A stretch of 64,000 nt of DNA, taken from contig JAEZYU010000037.1 in NCBI GenBank assembly GCA_023418915.1, positions 14,349 through 78,348 on the forward strand, given 5' to 3'. The DNA is from Bacillota bacterium (GTDB taxonomy: Bacteria > Bacillota > Clostridia > Acetivibrionales > DTU013). Positions within the stretch are counted from its first letter, which is position 1; every line of letters begins with the position of its first letter. The translations under genes were made by a program, and so were the position numbers. Below the pieces are notes generated by a model. That model saw nothing but the letters and a program-made list of their open reading frames with translations, did not search any database and was not told the DNA's origin. Below are positions 1 through 64,000 of this stretch, piece after piece.

Positions 1-1557
1 ATATACCGATATAGCCAGTTTATCGCTGCGGAAGCGTCTAACATTGATCTCCAGCAGGCCGCCGCTCGTCATATTGGTAAACCCATGAAGGATGGAGTTT
101 TCCACAAATGGCTGTATCATCAGCTTGTGGATATAATCATCGAGAACACTTTCATCAGCTCTGATGACGTAGTCGAACTTCTTCCCGCAACGCTCCTTCT
201 GTAGCATCAGATAATGATCAAGCTGTCTGAGCTCGTCACGAACAGTCAAAGGTCTTACCGATTTTTCAAAGGTATACCTCATACAGGATGAAAGTGCCTT
301 TAGAAGCTTCGCAACCTGATGATTTCCTTGTTCGATCGAGGTGCAGCTGATCATATTGATCGTATTTGCAAGGAAATGGGTATTGATCTGGGACTCCATG
401 GCTCGGATCTCCGCCTTCCTTTGCATATCAAGCGCACGCAGCTTCTCGCTGTTTTCCTTTTCGCTGTTTTCTCTTATGTCCTTCAGGCTTGCAGCCATTT
501 TGTTCAGAGCTCTCGAAATCAGTGATAACTCGTCATTTCCATTGATATTTATTTCAACATCCAACCTGCCCCGTTCAACTTCACGGATACCCCTGAGTAA
601 AAGCTTCACAGATTTGTAAGCCTTCTTCAAAATATTTATGGTCACAGCAAGATACACAACCAGAATAAATAAGACGATCAGCATCATAACTACATTGTAA
701 AAAATCACCGTGTACATATTTTCCCTGCGGTCATATATGTTTACGACCTGCACATTATATGAGCCTGTGTCAGCATAACGCACGTCAGTGTATTTATCCT
801 TGTGCTGATCAAAAATATTCCTGCCAATAAGTTCGTCTTCCGAATGGACAATGAAATCGCCATTGTCTAGAATGATCGCACTGTGTGCTGTTTCCGTACT
901 TACTTGATCCTTTGTTACAAGTGCTCTGGCAAGGCTTCTTGTTCGGACCGTCATAATCAAGTAGCCATCAGGGCTGCTGCTATAAAAGTCCCAGAGCTGT
1001 ATTGCAATGTGAAACATGTTGTCGCCGTATGGATCCACCAATCTGTCATCTGCAAAAAACAATACATTTTTGTTCTGTGAGCATTCAGATATAATGTTGT
1101 CCAGCATATCACGACTTTCTTGGTTCCATATTCTTGACGTTAGATTGATGCTTCGGTTATATCCAAATATTTCTCCGTTTACTGAAACAAGATTCACCGA
1201 GATCACATCAGAATCCATGATCATATACTGCTTAATAAGCTCTGCAGCCTTTCGGTTGACAAGCTCCATCGGCTCTCCCTCTTCGCTTTCTTTTATAAGC
1301 TTTCTGAGCTGTGTATCGACTGCAAGAGAGAAAAACACATGATAATATCCTTTCATTAAAATCGATACGGAGCTTACCTGTGCGGTCAGTGTCTGCTTCT
1401 GCATGCTTTGCGTTACATTGGCAAGGTAGGAGGAGTTGAATTTTATCGTAACAACTCCAAACACAAGTCCGATAATAACGGCAACAGTTACAAGCGGTAT
1501 CAGCAGCTTTAGTATCAAGCTGGAGGAGACGCGATTGTACAGACCTTTCCACAACAT
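1..1557 (-). CDS. Sensor histidine kinase, YesM-like; partial, because the C-terminus runs off the window edge
   Basis: It is absent from the ORF track because no stop codon lies in the window. Manual minus-strand translation from the ATG at 1557 gives MLWKGLYNRVSSSLILKLLIPLVTVAVIIGLVFG (N-terminal TM). Near position 1 it gives RDELRQLDHYLMLQKERCGKKFDYVIRADESVLDDYIHKLMIQPFVENSILHGFTNMTSGGLLEINV, an N-box/HATPase region like the two other kinases here. The frame is open over all 519 codons. Confidence 0.8.
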   Translation of the reverse strand, partial: MLWKGLYNRVSSSLILKLLIPLVTVAVIIGLVFGVVTIKFNSSYLANVTQSMQKQTLTAQVSSVSILMKGYYHVFFSLAVDTQLRKLIKESEEGEPMELVNRKAAELIKQYMIMDSDVISVNLVSVNGEIFGYNRSINLTSRIWNQESRDMLDNIISECSQNKNVLFFADDRLVDPYGDNMFHIAIQLWDFYSSSPDGYLIMTVRTRSLARALVTKDQVSTETAHSAIILDNGDFIVHSEDELIGRNIFDQHKDKYTDVRYADTGSYNVQVVNIYDRRENMYTVIFYNVVMMLIVLFILVVYLAVTINILKKAYKSVKLLLRGIREVERGRLDVEININGNDELSLISRALNKMAASLKDIRENSEKENSEKLRALDMQRKAEIRAMESQINTHFLANTINMISCTSIEQGNHQVAKLLKALSSCMRYTFEKSVRPLTVRDELRQLDHYLMLQKERCGKKFDYVIRADESVLDDYIHKLMIQPFVENSILHGFTNMTSGGLLEINVRRFRSDKLAISVY

Positions 1558-1597
1558 AGAATACGTCCTTTCTTATTCAAATCGATCCTGGCTGCGG

Positions 1598-2473
1598 TTA
1601 CTCCTTCACCGCTCCAGCTGCCAGGCCGCCAACAATGTATTTCTGAAGGAATATGAACATCAGTACCACAGGTGTGACCAAAATCATACCATAGGCCATG
1701 ATGTAATTCCATTTCGTCCCATATTTGTCCATGTATCTGTATATATTGGCCGTCAGAGGTCTCATCGCATCATTTACATTGAATGTCATCGAGTAGATCA
1801 GGTCATTCCACCCATGCAAAAAGCTTATTACGATGATGGTAATCAATCCGGTGCGGATCACCGGCATCATAATTCTGATGAAGGAACCAAATGCATTGCA
1901 GCCATCAATTCTTGCCGCATCGTCAAGTGATTTCGGCAGCCTGGAAAAGTATGGCCGAAGTGTAATTACAATAAACGGAACAGACCCTGATGCAATAGCC
2001 AATGCCGGAGCAAAATATGAATTCAGCAGACCTACTCTTGAAAAATTCAAATAAAGTGGTGTCAGAAGAAGTGAGGCCGGCATCATCTGTGTTACCAGAA
2101 AAACCAGCAGTATCACCGCCTTGCCCGGAATATCAAAGCGTGCGAGTCCATAGGCTGCGCTTACACCGAGCACAAATGAAATGCACATTGAAAATGTTGC
2201 AATCAGCATGCTGTTCTTCAATGAAGCTAGAAAGTCACGGCTTCCAAGCTGCTCCGCCCACGGTTTGGTGGTAAATGTATTGGGGTAAAAGGTGAGCCCC
2301 GAAAAGATTTCAAGATCAGGCTTGAATGAATTAATTGCAAGCCAGTAAAGCGGAAATAAAAACATAAGTCCTATCGTAATTCCGCAAACGGACAGGATTA
2401 TCTTTTTTCTTCTGGCAGCAGCAGAACTATACGACTTGAAAAAGCTTTTTCGTTTCGATGTATCCGTCGCCAT
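1598..2473 (-). CDS. Carbohydrate ABC transporter permease (MalG/CUT1-type)
   Basis: The 291 aa ORF is multi-TM and carries the EAA-loop-like motif DDAARIDGCNAFGSFIRIMMP. It sits next to a second permease and a binding protein. Confidence 0.9.
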   Translation of the reverse strand: MATDTSKRKSFFKSYSSAAARRKKIILSVCGITIGLMFLFPLYWLAINSFKPDLEIFSGLTFYPNTFTTKPWAEQLGSRDFLASLKNSMLIATFSMCISFVLGVSAAYGLARFDIPGKAVILLVFLVTQMMPASLLLTPLYLNFSRVGLLNSYFAPALAIASGSVPFIVITLRPYFSRLPKSLDDAARIDGCNAFGSFIRIMMPVIRTGLITIIVISFLHGWNDLIYSMTFNVNDAMRPLTANIYRYMDKYGTKWNYIMAYGMILVTPVVLMFIFLQKYIVGGLAAGAVKE

Positions 2474-2535
2474 ATTGCACCCTCCTTTAAACGTTTGGCC
2501 TTACTCATGCTTTATACATTTGCCAGGTATTTCTG

Positions 2536-3450
2536 CTAATAGGACTCTTCTTTTCTAACAAGCCACAGATAAACAAGTCCTACGACCATCAGACACAAAA
2601 ACAGAACAACTGCGCCTGCAGCTCCCATTGAAAAATTGTACTCATTAAAAGCCAGCTTGTAAGAATACGTCGAAAGCACCTGTGTCGCATTAAGGGGTCC
2701 GCCCTTCGTCATAACAAATACCAGGTCGAACACCTTGAATGTATAGATAAAGCCAAGCATCAGCACAGCCAGTATTGCAGGCTTCAAAAGCGGCAGCGTG
2801 ATATAGCGGAACCTTTTGAACCCGTTTGCCCCATCTATGGTAGCAGATTCATAAATATCCCCGGGTATCCCGGTCAGTCCGGCTGTCAAAAGCAGCATAT
2901 TGAACGGGATGCCAACCCAGCAGTTAGCTATGATTACTGCCCAAAGTGCTTCCTTTTGTCCTATGAGCCATCCTATCGGGCTGCCCGGATCCATCAACCC
3001 AAGTGTAGTAAGTAAGAAATTGATAACACCCTCATTGGTCCCTGTAGCAAACATATTTTTGAATACAAGGGCAGTGACCGACATGGGCATCATATAGCTC
3101 ACAACTATAGTGCCGCGAATAATTCCGGAAAGCGGGAACTTTTTGCTGAAAAACAAAGCCATCATAAAGCCTATTACAAACTGAAAAACAAGGCACCATA
3201 TTGTAAACCTAAATGTCTGTCCCATAGCCTGTAAAAATATCGAATCGGAAAACAGCGCCCTGTAATTTTCAAAACCCACATATACTGAAGAATTCCCCTT
3301 AAAGGTCATCACGTTTAGATTCTTAAAAGACATATTAAAGTTATATATCAGCGGGTAACCGATCAGTATCAGCATATATAGCAGAGCGGGCAGAACAAAC
3401 AGATAACCGTTCCGCATTTCACGGGCATTGCTGCTCAGGAGTTTTCTCAT
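2536..3450 (-). CDS. Carbohydrate ABC transporter permease (MalF/UgpA-type)
   Basis: The 304 aa ORF is multi-TM and carries the motif ESATIDGANGFKRFRYITLPLL. It is in an operon with 1598-2473 and 3534-4826. Confidence 0.9.
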   Translation of the reverse strand: MRKLLSSNAREMRNGYLFVLPALLYMLILIGYPLIYNFNMSFKNLNVMTFKGNSSVYVGFENYRALFSDSIFLQAMGQTFRFTIWCLVFQFVIGFMMALFFSKKFPLSGIIRGTIVVSYMMPMSVTALVFKNMFATGTNEGVINFLLTTLGLMDPGSPIGWLIGQKEALWAVIIANCWVGIPFNMLLLTAGLTGIPGDIYESATIDGANGFKRFRYITLPLLKPAILAVLMLGFIYTFKVFDLVFVMTKGGPLNATQVLSTYSYKLAFNEYNFSMGAAGAVVLFLCLMVVGLVYLWLVRKEESY

Positions 3451-3533
3451 ATATAAGCTCCTCTCTTTTGTAAAACCGGGATGGGTCCAAAGGCCATCCC
3501 GGCTTTACATTGAACAGTTTCAGATTTTGTATG

Positions 3534-4826
3534 TTATTTCAATATTTCGTCAACCTTAACTGCTGCATCCTTCATTGCCTGTTCAGGTCCTTTTGCACCT
3601 GTGAACGATTCGTGCAAGGCTGTTGACATGGCATCGGAAATCTCCGGCCAGCGTGGATGCGGTCCGCGAGGCATGGCATACTGCATGCCCTGTGCAAACA
3701 CACTGAATATTGGATCATTCGTCCATACTTCCTTCAGTTCCATAGCATCCGCCCTCGGTGGGAACTTACCTGCAGTTTCACAGTAATCTGCAGCATTCTG
3801 AGCGCTAAGGATAAACGACAATACATCGAAGCCTTCTTCCTTGGGTGCTCCGGTGCAGACACCGAAGTTTTCGCCTCCAAGCACTGATGCATGCTTCTGA
3901 TCTTTCGGAACAAGCGCTACACCAAAATCAAGATCCGGTGCATCCCTCTGGATATTTGCTATATTCCAGGGGCCATTTATCTGCATTGCTGCCTTGCCCC
4001 CGATGAACTGAGAGTTGGTATCAGCCTGTGTCCAGTTGATAACATCCTTTGACATATATCCGTTGTTGATAAGGTCTGTAAGGTATGAAAGCGCATTGAT
4101 ACACTGCTGTGAGGACAAGTCTTCGATTGCTCCGCCTGCGGAAATAAACCACGGCATAAACTGGAAGGTACCCTCTTCATTTTTTACTGCAGAAATGGCA
4201 AGACCATATGTGTCACCCTTGGTCAGCTTTCCAGCTGCCGCCATCAACTCATCCCAGGTCTCAGGCACTTTATTCACACCGGCTTCCGCTAAAAGCTGCT
4301 TGTTATAGATCAGCGCAAGACAGTTGGAGTTGTGAGGCAATCCATAAATCTTTCCATCAAGTGTCGCACTTTTAAGCGGCCCTTCAAAGAACTTATCCTT
4401 CTGCCCCCAGGAATCTACAAGGTCAGTAATATCCTGAAAAACACCCATTGTAATAAAGGAAGCATGATCCGGGTTGTCGACCATTCCGATATCAGGCAGT
4501 TCGCCCGATACAGCACCCATCGTATACTGCTTCATCAAATCGTCACGTGCAACAAACGTTGCAACTACATCGACATTTTTTGTATTCTGGGTATTGTAGG
4601 TTTCAATAATATTACCGAATACTTCACCCTCATTCTCACTAAAATAGTGCCAGAGGTCAAGCGATACCTTCTCAGCTCCAGATCCGCCCGTCTTATCTGA
4701 TGCAGGCTGGTCTGACGGCTGTTGCGATGGTGTGTTTGAGTTCGCTCCTGTTCCCGAGCATCCGGCAAGCATCGAAATGATGAGCAGGGCACATAAAGCT
4801 GTTAAGATAGCATTTCTCTTTTTCAT
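3534..4826 (-). CDS. ABC transporter extracellular sugar-binding lipoprotein
   Basis: The 430 aa ORF has a signal peptide with lipobox LAGCSG followed by an S/T/P/Q-rich linker. Its size and position are typical of a CUT1 solute-binding protein. Confidence 0.9.
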   Translation of the reverse strand: MKKRNAILTALCALLIISMLAGCSGTGANSNTPSQQPSDQPASDKTGGSGAEKVSLDLWHYFSENEGEVFGNIIETYNTQNTKNVDVVATFVARDDLMKQYTMGAVSGELPDIGMVDNPDHASFITMGVFQDITDLVDSWGQKDKFFEGPLKSATLDGKIYGLPHNSNCLALIYNKQLLAEAGVNKVPETWDELMAAAGKLTKGDTYGLAISAVKNEEGTFQFMPWFISAGGAIEDLSSQQCINALSYLTDLINNGYMSKDVINWTQADTNSQFIGGKAAMQINGPWNIANIQRDAPDLDFGVALVPKDQKHASVLGGENFGVCTGAPKEEGFDVLSFILSAQNAADYCETAGKFPPRADAMELKEVWTNDPIFSVFAQGMQYAMPRGPHPRWPEISDAMSTALHESFTGAKGPEQAMKDAAVKVDEILK

Positions 4827-4976
4827 CGAATCCCTCCCAATAATGATAAGATTTATTTATGTCTCAATTATACCTGCCGTGGAATATGTAGAAAACTTAC
4901 TCACTTTTGATGGGTGGAGATTCTTATAAGAACTTTTTATAATAGGTGGACTATTTTACACTCATAATAATCTAAT

Positions 4977-5717
4977 TTATGATGACCTCATATAATCGCT
5001 TGGTGAAAGACCTGTTATTTCCTTGAATACCCTGCAGAAGTATTTGGTGTCGGTATAGCCGGTTATCCTTGCTACATCCTGTATTTTCATCTGTTGTTCC
5101 CTGAGCAGGCTTGCTGCGACATCTATCCTGTATTTCTTCAGATATGTCGAAAAATTCACACCAACATCCCTGTGAAAAAGGTAGCTGAAATATCCCGGAG
5201 TGATACGGAGCCGGCCAGAAAGCTCTTCCTGTGTCAGCTTGGCCGCATACTCCTTCTCTATAATGCTCAGCGCCTTCTGTACACATGGATGGATATTTCC
5301 CACAGGTTTTACCGGCTGAAGCACCGGCTTTTTATTAGCCATAGTCTGTTCTGCCTTTTTCAGTGCCTGCTCCACATCCTCAAATATAATAGGCTTGAGT
5401 ATATATTCCGTGACACCGTATGAAATAGCTTCACGTGCAAATTCAAAGTTTTCATATGCACTGATAATAACAAAGGTTGTATCCAACCCCTCTTCCCGGG
5501 TCATCTTAATCATTTCTAGTCCATCCAGCAGAGGCATCTTTATATCAGTGAACACCAGATCAGGCTTCAGCTTACGGATCAGTTCGAACCCTCTGCGGCC
5601 GTCAGCAGCCTGAGCAATGACTTCATAGTCACCTTCGATTACCTGGATCAGCGAAAGTATCCCTCTGCGGGCACGGTCTTCGTCCTCTATTACAACAATA
5701 CGCAACAGGCTGTCCAC
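4977..5717 (-). CDS. Response regulator with AraC-type HTH output (YesN-like)
   Basis: The receiver domain begins LLRIVVIEDEDRARRG...DLVFTDIKMPLLDGLE. The C-terminus carries an AraC HTH (LSGRLRITPGYFSYLFHRD...ITGYTDTKYFCRVFKE). The 5825 start in the ORF track adds an implausible 36 aa leader. I place the start at GTG 5717 behind AGGGGG; TTG 5705 is an alternative. Confidence 0.85.
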   Translation of the reverse strand: MDSLLRIVVIEDEDRARRGILSLIQVIEGDYEVIAQAADGRRGFELIRKLKPDLVFTDIKMPLLDGLEMIKMTREEGLDTTFVIISAYENFEFAREAISYGVTEYILKPIIFEDVEQALKKAEQTMANKKPVLQPVKPVGNIHPCVQKALSIIEKEYAAKLTQEELSGRLRITPGYFSYLFHRDVGVNFSTYLKKYRIDVAASLLREQQMKIQDVARITGYTDTKYFCRVFKEITGLSPSDYMRSS

Positions 5718-5863
5718 CCCCTGTAACCTCTCATAAAATAATAATACTATATAGTAATTGAGAAATCCAGTTTGTACTAAAGGCAAATAAAACCTCTGAG
5801 GGATCCTGTGGAAACCGTCTGCCATATTTTATCGTTCAGATTCTGCTATATCTGCATCAAGCT

Positions 5864-8464
5864 TCATGAACCCTTATAAGCGTTAATATAGATATCCTTT
5901 AGTTCCGACACCAGCGGCATTCTCGGATTTGCCGGTGTACATTGGTCCTCGAAAGCCTTGTCTGCAAGCTCATCCAGGGAGCTCATAAACTTCTCCTCAG
6001 ATATTCCGCATTCCCTTATGGATAGTGGCATTTGAAGCTTTTTCATCAGTTCTGTTATCGCAGAAATCAGACTGCTGATGCCTTCCTCTGCGGTGCCGCA
6101 GCGGAGCCCGAGATATTTTGCTATTTCCGCATATTTTTCATCAGCAATATAGTGTTCATATTTGGGGAACGCAGTGAACTTAGATGGCCTTGAGCCATTG
6201 TATCTTATCACATAAGGTAGCAAAACAGCATTAGCCCGCCCATGAGGTATATGAAATTCACCGCCCAGTTTATGCGCCATACTGTGATTAATGCCCAAAA
6301 ATGCATTTGTAAAAGCCATTCCTGCTATGCATGAAGCGTTATGCATTTTTTCAAATGCCTTTTTATCATTATCATTTATATATACCTTCGGTAAAAAATC
6401 AAACACTAGCTGAATAGCTTTCATAGCAAGTCCATCAGTGTAATCCGATGCCATAACTGATACATATGCTTCGATTGCATGAGTCAATACATCCATTCCT
6501 GTATCAGCTCGCACTTGGGGCGGCACCGACTGGACAAATTCCGGATCAACAATAGCCACATCGGGTGTCAGTTCATAGTCTGCCAATGGGTATTTAGTCT
6601 CCCCTGTCGGGTCGGTTATCACAGAAAATGATGTGACCTCCGAGCCCGTACCCGAGGTTGTCGGGATCGCCACCAGCTTTGCCTTTTTGCCAAGCGGAGG
6701 GTATTTAAAAACTCTCTTGCGGATATCCATAAACTTCATTCGAAGATCGCTGAAATCAGTTTCAGGGTGCTCGTAAAATAACCATATGGCTTTAGCCGCA
6801 TCAATCGCCGATCCACCTCCAAGAGCAATAATAACATCAGGTCTGAAGGCTTCCGCCGCAGCCACGCCTTCTCTTATCGTATCAACGGTAGGATCCGGCC
6901 GTACTCTGTCAAATATTTCTGAATGTACATAGTTTATGCCGTCTCTTTTTCGCAGATGATACAGAACCTTCTCAACATAACCCAATTTGAGCATCATCTC
7001 ATCTGTGACAATAAACGCCCTCGATATTTTTGGCATTTGGGACAGGTATTGCACAGAACCGGGCTGGAAATATATCTTCTCTGGTATCTTGAACCACTGC
7101 ATGTTGTACCTTCTCCTTGCCACACGTTTTTTATTTATTAGATTTACCGCAGTGACATTGGCTGTCGTACTGTTTCTGCCAAAAGAACCACATCCTAATG
7201 TCAGTGAGGGCATATTAGTATTATACAGATCCCCTATAGCACCATGACTCGAGGGCTGGTTTACAATAATCCTTCCGGTGTTTACCCTTTCGGCAAACTC
7301 ATTGATTACAGCTTCATCGTTGGAATGGACTACCGCAGAATGTCCCGAACCTCCAAAATTGACCATTTCTACAGCCCTTTGGATACCCTCGGCGGAATTA
7401 TTGACTTTAAAGCATGCCAATATGGGGCTCAGTTTTTCTCTGGACAGCGGAAACTCCGGACCTACCCCATCAATCTCTGCAACCAATATTTTTGTACCCT
7501 CCGGAGCCATGATCGACGCCATTTGTGATATAGCATCTGCAGATTGTCCTACGATCTGAGGGTTCATAGATTGTTTCTTTTCGTCGATTGCTAGACCTTC
7601 AAGCCTTCTTCTTTCTTCTTCATTCACAAAATAACAGCCTAATTTCTTCATGTATTCAGTTACCTGTCCATAGACATCCTCATCTATGATAACTGCCTGC
7701 TCCGATGCACAGATCATTCCATTATCAAAGGTCTTTGACAGGATCAGATCAGTAACGGCCCTCTTTATATCCGCTGTTTTTTCTATATAACACGGCACGT
7801 TGCCGGGGCCGACCCCCAACGCAGGCTTTCCTGCGCTATATGCTGCCTTGACCATGGAAGAGCCGCCTGTAGCAAGTATCAGTGAGATCCCATCATTCTT
7901 CATCAAAACCTGAGTAGCTTCCAAAGAAGGATTCTCTATCCACTGAATACAGTGTTCAGGCGCTCCCGCCTTAACAGCCGCATCTCGAACGATTCTGGCG
8001 GATTCTGCACTGCATTTCTGTGAGCTGGGGTGAAATGCGAATATTATCGGATTTCTTGTCTTTATCGCAATTATACATTTGAACAGGGTAGTAGAGGTGG
8101 GATTAGTGACAGGCGTAATGCCGGCAATGATACCAACCGGCTCTGCTATTTCAAAATAATCCTCTTCTTCATTCTCATCAATAATACCGACGGTTTTTTC
8201 ATACTTGATGCTATGATAGATATATTCCGTCGCAAATAAATTCTTTACGATTTTATCTTCGTAAACCCCTCTTTGGGTTTCATCGATAGCCATTTTTGCC
8301 AATCTCATATGATCGGCCAATCCTGCAAGAGCCATCTCCTTAACGATATGATCAACACTTTTCTGGTCAAGCTTAACCATTTCCTTCAGAGCCAGCTTTG
8401 CATTCACCACCATACCTTCTACTGCATCAGATACCTTACTGCCGTTGTTTTTGTGATCGATCAT
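5864..8464 (-). CDS. adhE: Bifunctional acetaldehyde-CoA / alcohol dehydrogenase
   Basis: The 866 aa ORF has an N-terminal aldehyde dehydrogenase domain (ILATGGSSMVKAAYSAGKPALGVGPGN, catalytic-Cys region DNGMICASEQ). It also has a C-terminal iron-type ADH domain (IIALGGGSAIDAAKAIW, GINHSMAHKLGGEFHIPHGRANA). Confidence 0.95.
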   Translation of the reverse strand: MIDHKNNGSKVSDAVEGMVVNAKLALKEMVKLDQKSVDHIVKEMALAGLADHMRLAKMAIDETQRGVYEDKIVKNLFATEYIYHSIKYEKTVGIIDENEEEDYFEIAEPVGIIAGITPVTNPTSTTLFKCIIAIKTRNPIIFAFHPSSQKCSAESARIVRDAAVKAGAPEHCIQWIENPSLEATQVLMKNDGISLILATGGSSMVKAAYSAGKPALGVGPGNVPCYIEKTADIKRAVTDLILSKTFDNGMICASEQAVIIDEDVYGQVTEYMKKLGCYFVNEEERRRLEGLAIDEKKQSMNPQIVGQSADAISQMASIMAPEGTKILVAEIDGVGPEFPLSREKLSPILACFKVNNSAEGIQRAVEMVNFGGSGHSAVVHSNDEAVINEFAERVNTGRIIVNQPSSHGAIGDLYNTNMPSLTLGCGSFGRNSTTANVTAVNLINKKRVARRRYNMQWFKIPEKIYFQPGSVQYLSQMPKISRAFIVTDEMMLKLGYVEKVLYHLRKRDGINYVHSEIFDRVRPDPTVDTIREGVAAAEAFRPDVIIALGGGSAIDAAKAIWLFYEHPETDFSDLRMKFMDIRKRVFKYPPLGKKAKLVAIPTTSGTGSEVTSFSVITDPTGETKYPLADYELTPDVAIVDPEFVQSVPPQVRADTGMDVLTHAIEAYVSVMASDYTDGLAMKAIQLVFDFLPKVYINDNDKKAFEKMHNASCIAGMAFTNAFLGINHSMAHKLGGEFHIPHGRANAVLLPYVIRYNGSRPSKFTAFPKYEHYIADEKYAEIAKYLGLRCGTAEEGISSLISAITELMKKLQMPLSIRECGISEEKFMSSLDELADKAFEDQCTPANPRMPLVSELKDIYINAYKGS

Positions 8465-8812
8465 AAGCTCCTCCTGTCCCGCACTAATTGTTTGCCGTTA
8501 CAGCACCTCTTCGAGGTTTGCCGCATTCTTACCGTCTCTAATATAGTTTGCTGTTTTAGGATTTTTATTTAATTTATAGCTGCTAATGACGAATAACCAT
8601 ATCGTTACGTTTTACTCCTCTTTTTCGGCAGCCGCAGGTAGGACTGTCACAGTCAATGCTCTTCTATCCTCACTGTCGTGAATCCTTTATTGATATCTCT
8701 GCAACCTCGGGGTTATCTGAAATGTAAGCTATATCAGGTTTTGAGACAAGGTTTGTGTTTATCTAAGCTGTTGTTAAAGATTTGAATAACCCGTCGCTGA
8801 GAATTTACCGTG

Positions 8813-9784
8813 TCATGCTCTCTTCAGTACTTCTTCGACTTCCTTGTAATCGGGTATCGATGGTATTGCCCCTTTTTTCTCAGTACTCATGGCGGCGGCA
8901 ATATTTGCGGTTAGCATTATCTCCGAAAGCTCTTCCTCTGCCAGCTCTGCTACGGCCGCCTTTTCTCCGCATCCGCGCCTCAATAGCTCATATATCACCG
9001 TTCCCCAGAATGTATCACCCGCTCCTGTCGTATCAATTGTATCCGCCGGGAACTGAGGAAACGCTCCTGTATGCTTGTTAGCGGCATATACGCAGCCTTC
9101 CGGCCCCAAAGTCACAGCAGCAAGCGAAAGCCCATACGAAAGGATGGACTTCAAGCAGTCCTCCGGTTTTTTTTCACCTGTTATCATCTGTGCCTCCTCA
9201 AGAGACAGCTTTGCTATATCCGCATATGAAAGTCCTTTATTCATAGCCCGGATCGCAGATGCTTCGTCCTTCCATAGCAGCGGCCTGTAGTTCGGGTCGA
9301 AGGAAATGACCCTGCCGAAGCCTTTTGCAGTTTCCAGCGCCTTCATTGTAGCCGAATGCGCCGGCTCGTGAGTCATCGACAGCGTTCCGAAGTGAAAGAC
9401 CCTGCACTGCCTGATCAGTTCGATATCTACCTCTTCAGCCAAAAGACATGTGTCAGCCCCTATATTCCTGCAAAAGCTGAAGCTTCTGTCTCCATTTTCA
9501 TCAATAGAAACAAAAGCAAGCGTAGTATTGTGTTCAGGATCGGCTACAAGATTGCGGCAGTCGATCGACAGGCGTTTAAGTGTGTCCCTCAGAAACTCCC
9601 CGAACATATCAGATCCTACCTTGCCAATAAATGCGCATCTGCCTCCGTATTTGGATACTACAGCCAATACATTTGCCGGTGCTCCGCCGGGATTTTGCTC
9701 AAAACAGCTGTGTCCCGATCCGCCCAGCTTTGCCGGAGTAAAGTCAATAAGGAGTTCTCCCAGCGCAACAACATCAAACATCAT
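8813..9784 (-). CDS. PfkB-family carbohydrate kinase (fructokinase-like)
   Basis: The N-terminal motif is MFDVVALGELLIDF and the C-terminal PfkB signature is DTTGAGDTFWG. The start is placed at the ATG at 9784, 5-6 nt after GGAAAGGCGGG; the track start at 9811 adds 9 aa. Confidence 0.85.
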   Translation of the reverse strand: MMFDVVALGELLIDFTPAKLGGSGHSCFEQNPGGAPANVLAVVSKYGGRCAFIGKVGSDMFGEFLRDTLKRLSIDCRNLVADPEHNTTLAFVSIDENGDRSFSFCRNIGADTCLLAEEVDIELIRQCRVFHFGTLSMTHEPAHSATMKALETAKGFGRVISFDPNYRPLLWKDEASAIRAMNKGLSYADIAKLSLEEAQMITGEKKPEDCLKSILSYGLSLAAVTLGPEGCVYAANKHTGAFPQFPADTIDTTGAGDTFWGTVIYELLRRGCGEKAAVAELAEEELSEIMLTANIAAAMSTEKKGAIPSIPDYKEVEEVLKRA

Positions 9785-10095
9785 ACAACCCGCCTTTCCT
9801 GTGGTTAACATGCGCCATTATTTATTCATCCTCTTCAATTCCATTGGGGAAAAATACAGTTTTAAAGCCGCTGTTTCCACTAAAAATATTATTCCACTTA
9901 AGTATTTTACCGCAATATCGTACTCCTTAGAAGCCGTCAGAAGTATTTCGGCCATAACTCCCTGCCAAAACACAAAAATTGATCAAAAGTGTACAGTATT
10001 TTGAATAGAATCAGCAGCTGTGATTTACTATAATTATGGCAGATTGAGCTGTTAATATATGAAGCATCAAAATAATAGTCAAAGGAGAAAATGAT

Positions 10096-12009
10096 ATGGA
10101 ATACCATGTAGCAAAGAACGGTTCAGATCAAAATCAGGGAACTGTGCAGCATCCATTTCTGACAATAAACAAGGCAGCTTCTGTCGCTTTGGCGGGAGAT
10201 ACGGTTATTGTCCATGAAGGCGAATACCGTGAATGGGTAAAGCCAAAATATAAAGGCTTAAGCGATAAAAGGAGGATCACATATCAGTCTGCTGAGGGTG
10301 AAAGGGTAACTATAAAAGGTTCGGAACGTATACAGAACTGGCAGCAGGTTGAAGGCAATGTATGGAAAACGGTTCTGTCGAACTCATTCTTTGGCGATTA
10401 CAATCCGTATGAACTGAAGATATTCGGTGACTGGCTGGTCACAGTCAAAGAGACAAAGCATTTGGGAGAAGTCTATCTCAATGGTATGTCTTTTTATGAA
10501 GTCAGCCGATATGATGATCTTATAAACCCGGTCGTCAGAACAGAAGTAATGGATCACTGGACACAGGAATTTGTCCCCATCCATAACCCTGAGCAGACAA
10601 AATATGTCTGGTTTACCGAGGTTGATGCCGACAATACGACCATCTATGCAAATTTTCAGGGCACAGATCCAAACAGCGAGCTTGTTGAAATAAATGTACG
10701 CAGATCGTGCTTTTATCCTATGGAGACAGGCATCGATTACATTACTGTCAGAGGCTTTGAGATGGCACAAGCCGCAACACCATGGGCACCCCCCACTGCA
10801 GACCAGCCAGGACTTCTCGGTGCAAACTGGAGTAAAGGGTGGATCATTGAAAACAACATCATCCACGATTCAAAATGCAGTGCCATCAGTATCGGCAAAG
10901 AAGCCACTACCGGCAATAACTATCGTTCCATCCGCAAAGACAAGCCTGGTTATCAGTATCAGTTGGAATCTGTCTTTTCTGCAAAGCGAAATGGCTGGAG
11001 CAAGGAAAAAATCGGTTCCCACATTATCCGTTACAATACCATATACGATTGCGGTCAGAACGGTGTAGTCGGCCACCTCGGATGTATTTTCAGTGAAGTT
11101 CACCACAACCATATATACAACATTGCACTCAAGCGTGAATTCTACGGTCATGAAATAGCAGGAATCAAATTCCATGCAGCAATTGACACACACATCCACC
11201 ATAACCGTATCCACAATTGCTCACTTGGTATTTGGAGCGATTGGCAGACACAGGGTACAAGGATCAGCAAGAATATATTCTACAATAATAATCGTGATTT
11301 GTTCGTAGAGGTAAGCCACGGGCCATATATTGTCGACAATAATGTAATGGCCTCAAACTATAGTCTGGACAACATGTCTCAGGGAGGAGCATATATCAAC
11401 AATCTGTTCTGCGGCAAGGTAAATCACCAGAAGGTACTTAACCGTTCAACACAGTACCACCTTCCACACAGCACTGAAATAAAAGGCTTCTCCCATATTT
11501 ACGGCGGAGACGACCGCTTCTTCAACAACATCTTCATCGGTAATGAAGGTCTGTATACAGGAACATCTCATTACAAAGGCTATAGTGCATCATTGGAGGA
11601 ATACATCGAAAAGGTCAATGAAAAAACCGGCGATCTGACACAATTTTTACCGGTAGAGCAGCCTGTTTATATAAATAACAATGCATATCTCAACGGAGCC
11701 GAAGCATTTGAAAGGGAAGACAGCAATATAGTAGAGGAAAGCTTTGATCCAAAGCTGCAGATCATCGATAATGGAGACGAAGGCTATCTTTCCTGCGAAT
11801 TGCCGGAAAGTTTTGAAAGCATGCAGTGTCAGACACAATCCACAGCCACATTGATGAGGGTGCGTATCGCAGATGCGGAATATGAAAGCCCGGATGGCAG
11901 CAATGTGGTAATTGATACTGATCTGTTGGATTCGCAGAGGGCTGAAAAAAGTCCATTGGGTCCGATAGCTCAATTGAAAAAAGGCGAAAACTATATCAGG
12001 ATCTGGTGA
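10096..12009 (+). CDS. Right-handed parallel beta-helix repeat protein (pectin-lyase fold; probable glycoside hydrolase or lyase, possibly GH141-like)
   Basis: The 637 aa ORF starts with YHVAKNGSDQNQGTVQHPFLTINKAASVALAGDTVIVHEGEYRE, typical of beta-helix CAZymes. It has repeated N-x-I/H-H-N turns (IENNIIHDS, IRYNTIYDC, HHNHIYNI, HHNRIHNC, SKNIFYNN). The RBS is AAAGGAGAAAATGAT. The GH141 suggestion is from memory only. Confidence 0.7.
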   Translation: MEYHVAKNGSDQNQGTVQHPFLTINKAASVALAGDTVIVHEGEYREWVKPKYKGLSDKRRITYQSAEGERVTIKGSERIQNWQQVEGNVWKTVLSNSFFGDYNPYELKIFGDWLVTVKETKHLGEVYLNGMSFYEVSRYDDLINPVVRTEVMDHWTQEFVPIHNPEQTKYVWFTEVDADNTTIYANFQGTDPNSELVEINVRRSCFYPMETGIDYITVRGFEMAQAATPWAPPTADQPGLLGANWSKGWIIENNIIHDSKCSAISIGKEATTGNNYRSIRKDKPGYQYQLESVFSAKRNGWSKEKIGSHIIRYNTIYDCGQNGVVGHLGCIFSEVHHNHIYNIALKREFYGHEIAGIKFHAAIDTHIHHNRIHNCSLGIWSDWQTQGTRISKNIFYNNNRDLFVEVSHGPYIVDNNVMASNYSLDNMSQGGAYINNLFCGKVNHQKVLNRSTQYHLPHSTEIKGFSHIYGGDDRFFNNIFIGNEGLYTGTSHYKGYSASLEEYIEKVNEKTGDLTQFLPVEQPVYINNNAYLNGAEAFEREDSNIVEESFDPKLQIIDNGDEGYLSCELPESFESMQCQTQSTATLMRVRIADAEYESPDGSNVVIDTDLLDSQRAEKSPLGPIAQLKKGENYIRIW

Positions 12010-12090
12010 CATATCAAAAATAAATCCCAATAATGTAGTACCTCAATTATCTGTTGCCGGTAAAGTCCGTTGCATAGATAGTCTGTTGCC

Positions 12091-12116
12091 AAGGGGGCGT
12101 TAATACGCCCCTTTTG
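12091..12116 (+). terminator. Rho-independent terminator after the beta-helix gene
   Basis: The structure is GGGGGCG-ttaata-CGCCCC(T) followed by TTTT. It is a GC-rich 7 bp stem about 85 nt after the stop at 12009. Confidence 0.6.
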
Positions 12117-12216
12117 AGTACTCAACGGCATTTTATGTGCCATTTTTCATCAAATATACCTCAAACACTTGTCACATTATACCTCAAACATTTATCCCAT
12201 AGATTGAATTTCGGTA

Positions 12217-12249
12217 CAAAAAAGTCCCATCTCCTAAAGAGACGAGACT
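12217..12249 (-). terminator. Rho-independent terminator after the LplABC-type transporter operon
   Basis: The minus strand reads AGTCTCGTCTC-tttag-GAGATGGGACT followed by TTTTTTG. It is an 11 bp stem with two G-U pairs, about 45 nt downstream of the stop at 12292. Confidence 0.6.
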
Positions 12250-12291
12250 ATTCTTGATGTACTACTTCAATATTGCGGCACAGTATTATGT

Positions 12292-13188
12292 TTACCCTTT
12301 TACACCGCCCAGTGTAATACCCTTGATGTAGTATTTCTGGAAAAATGGATATATGAACAGTATAGGTACCACACCGATTACAGCAATAGCCATTATAACA
12401 GAATCTGTTGGCATGTTCGCAAGCAATTCACTGGCCATATCGCCGAAAAATCCGGACTGCAGATAACGGATATCCAGCAACAGACGATTTAGTATATTTT
12501 GAATGTTATAGAACTTAGTATCTGTCAGATAATATAGTCCGTTTACCCATGAATTCCAATAGGACAACCCCTGCATCAAACCAATAGTAGCTAAAATAGG
12601 AAGGGAAAGAGGCAGACAGATCTTAAAAAAGACACGCGCCTCACTGGCTCCGTCAATACGGGCTGCTTCATACATTTCCTGCGGAATGTTAGTTCTAAAA
12701 TAGGACCGCAGCAGCATTACATAGAAACCGTTCACCAGCAGTGTTGGAAAGATTTGCGCCCATACCGTATTCTTAATGTGAAAAAGCTGTGTATACATCA
12801 GATAGGTAGGGACCAGACCACCATTAAACAACAGGGTAAACAGAACCAAAAAGTTTAGCGTACGGCTGCCTTTGAGTCGGTTGTTTGACAAGCCATATGC
12901 AAGCATTGAGGAGATTATCAGCCCCAAGGCGGTTCCGAATGCGGTTGTAAAAATAGTTACCAAATATGCATTTACCATGGAGCTAAAATCTTTTCCCAGA
13001 TATTCGTAGGCGGCAACACTCCACTTTTTTGGGAAAAAGCTGTATCCCTCATTAATAATGAGATTGTTATCGGTAAAAGAACCAATTATCAGCAAGAGGA
13101 ACGGTAAAATGCAGCTAATAGTTGCAATGGTAAGAATTATACTTGCTATTAAACTATTTCTTTTTTTTACTTTTGAATTTGATATCAT
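12292..13188 (-). CDS. Carbohydrate ABC transporter permease (LplC-like)
   Basis: The ORF is multi-TM with the EAA-like motif YEAARIDGASEARVFFKICLPL. The start is taken at M17 (MISNSKVKKRN), behind GAAAGGAAA. Confidence 0.85.
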   Translation of the reverse strand: MISNSKVKKRNSLIASIILTIATISCILPFLLLIIGSFTDNNLIINEGYSFFPKKWSVAAYEYLGKDFSSMVNAYLVTIFTTAFGTALGLIISSMLAYGLSNNRLKGSRTLNFLVLFTLLFNGGLVPTYLMYTQLFHIKNTVWAQIFPTLLVNGFYVMLLRSYFRTNIPQEMYEAARIDGASEARVFFKICLPLSLPILATIGLMQGLSYWNSWVNGLYYLTDTKFYNIQNILNRLLLDIRYLQSGFFGDMASELLANMPTDSVIMAIAVIGVVPILFIYPFFQKYYIKGITLGGVKG

Positions 13189-13261
13189 GGCCGAGATTTC
13201 CTTTCTTTCTGTAGGCAAATACCTTATGCAAAACAATGTGCGGTCAAATCAAAGAGCAAAC

Positions 13262-14200
13262 TTAAAACAGTGCGTTTTCCTTATTGAACTTCCGAACTAT
13301 CAAATTGCAAATAACAATCAAAGTGAACCCAACGATGGACTGATAAAATCCCGCAGCTGCAGACATCCCGATATCTCCCAGCTGGATCAATGCTCTGTAC
13401 ACATAGGTGTCGATTACATTAGTTGTAGTAAACAGCGCTCCGGAGTTCATCGGTACCTGGAAAAACAGGCCGAAATCCGCATAGAAGATTTTTCCGACGT
13501 GCAGAAGGAAAAGTGTGATAATGGTGGGAGTCAATAACGGCAGCGTTATATGAACGATTTGCTTAATGCGGGAAGCACCATCCAATGTAGCCGCTTCATA
13601 GTAATCACTGCTGATCCCGATTATCGTTGCCAGATATATAATACTGTTAAAGCCAACAGTTTTCCATATCTGCATAATAGTTATAATATAAGGCCAGTAT
13701 TTTGATTCTGTATACCACGAAATCTCCTTAATTCCCAATAACGGCAGAATACCATTATTAACCATACCCTTGTCGATACTCAATAGTGCATATACAAAAT
13801 AGCTGACAATGATCCAGGATACCAGCTGTGGTAAAAGGATGGTTGTCTGATAGAATTTTAAAAGACGCTTATTGGTGATCTCATTCAATAAAAGTGCAAC
13901 TAAAACACCAAACACGATTCCAAGAAGAATGAATGCAGCATTGTATAATAAAGTGTTTCTCGTAATAATCAGTGCATCTTTGGTTTTGAACAGGTACTCA
14001 AAATTCTTAAAACCAATCCAGTCGCTTTTAAAGATGCCCTTTCGAAAGTCAATATCCTTAAATGCAATAGCAAGGCCGGCAATAGGAATGTAATTATTAA
14101 AGAGTAAATATATAAATCCCGGGACCATCATAAGATATATCGGCAGCTTTTGCATCAATGGTTTTGAAGACCTTTGAGTCTTGGCAGATTTTGTCGGCAT
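13262..14200 (-). CDS. Sugar ABC transporter permease (LplB-like)
   Basis: The ORF is multi-TM with IAFKDIDF near the N-terminus and YEAATLDGASRIKQIVHITLPLL. The start is taken at the ATG at 14200 (MPTKSAKTQ), behind AAAGGAG. Confidence 0.85.
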   Translation of the reverse strand: MPTKSAKTQRSSKPLMQKLPIYLMMVPGFIYLLFNNYIPIAGLAIAFKDIDFRKGIFKSDWIGFKNFEYLFKTKDALIITRNTLLYNAAFILLGIVFGVLVALLLNEITNKRLLKFYQTTILLPQLVSWIIVSYFVYALLSIDKGMVNNGILPLLGIKEISWYTESKYWPYIITIMQIWKTVGFNSIIYLATIIGISSDYYEAATLDGASRIKQIVHITLPLLTPTIITLFLLHVGKIFYADFGLFFQVPMNSGALFTTTNVIDTYVYRALIQLGDIGMSAAAGFYQSIVGFTLIVICNLIVRKFNKENALF

Positions 14201-14301
14201 AGTGCTAACTCCTTTGGGAAATAACAGTTGATCTGCAGATTTGTTATGAACAAACAGCAGACCAACTGTTTTCATAAATAAATTAAATCAGCATTCGAGT
14301 A

Positions 14302-15864
14302 TTACTTATTAGCTAACCATGCATCCAGCTGAGCCTGCTTTTCAGCAAGGATCTTATCGACGCCGGCTTCCTTCATTTTAGCTATATATTCTTCGATAAT
14401 ACCGCTCTCCGGATCGCTCATTCCGCATTCGATGAGAAGCTTATACTGAGCGCGCACAGAGTTTACAGCAGCTAATTCTGTTTTTACGTTTGAACTGTCG
14501 AAAGTAAATCCAAGCGCCTTGGAACGGCCGGCAGTTTCATTGTCATTCTTCATTGTTTCCCACAGATTAGGCTGCTCGCCTTTCCACAAAGGAGCAAGGA
14601 ACTGGTTGCCCATTGCATAGCCCATGTTCAGGGTCCATCCGCTGGAATTGCCGTCTACACCTTCAGGATAATAAGCATACCCTTCGTCATCAATTACGTA
14701 ATGCTTGTCTTCAACACCCCAGCAAAGCGTGGTTACAAGGTCCTTATCCGAGAACATCAGGTTGAGATATTTTACGGCAGCTTCAGGAGCTTTGCTTGTT
14801 ACTGATACACCCCAGTTAACCTGAGTTACGCTGGCTGTGTTTGCAATGTAATCTGTTATCGGTATTGTCACAATCTCAGAGCCGACATTTCTTGTGGCCT
14901 GCTCAGCATATCCGGCTTTGGCGCCATTGAGATATGCAAATCCTTTTCCTGCCTTCAATAAAGATGCATATCCTTCTTGAGTGGTAGTAATATCTCTCAT
15001 TGTATATCCTGCTTCGTACCAATCATATACCAATTTCACATAATCACGATACTCTTCGGTTTCTTCATACAGAACCACGTCTGTATTATCCAGTCCGTCA
15101 TTCAACAATACACCAATGGGATCACCAAGCGGATCGTAAGTGACATTGAAGCTCAGAATGGATTTGCCTGAAGCAGCAGTTACCAGAGGATAGAAGTCCG
15201 GGCCCTCGCCTTCCTTGACTGTTTTGAGAACAGGAGTCAGGTCGGAGATTGATTTGATTGCACTGGTATCGATACTGTACTTGTCAACAAGATCCTTTCG
15301 CATGTTAACAGCATAGCATTTTGCCAGGTCGCGAATAGTAGGTACGATATAGAGATTTCCATTGATAGCAGTAGCGTCAAGATAACTTCCAAGAGCTTCT
15401 CTTATTCCCGATCCGTGAGCATCAATCAGATCATCCAATTGTATAAGCTGGTTGCGGCTTACATAAGAGGAGTAGTTGTTGCCATTAACAAAAATCAAAT
15501 CCAGCGGTTCGTTACCTGACAGCATCAATGTGATCTGCTGATCATAACTTGAGTACGGATAGAGCTGCAGCGAAACCTCTGTATTGATCTTTTCAAGTGT
15601 GATTTCATTGATAGCATCTTCAACTATCGGAGCGTCTGCCGTATGCGGAGAATTGTCTGCGCACAGGGCCATAACGATCTTATCTGGCTCTCCATTTACT
15701 TGATCTGCGGTATTGTTATCAGTGCCAGAAGTACCTGTTTGTGAGGGATTGGGGTCGTTGTTTGTTGCATCCTTGCTGCATGCGGTGACCAGAAGCATCA
15801 ACATTGCTATTGCCAATGCCAGAATACGGGTAAGTCCACGTTTAAAACTAAGTTTTCTTGTCAT
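14302..15864 (-). CDS. Large extracellular solute-binding lipoprotein (LplA-like)
   Basis: The 520 aa ORF has a signal peptide with lipobox LVTACS followed by an N/T/D/P-rich linker. Its size and pairing with LplB/C-like permeases fit this call. Confidence 0.85.
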   Translation of the reverse strand: MTRKLSFKRGLTRILALAIAMLMLLVTACSKDATNNDPNPSQTGTSGTDNNTADQVNGEPDKIVMALCADNSPHTADAPIVEDAINEITLEKINTEVSLQLYPYSSYDQQITLMLSGNEPLDLIFVNGNNYSSYVSRNQLIQLDDLIDAHGSGIREALGSYLDATAINGNLYIVPTIRDLAKCYAVNMRKDLVDKYSIDTSAIKSISDLTPVLKTVKEGEGPDFYPLVTAASGKSILSFNVTYDPLGDPIGVLLNDGLDNTDVVLYEETEEYRDYVKLVYDWYEAGYTMRDITTTQEGYASLLKAGKGFAYLNGAKAGYAEQATRNVGSEIVTIPITDYIANTASVTQVNWGVSVTSKAPEAAVKYLNLMFSDKDLVTTLCWGVEDKHYVIDDEGYAYYPEGVDGNSSGWTLNMGYAMGNQFLAPLWKGEQPNLWETMKNDNETAGRSKALGFTFDSSNVKTELAAVNSVRAQYKLLIECGMSDPESGIIEEYIAKMKEAGVDKILAEKQAQLDAWLANK

Positions 15865-15952
15865 TGTTTTCTCTCCTTTTTTAAGATCTTAAGACCAGCA
15901 AACATTAAGTACAACCTATTAAGTTCACCTCCCGTTATTTATTACGTTTACT

Positions 15953-16711
15953 TTAAAGACCTAAAGTCTTTAAAAGATTTCCGCCCATGATTTTTAATTG
16001 ATCATCCATCGGCATATCTTCAAGAAGCGCTTTATATTTGCCGACGCATGCATGCATGATGTCAAAGGGAGTATCGCTTCCAAAGCAAACTCTGTCTGCG
16101 CCCAATTGCTTGATAGCCTTCCATACCGCTTTCGTTCTAACCATGCTGCCAATCAGCATAATATTTGGGCATTCCTGTGCGACCTCGATCATCGCATCTG
16201 TAAGATCCGCATGACCGACTCCACCCATGTGAGCAACCAATATTTTCATTTCAGGATATTCCTTGGCAATCTTCTCCACGCGGAACGGATGTGTAAATTC
16301 AAAAGCATCTGCTCCTACATGAAAGGCTAAGGCTTTTTTAGTTTTTGCGATCTCTTCAATTACCGGAGCATAAGCAGGATCATCAATATAATAGCTATTT
16401 TGCGCTCCATTGAGTTTCACACCATGAAAGCCGTATTCATTAACACACTTTTTCACTGAATCGATTGCTTTATCAACTCCAAGATTCGGATCAGCCCAGC
16501 CAAATCCCAGAAAACGATCGGGATATTTCTGTGTCGCTTTGTAGATGTAAGCATTGGAGTCATCAATGTACCTCAAGTAAGGCGGGATCAACCATACTAA
16601 CGCCTGATCCACTTTCGAACGATCCATCTTCATAATAGTAGTTTCAATACTTGCATCTATCCCCTGTTCTCTTATAGGCGCAAGATGTACATCAGCATCA
16701 ATAATTCTCAT
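15953..16711 (-). CDS. Amidohydrolase-2 family metal-dependent hydrolase (possible sugar lactonase)
   Basis: The 252 aa ORF starts MRIIDADVHL (metal-binding H-x-H-like start) and carries conserved HVG / HMGG / FGSD motifs of the TIM-barrel amidohydrolase fold. Confidence 0.75.
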   Translation of the reverse strand: MRIIDADVHLAPIREQGIDASIETTIMKMDRSKVDQALVWLIPPYLRYIDDSNAYIYKATQKYPDRFLGFGWADPNLGVDKAIDSVKKCVNEYGFHGVKLNGAQNSYYIDDPAYAPVIEEIAKTKKALAFHVGADAFEFTHPFRVEKIAKEYPEMKILVAHMGGVGHADLTDAMIEVAQECPNIMLIGSMVRTKAVWKAIKQLGADRVCFGSDTPFDIMHACVGKYKALLEDMPMDDQLKIMGGNLLKTLGL

Positions 16712-16731
16712 CTATAACAGTCCTTTCCGAT

Positions 16732-19212
16732 TTATATTTTGAAGTTATAAGTTTTTCCGGCTTCAGTGCTAAAAACAATAACCTGCTCCTTAATGTCAAA
16801 TGGAACTCTGGCTCCATTTTCTTCAATAACCGGCTCTTTCTTTTCCGGCCATTTTATGCAGCATTTTCCGCCTGCTGCACTTTCTACCTTCAATGCTATA
16901 AGGCTGTCTTTATCCTTCTCAGCGCTTACAAAGAAACCTCCGCGGGCTCTCAGCCGTTCGAATTTTGCCGCAATATTTGCCGGCCAATATGGGAATAAGC
17001 AGATTTTATTTCCCTGTGACTGCAGCAGCATTTCTGTTATACACATAATGCCCTGGAACTGATTTTCAACCATTCTCCAGTTGTTGCTTACCCAAACAGG
17101 CAGCTGCCCTTCGGCATATGAAACTGCAGAGTATAAGCCATTATCAAAACGATGATTTAGCAGAGCGGTACGTATCTCTTCAAATTTCTCTTTGATTCCC
17201 AGTCGGATGAAAGGCACCATGGCAGAAATTGAATGAAGCGGTGCAGGAGTAGATGTACCCTTTGGACGCAGTATACTTGTTCTGCCCAGCATATCCCGTA
17301 ATACTTCAGTAAGGCCGCCCTCTTCGTCTCCGTTCAGATATTCGCCCGGGTATACCAGCCATCCGCCGCATCCCCAACGATTAGTGCGGGCATATTCAAG
17401 ACGCCATTCCATATCTGCAAATTCAGAGAGTCGTTTGCCCTGAATAACCGAGTCGAATTTGTCCCAGTCCTTACAGAAGGCATACCAGCCCTGATGATCG
17501 TCTGTCCATCCATAATCTAAATCCGGAACCTTTTTGAGCGCCTGTTTCCAGTCTTCACGCAATTCTTCATCCAAGCCAAGCGTTTCCGAAGCGCTGACAG
17601 CACATTCAAAGGCTTTTCTGAACATAACGATATCGGTTACATGATTTTTGTTTCCTACGAAACCCTTGCACCATCCCGGTTCTTCCAGACGCATAGATGG
17701 GTAGATGTCGCCATCTTCCTTCTGATATTTTTTCAGATATTCACTGTAGAATATTGCAGCTTTCTTAATGTAATCGTAGGCGTTTTCTTCCAGCCATTCG
17801 TCATCATGGGTATATTCCCAGTGCTGCCACAGCATCAGAGAAAGCCAGCCGGTATGACTTAGTGCGCGTCCCCATTTATTGTTCACGATTGCACGATGAG
17901 GGGGTGCATATGGAATACTGCTGAGATCGCAATATACGCCGCCCTTGAGCCCGAATATCATTTCGGATAAATACTCAAATGTCGGCATGTGCTGACGGAT
18001 CAGGTCTGCGAATACCTCGTACCATTCCAGATGATTGACCGGCAATGCTGCCGCAAACCATTTCTGTACATTATGGTTCCAGGTATAGCGGGAGTGGAAG
18101 TCCGCATTATCATCGATGGGAACATTCGCACACAGTGAAGGTGCCTGAGCTCCGGGCTTCAGGTGGCAAGCAAAGCCATAAAGGTTTCTGTACCAGACTG
18201 ATTCCAGTTCCTTATCTTCGAGTTCGATGCTGGAGGATTCCCAATATTTTCCCCAAAGCTGCTCACTGTCAGCGAGCAGACGATTAAAACGCTCTATCGT
18301 ATTCTCACCCATCATGCGGACAGCGCGTTCCTTTGTATCCGGATGGTTCTCACGGTCTGTGGATATACCGGTAAACAATGTGATCTCATTTCCGTCATTC
18401 AACCTCAGAGCCTGTGCAAGTGCATAGGCCATGTCAAGTACAGGTACTTTACTGTCAGAGTTTTTGTCAGTTGATTCCGGGAAAGAGGAAGCTATACACC
18501 AGTTAAAATCCGGAGTGTCATATTTCTCGGGAATAAGCTGCGTTATGGTACCGCTGTGATCTGTCAGCAAGGATACTTCAGGCAAAGGCATGGTAGGATC
18601 CGCATAGTCCGGTTCCTTTTCAACGAATATCTGGATCGCAGTAGTGTCACCTTCAACAGACAGCTTCGTGGCAAGTGTATTCAATTCTTTATGGACAAAT
18701 GCAGTAAAATGGACCTTACTTCTTCCCAAATCGACAGTGGACTCTAATAGTCCGTTCTTTATATTCAGCTTCGCATGAACTTTCGTGTTGCTAAACCCGC
18801 AATGACGGATCCTGATGCGTCCGGCTCTTCTGAGGCCAAATCCGCCGAACCATAAAACCAGCTTGCCGCAGCGTTCCTTTTCTTCTGCAAGGGATCCAAA
18901 AACCACATCGACTCCTTCCGGTTTCCCCTCCCAGTCTGCAAACCGTGTCAGGACATTGTCACAATTCTCCGGCCATTCAAAACCATAATCCTTTTCGTAC
19001 CGAATCAGATCATCATGTGTCAGTGTTTGGTTTTTGGCATCGTTATCAATTCTCGAATCCCAGATATCATTTTTGCCGAGACTGAGAATGATTTCATGAG
19101 AAGAAAAAGTAACGTTCGCTGCAAAGTCGCCATTGCCAATGATCAACCCTTCATGAGGGTTGGTCAGAATTTTATCCACAATAATTGGATATTTATCGGC
19201 ATTTGATTTCAT
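16732..19212 (-). CDS. Large glycoside hydrolase, GH95-like (six-hairpin type)
   Basis: The 826 aa ORF has no signal peptide. The N-terminal GLIIGNGDFAANVTF...LGKNDIWDS resembles the GNGxxGaxv...lW start of GH95 enzymes. The family is not verified. Confidence 0.6.
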   Translation of the reverse strand: MKSNADKYPIIVDKILTNPHEGLIIGNGDFAANVTFSSHEIILSLGKNDIWDSRIDNDAKNQTLTHDDLIRYEKDYGFEWPENCDNVLTRFADWEGKPEGVDVVFGSLAEEKERCGKLVLWFGGFGLRRAGRIRIRHCGFSNTKVHAKLNIKNGLLESTVDLGRSKVHFTAFVHKELNTLATKLSVEGDTTAIQIFVEKEPDYADPTMPLPEVSLLTDHSGTITQLIPEKYDTPDFNWCIASSFPESTDKNSDSKVPVLDMAYALAQALRLNDGNEITLFTGISTDRENHPDTKERAVRMMGENTIERFNRLLADSEQLWGKYWESSSIELEDKELESVWYRNLYGFACHLKPGAQAPSLCANVPIDDNADFHSRYTWNHNVQKWFAAALPVNHLEWYEVFADLIRQHMPTFEYLSEMIFGLKGGVYCDLSSIPYAPPHRAIVNNKWGRALSHTGWLSLMLWQHWEYTHDDEWLEENAYDYIKKAAIFYSEYLKKYQKEDGDIYPSMRLEEPGWCKGFVGNKNHVTDIVMFRKAFECAVSASETLGLDEELREDWKQALKKVPDLDYGWTDDHQGWYAFCKDWDKFDSVIQGKRLSEFADMEWRLEYARTNRWGCGGWLVYPGEYLNGDEEGGLTEVLRDMLGRTSILRPKGTSTPAPLHSISAMVPFIRLGIKEKFEEIRTALLNHRFDNGLYSAVSYAEGQLPVWVSNNWRMVENQFQGIMCITEMLLQSQGNKICLFPYWPANIAAKFERLRARGGFFVSAEKDKDSLIALKVESAAGGKCCIKWPEKKEPVIEENGARVPFDIKEQVIVFSTEAGKTYNFKI

Positions 19213-19449
19213 GCAATACCTCCTCTTTACAATAATTTTTATTTATTTTAATTGGTGGCTGTCGTTTTTTTGTTTAAGATAGATAAAATTTTACGCTGTA
19301 TCCATCAAATTTTCTAACACTTTTCAGGCCTATATTTGTTACTTTAAAGTCTTTTTGCGAAAAAATATGTTAACATAAAGTTTACAGTACTACAGCGAAT
19401 TTTACCGTAAGTAAATTATGTAAACATAATAAAGCGGATGTGCAGAATC

Positions 19450-19479
19450 TTTACAACAAGGGCGGTCCATTGGTATAAT
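19450..19479 (+). promoter_or_regulatory. Candidate sigma-A promoter for the 19620-22953 two-component operon
   Basis: TTTACA (19450-19455), an 18 nt spacer, then TATAAT (19474-19479), about 140 nt upstream of the ATG at 19620. Confidence 0.5.
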
Positions 19480-19619
19480 AGGCAATGTGACAGCTATTAA
19501 GCTGCAGAGTACTGCTTCAACTGCAAAGGTGCCGTCCGGGACATTTTAACCATAGAGAAAATGAAAATAGAATAAAAATATATAGGACTTATATCTAGTT
19601 AAAAAGGAAGAGGAAAATA

Positions 19620-21341
19620 ATGAACTCGATCCGTTCCAAACTTATTCGCAATTTTTTATGCTTCACTGTTCCAGTAGTCATATTATTAGTATTCACAAAT
19701 ATTTATGCCATCTCTATTGTCCGTACACAAGTATCAAAATTGTACGAAAACATGGCTGCGCTCCATTTAAATCAGGTCGATACGGCACTGATCGATATCG
19801 AACAGTACCTAAGCCTGACAATTTACTATGAGGATAGCCTTCAAGCCATCAAAAAGAACGACTCCAACATGTCCTCCAATATTGCCAGAATATCTTTGAA
19901 GAATAAACTTGCAAATGATATCCTGGTATATAAAACTGTAGACTGCTTTTTCGCATATCTCCCGGAGGCGAATACTTTTCTGGCTGTAAATAAAAGTAAC
20001 CTGGAATACTCGGAGCGGGATCTGCTGAGTATATATATTCGGAATAACGCAGCTACTGGTTCAATGGACTTCTTCGATTGGAAGGTTTATACCATTGAAG
20101 ACTCACATTATTTGATTCGCATCATGCAGTTCAATGATATGTATGTGGGAGCATGTATACAGCTGGAAAGTCTGAAAACTCCCATGACATTAGTTGATCT
20201 CGGTGAGAATATCCATACCTTCTTCACAGATAAAAACGGTTTAGTATTAACACCGCTGAACAACCTGAATCTGGAGTCGATCCAGGGAGAAAACGGTTTA
20301 AAAACATTAATGCTGAACGGAAAAAGGACAAATTATCAGTTTGTTTCTCAAGGCTCCTCCAAAGGGAATTTCAAGCTGAATGTCCTGATTCCGGAAAAAA
20401 ACACCCTGAATTATCTTCCCCATATCCTTCGCGTTTCTTTTATTATCTTGTTTGTTCTGTGCTTTATATTCATCCCCATCTATCTCATATTTATCAATAA
20501 GGACATATTGCTGCCTTTAAATAGATTAGTAGGTTCTATGAAAAAAGTTAAAAACGGAGATTTGAACTCAAGATTTCATTCTAAAACCACTTCTGACGAG
20601 TTTGAGATCGTAAAAGAGACCTTCAATAATATGCTTACACAGATCCAGGATCTGCAAATCAGTGTACAGCACGAAAAAAATACTGCCCTCAAAGAGGAGC
20701 TTTATCGTCTGCAAATGCAGCAAAGCCCGCATTTTTTGATAAACTCTCTGAATATCCTATATAATCTTTCTGAATTTAAGGACTACAAGCTGATTGAAGA
20801 GATGACCCTTTGTATGATCCGGTACTACCGGTTTATCTATACAAACCACCTCAACTTTGTTCTTCTAAAAGATGAAATCAGTCACTGCGAGGATTATTTA
20901 CGCATTCAGAAAATGAGTATGAACCACAAGCTGGAATATTCCTTTGAGGTGCCGGATTTTCTTGATGATACTCCGGTCCCTCCTCTGATAGTTCAGACAT
21001 TTATAGAGAATGCGATCAAATACTCGGCATCTGAAGATGGACTTGTTTCTGTAACAGTGAAAATAGATTTTGCAGAATATGAACAGCAGGATTGTATTAA
21101 GATTTTAATACAGGACTGCGGAAATGGTTTCCCGGATGAATGCCTGCAAGTGTTCTTAAGTTCTGGTAATACGTTCCCTCAAAAGAATGGTGAGCACATG
21201 GGGATCATGAACGTTCAGCGAAGACTGGCTCTGCTCTATAAAGAAAAATCACATATTAGTTTCTCCAATTCAGGCGGAGCTAAAATTGAAATATATTTAC
21301 CGATTTCTCCTGATATTCACACATTGCACAACATGTTATAG
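19620..21341 (+). CDS. Sensor histidine kinase, YesM-like
   Basis: The 573 aa ORF has two TM segments flanking a sensor domain and a HAMP-like region (LNRLVGSMKKVKNGDLNSR). It has an H-box region LQMQQSPHFLINSLN and an N-box VQTFIENAIKYS. Confidence 0.9.
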   Translation: MNSIRSKLIRNFLCFTVPVVILLVFTNIYAISIVRTQVSKLYENMAALHLNQVDTALIDIEQYLSLTIYYEDSLQAIKKNDSNMSSNIARISLKNKLANDILVYKTVDCFFAYLPEANTFLAVNKSNLEYSERDLLSIYIRNNAATGSMDFFDWKVYTIEDSHYLIRIMQFNDMYVGACIQLESLKTPMTLVDLGENIHTFFTDKNGLVLTPLNNLNLESIQGENGLKTLMLNGKRTNYQFVSQGSSKGNFKLNVLIPEKNTLNYLPHILRVSFIILFVLCFIFIPIYLIFINKDILLPLNRLVGSMKKVKNGDLNSRFHSKTTSDEFEIVKETFNNMLTQIQDLQISVQHEKNTALKEELYRLQMQQSPHFLINSLNILYNLSEFKDYKLIEEMTLCMIRYYRFIYTNHLNFVLLKDEISHCEDYLRIQKMSMNHKLEYSFEVPDFLDDTPVPPLIVQTFIENAIKYSASEDGLVSVTVKIDFAEYEQQDCIKILIQDCGNGFPDECLQVFLSSGNTFPQKNGEHMGIMNVQRRLALLYKEKSHISFSNSGGAKIEIYLPISPDIHTLHNML

Positions 21342-21357
21342 GTAAAGGGGGGAAAAT

Positions 21358-22953
21358 GTGTATTCAATTTTGATTGTTGATGATGATGATCATGATATCA
21401 AGAAGGTCAGGACCAGTATCGATCGTACCCTCATTCCGGTTGATAAGCTTTATACTGCAAATAATATCCATGAGGCAAAAGAAATTATACTGAATAAGCA
21501 AGTTGACATCCTGCTTTGTGATATAGAAATGCCTCAGGGAACAGGAATTGAATTACTGGAATGGGGACAGGAAAAAAAGCAGGATGTGGTTACTGTTCTG
21601 TTGACTTGTCATACAGATTTCAAATATGCAAAGCAGGCCCTGCGGTTGGGATGTCTGGATTATTTACTCAAGCCTGTAAATAGTGAGGAATTGAACTCCG
21701 TATTAAAAAAAGCTGAGACAGTTCTGAAAAAGAAAACAGAGACACTCAGGATAAATGACTATCAGCAAATGTGGAAAAGGATCACTCCATTAGTGATGGA
21801 AAGCTTTTGGCTCAATCTGATCAATAATATGGAGCTAACATCAAAGAAAGCCATTAAAACGATGATTGAAAGCATGAATATACCTGTCGCAATGGACATG
21901 GACTTCTTTCCGATTTTGTTAACCATTCAGCGATATCAAAAGGAACTGAGTCCTAGAAATCAAAAAATCATAGAACATGTGATAAAACAATCAATAAATA
22001 AAATTTTCTCAAAGGAGGAGTTTTCAACCCAGATCATCAAGCTCAACAGCATGGACTATATTATCATCCTTTCCTTTGAAAGCACCGGATGCACAATGCA
22101 AGGGGTTTTGATGGAAAATTGTGAAGCGCTGATCCGCACCTGCAACAAGGTCTATTGCGACGTATCATGCTTTATCGGCGAGATGACGAGCGTTTCTGAT
22201 TTTTCTGATGTGGTAGCAGTACTAAAGACACTAAAAAATGAAAATGTAATCCTGAATCAGATTGTCGAATTTCATGAAGCAGAAAAAACACAGGATGCAA
22301 ATACTCCAAATATCGACCTCTGGACAACGCTATTGAAAAAAGGTAAGGAAAAGGAGGCCATTGAAGAGATATTTGTATATTTCAAGGCGCTTTCACGAAC
22401 AGGTTATATCAATGTAAATATGCTCAAGCAGTTTCGGCAGGACTTTCTGCAGATGATACATCTGCTGCTGAATCAAAACAGTATTTCAGCAAGTGAGATT
22501 TTTAATGATGCCCTTGCTATCGAATTGGAAGATAAGGCTGTTAATTCTCTGGAAGAGATGCGTATATGGGTAAAGCATACGATCCGAAAAACAATGGAAA
22601 GGATCAATGCTGTTGAAAGATCCAATGATGTAGTCGATACGGTAAAGGAATATATTGCGCTTCATCTGGATGAGGAAGACCTCTCCCGTGAAGCAATTGC
22701 ACAGTTTACCTTTCTCAGTCCGGATTATCTTTCAAAAGTATTCAAGAAGAAAACAGGAGTCTCAATATCAGATTATTTGATTTCGGAGCGGTTCAAAAAA
22801 GCAAGGGAACTGCTCGTCTCAACAGAGCTTTCGGTCAGTGCCGTGGTATCGGCAGTAGGCTATTCTCATTTTTCTTATTTTTCTAAAATGTTTAAGAAAA
22901 TCGCTGGGTGTACTCCGATCGAGTATAGAAAAAGATACAAACCACAATCGTAA
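21358..22953 (+). CDS. Response regulator with AraC-type HTH (YesN-like)
   Basis: The receiver domain is ILIVDDDDHD...DILLCDIEMPQGTGIELL. The C-terminal AraC HTH is LSPDYLSKVFKKKTG...VGYSHFSYFSKMFKK. The GTG start follows AAGGGGGGAAAA. Confidence 0.9.
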   Translation: MYSILIVDDDDHDIKKVRTSIDRTLIPVDKLYTANNIHEAKEIILNKQVDILLCDIEMPQGTGIELLEWGQEKKQDVVTVLLTCHTDFKYAKQALRLGCLDYLLKPVNSEELNSVLKKAETVLKKKTETLRINDYQQMWKRITPLVMESFWLNLINNMELTSKKAIKTMIESMNIPVAMDMDFFPILLTIQRYQKELSPRNQKIIEHVIKQSINKIFSKEEFSTQIIKLNSMDYIIILSFESTGCTMQGVLMENCEALIRTCNKVYCDVSCFIGEMTSVSDFSDVVAVLKTLKNENVILNQIVEFHEAEKTQDANTPNIDLWTTLLKKGKEKEAIEEIFVYFKALSRTGYINVNMLKQFRQDFLQMIHLLLNQNSISASEIFNDALAIELEDKAVNSLEEMRIWVKHTIRKTMERINAVERSNDVVDTVKEYIALHLDEEDLSREAIAQFTFLSPDYLSKVFKKKTGVSISDYLISERFKKARELLVSTELSVSAVVSAVGYSHFSYFSKMFKKIAGCTPIEYRKRYKPQS

Positions 22954-23112
22954 TCCTCTGTCATACAAAACAGGCATTTGTTCTGATTGCTGCTGCTCCC
23001 CTAATCGGCAGGATTTTTACGCATACTGCAAAAATGGGACAGCAGGCAGACCATAAATAGTCAGCCTGCCTCCCGCCTAATATACCGGAGTTTACATGCT
23101 CAATTTTACGCA

Positions 23113-24057
23113 TTAACGAAGGAGTGCCTCTTCCCTTTCCCTGAAATAGGCTGCCGTCTGCATTACGAGCTTATCAACAGAAGCCTTGTCAGGTTTCCCG
23201 TTCATTGCAGGATAAGGATCTCCGCCTGGTCCAAGAGGCTCCGGAGTGAAAAATCTGTCCGAGTTATTGAAGTCGATCAGGTATAATGCCATTATGATAG
23301 TATCAAGATCAAGAGACCCCTCTCCCAAAGCACACCTGTTGCTGTCAGCCATATGAAGGTTCACGAGCATCTCTCCTGCATCCATTATAGCTTCACCGAT
23401 ATGAGCTTCACCGGACTGCATATGATAAACATCACCGTTTATATGCCGTACGCCCGGATGATTAACTGCGGCGATATATTTTTTAGCTTCAGCTATAGTA
23501 TGAATGAAGCTGGCCTCAGCAGCCCTTACCGGCTCGATTGCAGCCTTGATATCATACTTTACGAAGAGGTCGGCCACCAGCAGCAGTGTCTCCACGCTTC
23601 TCTCAAACTCCGTATTGTCATAGGCTCCGGGCCTTCCAACCGCTCCCGGTACCACCAGCAGATAAGAAGCGCCTACCTTTGCTCCAAATTCAAGTTCCCT
23701 TTTTATATAATCAACTGCCGCTTGCCTTTGCATAGGACGGTTGCTTGAGAGATCGTTATCAGCGGAAAACATTCCACAGATCCCTCCGACCTTGATACCG
23801 TAGTCATCAAGGACCTTAAGTGTTTCATCCGGCTTGTACCCAAGATCCGGGCCATAATGGTTGCCATGGAGTTCAATGTATTTTATGCCTGCCCGCTGCA
23901 GGCGTGCTGCAGATTCTGCAAGAGATTCGATTCCGAATCCCCAATTGCTCCATGATAATTTTAGTCTGTCCTTAAGCTTTTCAGGATTGTTCTTTTTCAG
24001 TTCAAGAAATGCGTTGTGAATTTTTTCATTCTTAACTTCGAAATTTTGTTTAGTCAT
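23113..24057 (-). CDS. Sugar phosphate isomerase/epimerase (xylose-isomerase-like TIM barrel)
   Basis: The 314 aa ORF has IELHG, YLLVVPG, IEPV and HMADSNR motifs arranged as in AP_endonuc_2 / TIM-barrel sugar isomerases. Confidence 0.75.
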   Translation of the reverse strand: MTKQNFEVKNEKIHNAFLELKKNNPEKLKDRLKLSWSNWGFGIESLAESAARLQRAGIKYIELHGNHYGPDLGYKPDETLKVLDDYGIKVGGICGMFSADNDLSSNRPMQRQAAVDYIKRELEFGAKVGASYLLVVPGAVGRPGAYDNTEFERSVETLLLVADLFVKYDIKAAIEPVRAAEASFIHTIAEAKKYIAAVNHPGVRHINGDVYHMQSGEAHIGEAIMDAGEMLVNLHMADSNRCALGEGSLDLDTIIMALYLIDFNNSDRFFTPEPLGPGGDPYPAMNGKPDKASVDKLVMQTAAYFREREEALLR

Positions 24058-24462
24058 TTGGTATCCTCCATTAGTGCGACTCGTCTTTGATTTGTATTAC
24101 CGAAAATCTCCGCTCATAATCAACGAACCCTGTCTGATAAGCTCCCGAACTAATCCTATCAGATATGCTCCCAAATAGGTATACATAATACAGAAATCAA
24201 GCAAGCATCTGAAAATTTAGCATGCTTACTTGATATTTTATTTATTCAGGATTATGCATTATTTTTTTTTGAAACAAATGACATAAATCATATTGAAATG
24301 CTCACTAACAGCATTAACAGCATCATACATGATGTCTTTTGTCTTTAGCCCTCCAGAATATCCGTCAATTATTGACTTTATTCTATAAAATATTTCATTG
24401 CTTGTAAATGCTTTTATAACATAAAATTGTTGCATGTTAATTCTATAAATCCTGCCGCCTAG

Positions 24463-25296
24463 TTATTTTAGAACGGCACCGGCAGTAAGAGCATTTTCTA
24501 TTTGCTCATTTCCAAGCATGTATATGATTATCGTGGGCAGGCTTGTTATTATCATAGCCGCACCGATCTGGCCCCAGTGAGATACTCCAATGCTAACAAA
24601 GAAATTCAGCAATCCGACCGTCAAAGGCCTGATCTTATCATCGGCAGCCAATATAAAGGCTAGAAAGAATTCATTGTATGTATTCATGAATATAAGAACG
24701 CACTGAGTGGCAATTGCAGGCTTAATTACAGGTATTATGATTCTGAAAAAGGTTTGATAAATATTGCAGCCATCGATGCAGGCAGCCTCTTCAAGCTCCT
24801 TAGGCAGGCTTCTGAAAAAGGCATAGAGCATAAGAACACAGGAGGAAAGCGCAAAGGCCGAATATGGAAGGATCAGGCTGAGGTGGGTACCCTTCAGTCC
24901 GATATTTCTGATCATAATGAGTATGGGAATAATAACTACCTGGGCAGGTACGATAAGTCCCATTGAAATATAGCTCAATGCGAAGCCCTTATGTTTCCAG
25001 TTCATTCTGCTTAGGCAATAAGCAAACATACTTCCCAGAAGTATTGTTATAGCAATAGTACTAATGGAATAGATCAGGCTGTTGGATAAATATTTTATGA
25101 AATTGAATTTTTCAAGCGCATCACCGTAATTATTAAAGACCCATTGCTCCGGAAGACCAAATGGGTTGTTATAAACCTCACTTTTTGACTTGAATGAAAT
25201 GTTGATCATCCAGTACAAAGGAAAAAGGAATGAAATCCCGATCAGTATCATCGCTGCAGCGACCAGCGCTTTGAACTTATTTTTTTTCATGCTCAT
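24463..25296 (-). CDS. Carbohydrate ABC transporter permease (MalG-type)
   Basis: The 277 aa ORF is multi-TM with the motif EEAACIDGCNIYQTFFRIIIPV. Confidence 0.9.
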   Translation of the reverse strand: MSMKKNKFKALVAAAMILIGISFLFPLYWMINISFKSKSEVYNNPFGLPEQWVFNNYGDALEKFNFIKYLSNSLIYSISTIAITILLGSMFAYCLSRMNWKHKGFALSYISMGLIVPAQVVIIPILIMIRNIGLKGTHLSLILPYSAFALSSCVLMLYAFFRSLPKELEEAACIDGCNIYQTFFRIIIPVIKPAIATQCVLIFMNTYNEFFLAFILAADDKIRPLTVGLLNFFVSIGVSHWGQIGAAMIITSLPTIIIYMLGNEQIENALTAGAVLK

Positions 25297-25308
25297 TACA
25301 CCATCCCA

Positions 25309-26202
25309 TTAAAACTCTATTTTTTCTCTTGCTACAAAACGGTTGATCAAAAAAGTAAGCACGAGGCATTCCAGCACAAATAAAATGGCTATCGCACAGC
25401 CCTGTCCAAAATCGGAAGCTGAAAATGCTTTGAAAAACAGCTGGTAAATGACAGTTCTTGATACATCACCCGGGCCGCCTCCGGTCATTATCCTTACATG
25501 AGCAAATTGTGACATACAGCCCAGTACCGATATGACAAGCAAGTATTTGGTCACCTCCCTCAAAAGAGGGATCGTGATCCTCATGCTTGTTCTGATAAAA
25601 CCAGCGCCATCGATAACTGCCGCTTCATAATAAGTCTTCGGGATCGTCTGTATGCCTGTATAGAAAAGCAGTGCATTCAGGCCAAGATACTGCCACAGGA
25701 ATGCTGCCGCAATTGCCGCTACTACCGTTCTTTCATCAGAGAGCCATGCCAAGGCGATTTTGTCAAGACCGACCGCCCTCAATAAGTTATTGATAAGACC
25801 CCACTGCGGTTCATATATTGCGACCCACATCTGCGCTATAACTGTAACAGAAAGCACAGCGGGAAGAACGCTGCTGGCCTTGAAAAACCTCTTCACAGAG
25901 TCTGTCTGCCTGTCCATGATCAATGCCAGGATCAATGAGATCGGCAGTCCTGCACAGGTAGAAATCAGCACTATGATAAGCGTATTCTGATTTGATTTCC
26001 AAAACGCTCCGTCCCGCAAAACATTTAAGTAATTTGCAGCTCCCACATATCCCATATTTTTGAACCCGTCGTTATTTTGAAAGCTGATTACTATTTCAGG
26101 AAAGAGTGGATAGACAACGAAGGCTGTAAATAATAACAGCGTAGGAAATGCAAACAAAAATATTGCAAGCTTGTTGCTATATAATTTATTCATATATGTC
26201 AC
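25309..26202 (-). CDS. Carbohydrate ABC transporter permease (MalF-type)
   Basis: The 297 aa ORF is multi-TM with the motif YEAAVIDGAGFIRTSMRITIPLL. Confidence 0.9.
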   Translation of the reverse strand: MTYMNKLYSNKLAIFLFAFPTLLLFTAFVVYPLFPEIVISFQNNDGFKNMGYVGAANYLNVLRDGAFWKSNQNTLIIVLISTCAGLPISLILALIMDRQTDSVKRFFKASSVLPAVLSVTVIAQMWVAIYEPQWGLINNLLRAVGLDKIALAWLSDERTVVAAIAAAFLWQYLGLNALLFYTGIQTIPKTYYEAAVIDGAGFIRTSMRITIPLLREVTKYLLVISVLGCMSQFAHVRIMTGGGPGDVSRTVIYQLFFKAFSASDFGQGCAIAILFVLECLVLTFLINRFVAREKIEF

Positions 26203-26283
26203 CTATTGGCCAGCATCCCTATATGATCCGCTCATATAGGGATGCTGTTTATGTATTTATTCCTTATTGATCGAAATGCTGTG

Positions 26284-27648
26284 TCAATTAAAGTTTTCTG
26301 CCCAAATCGGATTGATTGCAGCAATATAGTCATCCGGGGAATACTGGCCAGTAAGAAGCTTGCTGTTCAGCGTTGAAATCTCTGCAGACATCCTGGTATT
26401 GAATGTAGCCGCCCATAACGATGGAATTTTCAGCTGTGCGGCATTAAACTGATCGAGATTCTTCTGCAGCAACGGTGAGATGCCTTCGATCGTTACACCA
26501 GTATCAAGAGCTGTCGGTGCTTTATTTTCAATATTGTAGAACAGTGCATCCTGCATGGCGCAGAACATGGCAAATTCAGCTGCCACTTCCGGGTTAGCGG
26601 TCTTTGATGATGCAAGATATCCACTTAATGGAGCGCCCCAGAACTGAATCGAAGCATTGGCATCATTGCCTTCCTTTGCCGAGGGCCAGACTATGAAATC
26701 AGTGTCCGGAGATGCGCTTTCCAGGTTCCCTGTCTCCCATGTAAACATTGCCAGCATTGCAGCATTATTCGACGTATACATTTCTACTGCCGGGCCGTAG
26801 TCTATATTAGTGACACCTTGTGCAAAAGCTCCGGCCTGAACCAGTTGCTGTATTCTTCCCAGAGCATTTTTGACAACCGGGTTGCTGAAATCAGTATTGT
26901 TATTGACCAAATCGACTGCGACCTGGGGATCCTCCGCCATGATCATTGTCTGAAGCATATGCAGGTTCGGAGTCCAGCCGTCCTTACCGACAATAGACAT
27001 AGGAACTATACCTTTACCCTTAAGTGTTTCACAGACTGCAACAAGCTGGTCAAATGTCTGTGGGATCTCAATATTGTGTTGAGCAAATATGTCCTTGTGA
27101 TACCATAATCTCGGGGTAAAATATTGATCCGCACCAGGCTGTACACAATAAAGCTTTCCATCCTTGTCCGGTGCTATGACCTCGGGCATTTTAAACTTCT
27201 TGTCAAAACCTGAAGCTTTGACATACGGAGCCAGATCCAAAGCATTGCCTGCGGTCACTACCACACTGGATAGATTCTGTTCGGAAAACCACACATCCGG
27301 CATGTCGCCCGATGCATTATATGCCTTCAGCTTGTTGGCATAATCCTGTCCGCCGCCGCCCAGATCGTATTCCACCTCAACATTCGGCAATTCCTTTGCA
27401 ACGTTTACCTTTATGTATTTTTCACGAATGTTGTTTCTGTTATCGTCGGAGCTCAAAGAAAGGAATTTAATTTTGACCTTTTCATCGGGCTGTGATTCAG
27501 AACCGGCAGGCTCATTATTTTGCGCCGCATTCTTTGACGTATCAGGCTTGTTTGTGTCCGGAGCTTTTGCGGTCCCTCCGCATGCAGCCAGGGAGATTGT
27601 CATGGCAATAATAATAACAATCGACAAAACACCTGTCAGCTTCTTCAT
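26284..27648 (-). CDS. ABC transporter sugar-binding lipoprotein
   Basis: The 454 aa ORF has a signal peptide with lipobox LAACGG and a low-complexity linker. It lies upstream of the two permeases. Confidence 0.9.
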   Translation of the reverse strand: MKKLTGVLSIVIIIAMTISLAACGGTAKAPDTNKPDTSKNAAQNNEPAGSESQPDEKVKIKFLSLSSDDNRNNIREKYIKVNVAKELPNVEVEYDLGGGGQDYANKLKAYNASGDMPDVWFSEQNLSSVVVTAGNALDLAPYVKASGFDKKFKMPEVIAPDKDGKLYCVQPGADQYFTPRLWYHKDIFAQHNIEIPQTFDQLVAVCETLKGKGIVPMSIVGKDGWTPNLHMLQTMIMAEDPQVAVDLVNNNTDFSNPVVKNALGRIQQLVQAGAFAQGVTNIDYGPAVEMYTSNNAAMLAMFTWETGNLESASPDTDFIVWPSAKEGNDANASIQFWGAPLSGYLASSKTANPEVAAEFAMFCAMQDALFYNIENKAPTALDTGVTIEGISPLLQKNLDQFNAAQLKIPSLWAATFNTRMSAEISTLNSKLLTGQYSPDDYIAAINPIWAENFN

Positions 27649-27834
27649 TCTATCGCCTCCTCATTAATCATCAGATAATCGGGAACATTGTTCTTTCGAA
27701 AGAATACTGTAACAGTTACATACTGATTTTATATTGCATAACAGCCATATTGAAGGGAATATTCTTTGTTAATAAGGAAAAATATCGGGTAATGACATAG
27801 ACTTGCTTCTAATGTATTTTGTTGTATACTCCTG

Positions 27835-29457
27835 TTAACTCTTGTTTTCTAAATATTTGCTGGGCGCCAATCCATAGAATTTTTTGAAGCATTTCCCGAA
27901 GTAGTTTGCATCAGCGTATCCTACTTTGCATGCAACATCCAGAATGAGATTGTTGCCGGCATCTAAAAGTTCCTTTGCCTTTTTTATTCTGAATTCAGTC
28001 AGATACTCATTGATCGTAATTCCCGTATCTCTTTTAAAGATAAAGCAGAGGTGTGCATAATTAACAAATAGTTTTTTTGCTATCTCGTCAATATTGAGGT
28101 CATGGTTTTGGTAGTTGTCCATGATATAGTTTTTAACTTCATTAATAAGCTTTGATACCTTTTTGCTTCTGCTCCTTTTGATAGTCTCGGCCGTATACTC
28201 ATATATCTCCTTGACCCAGCATTCCATATCATCAATGGATCTTTTTGCCAGAAGCTCCTCTACAATATTCAGTCTGCTGATCGGCAAAATATCTGTAATG
28301 CTGAGGCCTGCTTCCAGGATATACTCCATACATACCGCCACCAATTCGACACACACCACAAAAAGGATCTCGTGATGTATATTTTCTCTTCGCATCTCAA
28401 AGAACATTTTCTCTAACAGTCTTTGCACCTCTTTATCATCCTCTGTGCGCAGATTCATTAAGAGCTGGCTCCGATGTTCGCTAGTAAACAGGTTCCCTTT
28501 AATTTCGGTATCCACAACAGTACTATATGGGATGATCCTGTTTTCCCCTATCGTCAGCTTGTTTCTCAGCGCTACTATGGATTCGTTATAAGATGCTGAA
28601 ATGTCAAACAATTCGCTTTTTTGACTGCCGACACCTATTGTTACAGTGAAGTCTAAATGCTTATCAACTACAGTTCTGATCAAATCCAACCGGTTTTCAA
28701 GTAATGAGGTGAAGCTGTTTTGGCACTCCGGAGCCTTAATACCTACGATCATACATATCCTGTCGTATCTGTCGTAGCATATGTCAAAATCAAACTGTTC
28801 TCCCAGAATCTCACCAACAATATTGGATACTGCAAACTTCCACAGCTGAAAATCCTCATCATTCCAATCCAGGCTTTCATGATAATCCAATTCTATTGTG
28901 ACTGCCTGATAGTATTCCGAATGAACATTGATGTTCAGATAATTCATCCTTTTGCAGGCTTCTTCCTTATCATGCATGGAAATTCCTTGTATCAAATCAC
29001 TTAAAAACTTCTCCTTCAAAAGGGGCAGACTTTCTCTGACCTGATTCTTTAAGCTGTCGATCTCGATTTTTATGCCGGCTTCCTTTTCAATGCTTCTTTT
29101 GACCTCAAACAGCGAAGTTTTAAGTTCTTCATCATCGACGGGCTTCAATATATAGTTGTTCACTCCCAGCTGAACCGCCTGTTTTGCATAGTTGAACTCA
29201 CTGTGCCCTGTCAGGATGATAAATTTACTGGCGGCTCTCTTTTCTCTGACGCTCTGAATAAATTCCAGACCGTCCATAATGGGCATATTGATATCGACCA
29301 TCACGATATCGGGATCGCAGCGCTCTATGCTTTGCAAAGCGTCCTTTCCGTTTTTGGCTTCTCCACAGATTTCAAAGCCAAGCTCCTTCCATGGGAAGGA
29401 AGTCTTTAATGCCTCCCTGAAATAGAATTCATCGTCAACGATCATGACCTTCAACAT
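27835..29457 (-). CDS. Response regulator with AraC-type HTH (YesN-like)
   Basis: The receiver domain is MLKVMIVDDEFYFREAL...DIVMVDINMPIMDGLEF. The C-terminal AraC HTH is VNYAHLCFIFKRDTG...VGYADANYFGKCFKKFYG. Confidence 0.9.
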   Translation of the reverse strand: MLKVMIVDDEFYFREALKTSFPWKELGFEICGEAKNGKDALQSIERCDPDIVMVDINMPIMDGLEFIQSVREKRAASKFIILTGHSEFNYAKQAVQLGVNNYILKPVDDEELKTSLFEVKRSIEKEAGIKIEIDSLKNQVRESLPLLKEKFLSDLIQGISMHDKEEACKRMNYLNINVHSEYYQAVTIELDYHESLDWNDEDFQLWKFAVSNIVGEILGEQFDFDICYDRYDRICMIVGIKAPECQNSFTSLLENRLDLIRTVVDKHLDFTVTIGVGSQKSELFDISASYNESIVALRNKLTIGENRIIPYSTVVDTEIKGNLFTSEHRSQLLMNLRTEDDKEVQRLLEKMFFEMRRENIHHEILFVVCVELVAVCMEYILEAGLSITDILPISRLNIVEELLAKRSIDDMECWVKEIYEYTAETIKRSRSKKVSKLINEVKNYIMDNYQNHDLNIDEIAKKLFVNYAHLCFIFKRDTGITINEYLTEFRIKKAKELLDAGNNLILDVACKVGYADANYFGKCFKKFYGLAPSKYLENKS

Positions 29458-29467
29458 ATCATCACCC

Positions 29468-31270
29468 TCAAATAGTTACTGCCGGCAGCTTCACAATAAC
29501 CCTGGTATATTCCCCTACGCTGCTTTCTATACTCAAACCATACTCTTCCCCATATAGCAGCTTCAATCTTGAATCGACACTGTGAATGCCGAAGTCAGTG
29601 TTTTTCCGTTCATTCAGCGGTCTGCTCAAAACCCTGACAATTTGCTCCTGACTCATACCCACGCCGTCATCAAAAACTTCTATAATAATAGCGCCTTGCT
29701 CAAAATAACCCTTAATAACCAGCAACCCTTTATCCTCTTTTTGCTTTAAACCATGGTAAATGGAGTTCTCCACAAGAGGCTGCAGTGTCAGCTTTGGAAT
29801 CTGACATTTCAGCATTTCCTCGTCAAATTCCAGTCGATAGTCCAGATACTCGACATATCTCAGCTTTTGTATCGACAAATAATTATCGATCAGGTTCACT
29901 TCATCCTTAATAGTAATAATATCGTTGCCCTTGCTCAGAGAAATACGATAAAAGCCTGCCAGGCACTTCATCGTCATCATTGCCTTATCCTTCAGATCCA
30001 GCTTGATGAAAGAGATGATCGTCTCGATGGTATTGTATAAAAAATGAGGTTTGATTTGTGATTGGAGAAGCTTGAATTCATTTTCCCGTTTCGCCTTCTG
30101 TTCATCATATATCTGCTTTAAAAGCCTGTTGATTTTGTCCATCAGGCTATTGAACCCTTCCGCCAGCAGCCCGATCTCGCCCTTCGCATTCAATTCTGCC
30201 CGCAGCTTCAAATTGCCGGATTTGATCTCTCTCATAATGGATACGAGCTTCAATATCGGTTTTGATATCATATCAGAAATCAGATATGAAGCAATAAATG
30301 AACAAATAAGGCACGCTGCCCCAAATACAATGATCAGCCTTGTCATTCCTTTATTTTCATTTGTAATCTCGTCAAGTGGAATTGCACTGATGATTTTCCA
30401 ATTCAGCTTATTAAAATCCCGAACTGTCACTAACACCTTTTTCCCTTCGATATCTCTGATCAGGCTCTTTTTATTGGAAACCTCATCAAAATCATTCGTA
30501 CCCAGATATCTTTGCTCATCAAACTTCTTGTACAATTCGTTCTTGTCCTGAGTTGATATGATATTTTTCTGATCATCTACTATAAAGAACTTGTCATCCT
30601 TATTTGTAATATTGTCCAGGTATATGGCTGCTACATCCGTTTCCTTCAAATACAGGATCGCCGTTCCCAAAATATGCCCCGTATCCATTCCAATAATGGC
30701 TTTTGCTATTGCAAATACATCCTCATCTCTGCCTGTCTTGTATTTTATACGAAACAGTCCTGTCCAGACAGGCACCTTGCTTTGAGTGACAAATGAAATC
30801 ATATCGGTGTCAAAAATAGAATGAATACTTGAATTGTCCACAAAGCCTACTTCAAAAAACCTCTGTCTGGACGAAATAATACTGGCAGAAGCTATATTAG
30901 TGATTGGTTGTGCCACATTGCTCATCACTGTTGACAATGTCTTCTCCAGTTCTATGTTGTCAACGCTGTCCAGTTCATTCTCTTCTACCCTTTCCAGTTG
31001 GGACTGCAGTCTGTTATCCAGAGAGAACATTCTGACATAGTTCTCTGAATTCCTGGTCAAATTCAAAAGGCTCCTGTCTATCAGAGACAATTCTCTCTCT
31101 GCATTTTGAGTCGCCTTGTCCAGGATGGCCTGATTGGATATTCTGATCGTCAATACTGCGAACACTGACAGAGCGGCTAAAAGAATACAGGCATTAAAAA
31201 TAAATATTCTGCTTTTCAGAGGAATATTTTTGAACAGAACTGCCAGATTATTCTCATACCTTTTACCCAT
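29468..31270 (-). CDS. Sensor histidine kinase, YesM-like
   Basis: The 600 aa ORF has two TM segments, a HAMP region (LKLVSIMREIKSGNLKLR), an H-box LQSQIKPHFLYNTIETI and an N-box LQPLVENSIYHG. Confidence 0.9.
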   Translation of the reverse strand: MGKRYENNLAVLFKNIPLKSRIFIFNACILLAALSVFAVLTIRISNQAILDKATQNAERELSLIDRSLLNLTRNSENYVRMFSLDNRLQSQLERVEENELDSVDNIELEKTLSTVMSNVAQPITNIASASIISSRQRFFEVGFVDNSSIHSIFDTDMISFVTQSKVPVWTGLFRIKYKTGRDEDVFAIAKAIIGMDTGHILGTAILYLKETDVAAIYLDNITNKDDKFFIVDDQKNIISTQDKNELYKKFDEQRYLGTNDFDEVSNKKSLIRDIEGKKVLVTVRDFNKLNWKIISAIPLDEITNENKGMTRLIIVFGAACLICSFIASYLISDMISKPILKLVSIMREIKSGNLKLRAELNAKGEIGLLAEGFNSLMDKINRLLKQIYDEQKAKRENEFKLLQSQIKPHFLYNTIETIISFIKLDLKDKAMMTMKCLAGFYRISLSKGNDIITIKDEVNLIDNYLSIQKLRYVEYLDYRLEFDEEMLKCQIPKLTLQPLVENSIYHGLKQKEDKGLLVIKGYFEQGAIIIEVFDDGVGMSQEQIVRVLSRPLNERKNTDFGIHSVDSRLKLLYGEEYGLSIESSVGEYTRVIVKLPAVTI

Positions 31271-31303
31271 CGTTAGCTTTCCTGCAATTCATAAAATTTC
31301 AGT

Positions 31304-31340
31304 ATGATCTCTTTACTAAAGCATGATCTCTTTACTAAAG
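31304..31340. repeat. Tandem duplication of ATGATCTCTTTACTAAAG (2 copies, 19 bp period)
   Basis: The copies lie at 31304-31321 and 31323-31340, in the 77 bp gap between the kinase start and the GH31 stop. Confidence 0.9.
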
Positions 31341-31347
31341 TAGTATT

Positions 31348-33732
31348 CTATAACCTTATCGATTCTTCCTTCCCTGTATAGCGGAACTCGACTGTTTTTT
31401 GCCTTTCTCCGCTCCCGATCAAAGCTATCCTGAATTGCTCCTGGTACTTGAATTTACCGCATGCTTGCCCAAATGTCAGTGTTTTTGAGTGTGTGCAGAA
31501 TTTGATATGTATAATAGAAAAATTGCCTTCCTCATAGGAATAATTGTCTCCCTCGTCATTGTACAAGGTAAACTCACCGTCCATCCCGTCATAAACAATG
31601 ATTTCCGATATTTCACCATTTTTTTCACCTGCATACGCAAGAGGCTCGGAAACCGGTACAATAGAACCTGCTTTCACAAAAAGCGGCATGATATCCAAAG
31701 CTGCCGGGCATATTACAGTGCGGCCTCCCTCATATGCTGTATTCGTCCAGTAATCATACCAGAGGGCGCCCTTCGGCAAATATACCTGCTTTGTCTTCGA
31801 TATCCCCGAAAGCGGTACACTGTTTACATCATAATACATCGCCTCTGTCACAGGGCAGACCAGGAACGCCTTTCCAAACAAAAAGCTGTCGCTGAGTTCC
31901 TTCACATTTTCATCCCCTGCAAAATCAAAAAGCAAGCTGCGCAAAATGGTGGAATTGGTCTGATACACGGTTGCTGCCGTCGAATAGATATAAGGGAGCA
32001 GCCTATAGCGCAGTTTGATGAACTTTACGATCGTTTCATAAAAAATATCGCCCGGGCTGCCGAAATTCCAGGGTTCTCTGGGAGTATCGGTACCATGGGA
32101 ACGAAACATCGGTAAAAATGTGCCGTATTGCAGCCATCTTACATAAAGCTCCCTGTACCCCAGATCATTCACGCCATCATTGTAATTACCGTCCCAAAAC
32201 CACAATTTGTCGGTATTGCCGCTGCAGCTGCAGCCTCTGTTTTCCCATTTATCCTTCACTGTAAAAAACGCACCGATATCCATTGTCCAGTAAGGCATTC
32301 CGCTCATGGAGAACTTTATACCCTCAGTAATCTGCTTTTTTAGGGTCGACCATTTGGCGCAGATGTCTCCGGACCAGGAAATCGTTCCATAGCTTTGACC
32401 TGAAATGTAGGAAGACCGCGTCAGATTCGTCACCCGTTTCTCATCATTTGTCTTTCGCCAGTTTTCATAGATGCCTTTGGAATGCACAAGACCGTATGAA
32501 TTCAGACGCGTCCAATCCATATGCTTTTTAGATTCATCCAATATCAATCGATAGCGCTGCTCATCCGGCCTCTTAATCTCCCCGTTCCAATCAGCATCAG
32601 AAAACGGCTCGGAATTATCGCACCACCATGCATCCACTCCTGCTGAAAACCATTCCTCATTGCACTGCTTCCAGTAAACAGCCCTCGCTTCATCGCTGAA
32701 AGCATCATAAGTAGTGGAATTCGGCAACAACAGCCCCTTCTCTCTCATTTCGCTGAAATTGCTCCCACCCTCCGCCATGTTTGGCCATATTGATACCATC
32801 AGCCTGACATTCTCCTCATGAAGCTTGTCTATAAGTGCTTTCAGGTCGGGAAATCTTTGCCTGTCGACACGCTTTTCACCCCACAGGCCGTCTTCCCAGG
32901 TAAGCCAATCCTGAACGATACAATCTATCGGAATGCCTGCTTTACGAAATTGCAATACAGTATTGATCAAATCCTCCGAGGAATGATACCTCTCTTTTGA
33001 CTGTATATAGCCAAAAGCCCATCTGGGCAGCATTGGCGCTCTTCCTGTGAGATTTCTCAGATCATTGATTATCTCCTCGAAGCAGTCCCCGGTTATGATA
33101 TAGTATGAAAGCTCATTTGTTGTATCGATCGTAAAAGTAATTTGGCCTTTTGCACATTCAAATACAACAGCGCTTTCAGTATCGATCAGAATGCCATAAT
33201 TTCTGGTTGAAATTAAAAATGGAATTGATATTTTCATATTTGTCTGAAACAGATACTCTTTCTTTCCATTATAGTTGTATATCCCGTCCTCATGCTGGCC
33301 CAGGCCATAGAGCCCTTCTTGTTCCGTAATCGAAAAAATAAGCTTGCCCTCATAAGACATGCCGGCGGATACCTGCCTGATATTTTCAATGTAAGCCACC
33401 TGGCCATTGGCAGTCTGCTTACTTTCTGCGGCAGCCTCACCATCTGCAAGATATCGATAGATTTCCTTAGGCGTTAAGCTTCGGCTAATTTCTTTTAGAA
33501 TAACTTCCCCTTGCCTGTTTTTGAACAGAATCTGATTTTCTAAAGCTGCCCATCCGGTTGATTCGACATCCTTCTGATGCCTAAAATCCTTTGCGATAAG
33601 GATACTATCCCCCGGTTCTTCTCCGCTTCTGTTATATACGACTCTTGTGATATTGTCGGTTATGGGTTTAATGTGAACAATCATCGATGAATCTTCTGCA
33701 TGCCTATCCACCTTTATCACTCCTGCCTTCAA
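31348..33732 (-). CDS. GH31 glycoside hydrolase (alpha-glucosidase / alpha-xylosidase type)
   Basis: The 794 aa ORF carries the GH31 signature region GVDAWWCDNSEPF (W-x-D-[MN]-S-E). It also has the MPYWTMDIGAFF and FRSHG regions. No signal peptide is present. Confidence 0.85.
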   Translation of the reverse strand: MKAGVIKVDRHAEDSSMIVHIKPITDNITRVVYNRSGEEPGDSILIAKDFRHQKDVESTGWAALENQILFKNRQGEVILKEISRSLTPKEIYRYLADGEAAAESKQTANGQVAYIENIRQVSAGMSYEGKLIFSITEQEGLYGLGQHEDGIYNYNGKKEYLFQTNMKISIPFLISTRNYGILIDTESAVVFECAKGQITFTIDTTNELSYYIITGDCFEEIINDLRNLTGRAPMLPRWAFGYIQSKERYHSSEDLINTVLQFRKAGIPIDCIVQDWLTWEDGLWGEKRVDRQRFPDLKALIDKLHEENVRLMVSIWPNMAEGGSNFSEMREKGLLLPNSTTYDAFSDEARAVYWKQCNEEWFSAGVDAWWCDNSEPFSDADWNGEIKRPDEQRYRLILDESKKHMDWTRLNSYGLVHSKGIYENWRKTNDEKRVTNLTRSSYISGQSYGTISWSGDICAKWSTLKKQITEGIKFSMSGMPYWTMDIGAFFTVKDKWENRGCSCSGNTDKLWFWDGNYNDGVNDLGYRELYVRWLQYGTFLPMFRSHGTDTPREPWNFGSPGDIFYETIVKFIKLRYRLLPYIYSTAATVYQTNSTILRSLLFDFAGDENVKELSDSFLFGKAFLVCPVTEAMYYDVNSVPLSGISKTKQVYLPKGALWYDYWTNTAYEGGRTVICPAALDIMPLFVKAGSIVPVSEPLAYAGEKNGEISEIIVYDGMDGEFTLYNDEGDNYSYEEGNFSIIHIKFCTHSKTLTFGQACGKFKYQEQFRIALIGSGERQKTVEFRYTGKEESIRL

Positions 33733-33865
33733 CGCAATTATTTACTTTCATTTATGCCACATACCAAAATTCATATTATGATCTCCCGCATATAAGTATC
33801 TGTGGTATTAGTATTTTATCAAACCTGAGATTGAAAAACTACATAATATCCGATATTGAACACAC

Positions 33866-35875
33866 TCACTGTTTTGGTATCTGGCTTGGATGCTTGCTAA
33901 AAAAATCAACTCTGGGTTCAAGGAATTTAAGCTTGTGCTCCTGCGGATCATCCATAAAAAAGTACACTGGTTCAAATATCCGCTCCCAACACCAGAACTC
34001 TTCTCCCAATTGCAAATACTCCAAAATCATCTCAGTACCCTCGGGGGCAATGGGATGCATTAAGACTGCTGCCGTCCGGACCATGTGAAACGAATCAGTC
34101 AGCGTCTGCAGCCTGAGTTCGGCATTGTCTGTGTCATCCGCTTCTTTTATATTTCTGGACCAGTATTTGTTGATATTACGGATATAAGTGTCCATAAGAT
34201 TCATGACAAGATGAAAGTTGTGTTCATACATTAACCTTTCATATTCAAGAATAGTATTGTGGGCATCCTCCAGTACTTGTGTACCGATATCTCTTACGGG
34301 AATCTTTCCGTCACTGTACTTCTGAGCAGTATAAAAGCAAGATCTTACTGCACGGTTAAACACATTAGCCAGCAGATTTCCTTCCTTAAGCACCGGATCA
34401 CTATCCCTTTCAGAAGCTGAAGGATTCAACGGTTTTGGCTGGAACCCGACACTCCTGATCCCCAAACCAAGACCAAGAAAATGCGCTCTTAGCTGTTCGG
34501 CCGTATAATATCCCAGCAGATCCCTTGCTGTAGGCGGTTTGATCTTTCCGCTGCTGCTTGCTTTCTTATTCAAAAAGAGGAGATGATTGTTCACTACAAG
34601 CTCCGGCAGCTGCAGTTCACCTTCAGGCGGATCAACTGCAGGAGTTTCACCCTGCTGTCCCATGAACATTGCCATCTCGGCGGGACCATAAAAGTATACA
34701 TTATCCTCTCCAATGAACTGATACACTCTTGAATCACCGGAGCACCACCATTTCTTCCAGTCCTCCCTGCCCACTCCGATCATCTCCAGATAGGTCATCG
34801 TGAATGATACCGGAGCCCAAAGGGATTCAGGCCATACCCAAACAGTAAGGTCATCCAATCCTTCAAGGCATGGTGCAGGGACCCCCCACTCGATATTTCC
34901 CGTCAGTCTGAATGGTACCAGAGTCTTTCCTGTACGGAAGCGTATGGTGTATTCTGAAAGAATCGAACATGCTTTTTCTCTGCTTTCAAGATCCTTAAAA
35001 ACCATAACGGCAGAGGACTTGTTCTCTTCTTCATTCAAACTGTACTCCGGTAATCTGTCACTAATTGATTCCAACTGATCCAGCTGATCTCTCTTCACAT
35101 AAATGACGGGTGGTTCCAGAAATTCCCGTATACTGTTTATGACAAACCTCCGTGCGGCTGGGTCATTCTCCATTTTTTCCGCCCACTCGGTCAACAGCTC
35201 CTTGAAGCCGTCAAGCTTGAAATACCAGTTAGTCACATCTCTCATTTCAGGTCTGTTGCCCGAAATAGTGCTCCTGGGATTTATAAGGTCACAAGGCATA
35301 TATTGATGCCCAAGCGAGCATTCATCCGCATAACCCCTTTCAGACGAACAGCCAGCAATAGGGCACCGGCCTGTAACCTGACGTCCATTGAGAAAAACAC
35401 CCGCTTCAGTATCATAAAACTGCGCTGTGGTCATTTTTACAAGATGTCCGTTTGTATAAAGCCTCCTGATAAAATCATCCGACACCTCTCGATGTATCTC
35501 CGCCGCACGTCCGATACCCGATGCAGCAAAAAGGTTTATACTTATATGATACTCTTCCAATACATCCTTCTGCCGCTCATGGTTGCTCTGGACAAATTCT
35601 TCAATAGTTCCTGCGAATGAACCGCTGTTGACCAATTGGCGGTAATACTCCAATATCGGTGAACCATAACAGTCTGTCCCAGACACAAATATTACATTTT
35701 CTCTCCCTATACGATCACGCAAAAAGCGGGCAAAAGTGTCGGCATGCACAAAAACTCCGCCTATATGCCCGAGATGCAATTCTTTATTGCCATATGGCAT
35801 TCCCGCTGTGATAACAGCACGTTTGGGAAATTTTGGCCTGCCTTTTAATGTATTTGAATCTAAACTTGGCTTCAT
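33866..35875 (-). CDS. metG: Methionine--tRNA ligase (class I aaRS)
   Basis: The HIGH region is PYGNKELHLGHIGG, followed by GTDCYGSPI. There is a Cys-rich knuckle GRCPIAGCSS...ECSLGH and a degenerate KMSKS region (KKASSSGK). A T-box leader with a candidate AUG specifier lies upstream. Confidence 0.8.
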   Translation of the reverse strand: MKPSLDSNTLKGRPKFPKRAVITAGMPYGNKELHLGHIGGVFVHADTFARFLRDRIGRENVIFVSGTDCYGSPILEYYRQLVNSGSFAGTIEEFVQSNHERQKDVLEEYHISINLFAASGIGRAAEIHREVSDDFIRRLYTNGHLVKMTTAQFYDTEAGVFLNGRQVTGRCPIAGCSSERGYADECSLGHQYMPCDLINPRSTISGNRPEMRDVTNWYFKLDGFKELLTEWAEKMENDPAARRFVINSIREFLEPPVIYVKRDQLDQLESISDRLPEYSLNEEENKSSAVMVFKDLESREKACSILSEYTIRFRTGKTLVPFRLTGNIEWGVPAPCLEGLDDLTVWVWPESLWAPVSFTMTYLEMIGVGREDWKKWWCSGDSRVYQFIGEDNVYFYGPAEMAMFMGQQGETPAVDPPEGELQLPELVVNNHLLFLNKKASSSGKIKPPTARDLLGYYTAEQLRAHFLGLGLGIRSVGFQPKPLNPSASERDSDPVLKEGNLLANVFNRAVRSCFYTAQKYSDGKIPVRDIGTQVLEDAHNTILEYERLMYEHNFHLVMNLMDTYIRNINKYWSRNIKEADDTDNAELRLQTLTDSFHMVRTAAVLMHPIAPEGTEMILEYLQLGEEFWCWERIFEPVYFFMDDPQEHKLKFLEPRVDFFSKHPSQIPKQ

Positions 35876-36157
35876 GTTTTCTCCACCCCTATTTTTTACT
35901 TTGATTCATCTTTCTTCGCTCCATTGTACTTGTTATCATTCAATGCTGCCCCAATATTATCGCCCTTTCATGTTTGAGTAACGCGAGGTACTCCGGTTAT
36001 CTGCCATTCTACGCAATGCTTCTACCCGTTCTGCCGATCTATTTCTGCACAGTTGCCGGCAGCTCCAACACTGCTATACCGATAGCTCCTGCAACATTCC
36101 CGCCTCTATCCGTTTTCCCGTCCTAATGGCTAATAATGCATACAGCACCTTCTACCG

Positions 36158-36484
36158 AAATAAAAAAGCCCTCACCTCCAGGAAATGATCCTGGGGACGA
36201 GAGCTTAAGTTCGTGGTGCCACCCCGGTTTGCCAATGCCTTGCGGCATCAGCCTTTATTGGAACTAGTGCGGGAAACCTCTTTCTCACGCATTATTCCCC
36301 GGCACTATAACGGGTGCAGCCGTTGCAGCCTAATAAGTCAGGGTAAAAACTCCCTGCCTGTTCAGCGCAAAGCTCCAAGGCCTGTTCAGCCGTTTCTCCA
36401 ACCCCCGTTCTCACCGTTCCGGGTTCTCTGTGAAAGAAAAATACAGCTTACTATCCCTTTTCATCACATTTGACACTAATTGTT
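36158..36484 (-). promoter_or_regulatory. T-box riboswitch leader with intrinsic terminator
   Basis: The minus strand shows the Stem I AGAGA...GGTGAGAA motifs (AGAGA at 36425-36429). The Stem I base pairs TTCTTTCAC with GTGAGAAAGAG. The specifier-loop candidate is GAATAATGCG, with AUG at 36290-36292. The T-box sequence GGGGTGGCACCACG lies at 36212-36225. An 18 bp terminator stem AAGCTCTCGTCCCCAGGA / TCCTGGAGGTGAGGGCTT (36166-36206) is followed by TTTTATTT. Confidence 0.75.
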
Positions 36485-36490
36485 TCCACT

Positions 36491-36519
36491 ATTATATGCA
36501 TTTATTTAACTAATGTAAA
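36491..36519 (-). promoter_or_regulatory. Sigma-A promoter for the T-box leader / metG
   Basis: The minus strand has TTTACA (36514-36519), a 17 nt spacer, then TATAAT (36491-36496). Confidence 0.65.
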
Positions 36520-36657
36520 GCTCAACCTGTACACATTATCATTTTGTTATCATTCTTTGTCGCACATCTTTATCTCATGCCCTTTTCGCCGCCTTGACTC
36601 GTTATAACGCATCGTTATATACGCAATATCACATTTAACGGCGAGAAACAGCAGAAC

Positions 36658-37509
36658 TCACAGAAAATCGCTGAGATAGCCTCTGATCTTATCAAGATCA
36701 GTTTCATTATTGATCAGTACCTGTCCGCCCTTTAGAAAGTCTATTTTTTCGTTGAAATCTTGCTTTTCCTCTATGTACAAGACACCTATTGGTATGCGGT
36801 CTCCCCATTCCATAGCTTTTTCCATGGCCTTGAGCTTGTCAGCAGCATCATAATCTTCATCTATTTTGTAGACACGCTTACTATACCATTGAAAGGTATT
36901 TATCTTATTGAAAGACACACAGGGCTGCAGTATATCAACCAGTGCGTAGCCCTTATGTTCTATGGCTTGCGCCATTATTGAAGTCATGTGCTCCTTATCA
37001 CCGCTGAAAGCTCTGGCTACAAATCCGGCACCCATACATATTGCAAGAAGAACCGGGTTTAGCGGCTCATGCTGCGAGCCGGCTGTCTGAACACCTGTGA
37101 CATGCCCAATATCGGTGGTCGGTGATGCCTGACCCTTAGTCAGTCCGTAGATCTGGTTATTATGCACAAAATGAGTTATGTCAACATTTCTTCTGATATT
37201 GTGAATAAAGTGGTTTCCGCCTTCGCCATACGAATCACCGTCGCCGGAATTGACTATCACGGTAAGCCTGTTGTTCACGATTTTAGCAGCGGCAGCCGGC
37301 GGCAGCGCCCTGCCATGCAGCCCGCAAAAGCCGTTTGCATTGATATACTGCGGAGTCTTTGCCGCCTGCCCTATACCACCGACAACCAGCACCTCGTGAG
37401 GCTTTTTGCCGAGTCTCTCCAATGCATCCTTTAATGACTCAAGTATGTTGAAATCGCCGCAGCCTGGACACCAAGCTGTCTCTGATATTTTGAAATTTAA
37501 GTCGCACAT
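36658..37509 (-). CDS. 2-oxoacid:ferredoxin oxidoreductase beta subunit (TPP-binding)
   Basis: The 283 aa ORF has WCPGCGDF near the N-terminus and the TPP motif SGDGDSYGEGGNHFIH. Its start is 3 nt after the alpha-subunit stop. Confidence 0.9.
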   Translation of the reverse strand: MCDLNFKISETAWCPGCGDFNILESLKDALERLGKKPHEVLVVGGIGQAAKTPQYINANGFCGLHGRALPPAAAAKIVNNRLTVIVNSGDGDSYGEGGNHFIHNIRRNVDITHFVHNNQIYGLTKGQASPTTDIGHVTGVQTAGSQHEPLNPVLLAICMGAGFVARAFSGDKEHMTSIMAQAIEHKGYALVDILQPCVSFNKINTFQWYSKRVYKIDEDYDAADKLKAMEKAMEWGDRIPIGVLYIEEKQDFNEKIDFLKGGQVLINNETDLDKIRGYLSDFL

Positions 37510-37512
37510 GCC

Positions 37513-39402
37513 CTACTCCACCTCCCTGACTACATTGTAAATATATTGGGAGCTCATTGGACGCCCATCGAATTTGAGGATACTGCGATCGCAGAATATA
37601 CCTGTGGTTTCAGCAATGACAGCTCCAAGCTGCCCGGCAGCATTCTGCTCGACATTGATCACCTTTTTTGCCTTTCCTGCTTTTTCAGTAAGCAGTTTTA
37701 TAGGTAAAGGCCAGATATCACCAAAAACGAGTGCACCATATTTTTTGTCATTATCTTCATTCAGCAGGCTGATCGCCTCAGTTACCGGTCCCCATAGCGA
37801 TCCCCATGCGAGCAGCAAAACCTCGCATTCCTCTTCGCCTGTAGACAATGGCTCCTGCAGTTCTTCTTTCAGCAGCTCAAGCTTGCGCATTCTTTTTAAT
37901 ACCATTCGATTTCTGATATCTGCAGACTCTGTTATGTGACCAGCTTCATCATGTTCATCACTGTCTGCCAGAACAGTCGATCCGGCGTATTGTCCCGGAA
38001 TCAGTCTCGGCGAAATGCCTGACGGTGTGATTTCATAGCGCCTATATGGTTTATCCTTACTGTACTCATTACTTGCTATATATCTATCGTGTTTAATTAC
38101 GCCAAAATCGAACGGCTCCCATGTTGATGACGAGTCTGCAAGGAACTGATCGCTCAAAAGAATAACCGGGATCTGATATTTATCTGCAATATTGAATGCC
38201 CTTATAGTCTGATAAAAAGCGTCCTGTGCATTTCTCAGCGCAATGACCATCCGAGGGAATTCACCGTGTGAAGCGGAAATAACAAACCTGAGATCACTCT
38301 GCTCAGTCCTTGTCGGAAATCCCGTAACAGGACCGGGACGCTGCACCTCCGCAACAACCAGCGGCACTTCCAGCATCGCCGAAAGACCCAGCCCTTCAAC
38401 CATCAGACAAAAGCCGCCTCCGGAGGTTCCTGTCATCGCTCTGGCTCCTGCATAGGATGCTCCGACAGCCATATTGATAGCTGCTATCTCATCCTCTGCC
38501 TGCTCAACAACGATCTGTGCATCATTCATTTTTTTCGCAAGATAATCCATTATGCTGGTCGATGGTGTCATCGGATAAGCCGAATAAAACTTGCAGCCTG
38601 CTGCCAGTGCACCAAGCGCCACGGCCTCATTTCCATTGATCAGTATACCGCTGTCTCTTTTACCGGCTGCCGCCTCAAACCTCTTTGCAACAAGCTTGCT
38701 TCCGGCATGAACCGCATCACAATTTTGACGGGCAATCTTCTCATTAAAAAAATCACTAAAGACCTTTTTGATCCCCATCCGGCCAATCCCATACAGTTCC
38801 AGAACAGCGCCTATCGCAACGCTGCCGAACGCTCTTACATTGCCGGCATCCTTCGCTGTCTGCTTCAAAGGAAGCCTCAATATTCTGTCATCCTTCGAAC
38901 TGATTACTCCATTATCTTTATTTCTGGTTCCGCCATCTTTCCAGGCGCTCTTTTCCTTGTCCTTCAGGCCGGCTATTTCGTTATCATCTGATCCGGTTGC
39001 TTCGTTTTCCTTCAGACCGGTTACTTTGTTATCATCTGAGTCGGTTGCTTCCTTGTCCTTCAGACCGGTTACTTCGTTATCATCTGAGTCGGTTGCTTCG
39101 TTTTCATCAAATACGATTTCTTCATCACATATAATGAAACCATCGGAACGGAGCCTCACTATATGATTCTCTATAGTCTCCTTATTCAGTGCAATAATAC
39201 CGTCTATTTCATCCCGGTGAGAGAGGATCTTCTCATTTCCGAAGCGCACCTGCACAAAATTGTGACCGCCCCTGACCCTCGACATGTAATCCTTTATCGA
39301 GAAAACCTCAAAGCCCTGCCTTTTAATAATCCTCTCAAAAACTGCAGAGACTGTTTCAACGCCCTGCCCTGCTGCTCCGCCAATCAAAATATTATAGTTC
39401 AA
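37513..39402 (-). CDS. 2-oxoacid:ferredoxin oxidoreductase alpha subunit with fused N-terminal gamma-like domain
   Basis: The N-terminal NILIGGAAGQGVETVS...RGGHNF is the gamma-type domain. The later GNEAVALGALAAGCKFYSAYPMTPSTSI and GASYAGARAMTGTSGGGF belong to the alpha domain. The two domains are joined by an unusual acidic repeat insert. Confidence 0.9.
   Translation of the reverse strand: MNYNILIGGAAGQGVETVSAVFERIIKRQGFEVFSIKDYMSRVRGGHNFVQVRFGNEKILSHRDEIDGIIALNKETIENHIVRLRSDGFIICDEEIVFDENEATDSDDNEVTGLKDKEATDSDDNKVTGLKENEATGSDDNEIAGLKDKEKSAWKDGGTRNKDNGVISSKDDRILRLPLKQTAKDAGNVRAFGSVAIGAVLELYGIGRMGIKKVFSDFFNEKIARQNCDAVHAGSKLVAKRFEAAAGKRDSGILINGNEAVALGALAAGCKFYSAYPMTPSTSIMDYLAKKMNDAQIVVEQAEDEIAAINMAVGASYAGARAMTGTSGGGFCLMVEGLGLSAMLEVPLVVAEVQRPGPVTGFPTRTEQSDLRFVISASHGEFPRMVIALRNAQDAFYQTIRAFNIADKYQIPVILLSDQFLADSSSTWEPFDFGVIKHDRYIASNEYSKDKPYRRYEITPSGISPRLIPGQYAGSTVLADSDEHDEAGHITESADIRNRMVLKRMRKLELLKEELQEPLSTGEEECEVLLLAWGSLWGPVTEAISLLNEDNDKKYGALVFGDIWPLPIKLLTEKAGKAKKVINVEQNAAGQLGAVIAETTGIFCDRSILKFDGRPMSSQYIYNVVREVE
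38962..39105. repeat. In-frame 48 bp x 3 tandem repeat inside the oxidoreductase alpha gene
   Basis: Three near-identical units occupy 38962-39009, 39010-39057 and 39058-39105. They encode NEATDSDDNEVTGLKD-like 16 aa units in the inter-domain linker. Confidence 0.9.
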
Positions 39403-39470
39403 ATGCCCAACTCCTTATCTAACACATTCTACAGGAAGCAGCCGCCTCTAAAGGCGGCATATTTAATAAT

Positions 39471-39647
39471 CTAGTCGACCAGGTCGTCCATAATGATGCA
39501 GCCTTGCGAAAACTCGGCAGAACAGGCCTCCTCATTTGGAATCGTATACACTTCGTCGTTATTCTTCACGTTGTTATTCTTCGCATCATTTCCTTTAGTC
39601 AGATCAACGCCATTTGGGCTCAAATTATGCATTTCCTTCTTATTCAT
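39471..39647 (-). CDS. Small hypothetical protein (58 aa), below the ORF-track cutoff
   Basis: Manual translation gives MNKKEMHNLSPNGVDLTKGNDAKNNNVKNNDEVYTIPNEEACSAEFSQGCIIMDDLVD. The RBS GAAGGGGTG lies 5 nt upstream. The GCCGCC-tttaga-GGCGGC hairpin (39441-39458) follows the stop. Confidence 0.35.
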   Translation of the reverse strand: MNKKEMHNLSPNGVDLTKGNDAKNNNVKNNDEVYTIPNEEACSAEFSQGCIIMDDLVD

Positions 39648-39765
39648 AGCTACACCCCTTCATACTGGATTCTTTCTGATAATGGTAAGCAGCGATTCTT
39701 TAGCCGCTTTACACTATTTTCTGATTTAGTATATAGTTACCCTCACTGTGCCTCACTAAACATCT

Positions 39766-40002
39766 GATTCGCTGGCACACAGGGGTCAGGCTTGAAAAAT
39801 GTTATAATTTTCAATTAATGGGGTACTTTTTAGGCAATAACCTCGATTTTTTCAATGAATTGTATACATAATTCATTGTTTTGCTGTATTATAGCGGTTA
39901 TTAAGCATAAAAGCTATCCCATTACTTGCATTTTTAAACATAAATAGAGTGAAACATATTATGTTTACCATCCTATACTTAATTACGATTTACATAGGAA
40001 TC
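39766..40002. repeat. Direct repeat copy A (about 236 bp), paired with 49041-49275
   Basis: Manual alignment shows roughly 85-90% identity across the full length in the same orientation, for example CCCATTACTTGCATTTTTA.ACATAAATAGAGTGAAACATATTATGTTTAC. Confidence 0.9.
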
Positions 40003-40125
40003 AGAAACAGTTTGTAAGACGTACACGACACCACTCCCAGTTTTAACAATGTATAACAAAAGGAGCTTTATAAAAGCTCCCTGATGCTTGCTGCAGTGTA
40101 ATATCTACATTATTTTACTTTACAT

Positions 40126-40425
40126 TTATGATTTGCCGCCTTTAATGACTCTAATCTCAACTTCCTGTTTATCAACCTTTGTAGAAATATCATTCACAAT
40201 TTTCTTAACAGCCGCTAACTCTTCATAAGTCTGATTATAACCATCATACAATGCGCGTATGTCTCTTTTTATATCGTTTTCTATCAGCAATTCAACTTTA
40301 TCAAGTCTGTTCTCTACACCGCCAAGTCTGTTCTCTACACTGCCAAGTCTGTTCTCTACACCGTCGAACCGGCCTGAAAACTCACTGTACATTTTGGTCA
40401 ACAGTTCAAATGTTTTATCTTCCAT
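40126..40425 (-). CDS. Small coiled-coil protein with heptad VENRLG[SG] repeats, function unknown
   Basis: The start is taken at M15 (MEDKTFELLTKMYSEF), behind AAGGGTG. There is no TM segment. It contains three tandem 7 aa repeats. Confidence 0.6.
   Translation of the reverse strand: MEDKTFELLTKMYSEFSGRFDGVENRLGSVENRLGGVENRLDKVELLIENDIKRDIRALYDGYNQTYEELAAVKKIVNDISTKVDKQEVEIRVIKGGKS
40302..40364. repeat. In-frame 21 bp x 3 tandem repeat (CAAGTCTGTTCTCTACACCGC)
   Basis: The copies lie at 40302-40322, 40323-40343 and 40344-40364, with one substitution each. Confidence 0.9.
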
Positions 40426-40600
40426 ATCAACACACCCTTTGCTCTGCTCGTCCTGCCCTATAATCATATCAAAACAGTGTTCATATTTCTATAGGTAAGA
40501 AGTATTATTATAACGCATCGTTCAAAGAAAGATTTTCGATTGTAGAAAATTTTTCTTACCTCTGTGCGTTTCAACGAGGCGAGAAATATGCTCGCATAGC

Positions 40601-40624
40601 TATCTTTCGATTAATCGAAAGATA
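40601..40624. promoter_or_regulatory. Perfect 24 bp palindrome TATCTTTCGATT|AATCGAAAGATA (candidate operator)
   Basis: It is exactly self-complementary. It lies in the 430 bp gap between the SMC-like gene stop and the 99 aa gene start. A related half-site, GATTTTCGATTG, lies at about 40530-40541. Confidence 0.4.
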
Positions 40625-40897
40625 ATATCTTAAAGGCAATCGGTACCCTCCACCAAGCGTTTTTCAGCCTGAAGGCTGAAAAGACATAAAGAGGTAGGGG
40701 ACATCATTCCTCGTTATATATACATTTTGATTATATATTATTTCCCGGACACGAACAATCGTTCTGTTACGGACAGAATAATGGTGGTTTGGTATCCACT
40801 GTCGCACTAGTTAATATATGAAAGAGATGTACCTTACCAAATAGCTGTCCATTAGTATGTCTTGATGTTATCAAAGTATGCCCAGACAGCCATTTTC

Positions 40898-43800
40898 TCA
40901 CATCTCAAAAAGACTAACCTGCTCAACCTTGCCGTACAGGCTGGCGGTTTCCAGCTTTTCATCCTGCTTCATTTCTCTTTGCATGATAGGTTCGAGCTCA
41001 ATGAAGTCCTCCTGCATCATACTCTGCCGGATCTTGATCATGTATATCAGGTCAAAGCTGTTTAAAACAGTGCCCTGCTTGATATCGGACAGGCATATCA
41101 GCTGCGTATTGTATTTTTGAGCAATATCGAACATAGGCTTGAGCAGGTGGCCGGAGGTAATAGGGCCAAAGGGGTTATCCATTATGAGCACCTTGCTCTC
41201 TTCCCGTCTTTTAAACTCATCATAACCCTTTATCTGTTTTCTGCTGTATGAAATCAATGCAACCAGCAAAGAGAAATACGCAATAAATTTCTCTCCTCCC
41301 GAGTTCTTTACTATAATATCCTCCCAAACCATCATGCCCCTGTTCTTCTCATTCAGGTCCACCTTATACGCCTTGATCCTGCAGTTTTCAAGGCTGCTTA
41401 CAATGTTCAGCAGCTCTTTTGTTGCCATATATTTCTCTATTTCACGCCTTAGCTTGTTGTCATCCTCGTTAACTTTGATCAGCCTTGTAATGCTTTCCAG
41501 GCTGTCGTCAATATAAAAATCCATCCTTTTGCGTGCTTCGGCCTCATCGGTCATTTTATCATATTCGATCTCAAGCACCTTTCTTCTTACGCCATCGATT
41601 TCAACGGCAGAATTCTCAGATATCTTCGGTATCTCGTGATATATCCTGCACGCCTCCACAAAAGCATGCTCCGTCAGGTCTCTGCGGCTGTTCTCGAGCT
41701 GCTGTATCTTGCTTTCCATTATTTTAAGAATGTTTGAAAGCTGCTCAAAGTAATAATCCATCCGCTCGGTCAAATAGTAATACTTGTCGTAAGTACGGTC
41801 AAGCAGATCAAGCTGGCTCTTAAGACCCTTGACAGCATCGGTGACTGTCCCCTCTTCGCTTCTGGAATAATTCATTATATACTGTGAACTGGCTATTTTA
41901 AATGTACTTATTGATTCATTCACTATCACTCTGCACCTAATAAACTCACTAAGCATTGACTCTATGGAGTCCTTAACATCGGCAAATTCCTTAATCTCAG
42001 CATCTACAATATACTGCTCTATATCTTTAATTTGATTCTCGATTGTGGTTTTCAGTCTCAGAAGCCCCATTTGCTCATTATGAAATCTATTTTTGTTCTC
42101 GTTCAATCTCTTTCTTTCGCTCAGGACATCTTCACTTCTTCTGGAAAAGTCCCCTCTGATTTCTTCCTTGGGTACTGCCGGTCTGCCTTTTAAAGCCGCT
42201 GTGGCATTTTTTAGAGTCCCATTTAGTGTGCCTTGTTCTATCCGGATATTGTTCTTCTTATTCTCCAGCCCTTTTAGATCCTTTTCAAGCTGACTTCTCC
42301 AAGACTCCAGTTCTGCTTCCAGACTTTCAGAATATACAATATTTTTATACTCTTCAGTTTCCAGCTTGAACATGCGTATATCCTTTTCATCATCCTTGAT
42401 GCCTCTCTGGAGCTCATTGATCCGCTCTTCGAGTTCGGCTGCCTCATTGTTCTGCTCTCTTCGGCAGGCATTAAGCCGGCCCTCAAGTTCAAGTATATCG
42501 GTGGCAGCTATCGGTTTGCACGAAGCGGCAGCTAAAGCCCTATCACTCTCATCGCCCATAGATGCATCCTCCACCACAGCATCTGCCACCTCAATGAGCT
42601 TATCCTTCATTTTCGCCAGCCTTCTCGTAATTTCATCCTTCCTGCTCAGCAGTTCCTTCTCACTATCTCTGTACCTTGCAATATCGTTATTAAGCTTCTT
42701 CAGGGATGTCTCCACGTCATTTATTCGTAGTCTGATATTGCTGCGTTTTTGGATGTTCTCCATATATATCAAATCGTCTGCAAGGTACTCTTTGAATCTG
42801 CCTATTCTTTTTTCAGCAGCCCCGACAGCATCCTTGGCTTCCTCTATCTTATCTATATTCGTCCGCAGCTTTTCCTCAGCCTCACTCAAATGGGCCTGAT
42901 TTGCCTGAATATCTCCGTTGTTAGCTTCTATCCGGGCTTTGACACCATTCTTTTCCTGTTGAAGCTCCAGTACTTCCTCCTCACTCCAGCCAAAATCCAG
43001 TATTATCTGATAGTCATGATTAAGTCTTTCTACAACCTCGTTGGCTGCTTCAAGCTCAAGTATCCGTTTGCTTTTTTCATTAATGATTGTATCAATAAAG
43101 CTCGACAGATCCCCGTTATCCAGAGCGATGTTCTTCGATGAAGTAATAAATTGAACACTGTCAAATTCAGTCTCCATCATATTGTCTCTTTGATTGTGCC
43201 TGATAACAGGTACTACCTGGCTCAGCTCAATTCCTTCAATAAGTCCTTCAATAATTTCCGCTTCCTTATCAGTGACCAACAACGCATAAGGCAGCATTGG
43301 ATTGCTCTCAAGCATTCTTTTCCTGGCCTGGTCATCTATTTCTCTTAAATACTTTTCACCGGTATAGCAGGGAAGGTTATGCTTTTCCAAAAGCGTTACA
43401 AAAGCAGCGGGAAGATAGCTGACCCCGTTTTCTATACCATGGATTTGCTTCTCCAACTCGCTTATCTCCATTTTCAATGCGTACACCTTATTTTCCCAAT
43501 CACTCAGGTATAACCTGGCTTCTTTTGCTATGAAGGGCTTGTCATAAAGGAATTCTTCCTTTATATCGATCCTCCTGAGTGCTTCTTGCACCTTCTCCCT
43601 TTCACGCTCAAAGCTCTCTATCCTGTTGTCAATGCTCGTCTCTTCTACCCTCAGTTCGGTGTTTTTTTGATTTAATTCGGCATCAGAGCATTTCAATTCA
43701 TCGATAATCAGCTTAAGTTTTTCAGCAAATTCGACTCTTTCAGCCAACATCTGCTTGCCTTGTATGAGTACGTCAGACAGCATTTTTTCGGTGTTTGACA

Positions 43801-45355
43801 CTTCCTGTCTGTCAAGCTCACAAAGCAACGGATTTCTGACCAGCTTCAGCTTCAGCTCTTGAAGAACCGCTTTCTCCCTGGCCTCGAAGCTTATGATATC
43901 CCGTTCCGCACCGCCAAGTTCAATGTTGAGCTCGTTGATTCGCCTATTTCCTGCCTTCATTTCAGATTCATTGCTCTGAATTCCTTCACGTACAGCTTTT
44001 AGCTCGGATTCCATCTCGCCGTTTTCCTTGCATAAGCTCTGGATCCGGTCCTCGTACGCAAGCTTCAGAGAAAACTTGATGCTGTTCAGTTTTTTTAGAA
44101 GCTCCTCCTGGTCCTTGGTCGCATTGTCAAGACGCTGCTGCATTTCGGCAATGGACTTCTTCTTTTCCAGTATCCTGCCATACTTTTCAGCCGCCCTTTG
44201 CAGATCCCTTCTAAATACCACCTCTGCAAGCCGCTCGTTTTGTTTATCTATCTCAGCCGCCGCTTCAGCGAGCCTTACTTCGATTTCGCCTAGCTCCTGA
44301 GTATATTTGTATACTTCATAAGACCTTTCCTCATGAGCAATATCCTCCAGCTCGACATCCAACTGCTGTAACCGTTTTTCGGTATTTCCAAGCTCTGCAG
44401 AAAGCTTGTCCTCCTCTATCTTCAGTGCCCTATATCCGCCGAGTATCTCTTTTTTCAGCTGCTCTTCTTCGTCTAGTCTGGTCAAAACTATTTTCGCTGA
44501 CTCATACAAAGCGCCAAGCTCATTCTTGAACTCACCTATGGCTCTGTGCTCCCTGATATATTTCTCATTGTCAACTAGGGACTGCGCCACCTGTCCCATC
44601 ATTATCTCCAGCTTTTTGTGATCTGTCGTGCCCGAATCAGACGATTTATTCAAAACCTTTTCAATATATTTGATGATCCATTGCTCCATCACCCGTCTGG
44701 AGGTCTTGCACTCTGAAAACACTTCGGAAACACCGTGCTCGGCTTCATTTATGCTGACGATCAATTCCTTCCATTCATCCTTTGAAATGTTATAGCTGCC
44801 AAGCTTGCTTTCATAACGGCTCTGATCCTCCCTTGCCGAATCGAACACAGCCAGCCCCGAGCCGTTTCTGCCGGTTTCCTTTTGCAGAAGCTTCCTGAAC
44901 TCGTGGTATTTTGCTATGCTGACACTATTTCCAGAACGATCGGAAACCGGGATGTTTTTTATATCATAAGCATTTCCTTCGCTGTATGCATTAACAAAGG
45001 TGAAATACCTTATATCAAAGCTTTCATCCTCCTCTCCCGGAGAATGGCTTGTCCTGTTGGAAACCGCAATGCCTGTAAGAAGATACCCTGCCTCATCATC
45101 GAGCTTCCACTCGAGCATTATATATGAAGGAGTTGCTTTAGATGCAAAAAAGTCTCTGAACTTTCTGTTGAACAATGTCAGTTTAGGCAGCACAGGCTGC
45201 AGCATAGCCTGTACAATAACGGACTTGCCTCCTCCGTTAGCCAGACTGAGCAGGGCATTTTCACCGCCATAGAAATCAAAAAGCTCATCAATAATGTGTC
45301 GTCTATTGTTGTTATATGAAAAATTGACAATCCTGACTCTGTTGATCTTAGGCAT
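40898..45355 (-). CDS. SMC/Rad50-type ABC ATPase with very long coiled coil (JetC/MksB-like)
   Basis: The start is taken at M11 (MPKINRVRIVNFSY), 1 nt after the upstream stop. Walker A is LANGGGKSVIVQAML. A coiled coil rich in E/K/L/R spans roughly 1000 aa. The ABC signature is NSGGEKFIAYF and Walker B is VLIMDNPFGPITS. Confidence 0.8.
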   Translation of the reverse strand: MPKINRVRIVNFSYNNNRRHIIDELFDFYGGENALLSLANGGGKSVIVQAMLQPVLPKLTLFNRKFRDFFASKATPSYIMLEWKLDDEAGYLLTGIAVSNRTSHSPGEEDESFDIRYFTFVNAYSEGNAYDIKNIPVSDRSGNSVSIAKYHEFRKLLQKETGRNGSGLAVFDSAREDQSRYESKLGSYNISKDEWKELIVSINEAEHGVSEVFSECKTSRRVMEQWIIKYIEKVLNKSSDSGTTDHKKLEIMMGQVAQSLVDNEKYIREHRAIGEFKNELGALYESAKIVLTRLDEEEQLKKEILGGYRALKIEEDKLSAELGNTEKRLQQLDVELEDIAHEERSYEVYKYTQELGEIEVRLAEAAAEIDKQNERLAEVVFRRDLQRAAEKYGRILEKKKSIAEMQQRLDNATKDQEELLKKLNSIKFSLKLAYEDRIQSLCKENGEMESELKAVREGIQSNESEMKAGNRRINELNIELGGAERDIISFEAREKAVLQELKLKLVRNPLLCELDRQEVSNTEKMLSDVLIQGKQMLAERVEFAEKLKLIIDELKCSDAELNQKNTELRVEETSIDNRIESFEREREKVQEALRRIDIKEEFLYDKPFIAKEARLYLSDWENKVYALKMEISELEKQIHGIENGVSYLPAAFVTLLEKHNLPCYTGEKYLREIDDQARKRMLESNPMLPYALLVTDKEAEIIEGLIEGIELSQVVPVIRHNQRDNMMETEFDSVQFITSSKNIALDNGDLSSFIDTIINEKSKRILELEAANEVVERLNHDYQIILDFGWSEEEVLELQQEKNGVKARIEANNGDIQANQAHLSEAEEKLRTNIDKIEEAKDAVGAAEKRIGRFKEYLADDLIYMENIQKRSNIRLRINDVETSLKKLNNDIARYRDSEKELLSRKDEITRRLAKMKDKLIEVADAVVEDASMGDESDRALAAASCKPIAATDILELEGRLNACRREQNNEAAELEERINELQRGIKDDEKDIRMFKLETEEYKNIVYSESLEAELESWRSQLEKDLKGLENKKNNIRIEQGTLNGTLKNATAALKGRPAVPKEEIRGDFSRRSEDVLSERKRLNENKNRFHNEQMGLLRLKTTIENQIKDIEQYIVDAEIKEFADVKDSIESMLSEFIRCRVIVNESISTFKIASSQYIMNYSRSEEGTVTDAVKGLKSQLDLLDRTYDKYYYLTERMDYYFEQLSNILKIMESKIQQLENSRRDLTEHAFVEACRIYHEIPKISENSAVEIDGVRRKVLEIEYDKMTDEAEARKRMDFYIDDSLESITRLIKVNEDDNKLRREIEKYMATKELLNIVSSLENCRIKAYKVDLNEKNRGMMVWEDIIVKNSGGEKFIAYFSLLVALISYSRKQIKGYDEFKRREESKVLIMDNPFGPITSGHLLKPMFDIAQKYNTQLICLSDIKQGTVLNSFDLIYMIKIRQSMMQEDFIELEPIMQREMKQDEKLETASLYGKVEQVSLFEM

Positions 45356-45356
45356 C

Positions 45357-46049
45357 CTACAGCTCACCTCTCTCAAAGGCTTCATTTATTTGCTTCACCC
45401 GGTCTGCGCTCAGGTAATACTGCCTCATGAGCACATCCAGCTTTCTCGTTGTCCTGATCTGATTCTCCACAATATATGCCAGCCTATGCTCCTCCAAAAT
45501 CTTCACGACATTCTCAATCACCCTGAGCTTCGTCCTTCTTTTCGATTCGTGATCCACCAGCATATTGAGCCATATTTCCACACAAGATGCAAGGTTGATG
45601 CCGTACTCTGCCTCGAGACGGTCCACCTCTTCTTTCTCCATGCTGCTGATCCTCTCAAGCCTCTCATCAAGGTCGTTTACAAGGTGCCCAAGCTGGATAA
45701 AATCAGTCCTTTTGGGGTCCTTGTTCTTACCATTATAAAACTCATACAGAATAAACATCATAATATAGTATGACAGGTAAACATCCTTGTTTGTCGCACT
45801 GCTGCCGAAATAACGCCTGATCTCGCCGGGCTGCACGCCAATGATCTGGCTGTTGATATTGGGCACAAGATAAACGGTTTCATCGAAATTCAGGAATCTG
45901 CATTCAAACTCCTCTTCAAAATGGGACAGCACCTCTTGAACCTCCGTCTCAAGATATTCGCTGTACAAAAAGGTCTGCTCCCTTCTGTTGAATTCGCCCT
46001 GCGATAAAAGCAGCTTGAATATTTTGATCGCCGAAATAACATGCTCCAT
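45357..46049 (-). CDS. 230 aa protein in the position and size of a KITE subunit (JetB/MksE-like candidate)
   Basis: Its ATG overlaps the upstream TAA (TAATG at 46047-46051). The N-terminal LLLSQGEFNRREQTFLYSEYLETEVQEVLSHFEEEFECRFLNFDETVYLVP resembles my recollection of the DUF4194 pattern. This is unverified. Confidence 0.5.
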   Translation of the reverse strand: MEHVISAIKIFKLLLSQGEFNRREQTFLYSEYLETEVQEVLSHFEEEFECRFLNFDETVYLVPNINSQIIGVQPGEIRRYFGSSATNKDVYLSYYIMMFILYEFYNGKNKDPKRTDFIQLGHLVNDLDERLERISSMEKEEVDRLEAEYGINLASCVEIWLNMLVDHESKRRTKLRVIENVVKILEEHRLAYIVENQIRTTRKLDVLMRQYYLSADRVKQINEAFERGEL

Positions 46050-47806
46050 TACATCACCGCCTTAAAAACCAGGTTTGACATTTTGACAGTCTCGATGCTT
46101 TTTGCTTTAACTTCTGTCTCTGTGAAGCCCGCTCCCGTACCTGTGAAGCCCGCTCCGGTCTGTGCAAAATCCTCTTCCGTTCCCGTTCCTGCGGGCTGAT
46201 CAACCGTTCTTTCTATCGTCACTTCGATCTCTTCCCCCGTCTTCTCCACGCGCAGCTCTCTGAGCCTCTCTATGTCATCAATCATATTCTTTACTTTAAC
46301 AAGACAATACTCTATGTTGAATTCCTCAGACGGCTGCATGATTACACGGCCTGAACCTCTATAAAAACTCGAAACATTTACTGTGCCAATATCATAAAGC
46401 TTCAATGCTACGAGGAATATACACCTGTCTCTGACAATTTCATCATATAGCGACGGGTTGCCTTCTCTGGTTTTGTTTATAATTTCGCTCAAGCTGACCT
46501 CGCCTGTCTGCATCACGCCGGTCTGCTTCTCCTCAGTGGTCTGCTTCTCCTCACCGGTTTCCACACCCTCTGCAGCTTTCATTGCCTCTGAGATTATCAG
46601 CGCCACCGAAACATCATAGCGCTCTCCTACCCTTTTGATCCTTGCTCTTTCAGCTGAATCATCAAACTCATCGACGCTCACTGTATGAGGGTTCTGTTCC
46701 GAACTATCCTTGATTATTGCCTGTGAGGCATATACGTCGCCTATTCCCAGCACACTCTTCCTGGCAGGCAGAAACAGCGGCTTTAACAGGTCCAGGCAAT
46801 TGTCCAGAACTTGTGTGCACCCTTCAAGATTGCTCAGGATGACCTCCTCGAAATCATAACGTTTTTCAAAGCTGAATTCAAAAGACCTTTTGATGGTATC
46901 CATATAAAGATCGGACAAGCTTGTCCTGTTTATGATGAGATCCCTTTGCTCAGATATCACTAGTCCTATATTGTGATGTATCTCCATGATCTCTGCACGG
47001 GCTTTCGACAGCTTCTGGTCAAAATCCCTGCCGGATGCGGTCTCTTCCTTTATTCTCTCCTGTGCCATATGGATCATTTTCTGGATTTCATCCATTGTGT
47101 CATACTCTTCGGTCAGCATCGAATATGTGCTTTTCATCAACGTCTCGTACTGCTCTATATCAACGCTGTGAATATTTTGTCTGATAGAAAGGATAAAACT
47201 CTCAAGATCCTTCTTTTTCTGACGCACCATCTTAATCAGTTCATAACTCTGCCTGACTGCGCTGGAGAACTTCTTTCGTTTAATGTATTCCTTAAGCTTG
47301 AGCTGCTCAATGGTCAACTGTATCTCCTCGTCGACCTCTTTCATTCGAAACAGGAATTCATACCCCTGGTTGGTTAACATATACACGATTCTGCGATCAT
47401 TATTTTCATCAATTATTTTATCATTGACAAGCCTGATGGTTATCTCTTCAACCGCTCTCTTTGTATAATTCACAAGGGGGTAAGCACATCTGGATCCGTT
47501 ATTTTGCAGTATGTCTTTAATGATGTAGCCCGCAATATCCCTGACTTGGCTCTGGTTAAAGGCTTTTGAATAGTATTCCCTTGTCAGCTGATCAAGAAAG
47601 TCTTCAATATGGTGCATTTCGCACTCGTTATTCTCCTCAAGGGTCTTCTCCATAATGAAAAGCAGCACTGAAATGATGATGTTTGTCATCTCATTTTCTT
47701 CGAAAAGGTTCTCCAGCTCTGTGTTTTTTCCCTTTCTGTTTATAATGGAATTAGCGATGCCTATCCATTCCATTCTTTTTTCGAAATTCTCCAAAAAATC
47801 AAACAT
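46049..47806 (-). CDS. 585 aa protein in the position of a kleisin-like subunit (JetA/MksF-like candidate)
   Basis: It has a helical N-terminal domain, a central coiled segment, and a C-terminal region with short in-frame repeats (GEEKQT/TEEKQT and TGAGFTG/TGAGFTE). I recognise no enzymatic motif. The assignment rests on operon context only. Confidence 0.4.
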   Translation of the reverse strand: MFDFLENFEKRMEWIGIANSIINRKGKNTELENLFEENEMTNIIISVLLFIMEKTLEENNECEMHHIEDFLDQLTREYYSKAFNQSQVRDIAGYIIKDILQNNGSRCAYPLVNYTKRAVEEITIRLVNDKIIDENNDRRIVYMLTNQGYEFLFRMKEVDEEIQLTIEQLKLKEYIKRKKFSSAVRQSYELIKMVRQKKKDLESFILSIRQNIHSVDIEQYETLMKSTYSMLTEEYDTMDEIQKMIHMAQERIKEETASGRDFDQKLSKARAEIMEIHHNIGLVISEQRDLIINRTSLSDLYMDTIKRSFEFSFEKRYDFEEVILSNLEGCTQVLDNCLDLLKPLFLPARKSVLGIGDVYASQAIIKDSSEQNPHTVSVDEFDDSAERARIKRVGERYDVSVALIISEAMKAAEGVETGEEKQTTEEKQTGVMQTGEVSLSEIINKTREGNPSLYDEIVRDRCIFLVALKLYDIGTVNVSSFYRGSGRVIMQPSEEFNIEYCLVKVKNMIDDIERLRELRVEKTGEEIEVTIERTVDQPAGTGTEEDFAQTGAGFTGTGAGFTETEVKAKSIETVKMSNLVFKAVM

Positions 47807-47847
47807 ACTCTACCTCACTGTAATGGAGCATCTGCCGCTGGTGCTAA

Positions 47848-48957
47848 TCAACCGGCAGATATAATTTTAACCATATTTTGCCGGTTCAGTATTTCCTGTG
47901 GTATGTAGCTGCCGCTTTGCAGTATATCAAGCATTCTATCCTGATATACCTTCTCAAACAACGAAACAAACCAGTCCACTGGTCTTCTGACCTGATTTTC
48001 CTTGGTTTCGGGCAATCTGACGTTTTCAGCCGCCTTCAGCATGGCTGCATACAATGGCTTGAAAACCTCGATCCGCAGTGTCGGATTTATTTTCATCAGA
48101 TCCTGTATAATGAATATCCCTTCATAATCAAGGTCACCAAAATAATAATAACACGTTTGGACATCTCTATAAAAACTGCTGTTGAACTCCGTCAATGAAT
48201 CGTTCTTTCTAGCGATTTTTTTGCCCTCACCGTAGATCAGGCTGTCAAAGCATATTCCTGCAATATTGCAAATGCCTGATGACATAATGTTCCTCAATGT
48301 GTACCAGGTATCTTTGTTTTCTATAATAAGGATGTTGCGTGTACCTGATCCATTTTCCACTGTTTTTTTATCCAATACTTCAATATTTGCTGCTGTCTTC
48401 TCTGCCTTATGCGGTATATCATAGGTGAAAAAAGGCTCGGGAGTCTCATAAAAATTCAGTAATTCTCTGAGCCCGGGATTGAAACTAAAAACTCCGGCCA
48501 GTTCGCTATCCTCTTTTAAGGCCTTCTCCTTCCCGAATATCTGGAACGACCTTTCATTAATTGACAGAGGGACTTCAAGCATACATGCACACTTTTTTAA
48601 AAATGTATCTAGCAGCGAAAGCCAGTGCTTATGCTTCATATATTTATCGAGCTCGGAAAGATATCCCTCAATATTAAGCCTGCCATGCAACAGACGTATC
48701 TCGGGAATAAGCTCCCCATAATTGAGCTGTGGTTTACTTATGCTATACCTTTTATATAGCGGTGGATTCATGCCATTTGAACCGGAACTCTTTACAGGAG
48801 AAATAGCGCCATTTTTAACAAGGCTATAAATAGCTTCATAGTACTCGTTATAGCCTAAAGATGGAAGATAGTCTCGAAGCTCTGTTTCCGATATCCTTAC
48901 ACCCTTATATTCGATCAGCTTTTTTGAAACACCCGCCAGATCCACCAGAACCACCAC
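47848..48957 (-). CDS. JetD-like protein with C-terminal Toprim domain (DUF2220-like)
   Basis: The 369 aa ORF has the Toprim Glu in NILIIENKDTWYTL and the DxD in YYYFGDLDYEGIFI. The GTG start follows GGAAAAGGAAAG. It is the first gene of the operon. Confidence 0.7.
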   Translation of the reverse strand: MVVLVDLAGVSKKLIEYKGVRISETELRDYLPSLGYNEYYEAIYSLVKNGAISPVKSSGSNGMNPPLYKRYSISKPQLNYGELIPEIRLLHGRLNIEGYLSELDKYMKHKHWLSLLDTFLKKCACMLEVPLSINERSFQIFGKEKALKEDSELAGVFSFNPGLRELLNFYETPEPFFTYDIPHKAEKTAANIEVLDKKTVENGSGTRNILIIENKDTWYTLRNIMSSGICNIAGICFDSLIYGEGKKIARKNDSLTEFNSSFYRDVQTCYYYFGDLDYEGIFIIQDLMKINPTLRIEVFKPLYAAMLKAAENVRLPETKENQVRRPVDWFVSLFEKVYQDRMLDILQSGSYIPQEILNRQNMVKIISAG

Positions 48958-49040
48958 ACTTTCCTTTTCCCATTATAACACATCGGCTTACGCCTTGCGG
49001 GGTCATACCCCTTACGGGGTCCAGCTAAAAATATTCCCTT

Positions 49041-49275
49041 GATTCGCTGTCATGCGGGGTCAGGCTTAAAAATGTTATAATTTTCTATTAATGGGATACT
49101 TTATAGACGATAACCCCGATTTTTTCAGTGAATTGTATACATAATTCAGAGTTCTGCTGTATTATGGCAGTTATTAGGCATAATAGCTATCCCATTACTT
49201 GCATTTTTATACATAAATAGAGTGAAACATATTATGTTTACTACCCTATACTTAATTACGATTTACATAAGAATC
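49041..49275. repeat. Direct repeat copy B (about 235 bp), paired with 39766-40002
   Basis: See copy A. It lies immediately upstream, in the minus sense, of the JetD-like operon. Confidence 0.9.
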
Positions 49276-49640
49276 TCCCATATAACCTCATTTTTACTTC
49301 CTTATGGTGACATGAAAGTAACATACTCCCCTCCCCTATGCTAAATGCAGAAAACAGCTGTCTGCCCTTGTACCATCTCCTGTATAGCAACTATTTAGTC
49401 GATAATATTACATATTATAATTTAGTTCAATATTTTCGTGCTCATATTGACTTACGGTGTTGAAGACGCAGTCGGAGAAAAAACCGTCATGATGATGTTT
49501 GAGGATATAGCTCAATGGGCAGGCGTAAAGCTCCACGTTTTGCGCTACTGTTCGGCTGCCTCGCATGTATCGGCCTGCAGGGAAAAGCTTGAAGAGGCTC
49601 GCCTTCTGGGGGAAAAGCTGGGGTGAAACCCGGGGGTCAA

Positions 49641-49712
49641 TTAATACCGCTGATAATTGTAGCCAGATATTGCTGGTTCAGTATCTACTGCGGTATGCAG
49701 CTGCCCTCATAA
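49641..49712 (-). pseudogene. Remnant of the 3' end of a second JetD-like gene
   Basis: About 70 bp align at roughly 80% with 47848-47920. The minus strand reads EGSCIPQ*ILNQQYLATIISG, against SGSYIPQEILNRQNMVKIISAG in the intact gene. It has an in-frame TAG and no upstream body. Confidence 0.5.
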
Positions 49713-50155
49713 TGAAAAAGGCAGACCATGCCCTGGATAAATATGCTTGACACCTTTACCTTTTAATTTTTCGATGCTTTTATTGAGCAAAGCAAAATCT
49801 ACTGCGTTAGATGCTGGTTCAGGTTTCTTAACATTCGATAAAATATCCCCTGCTATCAGGCCGCAACCCTCTGCAAATACACCAATCGAACCATTCGTAT
49901 GCCCGGGAATATGCATGATTTTTGCGTCAAACCCGTATTCTGCAAGGTCATCACCCTCTTCGAGCAGCAAACACCAGAGAAACGTCACCGGCTCACAGCC
50001 CTCCTTCTTCAGTCTTTCGAGTAGTAACTTGCGCCGGTTTGTAAATTCCTTATCCGTAAGCATATGCCCCCCGGTGTCGGCAAGCAAGAAACTATATCAT
50101 TTTTTATCAAATAGCAATTAACCCCGCCCAGATCAAGTCTTATTATTTCCTGCAT
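49707..50155 (-). pseudogene. MBL-fold metallo-hydrolase, frameshifted and internally deleted
   Basis: The N-terminal MQEIIRLDLGGVNCYLIKNDIV (ATG 50155, RBS AAGGAGG) shifts frame near 50085-50095 into LLADTGG...MHIPGHTNGSIGVF...GDIL...IYPGHG. The expected HxHxDH block between them is missing. Confidence 0.6.
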
Positions 50156-50262
50156 TTTATTGACCTCCTTTGCTTTCCTCCCTCCAAGCCGGCTCAAGAG
50201 TCCTTCAGCGGGATGATGGACCATTACCAACTAGAATCAACCTACCATTCCTTTTCTTCGAT

Positions 50263-51486
50263 CTACAGCGCTGTTACAGGGATAGTTACATTTTTGTCAG
50301 TAATATGAACGGCCTTATCGTACATACAGACAACGCCGCCTGTGCCAACAGCTATACCTTTGATTTTATCAAGGACAAAAAAGTTCCCGATATGCTCCTT
50401 ACCCGGGTTGGAGGTCTTCTTGATTTCAATTGGATGCATTATGCCATTTTGTTCTATCAGCAAGTCTATCTCTTTTGCGTCCCTATCCCGGTAATAGTAC
50501 AGCGATGGCTCCAGAACGCCTGCATTGTAATAGCTTTTAAGGATTTCAGCTACTACAAAGGTCTCGAAAAAGGCTCCGGCCATGGCGCCTGCTTCAAGCA
50601 CCTCAGGTGTAGTCCACTTAGTGAGATATGCAGCAAGACCGGTATCAAGGAAATACAGCTTCGGTGTTTTCACAGCTCTTTTGGTAACATTGTTATGATA
50701 CGGCTGCAGCAAATAAACAATGTTTGACGTTAGTAGTATAGAGAGCCATCTGTCCGCTGTCGGAACACTTATTCCCACCTCGTTTGCAACAGCAGATAAA
50801 TTAAGCATCTGAGAAGTTCTGCCTGCAATGGCAGTCATAAATTTGATAAATCTCAGTTCATCGCCGACCTGTGCAAGCTCTCTTACATCACGCTCGATAT
50901 AGGTCTTGGTATATGAGGCATAAAACATCTGCCAATCAATATCCTCCGAATACATAGCGGGCATTGAACCCTTGTGTATTATCTTCCAGATTCCCATATA
51001 GTCGATTTGCTTACTTGACGATTTCCTCTTTGCCAGGTATTCTTCCGTTGGTACAAAAATCTCACTAAACGAGTCTTTCATGATTTCACGAAGAGACAGA
51101 CCCAACAGGTTTATTATACCAATTCTGCCGGCAAGGCTTTCACTGACATTCTTCATCATTTTGAACTGCTGTGAACCTGTAAGAAAAAATTGTCCCTTTT
51201 TCCCGCTCTCATCGGCAATCATTTTTATATACTTAAATAAGTTCGGCGCATACTGAATCTCATCAACGATTACAGGCGGCGGAGCTATTTTGAAAAAAGC
51301 GCTTGCTTCCTCAATGGCGCTTTGCAGCAGAATCGGATCATCAAGAGTCAAATACGGAATATTCCCGGTAATATGCTTTACCAATGTTGTTTTGCCGACC
51401 TGCCTTGCTCCTGTTACCAAAACAGCAGAAAATATTTTAGAGGCTTTATTGATGGTACTCTCAACATTTCTGTCAATGTAATCCAT
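50263..51486 (-). CDS. AAA-family ATPase (AAA_14 + DUF4143-like architecture)
   Basis: The 407 aa ORF has Walker A LVTGARQVGKTTLV and Walker B-like VIVDEIQY. Its C-terminal half resembles the DUF4143 type (YYYRDRDAKEIDLLIE). Confidence 0.75.
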   Translation of the reverse strand: MDYIDRNVESTINKASKIFSAVLVTGARQVGKTTLVKHITGNIPYLTLDDPILLQSAIEEASAFFKIAPPPVIVDEIQYAPNLFKYIKMIADESGKKGQFFLTGSQQFKMMKNVSESLAGRIGIINLLGLSLREIMKDSFSEIFVPTEEYLAKRKSSSKQIDYMGIWKIIHKGSMPAMYSEDIDWQMFYASYTKTYIERDVRELAQVGDELRFIKFMTAIAGRTSQMLNLSAVANEVGISVPTADRWLSILLTSNIVYLLQPYHNNVTKRAVKTPKLYFLDTGLAAYLTKWTTPEVLEAGAMAGAFFETFVVAEILKSYYNAGVLEPSLYYYRDRDAKEIDLLIEQNGIMHPIEIKKTSNPGKEHIGNFFVLDKIKGIAVGTGGVVCMYDKAVHITDKNVTIPVTAL

Positions 51487-51521
51487 AGCAACACGCTCCG
51501 GCTAATTTAATATCATATATT

Positions 51522-51550
51522 ATTATAGCCAAATATGCCGAAAACATCAA
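51522..51550 (-). promoter_or_regulatory. Candidate sigma-A promoter for the AAA ATPase gene
   Basis: The minus strand has TTGATG (51545-51550), a 17 nt spacer, then TATAAT (51522-51527), about 35 nt upstream of the ATG at 51486. Confidence 0.55.
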
Positions 51551-51680
51551 GGGTGACGGGAAATAAACCTGGATCGCGGCAAACGAGCTTGGTCAACTTT
51601 ATGTAACTCCCCTTCGTATAGAATCCGGACCCCCGTTTTTAATTACGGCAATAACATATGTGACAGCTGTATATGCTTAC

Positions 51681-52502
51681 TTAATCCATTTTATTGAGTC
51701 TATTGTTCAAAATATTTCGCCGTAGTTCATTTAATGCAGTATCACCGGTACTGTTTTCTCTTATTGCCTTTTCTCTTTCATTAAAATCATAAAGAATAGC
51801 CAAGGAATCAGCATCGAGAGAGTTTCCTTCCGCATATAAGATTTTTGTGTTACTTAGATCAAGCATCGTGATGTCACGTATATTATTGTCAGTAATATAC
51901 AATTCAGTTAATCTCAAATCCTTCAATTGCGATACATCCGATATTTTATTTCCGCCTAAGCCCAATGTTTCCAGACTTGTTAAAAATGCAACAGCACTTA
52001 CATCTTCGATATTATTGTCTTCTAATCCTAATATTCTGAGTTTTTTTAACATTTTCAATCCAGAAATATCAGAAATATTATTTTTATTTAGAATGAGCGT
52101 TGTCAAATTAATATGATTTCGTATATTACTAACATCTTCAATATCGTTGTTGGATAGATTTAAAAAAGTTACCGCTGTTAAGTTGGCGATTGGACTTAGA
52201 TCAAAAATTTTATTATTTTCCAGGCTGACCCTTTTCAATTTTGTTTTATTCGACAACATACTTATATCTATTATATTGTTATTACTTAAATCTAAGGATT
52301 CCAAATTATTAAGCTTACTTAAGAAATCTATATTATTAACATTGCTGCTTCTTACAGATAAATCTTGTATGTTGACTAATTCGCTCAAGTCTGCCAAATT
52401 GCCTTTTTCATAATGTGAAATCTTCAAAACTCTCAATTTGTTCAACTTACTTATAGCTGATATATCATCCAGGGGACAGTCAACAGCACCAGCATGCAGC
52501 AT
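51681..52502 (-). CDS. Leucine-rich-repeat protein (internalin-type 22 aa LRRs), no signal peptide, possibly 5'-truncated
   Basis: The 273 aa ORF has about nine repeats of the LxxLxLxxNxIxDISxL type (LESLDLSNNNIIDISML, LNLSNNDIEDVSNI, LILNKNNISDISGL, LGLEDNNIEDVSAV, LGLGGNKISDVSQL). The upstream sequence shows stop-interrupted coding remnants in another frame. Confidence 0.75.
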   Translation of the reverse strand: MLHAGAVDCPLDDISAISKLNKLRVLKISHYEKGNLADLSELVNIQDLSVRSSNVNNIDFLSKLNNLESLDLSNNNIIDISMLSNKTKLKRVSLENNKIFDLSPIANLTAVTFLNLSNNDIEDVSNIRNHINLTTLILNKNNISDISGLKMLKKLRILGLEDNNIEDVSAVAFLTSLETLGLGGNKISDVSQLKDLRLTELYITDNNIRDITMLDLSNTKILYAEGNSLDADSLAILYDFNEREKAIRENSTGDTALNELRRNILNNRLNKMD

Positions 52503-52656
52503 ATCATAACAATCCCTGTAATTTCTTCGGGAGAAATATCTTCCTACTCATTATCCGATTCCCTGAATCCGTTTGCCAGCCGTGTTTCTTCAACGCCAGT
52601 ATATGTGATCTATGCCGCATGTAAGTAAATAAGCGTACCGTAAACAAATACCTTGA

Positions 52657-55600
52657 TCATATTCCGCTCCCTTTCTCCTTTGAAAATGGGCTGAGGTTGA
52701 TGAACAGCTTCTTCAGGTCTTCATCCGCTTCATAGTTAGTCAGGATATACTCCAGCAATTCCTCCTGGCGTGCTTGTCCCAGCGTCAGCCGGTATAATGA
52801 AAGTATCTTGATCAGCCGTTCATATGAAGAAATATCTCTGCTCAGCGGATACAATGGAACAATACGCTCGATCTTTACCTTCTGATCATTGGACAAGCAC
52901 CAGAAAGGCACCAGTTCCGCATTATGCTCGTCTTTCTCGTGAATAAGGGCATTTTGAAACATCTCATCCCAGATGCTTTTGCTGAAAGTAATATCGCCAT
53001 ACTGTCTGGCTACATTTTGCCTTATCGCCAGGCATTTGAACCGGTTAATGCGGCCTTCGCGCTGCTCGAGATCGATGGGGTTTGAAGGCAGGTTCCAGTG
53101 CATTATTTTTCTGCAATAATAATGAAAATCCAGGCCCTCCTGTCCGATAGAGGTAGTTGCCAGAACAAACGGACGGAATGGGGAATTGAAGGAATTTCTC
53201 ACGCTCTTCTTTCTGTCGAAATCCTTGTCGGTATTTCCCTCCCCCTTGGTAAAACCAACAGCATAATGCGTTCTGACACTTACAGGCCAGCTTCTGTAGC
53301 CCTTGACCCTTCCTTCAAAATTTTTGAATGTATCTATGCTGTAGCTGGCTGAATGCACCTGCATTGATTCCAGCATAAGCTGATGAAGGACGCTGCCCCT
53401 GTCGCTGGCTTGGCTCAGGTTATAGGATTCTGTCAGGATATGGGCATATTCGTCAAATACAGATTGCAGGTTTCCTGCTTTACAATATGCGAGTACATTT
53501 TTCCAATGCGCATTGTCGTTCCTTCGACCATAGCAAAGCTCGACAATGGAAGTTGATTCCGGAGAATTCAAGCGGTTCATAAAAGCCTTGGCGATTTGAC
53601 TTGCCCTGTCTATTTCACGCAAGCTTTTCCCATCTGCTTCATGCTGTCCCTTCCTGTCTGTTTCACACTCGCTGCCTTTATTAGTCTGCTCTGAAACCGT
53701 ACTTGATCTACCATTTCCGCCATTCGTGCGGTAAGCACATATCGCCGGAGAAGCCAACGCCATATTGGTGAGTACCTCAAGTAAATCATCAGGCCTTCTG
53801 CCCAGTACCAGATCCGGATCAAATCTGTACTGTCTCATCAGATCAATATGCGCCTTAAGCCCTCTCTGGCCTTGGCCCTGACGGCCCTGTCCCTGGCCCT
53901 GGCCGCCCCTTCTCTTCTCCGCCGCATCATTTTCGTCATCAGGATCAGAATCAATTATTGTATCCGTCCCATCAAACCAATTCCTCACATAGGATTCGTC
54001 ATCGAGGAACAATGGTACAAGATAATACCATCTCTCATCCGTTCCGCCGGTAGTTTTCTCACTCAGGCCTACAGAGTTCAGTCTCTTTAGTATCTTTTGA
54101 GAAATTTCATTTTCCAGTTCCCTCAAAGAAATATGCCTGTTCAAAACATCGATTGGCTGAAAACATTCCGCAAGGAATTCAGAAGGGTAAAGCAGGCACA
54201 GCAGATTCATACTTCTGGGTACACCTTCTGATAACGAAAAACGCAATCGGGACACAGGATAACGTAAACTGTTCTTGGCAAAGTAGTTGGCGTTTTTCAT
54301 CTCTTCCTTGTTCGCTCTCAACGAAAGCTTGCCCACTGTTCTGCGCTCCGCTTCATATGAGATCATAACAGATATCATCCTCGGTACCATTTCCCATGCC
54401 GAGAACACAAGTATTTTTGAAAAGCAGTCCGCATTCCTGAACACACCTCCGGGTTCATAATATGGTTTTGATGCAGGGATCCACAGCAACAATTCCGCCT
54501 TGCTCTCGAAAGCTGCCTCTTTAAGCGATTCCAGCCGCGCATTTACGGCATCCAATGGTTTGTAATTCAACAAAGTGCTCCGCTTGATCCACAAGTATTG
54601 CATATCCGCCTTTTGTATCTCCTCGGGATGTGCTTTGAAGTACCTTTCAATTGCTCTTTTTACCTTGTAATCCCTCATAAAGGATAAAATGTACGGGGAG
54701 GATTTAACAAAATCCACCGGCAAAGCCATGTTGGCTTTGATCTCATCAAGCAGCTGCTGAGCTTGTATATATGTAATAATATCCTTCTCATTCACCTTAA
54801 GGTGCTTCTTTGTGCTTGAGTCGTCTATGAAATCACCTGTTTGTATTGCAGACATTCGCTCAGTCCTACATACAACCCTATATAAAGAATCCTCCGCGTG
54901 CCTTTTTGCTTCAATGATAGTAGCATCATTCATATTGAGTTCACGCAGACGGATCGAATAATTGTTCCAGACATCCTTAAAACAGTCGAACTTTATATTA
55001 TCGGAATAAAGAAATCCAAGCACTTTAAAAAATTCAGCATAATGCTCATCCACCTGGGTCTCCTCTATTTCCTCCAGCGTAGAGTACAGTTTATACGGTG
55101 TTGCCGATAAAAGAAGCATTTTCACTTCATTATTGGAAAAGAACCTTTTTGCCAGCAAGCCGGTTTCACTGACAGCATCGGCATCAATAAGGTATTTGAA
55201 TCGTTGAAATTCATCCATTATTACAAGATCCGGCTCCAACAGATCCACACTGATCTGAGCAAACATGATCCTAAGCCTGCCGATCACACTATTCGCCTGG
55301 ATCCTCCTGCCGCCGTTGTCTCGTATCCGGTCGCACAACTCGATCAATGCCTTGTCCAAACCCTCCTGCTGTATCGAGCATGCAGCCTTATCGACCATAT
55401 ATCTCAGATACTCTCCATTGGTCTTAGCATCGCATTCCTGCACACGCTCCTCATACCAAGCTCTGGCCCATTCATTCCAAGCTTTGAACGCAGTATCCTG
55501 CATAGCAATTTTGAGTTGATTTTCATATGGCTGCAAAAAAGGCAGCCTGCGCAGTATAGCAAACATCAAGGCGCGCTCACTCACACTTCCGGCGCCTGTT

Positions 55601-56031
55601 GTCATTCGGAATGATGTATCCGGTGTTAATGGAATCAGTTGAATATACCCGGCAAGTATTTCTTCATCATGCATTTGAGTGAAAATATTAAGATGCTGCA
55701 TGGACAGCCTTGATGAGCCGATATCTTCCATTCTGATTTTGTCTGCTATCCGGAGCTTGCTCAGGTTCTGGCCGGCAATACTTTGATTAGAGCAAATATA
55801 AACGACCTTGAACAACGGATCTGCCTGTTCATACCTCAAAACAGCAGTTTTAGCTATAACGCCTTTTGCGATCAGTGTTTTCCCAAGTCCGACCTCGTCT
55901 GCCACCAGGATCCTCTTCTGTCCGCTGCGGAACACGGCATCGACCCTGTTGACAGTAGCTCTTTGAAAGTCCTTCAGTGAGTTCATTACACGTTCTTGTG
56001 CCGCATAAAGATCAATGTTCAGTTTTCGCAT
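52657..56031 (-). CDS. SNF2-like superfamily-2 helicase
   Basis: The start is taken at M17 (ATG 56031), 1 nt after the PLD gene stop. Motif I is LVADEVGLGKTLIA, motif II is VIMDEFQRFK and motif III is LLSATPYK. Motifs V/VI are TTSIGQEGLDFH and QREGRINRF. There is an internal GQ-rich linker. Confidence 0.85.
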   Translation of the reverse strand: MRKLNIDLYAAQERVMNSLKDFQRATVNRVDAVFRSGQKRILVADEVGLGKTLIAKGVIAKTAVLRYEQADPLFKVVYICSNQSIAGQNLSKLRIADKIRMEDIGSSRLSMQHLNIFTQMHDEEILAGYIQLIPLTPDTSFRMTTGAGSVSERALMFAILRRLPFLQPYENQLKIAMQDTAFKAWNEWARAWYEERVQECDAKTNGEYLRYMVDKAACSIQQEGLDKALIELCDRIRDNGGRRIQANSVIGRLRIMFAQISVDLLEPDLVIMDEFQRFKYLIDADAVSETGLLAKRFFSNNEVKMLLLSATPYKLYSTLEEIEETQVDEHYAEFFKVLGFLYSDNIKFDCFKDVWNNYSIRLRELNMNDATIIEAKRHAEDSLYRVVCRTERMSAIQTGDFIDDSSTKKHLKVNEKDIITYIQAQQLLDEIKANMALPVDFVKSSPYILSFMRDYKVKRAIERYFKAHPEEIQKADMQYLWIKRSTLLNYKPLDAVNARLESLKEAAFESKAELLLWIPASKPYYEPGGVFRNADCFSKILVFSAWEMVPRMISVMISYEAERRTVGKLSLRANKEEMKNANYFAKNSLRYPVSRLRFSLSEGVPRSMNLLCLLYPSEFLAECFQPIDVLNRHISLRELENEISQKILKRLNSVGLSEKTTGGTDERWYYLVPLFLDDESYVRNWFDGTDTIIDSDPDDENDAAEKRRGGQGQGQGRQGQGQRGLKAHIDLMRQYRFDPDLVLGRRPDDLLEVLTNMALASPAICAYRTNGGNGRSSTVSEQTNKGSECETDRKGQHEADGKSLREIDRASQIAKAFMNRLNSPESTSIVELCYGRRNDNAHWKNVLAYCKAGNLQSVFDEYAHILTESYNLSQASDRGSVLHQLMLESMQVHSASYSIDTFKNFEGRVKGYRSWPVSVRTHYAVGFTKGEGNTDKDFDRKKSVRNSFNSPFRPFVLATTSIGQEGLDFHYYCRKIMHWNLPSNPIDLEQREGRINRFKCLAIRQNVARQYGDITFSKSIWDEMFQNALIHEKDEHNAELVPFWCLSNDQKVKIERIVPLYPLSRDISSYERLIKILSLYRLTLGQARQEELLEYILTNYEADEDLKKLFINLSPFSKEKGSGI

Positions 56032-56032
56032 A

Positions 56033-57844
56033 TCAACCCACTGCCTTTCTAAAGGTATTGTATAATTCCGTAAAACCATCCGGGACCACGCTGCTGTCTG
56101 CCAACATCCTTATAATATAGTCGATTTCCTCAAACCTTTCAGGAGCATGAGCTGCTGTGCGGAGCATCCGCTCATAAACAGCCGGGACCACCGACCCGTC
56201 TTTGTTTGCAAAAAAGCCTGATTGCTGCAGCTTGTTATTTTCAAGAAGCGACAACAGAAAATCATCTCCAAGTAAAAATGAAATATATTCAATAAAATTC
56301 CTCTGATCCTTTATGATACAGCTGATAATTGCACATTCACGATGCTCGGGAATATTGTCGGTATCGATTTTAATAACTCTGTGAACACATGCATTTTCAC
56401 CCTGAGCGGTAATATGATAAAACTCTGAAAGCTGCAATTCATTGAGCCCTTCTATTACAACATGCGGTTCGACCTGCGATGTTTTATTACTGAGCATTGG
56501 TGAAATAGTCAACCCTTCTGTATCACCGAGTTTCTCAAACTTTATGTGGAGATCATACCTGCCATCCGATTCCTTTACCTCTGCATGCGCTTTACTGCGG
56601 CACAAATCCTTGATCCTTCGCTGAAGCATGCTCTCCTCATCGAATGTGTCATTTACTGGCTCATCGGGTATTGCAGTTTCTTCAAACGGATTCTCCTTAC
56701 TGTCCGGATCATTGCCAAACAGATCCTTTTTAAGTACTGATGCGTTAAGATAACGGTTCGGACCGGAAAGCCGAAGCATAAACTCTATATTTGCATTTAC
56801 AGCATTATGCGTTGCATTCATTGAACCCAAATACAATTCACTTGTGGAGTATTTACGGCGTAGATATAGCTTAGCATGGATATCCTGCATTTGCTTCCCG
56901 GAATTGTCGTCAGACAGACATGACTCACCTTCAACTATCATGTCTTTCAGCGTATATATCTTGAACTTGCTGCAATGCTCCGGAGCCAATTTTTGAAGCG
57001 ATGATTTCCGTGTTATAAGATTACAGTCGGGCGCAACAATAACACGGTTGCGCTCATTGAAATCCCGGATCACACTGTCTGACACAAATGGCGAAATTAT
57101 AACGATTTCACGGAAGGTGTCAGTGAATAAGCTATAGTCGGCAATATCATAGCTATCGCCATTCTCATCCTTAATCCCTATAGGAATAAATTCAAAATCA
57201 CTAAAGGCCTTATTGTCCAATTCAAATGAAACGTCCAATACTTCCTTTGCCAATGAATTAAGCATTTTTCTCTTCGATTTCGAATTCCGGTCAGAGCTGC
57301 GTATTTGTGCAGCCAAATATTTGAGAAAATCACATACAGGAACCGAGCGATCGCACCGTTCGCCGCCCAGCGAGCCATCCAGTACTGCCGAAACGTCCCA
57401 GCTCCGGTCAAAGGTCATGTTCCTGCTAAGAACAATCATCCTGTACTTTGATTTTCCCTGGTCATTTATATATTTCAGCAGCCAGAATTTCGGGTGAAAG
57501 GATGGATAACCCTTCATTTTAGCTTTCTTTCCGAGGCTTACCTGAAAAACCATTTTCTCTAATAGGATATACAATGAAGATAGCTTCGCTGGCATTGCTA
57601 TCTGTCCTGATTCACAAAATATCACCACTTTATCTGCAGTCTGCCGGAGCGCTTCAAGCAAATAAACCGGATTTTGCATAAGCAGACTGTCGGAGCTCTC
57701 TGACAGACCAAGAGCTATACACATACCTATCAGCGCATCCATATCAAGTGAATATGTTGTGCCGACTGAAGACTCCAGTTTGTAACCCGGGGGAGGCATA
57801 AGCATATTGCTGTAATCGGAACGGTCGTTGGAAGGATTAAGCAT
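56033..57844 (-). CDS. Phospholipase-D-family nuclease-like protein with two HKD motifs
   Basis: The 603 aa ORF has a first HKD-like motif SFHPKFWLLKY and a second motif DIHAKLYLRR...LGSMNATHNA. Its ATG at 57844 lies 1 nt after the upstream TAA. Confidence 0.8.
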   Translation of the reverse strand: MLNPSNDRSDYSNMLMPPPGYKLESSVGTTYSLDMDALIGMCIALGLSESSDSLLMQNPVYLLEALRQTADKVVIFCESGQIAMPAKLSSLYILLEKMVFQVSLGKKAKMKGYPSFHPKFWLLKYINDQGKSKYRMIVLSRNMTFDRSWDVSAVLDGSLGGERCDRSVPVCDFLKYLAAQIRSSDRNSKSKRKMLNSLAKEVLDVSFELDNKAFSDFEFIPIGIKDENGDSYDIADYSLFTDTFREIVIISPFVSDSVIRDFNERNRVIVAPDCNLITRKSSLQKLAPEHCSKFKIYTLKDMIVEGESCLSDDNSGKQMQDIHAKLYLRRKYSTSELYLGSMNATHNAVNANIEFMLRLSGPNRYLNASVLKKDLFGNDPDSKENPFEETAIPDEPVNDTFDEESMLQRRIKDLCRSKAHAEVKESDGRYDLHIKFEKLGDTEGLTISPMLSNKTSQVEPHVVIEGLNELQLSEFYHITAQGENACVHRVIKIDTDNIPEHRECAIISCIIKDQRNFIEYISFLLGDDFLLSLLENNKLQQSGFFANKDGSVVPAVYERMLRTAAHAPERFEEIDYIIRMLADSSVVPDGFTELYNTFRKAVG

Positions 57845-57845
57845 T

Positions 57846-59051
57846 TTAACTTACCTCCCCTTCAAAAATGTCTTTGATGATCTGTTTAGCACTGTTGAAG
57901 CGATAATCAAGCCGGCCGCCGCCGAACCAGGCATCGGCAGGAAACTCACCAGCCTTTTGAAGCTTGGCCCTGCTTTTCGTTTTCAATGAACACTCCCTGT
58001 TGATGATTATTTCATCCATCGCAGCAACAGCATCCTCATTTCCGTTACTCATGCACTTTTGTACATCCGTAAGGAAGCGATATAATCCGTGATTATGGAT
58101 ATGCAGCCTGCTGAATATCGTTCCGATATCAACATCTGCGTTCCTTGACATGTTGCCCCTGTAAGCTTCCCACTCTTTAACGGCTTCCTCATTATGTCCC
58201 TGCGATAAAATCACATTGTATCTGATCCTCATCCCATAAATAAATTCCGAAGCAGTTTTTGCGAGCAGTATATCTCGCTGCATGTCGGGTGGCAGCAACG
58301 GCAGCAAAACGTTCGCCATATCGTTGAAGCTATCATAGTTTGTGATATCACGTCGATTATTCTGTAATATGAATGCTATTAATGAACTCGGGCAATTGCC
58401 AATGATCTGCCGCTTAAGAAATACAGTCTCAGGTTGTGTCAAGTCAATCCGCAGATTTTCCTGCCATCCGCCATAGCAATATTCCGGCAGTTTCCAGAAG
58501 GTTGCGGCAAACAAACCTGACGCATCGTCGTCATCCCTTTCTCCCTCATCGGCGTCATCCTTACGGTTCAAATGTGCTTTCAGGGTTCCTTTTTGGGATT
58601 TCAACAGGCAGGAGGCTCTCAAATATTCATGATATGTCATTCTGTCATCTGTAAAAATACCGTAGGTCCTTAATCCGCTCCAATAGATTTCGACCGGCGT
58701 CCTTTTGACCCAATTGCCCGCCTTGAGGTTGCGGGCTCCAATTATGCCTTCATCACTGGTTTTCAGCAGCGCTTCACCGCAGCTGCGCTCCAGATCATTC
58801 ATCTTTTGTGCCAAGACTCTGGGATCAGTTATGCTTGTACGCTCCAGATCATACAAAGCATATGGTACGATCAGAAAATACTTGGCTCGTGTCTGGATCG
58901 TTGAAGTTCCGGGGAAGAACACATTCGCAAAGCCATCCCGTATTGGAGCTATTCCAAGTTCATCAAGCGTACCGTCCTCAGACAAAAGATTTATGACATC
59001 CAACACCTTAGCACGTTCTAATTTGGAAAAGTCGACCCACCCCAGTTCCAA
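57846..59051 (-). CDS. 401 aa protein of unknown function (DUF6361-like by recollection)
   Basis: The TTG start follows a strong RBS, GAGGTGG. The N-terminal LGWVDFSKLERAKVLDVINLL...LDELGIAPIRDGFANVFFPGTSTIQTRAKYFLIVPY matches my memory of that family. No search was run. Confidence 0.55.
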   Translation of the reverse strand: MELGWVDFSKLERAKVLDVINLLSEDGTLDELGIAPIRDGFANVFFPGTSTIQTRAKYFLIVPYALYDLERTSITDPRVLAQKMNDLERSCGEALLKTSDEGIIGARNLKAGNWVKRTPVEIYWSGLRTYGIFTDDRMTYHEYLRASCLLKSQKGTLKAHLNRKDDADEGERDDDDASGLFAATFWKLPEYCYGGWQENLRIDLTQPETVFLKRQIIGNCPSSLIAFILQNNRRDITNYDSFNDMANVLLPLLPPDMQRDILLAKTASEFIYGMRIRYNVILSQGHNEEAVKEWEAYRGNMSRNADVDIGTIFSRLHIHNHGLYRFLTDVQKCMSNGNEDAVAAMDEIIINRECSLKTKSRAKLQKAGEFPADAWFGGGRLDYRFNSAKQIIKDIFEGEVS

Positions 59052-59133
59052 TTACGCCACCTCGCAGTTGAAATACACATATATAATTTAATATCGATCG
59101 CTCAATCGTTTCGGCATCGACATTAGTTCTTAT

Positions 59134-59142
59134 ATTATACCA
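59134..59142 (-). promoter_or_regulatory. Candidate extended -10 promoter element (TGGTATAAT) for the three-gene cassette
   Basis: The minus strand reads ATATGGTATAATATAAG, about 80 nt upstream of the TTG start at 59051. There is no good -35 element. Confidence 0.4.
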
Positions 59143-59472
59143 TATTATTTTGCGAAGGAGGGGTGATTCAATGAGGTCATTCAATGCATCTATGTTATTC
59201 AAAAACGAGTATAACAAATGTTTCTTGACCGCGGTCATTACTAATATCTTCCGGTGATATATTCAATATACTCAATATCCGATTCCCTGAACTTGCTTGC
59301 CAGCCTGATTATGAGTTCCTGATAGGTTAGTGAGTGAAATAATATTTAATCCCGTTTTGCTATTTCTTCAAATCTGGTGATCTCTTCATTATGTCGGAAA
59401 GATTCTTCGCCGATAGTGTCGTACCAGAGGTATAGGAGCCTGAATCCTGGTTCTCTCCTGTACCGAACATCA

Positions 59473-59976
59473 TCAAACCACCAATCTATTATCGATCCAT
59501 TTTACCTGAGTTAGTGTTGAATCACCTTTTAGATACAAAGGATATATCGGACAACCCTTCACTGTCAGCCTAAAGCAATGTAGATTGTAACTACATAGCA
59601 TATTAATTACTTGCTGGTGCCTATGTCTATAGCCAGGAATGCTCCTCACTTTATCACCCCAAGCTAACACTATATCTGAATCTACTACCGCTCTCATTAT
59701 ATATTCATCATTTAAGGGGCCAACAGGATCCATTACAAGTTTTAACTGATCCGAATCTGTTGATCTATAAGCAAAAAGATTAACAATTTCTAATGATCCA
59801 TACCCCCATAACTGAGCAAATCCAATGCATCTCCTGGTAGCTGGATCATCGTGATCAGCATCAGCTGTACTTGGATTAAGCATGATGAATGTGACCTTTC
59901 TTTTGCTGGCATCCCACACTCTAGTCAACAAATACCTATATTTACCCGTCGGATCTATAACTGCATCTCTTATCAT
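59473..59976 (-). CDS. DUF1643-like protein
   Basis: GKYRYLLTRVWD...VTFIMLNPSTADADHDDPATRRCIGFAQLWGYGSLEIVNLFAYRS matches the remembered DUF1643 pattern. The start is taken at M8, behind GGAGAGGA. Confidence 0.65.
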   Translation of the reverse strand: MIRDAVIDPTGKYRYLLTRVWDASKRKVTFIMLNPSTADADHDDPATRRCIGFAQLWGYGSLEIVNLFAYRSTDSDQLKLVMDPVGPLNDEYIMRAVVDSDIVLAWGDKVRSIPGYRHRHQQVINMLCSYNLHCFRLTVKGCPIYPLYLKGDSTLTQVKWIDNRLVV

Positions 59977-60149
59977 ATGATCCTCTCCATTAACCAAGCT
60001 ATACTAAATATATTACCATGTTATATCATAATATTCAATATTTGTTATATACTAATTAGTTATCATTCAGACTGTAGCTGTAATGGCTTTGACCATATTA
60101 ATAGGAAACAGCCCACTTCCGCAGGAAATATCGGTTGCCATTAGGAGAA

Positions 60150-60476
60150 TTAGTATGAAAAAAATGAAAAGGTAATCCCATTATCCTCACAAATTTGTCG
60201 GAGTCTTGCAGTCCCGGATAAACCGGAAAAATTGTTTATATGCAGCTTCTCCATCGAAGCTTGTTCAGTATCTTTTTGCAATAATCTATTAAGCTGTTGG
60301 GTATTTTCCTTATCAAAAGAATGGAGGTATTCATAGTCTGAGTCTCCACAGACATTTTCACAAGCTTTGCCTATATCATGGCCCGACACTTTCAGTCAAC
60401 CGTCTATAATCTCAGCCTTAATGAATACATGGACGCCCCAGTTATCTTTTGTGTTGCATAAAGTTACAGTTATCAT
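60150..60476 (-). pseudogene. Small gene (108 codons) interrupted by one in-frame TGA
   Basis: The ATG at 60476 follows GGGGGA. Translation gives MITVTLCNTKDNWGVHVFIKAEIIDG, then TGA at 60396-60398, then LKVSGHDIGKACENV...FSFFSY. The downstream part is the 79 aa track ORF. Confidence 0.45.
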
Positions 60477-60681
60477 AAACATCCCCCAATTTTCCTGCAA
60501 ACAATTTCTATACTCATACAGCCAGTATAATAGGCAGTCCAGGTTCCTACCCCGCTTCAACTCTCCTTTTGTTTGGTATAAAATTATTTAGTTCATTCCA
60601 GTATATTGGCTTTTAACATACTTGATTGTTAGCTTGACAATAATCGAGTAACTTATGATCTTCATCATGAAATTCAGCCAT
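60442..60681 (-). pseudogene. Small gene with four in-frame stops
   Basis: Manual translation from the ATG at 60681 gives MAEFHDEDHKLLDYCQANNQVC*KPIYWNELNNFIPNKRRVEAG*EPGLPIILAV*V*KLF... The pattern resembles a small conserved family with a ..W..L...LP......GWEP.LPLILAAW.. signature. The family name is not recalled. Confidence 0.4.
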
Positions 60682-60795
60682 ATAATATCATCCCGATCTT
60701 TCCTGCCTTTACTATTTTCGAATAACAGCTATTCTAAGGTCATCAAATATAACGTGGTCAACATATAAATATATTCAATAAACAATAAATGAACA

Positions 60796-61404
60796 TCATT
60801 TAAATAGAAGTATAATCCAAGGTGAAATCGCTGCTATTATAGATACACCTAATAATATAAATGTCAACTTACTGTTTTTATCCAACTTCTTATCCTCCTC
60901 ATCAACTTTCTCACAAACCTTATCTATGAGCTTATTGCTTTCGCTTCGCAAATCATTGATTTCATTTGACAAGCCATTAACTTTTTCAGATATTCTGGAT
61001 GCATATTTATCGATCTCTTTTATCACCAGACCAGACTTGCTTTCTAACCCCTCTTTTACCTTCTGAATGTTGTCCAACAATGTCTGAAGCCCACCGGTTC
61101 TGTTTAGCTCTTCAATTACACTCTGCAGTTCGGTTTCTACTCCTTTGATCATATCATGCAGCGTTTGTATCCTGTCCAGTATTTGCGTGCCGCCAATATT
61201 ATTAAATTCCCCGATAATCTTATGGGATTCGGCTGTTAGTTCTTTTGTCCTGCCTACAAGTTCAGAAAGGCTGCTGACCAGACCTTCCATCTGCATATTA
61301 GCATTCTTATACAGAGTGATTTCACCAGCTAGCTGCTCAATATTATCTACCAGCTTTTCTGCATCTTCATGCAATTTGATAAGATTTTCCTGACGGCTAC
61401 TCAT
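60796..61404 (-). CDS. Tail-anchored coiled-coil protein, function unknown
   Basis: The 202 aa ORF is heptad-rich and helical throughout, with internal similarity (IGGTQILDRIQTLHDMIKGVE versus TGGLQTLLDNIQKVKEGLE). It has a single C-terminal TM segment, LTFILLGVSIIAAISPWIILLF. It starts 29 nt after the helicase stop. Confidence 0.6.
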   Translation of the reverse strand: MSSRQENLIKLHEDAEKLVDNIEQLAGEITLYKNANMQMEGLVSSLSELVGRTKELTAESHKIIGEFNNIGGTQILDRIQTLHDMIKGVETELQSVIEELNRTGGLQTLLDNIQKVKEGLESKSGLVIKEIDKYASRISEKVNGLSNEINDLRSESNKLIDKVCEKVDEEDKKLDKNSKLTFILLGVSIIAAISPWIILLFK

Positions 61405-61433
61405 AAAAACCTCCTCTTAAACCACACAGTTTA

Positions 61434-63968
61434 TTATCTGATTTTGTTTATCAAAACTTCTGAGTAATGATGGAATAAACACAAAGCGGGTTCATACAAA
61501 ATATCCTCGTTGTTCGTCTCAGTATACAACAATGCTTTTGCCATGAAAATCCCATCAACATATGTGAAAATTTCCGGTATTATTTCTTGATAAATTTCAG
61601 CACTTCTTTCATAAGCCTTGTTCATCATCCAGGCTAAAATATCATAAACATCACTTTCTTCAACACCGTATAATTCACTAGAGAACTTAATAGCTGCTTT
61701 AATATTCTGAAGTATTGCATTTAAATCATAATCTGTGCAATACAACTCTGATAGTGCTCTAAGCAGCAGCAACCCTGGATGGTCCGGGAATGACTCAAGA
61801 TAACGGGACACCTGACCTCGTATCTCCGCTGCATCCTTAGGTGAACGAAGGCCTCCAACTATTTCACCATCAGTTGTTTCATAGCCATCGATCATTTCCT
61901 TTAAGCATGAAAATCCGATATCCTCACTGTCAAGAATCTTCTCGATTTCTTCTGTATATGAATATTCAAGATATCGCAGAATTCTCTCCCTCATAACTGT
62001 ATCCGAATCATAACTTGATGCTGCTGACTCTGTTATAGCCAGCATTTCATTCAAAGCACGTCTTCTGCCTTTTTCTATTGTTTCATAAATGAATGAAACA
62101 AGCACACGACATGCTTCCATCATAAACTCCAGATAATCCAGGTCACTATAGGCTTCCATCTTTCTTACTTCTTTGAGCACCCTGCTTTTATTATAACCGG
62201 CTACATAGCGTGCATAGTTATCAATAATATCCTGCTTTGAATTTCTGCTGAGATATAACTGGAACTCGTCTGAAGAATAATCCAGAGTGTAATCTTCGAC
62301 AACTCCAAGGATCAGCAATCTGTGAATTGCTTTTTCAATCCTGTTCCTCTCCATATCGGGAACTACAATATTTATTTGTTTTGTTCCCAATCCATCTCTA
62401 AAAATATGCGATGCAACTCTTTCTATATCCCCCATCTCATTTTCTATTCCTCTGAATGAGTTAATGTGAAAGTACATGATCCTAGTTATGTCATCATCAG
62501 TTTCAAAACTTCTCTCTTCATCCATGATCCTGCTTATCTCTTCTGTAGATTGGTTAACATCCAGCAGTTTTTTAGTCCTGACTCTATCATCATTAGACAG
62601 GATAATCAGGCACTCGGATCTTTTCCTATCCCTGCCTGCTCTGCCAGCCTCCTGATAAAAAGATTCAATAGAAGCAGGTATGCCATAATGTATCGTATAT
62701 CTAATATTAGGTTTATCTATTCCCATACCAAAAGCCTTAGTGGCAACTAAAAGGCTTATGTAATTATTTTTAAAATCTGAAGCATTCTTCTTTTTTTGCA
62801 CCTTCCACCTTTCAGATTCCCAATTCCTTGGTGCCTTTCCTGCATAGTATTTCGCATTGATATTGGCCTTTGCCGCCAGTTTTCCTGCCAGCTCAACTAC
62901 GCCATATTTCCCGCCGACATTTGGACAAAACACTATCCCACAGTTTGTAGCATCATCATATAACTGAAAAAAGGAAGAATACGATCTGTTGAATTTATCA
63001 GGAAGATACTTTTGAAGAAGGCCCATCAGTACATTCATTTTCTCCTCTGACCTGCATTGTACGACGTAGTAATGCAGTTCTTTCCGATCAAAGGTCTTTG
63101 GGGTGATAATCGCTTCATAATCATATATCTGTAATTCCCTTTGCACATCCTTTAGAACAGCATTGGAGGCTGTACCAGTAAGACCTAAAATGCAAGGTGG
63201 TCTATCTCTGAATTTGCAGCAGTTTCTACTGGTTCGTGCTATATTAAGATAGGATGTTCTGAAATCATGTCCCCATTCAGACACACAATGAGATTCATCA
63301 ACAGCTACCAACGGTATTGCAGTGCTGACAGTCAGCATTTTTATTGCGTTCCTGAACTCTTCTGTCTGGAACCGTTCCGGTGCGATATAGCATAACAGGT
63401 ATTCACCAAGGCCAAATTTTCTTATTATCTCAGACCTTGTCGCCGGTAAAGCAATATCACTGGTTATCCCCGCAATTCGGTCAATTCCGGCTCTGGCTAG
63501 GTTCTCAATCTGATCATCTATTAACGATATTATCGGATCTATAACGATCGATACCCCCGGAAGAAGCAATGCAGACAGTTGAAACGCTATAGACTTGCCG
63601 CCGCCTGTTGGCAAAAGCACTATGGTATCTTTGCCGGTTAGCGCTCTGGAGATTGTCTCATACTGGCCTTCAAGGAATTTTTCTTTTCGGAAAATATAAT
63701 TAAGAAAAAACTCTAGTACATCAATCTTTGGATTAATTGATGAAGTTATGGCGTTTGATCTTGAATACTGTGATAACAAACGTGGGAATGTTATATCTTC
63801 AATAATAAATCTGGTCAAAGAGGCAGGTAGATTGCCGTTATATGTTATAACGGCTCCTTGTTGCTGGCCGCTGTACCTTTCTAAATGGAACTTAACTATA
63901 TCAGCATCCCATCCATACAGTACTGAAATATTGTATATCAATTCATTTAAATCATCTTGAGCCAGCAT
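61434..63968 (-). CDS. RecQ-family-like SF2 DNA helicase with large C-terminal extension
   Basis: Motif I is LLPTGGGKSIAFQLSALL, followed by IDPIISLIDDQ. Motif II is VAVDESHCVSEWGHDFR and motif III is LGLTGTAS. Motifs V/VI are ATKAFGMGIDKPNIR and YQEAGRAGRD. The ATG at 63968 overlaps the stop (63971-63973) of an upstream ORF that leaves the window. Confidence 0.85.
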   Translation of the reverse strand: MLAQDDLNELIYNISVLYGWDADIVKFHLERYSGQQQGAVITYNGNLPASLTRFIIEDITFPRLLSQYSRSNAITSSINPKIDVLEFFLNYIFRKEKFLEGQYETISRALTGKDTIVLLPTGGGKSIAFQLSALLLPGVSIVIDPIISLIDDQIENLARAGIDRIAGITSDIALPATRSEIIRKFGLGEYLLCYIAPERFQTEEFRNAIKMLTVSTAIPLVAVDESHCVSEWGHDFRTSYLNIARTSRNCCKFRDRPPCILGLTGTASNAVLKDVQRELQIYDYEAIITPKTFDRKELHYYVVQCRSEEKMNVLMGLLQKYLPDKFNRSYSSFFQLYDDATNCGIVFCPNVGGKYGVVELAGKLAAKANINAKYYAGKAPRNWESERWKVQKKKNASDFKNNYISLLVATKAFGMGIDKPNIRYTIHYGIPASIESFYQEAGRAGRDRKRSECLIILSNDDRVRTKKLLDVNQSTEEISRIMDEERSFETDDDITRIMYFHINSFRGIENEMGDIERVASHIFRDGLGTKQINIVVPDMERNRIEKAIHRLLILGVVEDYTLDYSSDEFQLYLSRNSKQDIIDNYARYVAGYNKSRVLKEVRKMEAYSDLDYLEFMMEACRVLVSFIYETIEKGRRRALNEMLAITESAASSYDSDTVMRERILRYLEYSYTEEIEKILDSEDIGFSCLKEMIDGYETTDGEIVGGLRSPKDAAEIRGQVSRYLESFPDHPGLLLLRALSELYCTDYDLNAILQNIKAAIKFSSELYGVEESDVYDILAWMMNKAYERSAEIYQEIIPEIFTYVDGIFMAKALLYTETNNEDILYEPALCLFHHYSEVLINKIR

Positions 63969-64000
63969 AATCAAAAAATCGATATCATCGTCTGATAACA

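What the first reader, a model, noticed from the sequence alone, without database searches (positions are those of the whole stretch)
40898..48957. Four-gene SMC-ATPase operon that looks like Wadjet/MksBEFG but has non-canonical order and sizes
Seen in sequence:
- The 369 aa first gene has Toprim hallmarks (E in LIIENKDTW, DxD in FGDLDYEG), as in the JetD C-terminal domain.
- The last gene is a 1486 aa ABC/SMC ATPase with Walker A LANGGGKS, about 1000 aa of coiled coil, signature SGGEK and Walker B VLIMDNPFG.
- Between them lie a 585 aa helical protein and a 230 aa protein of the sizes expected for kleisin-like and KITE-like partners.
- The genes are translationally coupled, with a TAATG overlap at 46047-46051 and a 1 nt gap at 45356.

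Established knowledge: Wadjet (JetABCD) and MksBEFG are encoded in the order kleisin, KITE, SMC, Toprim. JetC proteins are usually much shorter.

Inference: here the Toprim gene comes first, the SMC is about a third longer, and I could place the two middle proteins only by context. This may therefore be a divergent or unclassified SMC-based anti-plasmid or anti-phage system rather than a textbook Wadjet.
Basis: partly seen in the sequence, partly recalled or inferred. Interest (0 to 1): 0.85.

Follow-up and report, generated by a model that had tools for sequence, protein, structure and literature searches.

The report
Ordinary type III Wadjet anti-plasmid operon

Summary
Four intact, tightly packed minus-strand genes lie at 40898-48957, with the Toprim and ABC/SMC motifs and the junctions as described.

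The interpretation ("non-canonical, perhaps unclassified") does not hold. All four proteins match the PADLOC Wadjet type III profiles end to end:
- JetD3, E 1.9e-89
- JetA3, E 2.8e-135
- JetB3, E 1.6e-52
- JetC3, E 3e-164

Those profiles are 346, 536, 237 and 1471 positions long, so the sizes are typical of type III.

In 80 related loci from Bacillota genomes, all 72 with enough sequence have the order D-A-B-C on one strand. The other 8 are cut by contig ends. None has A-B-C-D. Two RefSeq megaplasmids are annotated in the same order.

AlphaFold models support two assignments. JetD resembles MksG, JetD and topoisomerase VI-A. The 230-aa DUF6063 protein resembles the KITE subunits MukE and JetB. 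The kleisin fold of JetA was not tested.

Most likely function, inferred from type I and II Wadjet: the JetABC motor extrudes DNA loops to recognise small circular DNA, and JetD then cleaves it.

One unusual point applies to the whole subtype. The JetC3 Walker B reads D-N-P-F-G, with Asn where SMC ATPases have the catalytic Glu. Type III has not been characterised biochemically.

The operon sits in a defence island beside an Azaca system and a PDC-S01 gene.

The parts
47848..48957 (-). jetD (type III): Toprim nuclease effector with an N-terminal winged-helix/helical domain. 369 aa from the GTG at 48957; more likely 365 aa from the GTG at 48945.
   Evidence: PADLOC JetD3 PDLC00592, E 1.9e-89, profile 5-342 of 346. 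Pfam JetD_C, 27.2 bits against a cutoff of 22. E213, D275, D277 and E279 are invariant in the family. AlphaFold model pLDDT 85.6. Top Foldseek PDB hits are MksG 8b7f (E 2.2e-5), topoisomerase VI-A 9o7o and P. aeruginosa JetD 7til. Public gene call is 365 aa.
46049..47806 (-). jetA (type III): presumed kleisin subunit, 585 aa. Longer than the family median of 532 aa; the extra length appears to lie in low-complexity Gly/Thr/Glu-rich stretches in the C-terminal third (sequence inspection, not measured).
   Evidence: PADLOC JetA3 PDLC00562, E 2.8e-135, profile 5-515 of 536. Sits between jetD and jetB in 72 of 72 loci. No Pfam family and no PDB sequence relative. The kleisin fold was not tested here.
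45357..46049 (-). jetB (type III): KITE subunit with tandem winged-helix domains; Pfam DUF6063; 230 aa.
   Evidence: PADLOC JetB3 PDLC00576, E 1.6e-52, profile 1-230 of 237. Pfam DUF6063, 151 bits. AlphaFold model pLDDT 75.9. The 14 best Foldseek PDB hits are all MukE or JetB chains, followed by Nse1/Nse3 entries.
40898..45355 (-). jetC (type III): SMC-type ABC ATPase, 1485 aa. Walker A at aa 38-45, signature SGGEK at 1352-1356, Walker B VLIMD-N at 1389-1394, presumed hinge at about 640-760.
   Evidence: PADLOC JetC3 PDLC00583, E 3e-164, profile 1-1449 of 1471. Motifs are conserved in 58 homologues. The N-terminal head profile hits ABC-F (E 1e-4) and Rad50 (E 0.04) in the PDB around Walker A. 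hhalign matches the MukB Walker A region at E 2e-4. Composition profile. Public gene call is 1485 aa.
48972..48980 (-). Candidate extended -10 promoter element TGTTATAAT, just upstream of the jetD ribosome-binding site.
   Evidence: Read from the sequence. Not in the list returned by the consensus scan. Pattern match only; no evidence of function.

Best explanation
This is a complete, intact type III Wadjet operon (jetD-jetA-jetB-jetC) on a Bacillota chromosome, inside a defence island.

Shown here: membership of all four type III families, conserved gene order, intact catalytic motifs, a JetD/MksG/topoisomerase VI-A-like fold for JetD, and a KITE fold for JetB.

Inferred from biochemistry on type I and type II Wadjet: JetC dimers, bridged by the JetA kleisin and carrying JetB KITE dimers, form a dimer of SMC motor units. 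These load on DNA and extrude loops using ATP. On a small circular DNA, extrusion runs to completion and the motors stall against each other. That changes the conformation of the complex and recruits a JetD dimer. The JetD Toprim site (E213, D275, D277) then cuts the DNA, so plasmids are linearised and lost. Chromosomal and linear DNA escape.
For: - Full-length, strong matches of all four proteins to PADLOC type III profiles. There are only partial, weak hits to JetD1 (best E 1e-5) and none to type I or II JetA/B/C profiles.
- D-A-B-C order on one strand in 72 of 72 informative related loci. These come from Clostridia, Syntrophomonadaceae, Desulfosporosinus, Pelotomaculum and Bacillaceae, with JetD identity of 34-71%.
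- The same order in the RefSeq records C. perfringens pJFP838A and a B. cereus 590-kb plasmid. Both are annotated JetD-domain protein / hypothetical / DUF6063 / hypothetical.
- Invariant Toprim residues and the fold match of the JetD model to MksG, JetD and topoisomerase VI-A.
- Fold match of the JetB model to MukE and JetB.
- Conserved ABC/SMC motifs in JetC.
- Translational coupling at two of the three gene junctions; a 41-nt spacer with its own ribosome-binding site precedes jetA.
- Defence-island context: PDC-S01, Azaca ZacABC and a DpdF-like helicase.
- Literature. Three Wadjet types were defined by sequence similarity and operon organisation (PMC10586767). The extrusion-cleavage mechanism is shown for types I and II and expected for type III (bioRxiv 10.1101/2025.03.10.642339). 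ATP hydrolysis by JetC is required for cleavage in type I (bioRxiv 10.1101/2022.10.04.510915). Deleting a native clostridial Wadjet raised conjugative plasmid uptake by about 10^5 (PMC12287153).
Against: - No type III system has been reconstituted, so the mechanism is extrapolated.
- The JetC3 Walker B is D-N, not D-E, in every family member examined. In type I the E-to-Q change at that position abolishes hydrolysis and cleavage. The ATPase cycle may therefore differ.
- The JetA kleisin fold and the JetC structure were not tested.
- JetC and JetA have no significant Pfam or PDB sequence match.
- TM-scores of the fold matches are modest (0.24-0.47), probably because of domain orientation.
Confidence: 0.88

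Rival explanations
1. It is a type III Wadjet, but it works differently from type I. The natural Asn at the catalytic-Glu position of Walker B makes JetC3 a slow or differently catalysed ATPase. Plasmid sensing would then rely on long-lived ATP-engaged heads, or on a substitute catalytic residue, rather than on fast processive loop extrusion.
For: D-N-P-F-G is invariant in 58 of 58 aligned JetC3 proteins. It is also present in members at 25-33% JetD identity on C. perfringens and B. cereus plasmids. The expected D-loop Asp is also not evident. The hhalign register places the Asn on the MukB Walker B Glu, although the alignment is not significant. JetC(EQ) abolishes hydrolysis and cleavage in type I. 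Type III is uncharacterised.
Against: Nothing else in the operon differs from the Wadjet plan. Another residue, such as the invariant His 9 residues downstream, could supply the catalytic function. No structure or assay is available. Motif-based inference about catalysis is often wrong.
Confidence: 0.2
2. One reading: a divergent or unclassified SMC-based defence system distinct from Wadjet types I-III, marked by unusual gene order and sizes.
For: Pfam and NCBIfam barely recognise the proteins: only JetD_C at 27 bits and DUF6063. There are no sequence relatives among solved structures.
Against: All four proteins make full-length hits to the existing type III profiles. Order and sizes are identical to the rest of that family. 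NCBI already names the relatives 'Wadjet anti-phage system protein JetD domain-containing protein' and 'DUF6063 family protein'.
Confidence: 0.02
3. A housekeeping MukBEF/MksBEF-like condensin for chromosome organisation, not a defence system.
For: JetB has a MukE-like fold. The JetC Walker A region resembles MukB.
Against: A co-oriented Toprim nuclease gene with intact catalytic residues heads the operon in every relative, with no intervening gene detected. The locus lies among defence genes. The family also occurs on megaplasmids.
Confidence: 0.03

Closest known systems
Wadjet type III (JetD3-JetA3-JetB3-JetC3; Doron et al. 2018 classification, as encoded in PADLOC)
   Same: All four proteins match the type III profiles end to end. 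Gene order, spacing and protein lengths match the family. The Toprim, Walker A, signature and D-N-P-F-G motifs are family invariants.
   Different: Nothing of substance. JetA is about 50 aa longer than the median, apparently because of low-complexity stretches. The nearest genome-collection relative has 71% JetD identity, so this is a new sequence member from an uncultured Bacillota.
Wadjet type I (E. coli GF4-3 and P. aeruginosa PA14 JetABCD; C. glutamicum MksBEFG)
   Same: Same four roles: kleisin, KITE, SMC and Toprim nuclease. The JetD model matches MksG 8b7f and JetD 7til. The JetB model matches JetB in 8dk1 and 8as8. The extrusion-cleavage mechanism is presumed to be shared.
   Different: The nuclease gene is first rather than last. 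JetC is about 1485 aa against about 1150. Sequence similarity is almost nil: only partial JetD1 hits at E 1e-5 and no JetA/B/C type I hits. Walker B is D-N rather than D-E. The type III hinge is reported to lack a channel (PMC12647877).
Wadjet type II (Neobacillus vireti nvJET-II)
   Same: An SMC-based plasmid restriction system with a long JetC coiled coil and, as reported, a channel-less hinge.
   Different: Type II has a tandem (double-size) KITE and A-B-C-D order. Here the KITE is a single 230-aa unit and the order is D-A-B-C. No type II profile hit any of the four proteins.
MukBEF (E. coli chromosome condensin)
   Same: KITE fold of JetB (MukE is the top Foldseek hit). MukB-like Walker A neighbourhood. 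Long SMC of about 1480 aa.
   Different: MukBEF has no Toprim nuclease partner and acts in chromosome segregation. Profile comparisons with MukF and the MukB C-terminal head are not significant.

Membership tests
Wadjet type III | All four components (JetA3, JetB3, JetC3, JetD3) present and matching the type III profiles over their full length | tested here: met
   JetD3 E 1.9e-89 (5-342 of 346). JetA3 E 2.8e-135 (5-515 of 536). JetB3 E 1.6e-52 (1-230 of 237). JetC3 E 3e-164 (1-1449 of 1471).
Wadjet type III | Operon organisation typical of the type: jetD first, then jetA, jetB, jetC, co-oriented and tightly spaced | tested here: met
   The window has D-A-B-C with a 41-nt gap, a 1-nt overlap and a 1-nt gap. 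72 of 72 informative related loci and 2 RefSeq plasmids have the same order. I could not read an explicit published statement of the order because Doron 2018 is not held.
Wadjet type III | JetD is a Toprim nuclease with conserved E and DxD, related to MksG, JetD and topoisomerase VI-A | tested here: met
   Invariant E213, D275, D277 and E279. Model pLDDT 85.6. Foldseek hits: 8b7f E 2.2e-5, 9o7o E 4.6e-4, 7til E 6.5e-4; global TM only 0.24-0.31.
Wadjet type III | JetB is a KITE protein (tandem winged helix) | tested here: met
   Model pLDDT 75.9. The top 14 PDB matches are MukE or JetB chains (E 2e-5 to 6e-3), followed by Nse1/Nse3 entries.
Wadjet type III | JetA is a kleisin that bridges the SMC neck and cap | not tested
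The sequence has no Pfam or PDB relative. hhalign against MukF is not significant. The assignment rests on the JetA3 profile match and on gene position.
Wadjet type III | JetC has the SMC layout: split ABC head, long antiparallel coiled coil, central hinge | tested here: inconclusive
   Walker A, signature and Walker B Asp are present at the two ends of the protein and are conserved. About 990 aa of coiled-coil-like composition lie between them, with a break at about 640-760. No structural model was made (1485 aa exceeds the 1200-aa limit). PDB and Pfam hits are weak and limited to the motifs.
Wadjet type III | Reduces plasmid establishment; all four genes required | not testable with these tools
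   Needs transformation or conjugation assays.
Canonical SMC/ABC ATPase active site | Catalytic Glu immediately after the Walker B Asp (hhhhDE) | tested here: not met
   The sequence is VLIMD-N-PFG. Asn is found in 58 of 58 relatives and in distant type III members. This is a property of the whole type III clade, so it does not bear on type III membership. It does qualify the claim that the system works like type I.
Wadjet type I / type II | Proteins match the type I or type II profiles (DUF3375/DUF4194/DUF3584/DUF2220-DUF3322, or DUF2397/2398/2399) | tested here: not met
   Only partial JetD1 hits covering the Toprim core (best E 1e-5). No JetA, JetB or JetC type I or II hit. No such Pfam domains were found.
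Lamassu (LmuB SMC-like) | Match to LmuB, with LmuA/LmuC partners | tested here: not met
   LmuB hits at E 0.1-0.2 only, in the coiled-coil region.

The most novel reading that the evidence does not exclude
The invariant Asn at the catalytic-Glu position of Walker B (D-N-P-F-G), together with the apparent lack of a D-loop Asp, could mean that type III Wadjet SMC motors run a non-canonical ATPase cycle. In that case this still uncharacterised subtype would sense plasmids in a way that differs mechanistically from types I and II. This would be a property of the whole subtype, not of this locus.
Probability: 0.2. Interest if true: 0.55.

Novelty: new member of a known kind. Interest (0 to 1): 0.15.

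Why it matters
For this locus, little: it adds one more type III Wadjet from an uncultured Bacillota. It also shows that the gene order and SMC length which looked odd are subtype norms.

Practically, such an operon predicts that the host resists small plasmids. That matters if anyone tries to engineer the organism genetically.

The subtype-wide D-N Walker B is worth a note to people reconstituting Wadjet-III. The equivalent E-to-Q change inactivates type I.

Tried and rejected
- Pfam and NCBIfam on the four proteins gave almost nothing. Hits were JetD_C at 27 bits, DUF6063, and coiled-coil-biased SMC hits far below cutoff. Scanning the JetC head halves and presumed hinge separately gave only SbcC_Walker_B at E 0.029.
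- Sequence and profile searches of the PDB found no Wadjet, MukBEF or SMC structure at a significant level. This covered the JetD family, JetC, the JetC N- and C-terminal heads, and the JetA family.
- hhalign of the JetC3 C-terminal head against MukB, and of JetA3 against MukF, was not significant.
- I looked for an explicit published statement of type III gene order. Doron 2018 is not held. Other papers say only that the types differ in operon organisation. A search for DefenseFinder gene names found nothing useful.
- The GACCCCG-containing direct repeats upstream of jetD were checked as a possible conserved regulatory element. They are absent upstream of jetD in nine relatives, and the heptamer count in the window is within chance.
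- No tRNA gene marks an island boundary in the window.
- There was no Rfam match in 39300-50300.
- The protein-representative search and the viral fold library were not used, because the question was already settled.
Full report
**Observation**

The region 40898-48957 carries four intact ORFs on the minus strand.
- 47848-48957: 369 aa from GTG.
- 46049-47806: 585 aa.
- 45357-46049: 230 aa.
- 40898-45385: the maximal ORF, 1495 aa.

The last gene most likely starts at the ATG at 45355, giving 1485 aa. The PADLOC alignment begins at residue 11 of the long ORF. The gene call on an identical public metagenome contig is also 1485 aa. That contig calls the first gene at 365 aa, starting at the GTG at 48945, which fits the homologue alignment.

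I read the junctions directly from the sequence.
- TAATG at 46051-46047: a stop/start overlap of one base.
- TAG-G-ATG, with the lone spacer base at 45356.
- A 41-nt spacer with a GTGAGG ribosome-binding site before the 585-aa gene.

- E213 and D275/D277/E279 are invariant in 23 JetD homologues of 40-74% identity.
- NGGGKS, NSGGE and DNPFG are invariant or nearly so in 58 JetC homologues.

The only corrections are the strand, the JetC length (1485 aa, not 1486) and an uncertain jetD start.

**What it is**

A scan against PADLOC-DB gives end-to-end matches to the Wadjet type III profiles for all four proteins.
- JetD3 PDLC00592: E 1.9e-89, profile 5-342 of 346.
- JetA3 PDLC00562: E 2.8e-135, profile 5-515 of 536.
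- JetB3 PDLC00576: E 1.6e-52, profile 1-230 of 237.
- JetC3 PDLC00583: E 3e-164, profile 1-1449 of 1471.

The profile lengths show that the sizes are normal for this subtype. JetC3 profiles span 1457-1494 positions, apart from one outlier of 1068 that matched only weakly. JetC1 is 1146 and JetC2 is 1365.

Hits to type I are limited to the Toprim core of JetD (best E 1e-5). No type II profile hit any of the four proteins.

Pfam recognises only JetD_C (27.2 bits) and DUF6063 (151 bits). NCBIfam recognises nothing meaningful.

**Gene order**

I built an alignment of 23 JetD3 homologues and scanned one genome per species (GTDB). This gave 173 confirmed matches, of which 80 loci were kept.

tblastn with the four window proteins shows D-A-B-C on one strand in 72 loci. 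The other eight (DA, DAB or D alone) are cut by contig ends. No locus has A-B-C-D.

The loci span Clostridia, Syntrophomonadaceae, Desulfosporosinus, Pelotomaculum, Proteiniclasticum and Bacillaceae, at 34-71% JetD identity.

JetC occupies about 4.4 kb in the loci where it is complete. ORF lengths have medians of 353 (D), 532 (A), 235 (B) and 1469 (C) aa.

More distant members lie on RefSeq megaplasmids: C. perfringens pJFP838A (33% identity) and a B. cereus 590-kb plasmid (25%). Both are annotated 'Wadjet anti-phage system protein JetD domain-containing protein / hypothetical / DUF6063 family protein / hypothetical (about 1450-1520 aa)', which is the same order.

The literature agrees in general terms.
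- The three Wadjet types were defined by sequence similarity and operon organisation (PMC10586767; bioRxiv 10.1101/2025.03.10.642339).
- Wadjet-III SMCs lack a hinge channel and mostly have longer coiled coils (PMC12647877).

I could not read Doron et al. 2018. An explicit published statement that jetD comes first in type III therefore rests on my survey, not on a citation.

**Folds**

- **JetD.** The AlphaFold model, built with the 23-sequence alignment, has mean pLDDT 85.6.
  - Its four significant Foldseek PDB matches are the C. glutamicum MksG nuclease (8b7f, E 2.2e-5), M. mazei topoisomerase VI-A (9o7o), and two chains of P. aeruginosa JetD (7til).
  - Weaker hits follow to topoisomerase VI, winged-helix regulators and the T7 primase Toprim domain.
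  - Global TM-scores are low (0.24-0.31), which I attribute to domain orientation.
  - The ranking supports a winged-helix plus Toprim architecture.
- **JetB.** The model has pLDDT 75.9.
  - Its 14 best matches are all MukE or JetB chains, followed by entries of the Smc5/6 KITE subunits Nse1/Nse3.
  - The 230-aa DUF6063 protein is therefore a KITE.
- **JetA.** No Pfam family, no PDB sequence relative and no significant hhalign match to MukF.
- **JetC.** Too long to model.
  - The heads give only motif-level matches: ABC-F and Rad50 around Walker A, and the SMC signature at E 0.086.
  - The Walker A neighbourhood resembles MukB (hhalign E 2e-4).

**Mechanism**

Shown here:
- four type III Wadjet components with intact motifs;
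- translational coupling at two of the three junctions;
- conserved synteny;
- JetD and KITE folds;
- a defence-island setting.

Inferred from type I and II biochemistry:
- A JetABC dimer of motor units extrudes DNA using ATP.
- Extrusion runs to completion only on small circles.
- The stalled complex then recruits JetD, which cuts the DNA through its Toprim site.

Type III itself had not been reconstituted as of the 2025 preprint, which only extrapolates the mechanism to it. From memory, not checked here: Doron et al. 2018 reported that a type III operon reduced plasmid transformation in B. subtilis.

**One real oddity, belonging to the subtype and not the locus**

The JetC3 Walker B reads hhhhD-N-P-F-G.
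- The residue after the Asp is the catalytic Glu in SMC/ABC ATPases. Here it is Asn in 58 of 58 relatives.
- The distant C. perfringens and B. cereus members also have Asn.
- No D-loop Asp is evident.
- In type I, the E-to-Q change at this position abolishes ATP hydrolysis and DNA cleavage.
- An hhalign register against MukB puts the Asn on the MukB Walker B Glu, but that alignment is not statistically significant.
- I found no mention of this in the held literature.

It may mean a different ATPase cycle, or simply a substitute catalytic residue. Only a head structure or an assay can tell.

**Context**

Flanking the operon on the jetC (low-coordinate) side are a 2-oxoacid:ferredoxin oxidoreductase pair and MetRS. 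This indicates a chromosomal location.

On the jetD (high-coordinate) side lie:
- a metallo-beta-lactamase fragment;
- a PDC-S01 AAA_14/DUF4143 ATPase;
- an LRR protein;
- a complete Azaca system (ZacC, ZacB, ZacA);
- a DpdF/PsyrT-like helicase, in lower-GC DNA.

No tRNA gene and no Rfam element were found.

The window matches a metagenome assembly contig. The closest relatives in the genome collection are Bacillota MAGs.

**Verdict**

This is a textbook type III Wadjet: a new sequence member of a known, catalogued kind. Interest is low.

Noticed in passing
window 40898-45355 (JetC aa 1389-1397); also L081:12406-16758 and L082:12440-17002: The JetC3 Walker B is D-N-P-F-G, with Asn in place of the catalytic Glu. 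Asn is invariant in 58 of 58 relatives and in distant type III members on C. perfringens and B. cereus plasmids. The D-loop Asp is not evident. At the H-loop position the window has LICLSD while C. perfringens has ISYTH.
   Followed up: partly
window 52657-59051 (-): A complete Azaca defence system about 3.7 kb beyond jetD, on the same strand: ZacA at 57846-59051 (E 2.1e-91, Pfam DUF6361), ZacB at 56033-57844 (E 2.8e-150) and ZacC helicase at 52657-56079 (1040.8 bits).
   Followed up: partly
window 50263-51486 (-) and 51681-52502 (-): A PDC-S01 candidate defence ATPase (AAA_14 + DUF4143, E 1.7e-103) and a 273-aa leucine-rich-repeat protein lie between Wadjet and Azaca. LRR proteins also lie within about 8 kb of the type III Wadjet, on either side, on C. 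perfringens pJFP838A (L081).
   Followed up: no
window 61434-63974 (-) and 60796-61404 (-): An 846-aa DpdF/PsyrT-like helicase (E 5.8e-84) and a 202-aa coiled-coil protein lie in lower-GC DNA (0.36-0.39) at the window edge. The defence island probably continues past the window.
   Followed up: no
window 48989-49071 (-): Three copies of a GACCCCG-containing 16-17-nt element (GACCCCGYAAGGSGTA, partly palindromic) sit 35-115 nt upstream of jetD, next to a TGTTATAAT extended -10. The element is not conserved upstream of jetD in nine relatives, and the heptamer count in the window is within chance.
   Followed up: yes
window 49707-50087 (-): A 126-aa ORF matches only the C-terminal part of the metallo-beta-lactamase fold (profile positions 97-196 of 196). 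It is probably a gene remnant at the edge of an approximately 750-nt AT-rich non-coding stretch upstream of jetD.
   Followed up: no
window 40126-40467 (-): A small ORF lies about 430 nt downstream of jetC: 113 aa here, called as 127 aa on the public contig, with a faint DUF7310 hit and a weak PbeC hit (E 4e-4). A terminator-like hairpin follows at 40082-40060. I did not check whether it travels with type III Wadjet.
   Followed up: no
L002:11187-12787: In the second-closest relative (a MAG, 66% JetD identity), jetA is split by an apparent frameshift: a 339-aa ORF, with the rest in another frame. This is either a pseudogene or an assembly error.
   Followed up: no

Follow-up and report, generated by a model that had tools for sequence, protein, structure and literature searches.

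The anti-phage defence system Azaca (ZacABC) is credited to Millman et al. 2022 (per PMC10952713). Phage resistance is known only for two of its representatives, BmAzaca and KpAzaca, both of which give more than 1e6-fold protection from T4 (bioRxiv 10.1101/2025.07.10.664194). The same study found that T4 DNA was cleaved by BmAzaca, a Bacillus homologue, only when ZacA, ZacB and ZacC were combined, and that mutants of the PLD active site and of the ZacC Walker A motif were dead (bioRxiv 10.1101/2025.07.10.664194). The cut motif was 5' A|NT and hypermodified T4 DNA was preferred by BmAzaca, for which modification sensing was suggested only (bioRxiv 10.1101/2025.07.10.664194).

We identified three adjacent genes on the minus strand of the window (the whole stretch of DNA analysed, 64,000 nucleotides) that correspond to this system in the order A-B-C. 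The gene zacA (57846-59051) encodes a DUF6361 protein of 401 aa, the Azaca accessory subunit; zacB (56033-57844) encodes a predicted two-HKD PLD-family nuclease of 603 aa, the effector; and zacC (52657-56031) encodes an SF2 (SNF2/RapA-like) helicase-type ATPase of 1124 aa. All three products matched their PADLOC profiles end to end: ZacA at 2.9e-91 (residues 3-398 onto profile positions 5-393 of 396), ZacB at 2.8e-150 (residues 1-602 onto positions 1-581 of 586) and ZacC at E=0 and 1040.8 bits (profile positions 5-1018 of 1019). ZacA also scored 80.9 bits against the Pfam model DUF6361 (PF19888; cut-off 25), a match that covers its N-terminal 131 residues only. Because of these matches, we assign the cassette, at a probability of roughly 0.93, to a complete and apparently intact Azaca operon as judged from sequence. 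The original prediction had proposed both Azaca and DUF6361 as guesses, and both were borne out. It had also held that a clean Azaca call would place the cassette among known systems and not among novel ones, and we therefore regard it as known.

The locus shares with described Azaca the DUF6361 protein, the predicted two-HKD PLD nuclease and the SF2 helicase in the same order, as well as tight or overlapping junctions, the lack of a methylase and a defence-island location. It differs in being a divergent orthologue with two extra low-complexity inserts in ZacC and a TTG start for zacA. Identity to the closest database relatives was 72% for ZacA, 62% for ZacB and 65% for ZacC. Chance is excluded by far, given open reading frames of 401, 603 and 1124 aa and 2560 database homologues (about 400 aa) for ZacA alone. 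As one further divergent orthologue in a family of thousands, the locus carries little weight as a discovery; its uses lie in labelling the cassette Azaca in annotation and, possibly, in offering a Clostridia-type orthologue as a comparison point for structural studies.

DISARM, too, pairs a nuclease of the PLD family with an SNF2-like helicase, and DrmD has helicase motifs V-VI in common with ZacC. The original prediction kept an unclassified system with DISARM-like parts as a fallback, and we considered whether a DISARM-like or Dpd-like helicase/PLD system might merely resemble Azaca. ZacC does give secondary matches to the DrmD, DrmA, DpdE, BrxH and PDC-M27C models. However, these are limited to about 60 residues (approximately 955-1014, helicase motifs V-VI) and fall far under the curated cut-offs (DrmD 56.8 bits against 610; DpdE 48.1 against 500), whereas the three Azaca models all match over their full length. 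DISARM itself was rejected, since the DrmD equivalog is below threshold and DrmA, DrmB (DUF1998) and methyltransferase genes were not found near the cassette; nor does ZacA have a DISARM counterpart. Dpd, the 7-deazaguanine DNA modification and restriction system, was rejected on the sub-threshold DpdE score and on the large upstream helicase, which matches DpdF models over the generic helicase core only. We consider a look-alike of this kind extremely improbable, and the fallback was dropped in favour of Azaca.

Gene junctions and start signals

The original prediction described three minus-strand genes with almost no intergenic space, and all three are present with gaps of 1 nt. The zacA/zacB junction reads gTAAaATG, with the zacA stop at 57848-57846 and the zacB ATG at 57844-57842; the predicted sequence TAAaATG was right, and its span is 57848-57842 rather than 57844-57848. 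The zacB/zacC junction TGAtATG was read at 56035-56029, as predicted. All three genes are full length, and no stop or frameshift was found in them.

The TTG start of zacA (59051) agrees with the N-termini of all homologues in the alignment, which begin M-x-LGW-x-DFSK. A Shine-Dalgarno-like GAGGTG lies 6 nt upstream of it (59057-59062, minus strand), in accordance with the ribosome binding site that had been proposed there. The proposed extended -10 element, TGGTATAAT, is indeed located at 59134-59142 on the minus strand, 83 nt upstream of the zacA start, but no usable -35 was found for it and promoter-like matches across the region occurred at chance level (15 found vs 15.2 +/- 3.7 expected). 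We treat this candidate zacA promoter as a consensus match only and not as functional evidence. Downstream of zacC, no canonical terminator was found. For zacC, the longest mechanical reading frame begins at 56079 (1140 aa). The ATG at 56031 is the start supported by sequence comparison, since the homologue alignment and independent gene calls of the same sequence (1124 aa) both point to it.

Properties of ZacA, ZacB and ZacC

To the helicase, the original prediction had attributed a complete SF2 motif set, and we located all four motifs on the minus strand: Walker A/motif I GLGKT (aa 48-52, 55876-55890), motif II DEFQ (aa 273-276, 55204-55215), motif III SATP (aa 309-312, 55096-55107) and motif VI QREGRINRF (aa 990-998, 53038-53064). 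They are invariant among six ZacC sequences. ZacC also matched Pfam Helicase_C and ResIII. Searched as a single sequence, it had no match among PDB sequences; searched as a profile, it placed RapA nearest among solved structures, over short motif stretches only (E 3e-4).

The two HxK motifs expected in the PLD protein were likewise found in ZacB, each with its partner, on the minus strand. The first is H117-P-K119 (57488-57496), paired with LSRN (aa 139-142, 57419-57430), and the second is H323-A-K325 (56870-56878), paired with GSMN (aa 340-343, 56816-56827). Residues H117, K119, S140 and N142 of the first pair and H323, K325, G340, S341 and N343 of the second are invariant in seven ZacB sequences. 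Among the domains named in the original prediction, DUF6361, Helicase_C and ResIII were thus matched in the cassette, and PLDc_2 was not, as ZacB reached 19 bits against a cut-off of 27. ZacB had no match among PDB sequences, either as a single sequence or as a profile. Its AlphaFold2 model, built from an alignment of only seven sequences, was poor (pLDDT 61, pTM 0.42). In the fold search, the one region that was modelled well, a beta-sandwich at residues ~410-500, gave weak Ig-like matches and nothing else was returned; the search is uninformative because of the quality of the model.

The AlphaFold2 model of ZacA, the 401 aa protein for which the original prediction had proposed structure prediction, is all-alpha and confident (pLDDT 84.8, pTM 0.81). 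Foldseek searches with this model gave nothing significant in the PDB (best E 1.9, TM <=0.18) and no significant match in BFVD, and a single-sequence search of PDB sequences gave no match. The N-terminal 26 residues of ZacA are nearly invariant and are predicted to be disordered in isolation, and the protein has a conserved acidic loop, DDADEGERDDDDA. Since no structural relative was found and these two elements are conserved, one could speculate from the model that ZacA (DUF6361) represents a new protein fold and provides Azaca with its specificity or sensor subunit, although we think this unlikely. The predicted disorder of the N-terminal residues raises the possibility of docking onto ZacB or ZacC, and the DDADEGERDDDDA loop might act as a DNA-mimicking auto-inhibitor of Azaca until phage DNA is encountered. 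Such a role of ZacA, if true, would bear on the whole Azaca family and not particularly on the present locus.

ZacC carries a lineage-specific low-complexity insert, GGQGQGQGRQGQGQ (aa 709-722, 53866-53907, minus strand), where a 21-nt tandem repeat is present in two copies (53866-53908), and a second low-complexity insert at aa 775-804 (53620-53709, minus strand). Neither is found in three aligned relatives (L001, L003, L005). These inserts, together with the lack of a clear promoter or terminator and a decayed gene fragment beside the cassette, a 16-codon GGACT-like stub that overlaps the zacC stop (52660-52610), could be taken to indicate that the defence island is decaying and that its Azaca copy is a remnant, structurally intact yet functionally dead or silenced. 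We judge this reading quite improbable. The reading frames are full length with every catalytic and ATPase motif intact, identity to relatives is evenly distributed along the Zac proteins in the homologue alignment, and the inserts fall in a linker whose length also varies among relatives. Moreover, an identical protein is found on 7 assembled contigs in the same context. The GGACT-like gene was also considered as a conserved fourth component of the intact Azaca operon and was rejected, as the genes downstream of the trio are unrelated in L001, L003, L005, L011 and L012.

Genomic context and proposed mechanism

In at least eight independent contexts (L001, L003/L004, L005/L006, L007, L011, L012/L013, L015 and L016), the trio (~400, 604 and 1100 aa) is again encoded on a single strand in A-B-C order, with overlapping or abutting junctions and with neighbours that differ each time. 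This agrees with the expectation that the three genes would be conserved as a unit in other genomes. The contexts are as far apart as Clostridia-type metagenome contigs and a Cronobacter plasmid (L015), on which the trio is annotated as DUF6361, phospholipase D family and helicase-related, and include a Parasporobacterium MAG (L001). One "phage" match in the database, MT835621.1, is an unverified scaffold that carries a type I RM system and Azaca; no phage structural genes were found in the reading frames scanned on it.

The present cassette is part of a defence island, in which a type III Wadjet, PDC-S01 and the large helicase module are its neighbours within the surrounding 25 kb. Since the adjacent Wadjet is an anti-plasmid system and related cassettes were found on plasmids and conjugative elements, the main target of the cassette could be plasmids or other mobile DNA instead of phages, or it could serve in DNA repair. 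We hold this to be very improbable, because the family has been characterised experimentally only as strongly active against phages and as cleaving phage DNA, and phage defence systems typically sit on mobile elements.

As the original prediction had stated, no methyltransferase lies nearby: no such domain was found in the large reading frames scanned on both sides (40898-63974 of the window), nor in the precomputed Pfam matches of called genes, which cover roughly 10 kb on the upstream side of zacA and 7 kb past the end of zacC. The absence of a methyltransferase suggests that the cue for telling self from non-self is most likely some feature of the incoming DNA, as opposed to host methylation. 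Such a feature could be base hypermodification, as in type IV restriction. Type IV restriction enzymes share with Azaca the lack of a cognate methylase, which may be set beside the preference of the Bacillus homologue for hypermodified T4 DNA. They differ in relying on PD-(D/E)xK or HNH nucleases, whereas Azaca uses PLD chemistry, three subunits and an ATPase.

Under the mechanism we propose for phage defence by Azaca, ZacA, ZacB and ZacC would join in one complex, in which ZacA would be the obligatory third subunit. ATP use by ZacC through GLGKT and DEFQ would drive DNA engagement or translocation and thereby license ZacB. As a single-chain nuclease with two HKD motifs, ZacB would then act on double-stranded phage DNA, cutting it at highly degenerate sites by way of a covalent phospho-histidine intermediate. 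By analogy, we infer that the present copy would behave like BmAzaca, with DNA modification as its cue. The questions raised here concern the family as a whole, namely the role of ZacA and how a PLD/helicase complex without a methylase separates phage from host DNA.

The host is an uncultured bacterium, probably of Clostridia type, with sample types of manure, compost and gut type, and a sequence-run search found pieces of the cassette in metagenome DNA runs only. No empty site or alternative context was found, as the layout was identical on 7/7 contigs that encode either exactly this ZacA or exactly the protein of the downstream LRR gene; for the DUF1643 protein, an exact match to the form delimited here had no database record. 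We also observed two copies of a 37-nt direct repeat that bracket the cassette, one on the upstream side (59269-59305) and the other 76 nt past the zacC stop (52545-52581), which are 86% identical with a BLAST E value of 2.5e-6 within the window.

Azaca identity and predicted activity of the cassette

We scanned the three proteins encoded at window positions 52657-59051 with PADLOC profiles, and found end-to-end matches to ZacA (2.9e-91; residues 3-398 on profile positions 5-393 of 396), ZacB (2.8e-150; residues 1-602 on positions 1-581 of 586) and ZacC (E=0, 1040.8 bits; positions 5-1018 of 1019). The N-terminus of ZacA is Pfam DUF6361 (80.9 bits, cut-off 25). These matches bear out the Azaca type and the DUF6361 assignment proposed for the 401-aa protein in the original prediction. 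Among the other Pfam domains named there, Helicase_C and ResIII were matched by ZacC, and the general PLDc_2 model scored 19 bits on ZacB, under its cut-off. The cassette is a canonical, intact Azaca operon, another copy of an already published system.

The fallback reading was an unclassified helicase/PLD system with DISARM-like parts. NCBIfam, which is without Azaca models, gave ZacC matches to DrmD, DpdE and RapA. The likeness to DISARM (DrmD) and to Dpd (DpdE) is a shared motif V-VI stretch. Because all these matches are confined to that stretch and lie far under the curated thresholds, we rejected a DISARM-like system.

Azaca is attributed to Millman et al. 2022 (PMC10952713). BmAzaca from Bacillus and KpAzaca from Klebsiella strongly and selectively protect E. 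coli from T4-like phages, and purified BmAzaca cleaves T4 DNA only when ZacA, ZacB and ZacC are together, at degenerate 5' A|NT sites (10.1101/2025.07.10.664194). In the same study, mutations in the PLD active site or the ZacC Walker A motif led to loss of cleavage, mutations of conserved ZacA residues did not abolish it, and T4 glucosyl-hydroxymethylcytosine was suggested, not demonstrated, as the cue.

For the window copy, what is shown are features at the sequence level, and its activity and target are inferred. Based on the BmAzaca and KpAzaca results, it would form an ATP-dependent nuclease complex of three subunits, with ZacB as the effector, ZacC as a motor or licensing ATPase and ZacA as an obligatory partner. 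As originally noted, no methyltransferase lies nearby: neither the scanned large ORFs flanking the cassette nor the precomputed Pfam matches of the full-contig genes include such a domain. Since a methylase is absent, some property of the invading DNA is most likely recognised.

Gene starts, junctions and transcription signals

The ORF listing showed three long minus-strand ORFs in the cassette region. The zacA gene (59051-57846, 401 aa) has a TTG start with GAGGTG 6 nt upstream, and alignment placed this TTG in exact register with the conserved N-terminus of homologues (M-x-LGW-x-DFSK), supporting the predicted start. The zacA/zacB junction reads gTAAaATG as predicted, though not at 57844-57848: the stop occupies 57848-57846 and the ATG 57844-57842. 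The zacB gene (57844-56033, 603 aa) meets zacC at the expected TGAtATG (56035-56029). In a mechanical ORF list the helicase ORF begins further 5', with an ATG at 56079 and a length of 1140 aa. The ATG at 56031 is supported as the probable start both by alignment with relatives and by separate gene predictions on identical contigs (1124 aa), giving zacC at 56031-52657 and a 1-nt gap after zacB, in line with the near absence of intergenic space first described.

Upstream of zacA, the extended -10 sequence TGGTATAAT was read at 59142-59134 as reported. No usable -35 was found for it, and promoter-like matches in the cassette region did not outnumber those in shuffled sequence, so that as a promoter it is just a match to the consensus. 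A canonical terminator was not found 3' of zacC. The putative -10 falls inside a minus-strand 76-aa ATG ORF (59008-59238), which extends 44 nt into zacA at its start and is annotated as a gene on the ENA contig. This ORF has no Pfam match and no counterpart 5' of zacA in other loci, and is probably spurious.

Protein models and conservation across loci

The structure prediction proposed for ZacA was run with AlphaFold2 on an alignment of 58 sequences, and returned a confident all-alpha model (pLDDT 84.8, pTM 0.81). Confidence was low at two segments, a conserved acidic loop (163-182) and residues 1-26, the most conserved segment, which is predicted to be disordered and carries invariant G4, W5 and S9. 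Foldseek searches of PDB and BFVD gave no significant match and PDB sequence searches were empty, thus ZacA is without a structural relative in these searches. Owing to an alignment of only 7 sequences, ZacB gave a poor model, whose fold search yielded no usable evidence.

Database homologues of ZacA number 2560, almost all of them close to 400 aa in length. Around homologues 28-72% identical, the A-B-C trio lies on one strand at every inspected locus with a sufficiently long contig, its genes mostly overlapping by 1-20 nt (ZacA about 400, ZacB about 604, ZacC 1050-1104 aa). Neighbours vary from locus to locus and include SbcCD, AddAB-like genes, type I RM, Mrr and a relaxase/ParB element. An integrase flanks the trio on a Cronobacter IncFIB plasmid, whose record labels the genes DUF6361 family protein, phospholipase D family protein and helicase-related protein. 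The window proteins share 48-72% (ZacA), 49-62% (ZacB) and 53-65% (ZacC) identity with aligned relatives. Both predicted HxK motifs are present in ZacB, where H117, K119, S140, N142, H323, K325, G340, S341 and N343 are invariant in 7 sequences. All four predicted helicase motifs (GLGKT, DEFQ, SATP, QREGRINRF) are present in ZacC and, together with TSIGQEGLD, invariant in 6 sequences.

The variable linker of ZacC holds two low-complexity, lineage-specific inserts: GGQGQGQGRQGQGQ (53866-53908), which a 21-nt tandem repeat encodes, and a polar stretch of 30 residues (53620-53709). Both are missing from the three aligned relatives (L001, L003, L005). In L001, a Parasporobacterium MAG, an Mrr_N/Mrr_cat gene resembling type IV restriction (L001:7057-7968) lies directly 5' of zacA; this gene is absent from the window. 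The sole "phage" record with a ZacA homologue, MT835621.1 ("Bacteriophage sp.", unverified), carries type I RM (hsdM, integrase, hsdS, hsdR) immediately 5' of zacABC, and also lysozyme/CHAP, ADP-ribosylglycohydrolase and ImpB-family genes. The scanned ORFs included no phage structural genes. The record resembles a defence island of a bacterium or mobile element that was deposited as a phage.

Defence island and flanking sequences

The cassette (44.6% GC vs 42.4% for the window) sits within a defence island, whose genes named here are all on the minus strand, as is Azaca. First 3' of zacC is a leaderless 273-aa LRR protein (51681-52502) with no PADLOC match, then an AAA_14/DUF4143 ATPase (50263-51486) matching the PADLOC candidate PDC-S01 at full length (1.7e-103), and next a complete type III Wadjet operon, jetD-A-B-C (48957-40898; JetD3, JetA3, JetB3 and JetC3, E 1.9e-89 to 3e-164). 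The order 5' of zacA is a DUF1643 protein, a tail-anchored coiled-coil protein of 202 aa and a RecQ/DpdF-like helicase. The helicase (61434-64000) runs past the window edge, which leaves its C-terminal two thirds inside; on the longer contig sequence (L010:3725-7618) it has 1297 aa and Zn_ribbon_Top1, DUF559, MTES_1575, DEAD and Helicase_C domains. Together with the 202-aa protein that comes after it, it may be another defence module.

Within the window, the cassette and its upstream region lie between the two copies of a direct repeat (59269-59305 and 52545-52581; 86% identity, E 2.5e-6), whose ungapped alignment spans 37 nt. On the minus strand, both copies encode similar peptides in one frame (TY..RLA..FRESD.E), which points to fragments of decayed paralogous genes as a possible origin; the repeat could be a recombination scar of cassette exchange. 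An ATGA overlap links the zacC stop to a minus-strand 16-codon ORF, MIKVFVYGTLIYLHAA* (52610-52660), whose N-terminus is GGACT/AIG2-like. No GGACT-like gene was found 3' of zacC in five other Azaca loci, and an intact GGACT gene (PF06094) lies about 10 kb 5' of zacA, past the window end (L010:1-64). In other genomes neither repeat nor stub belongs to Azaca, and a GGACT-like gene was rejected as a component of the system. Both repeat and stub are consistent with recombination-driven turnover of cassettes in the island.
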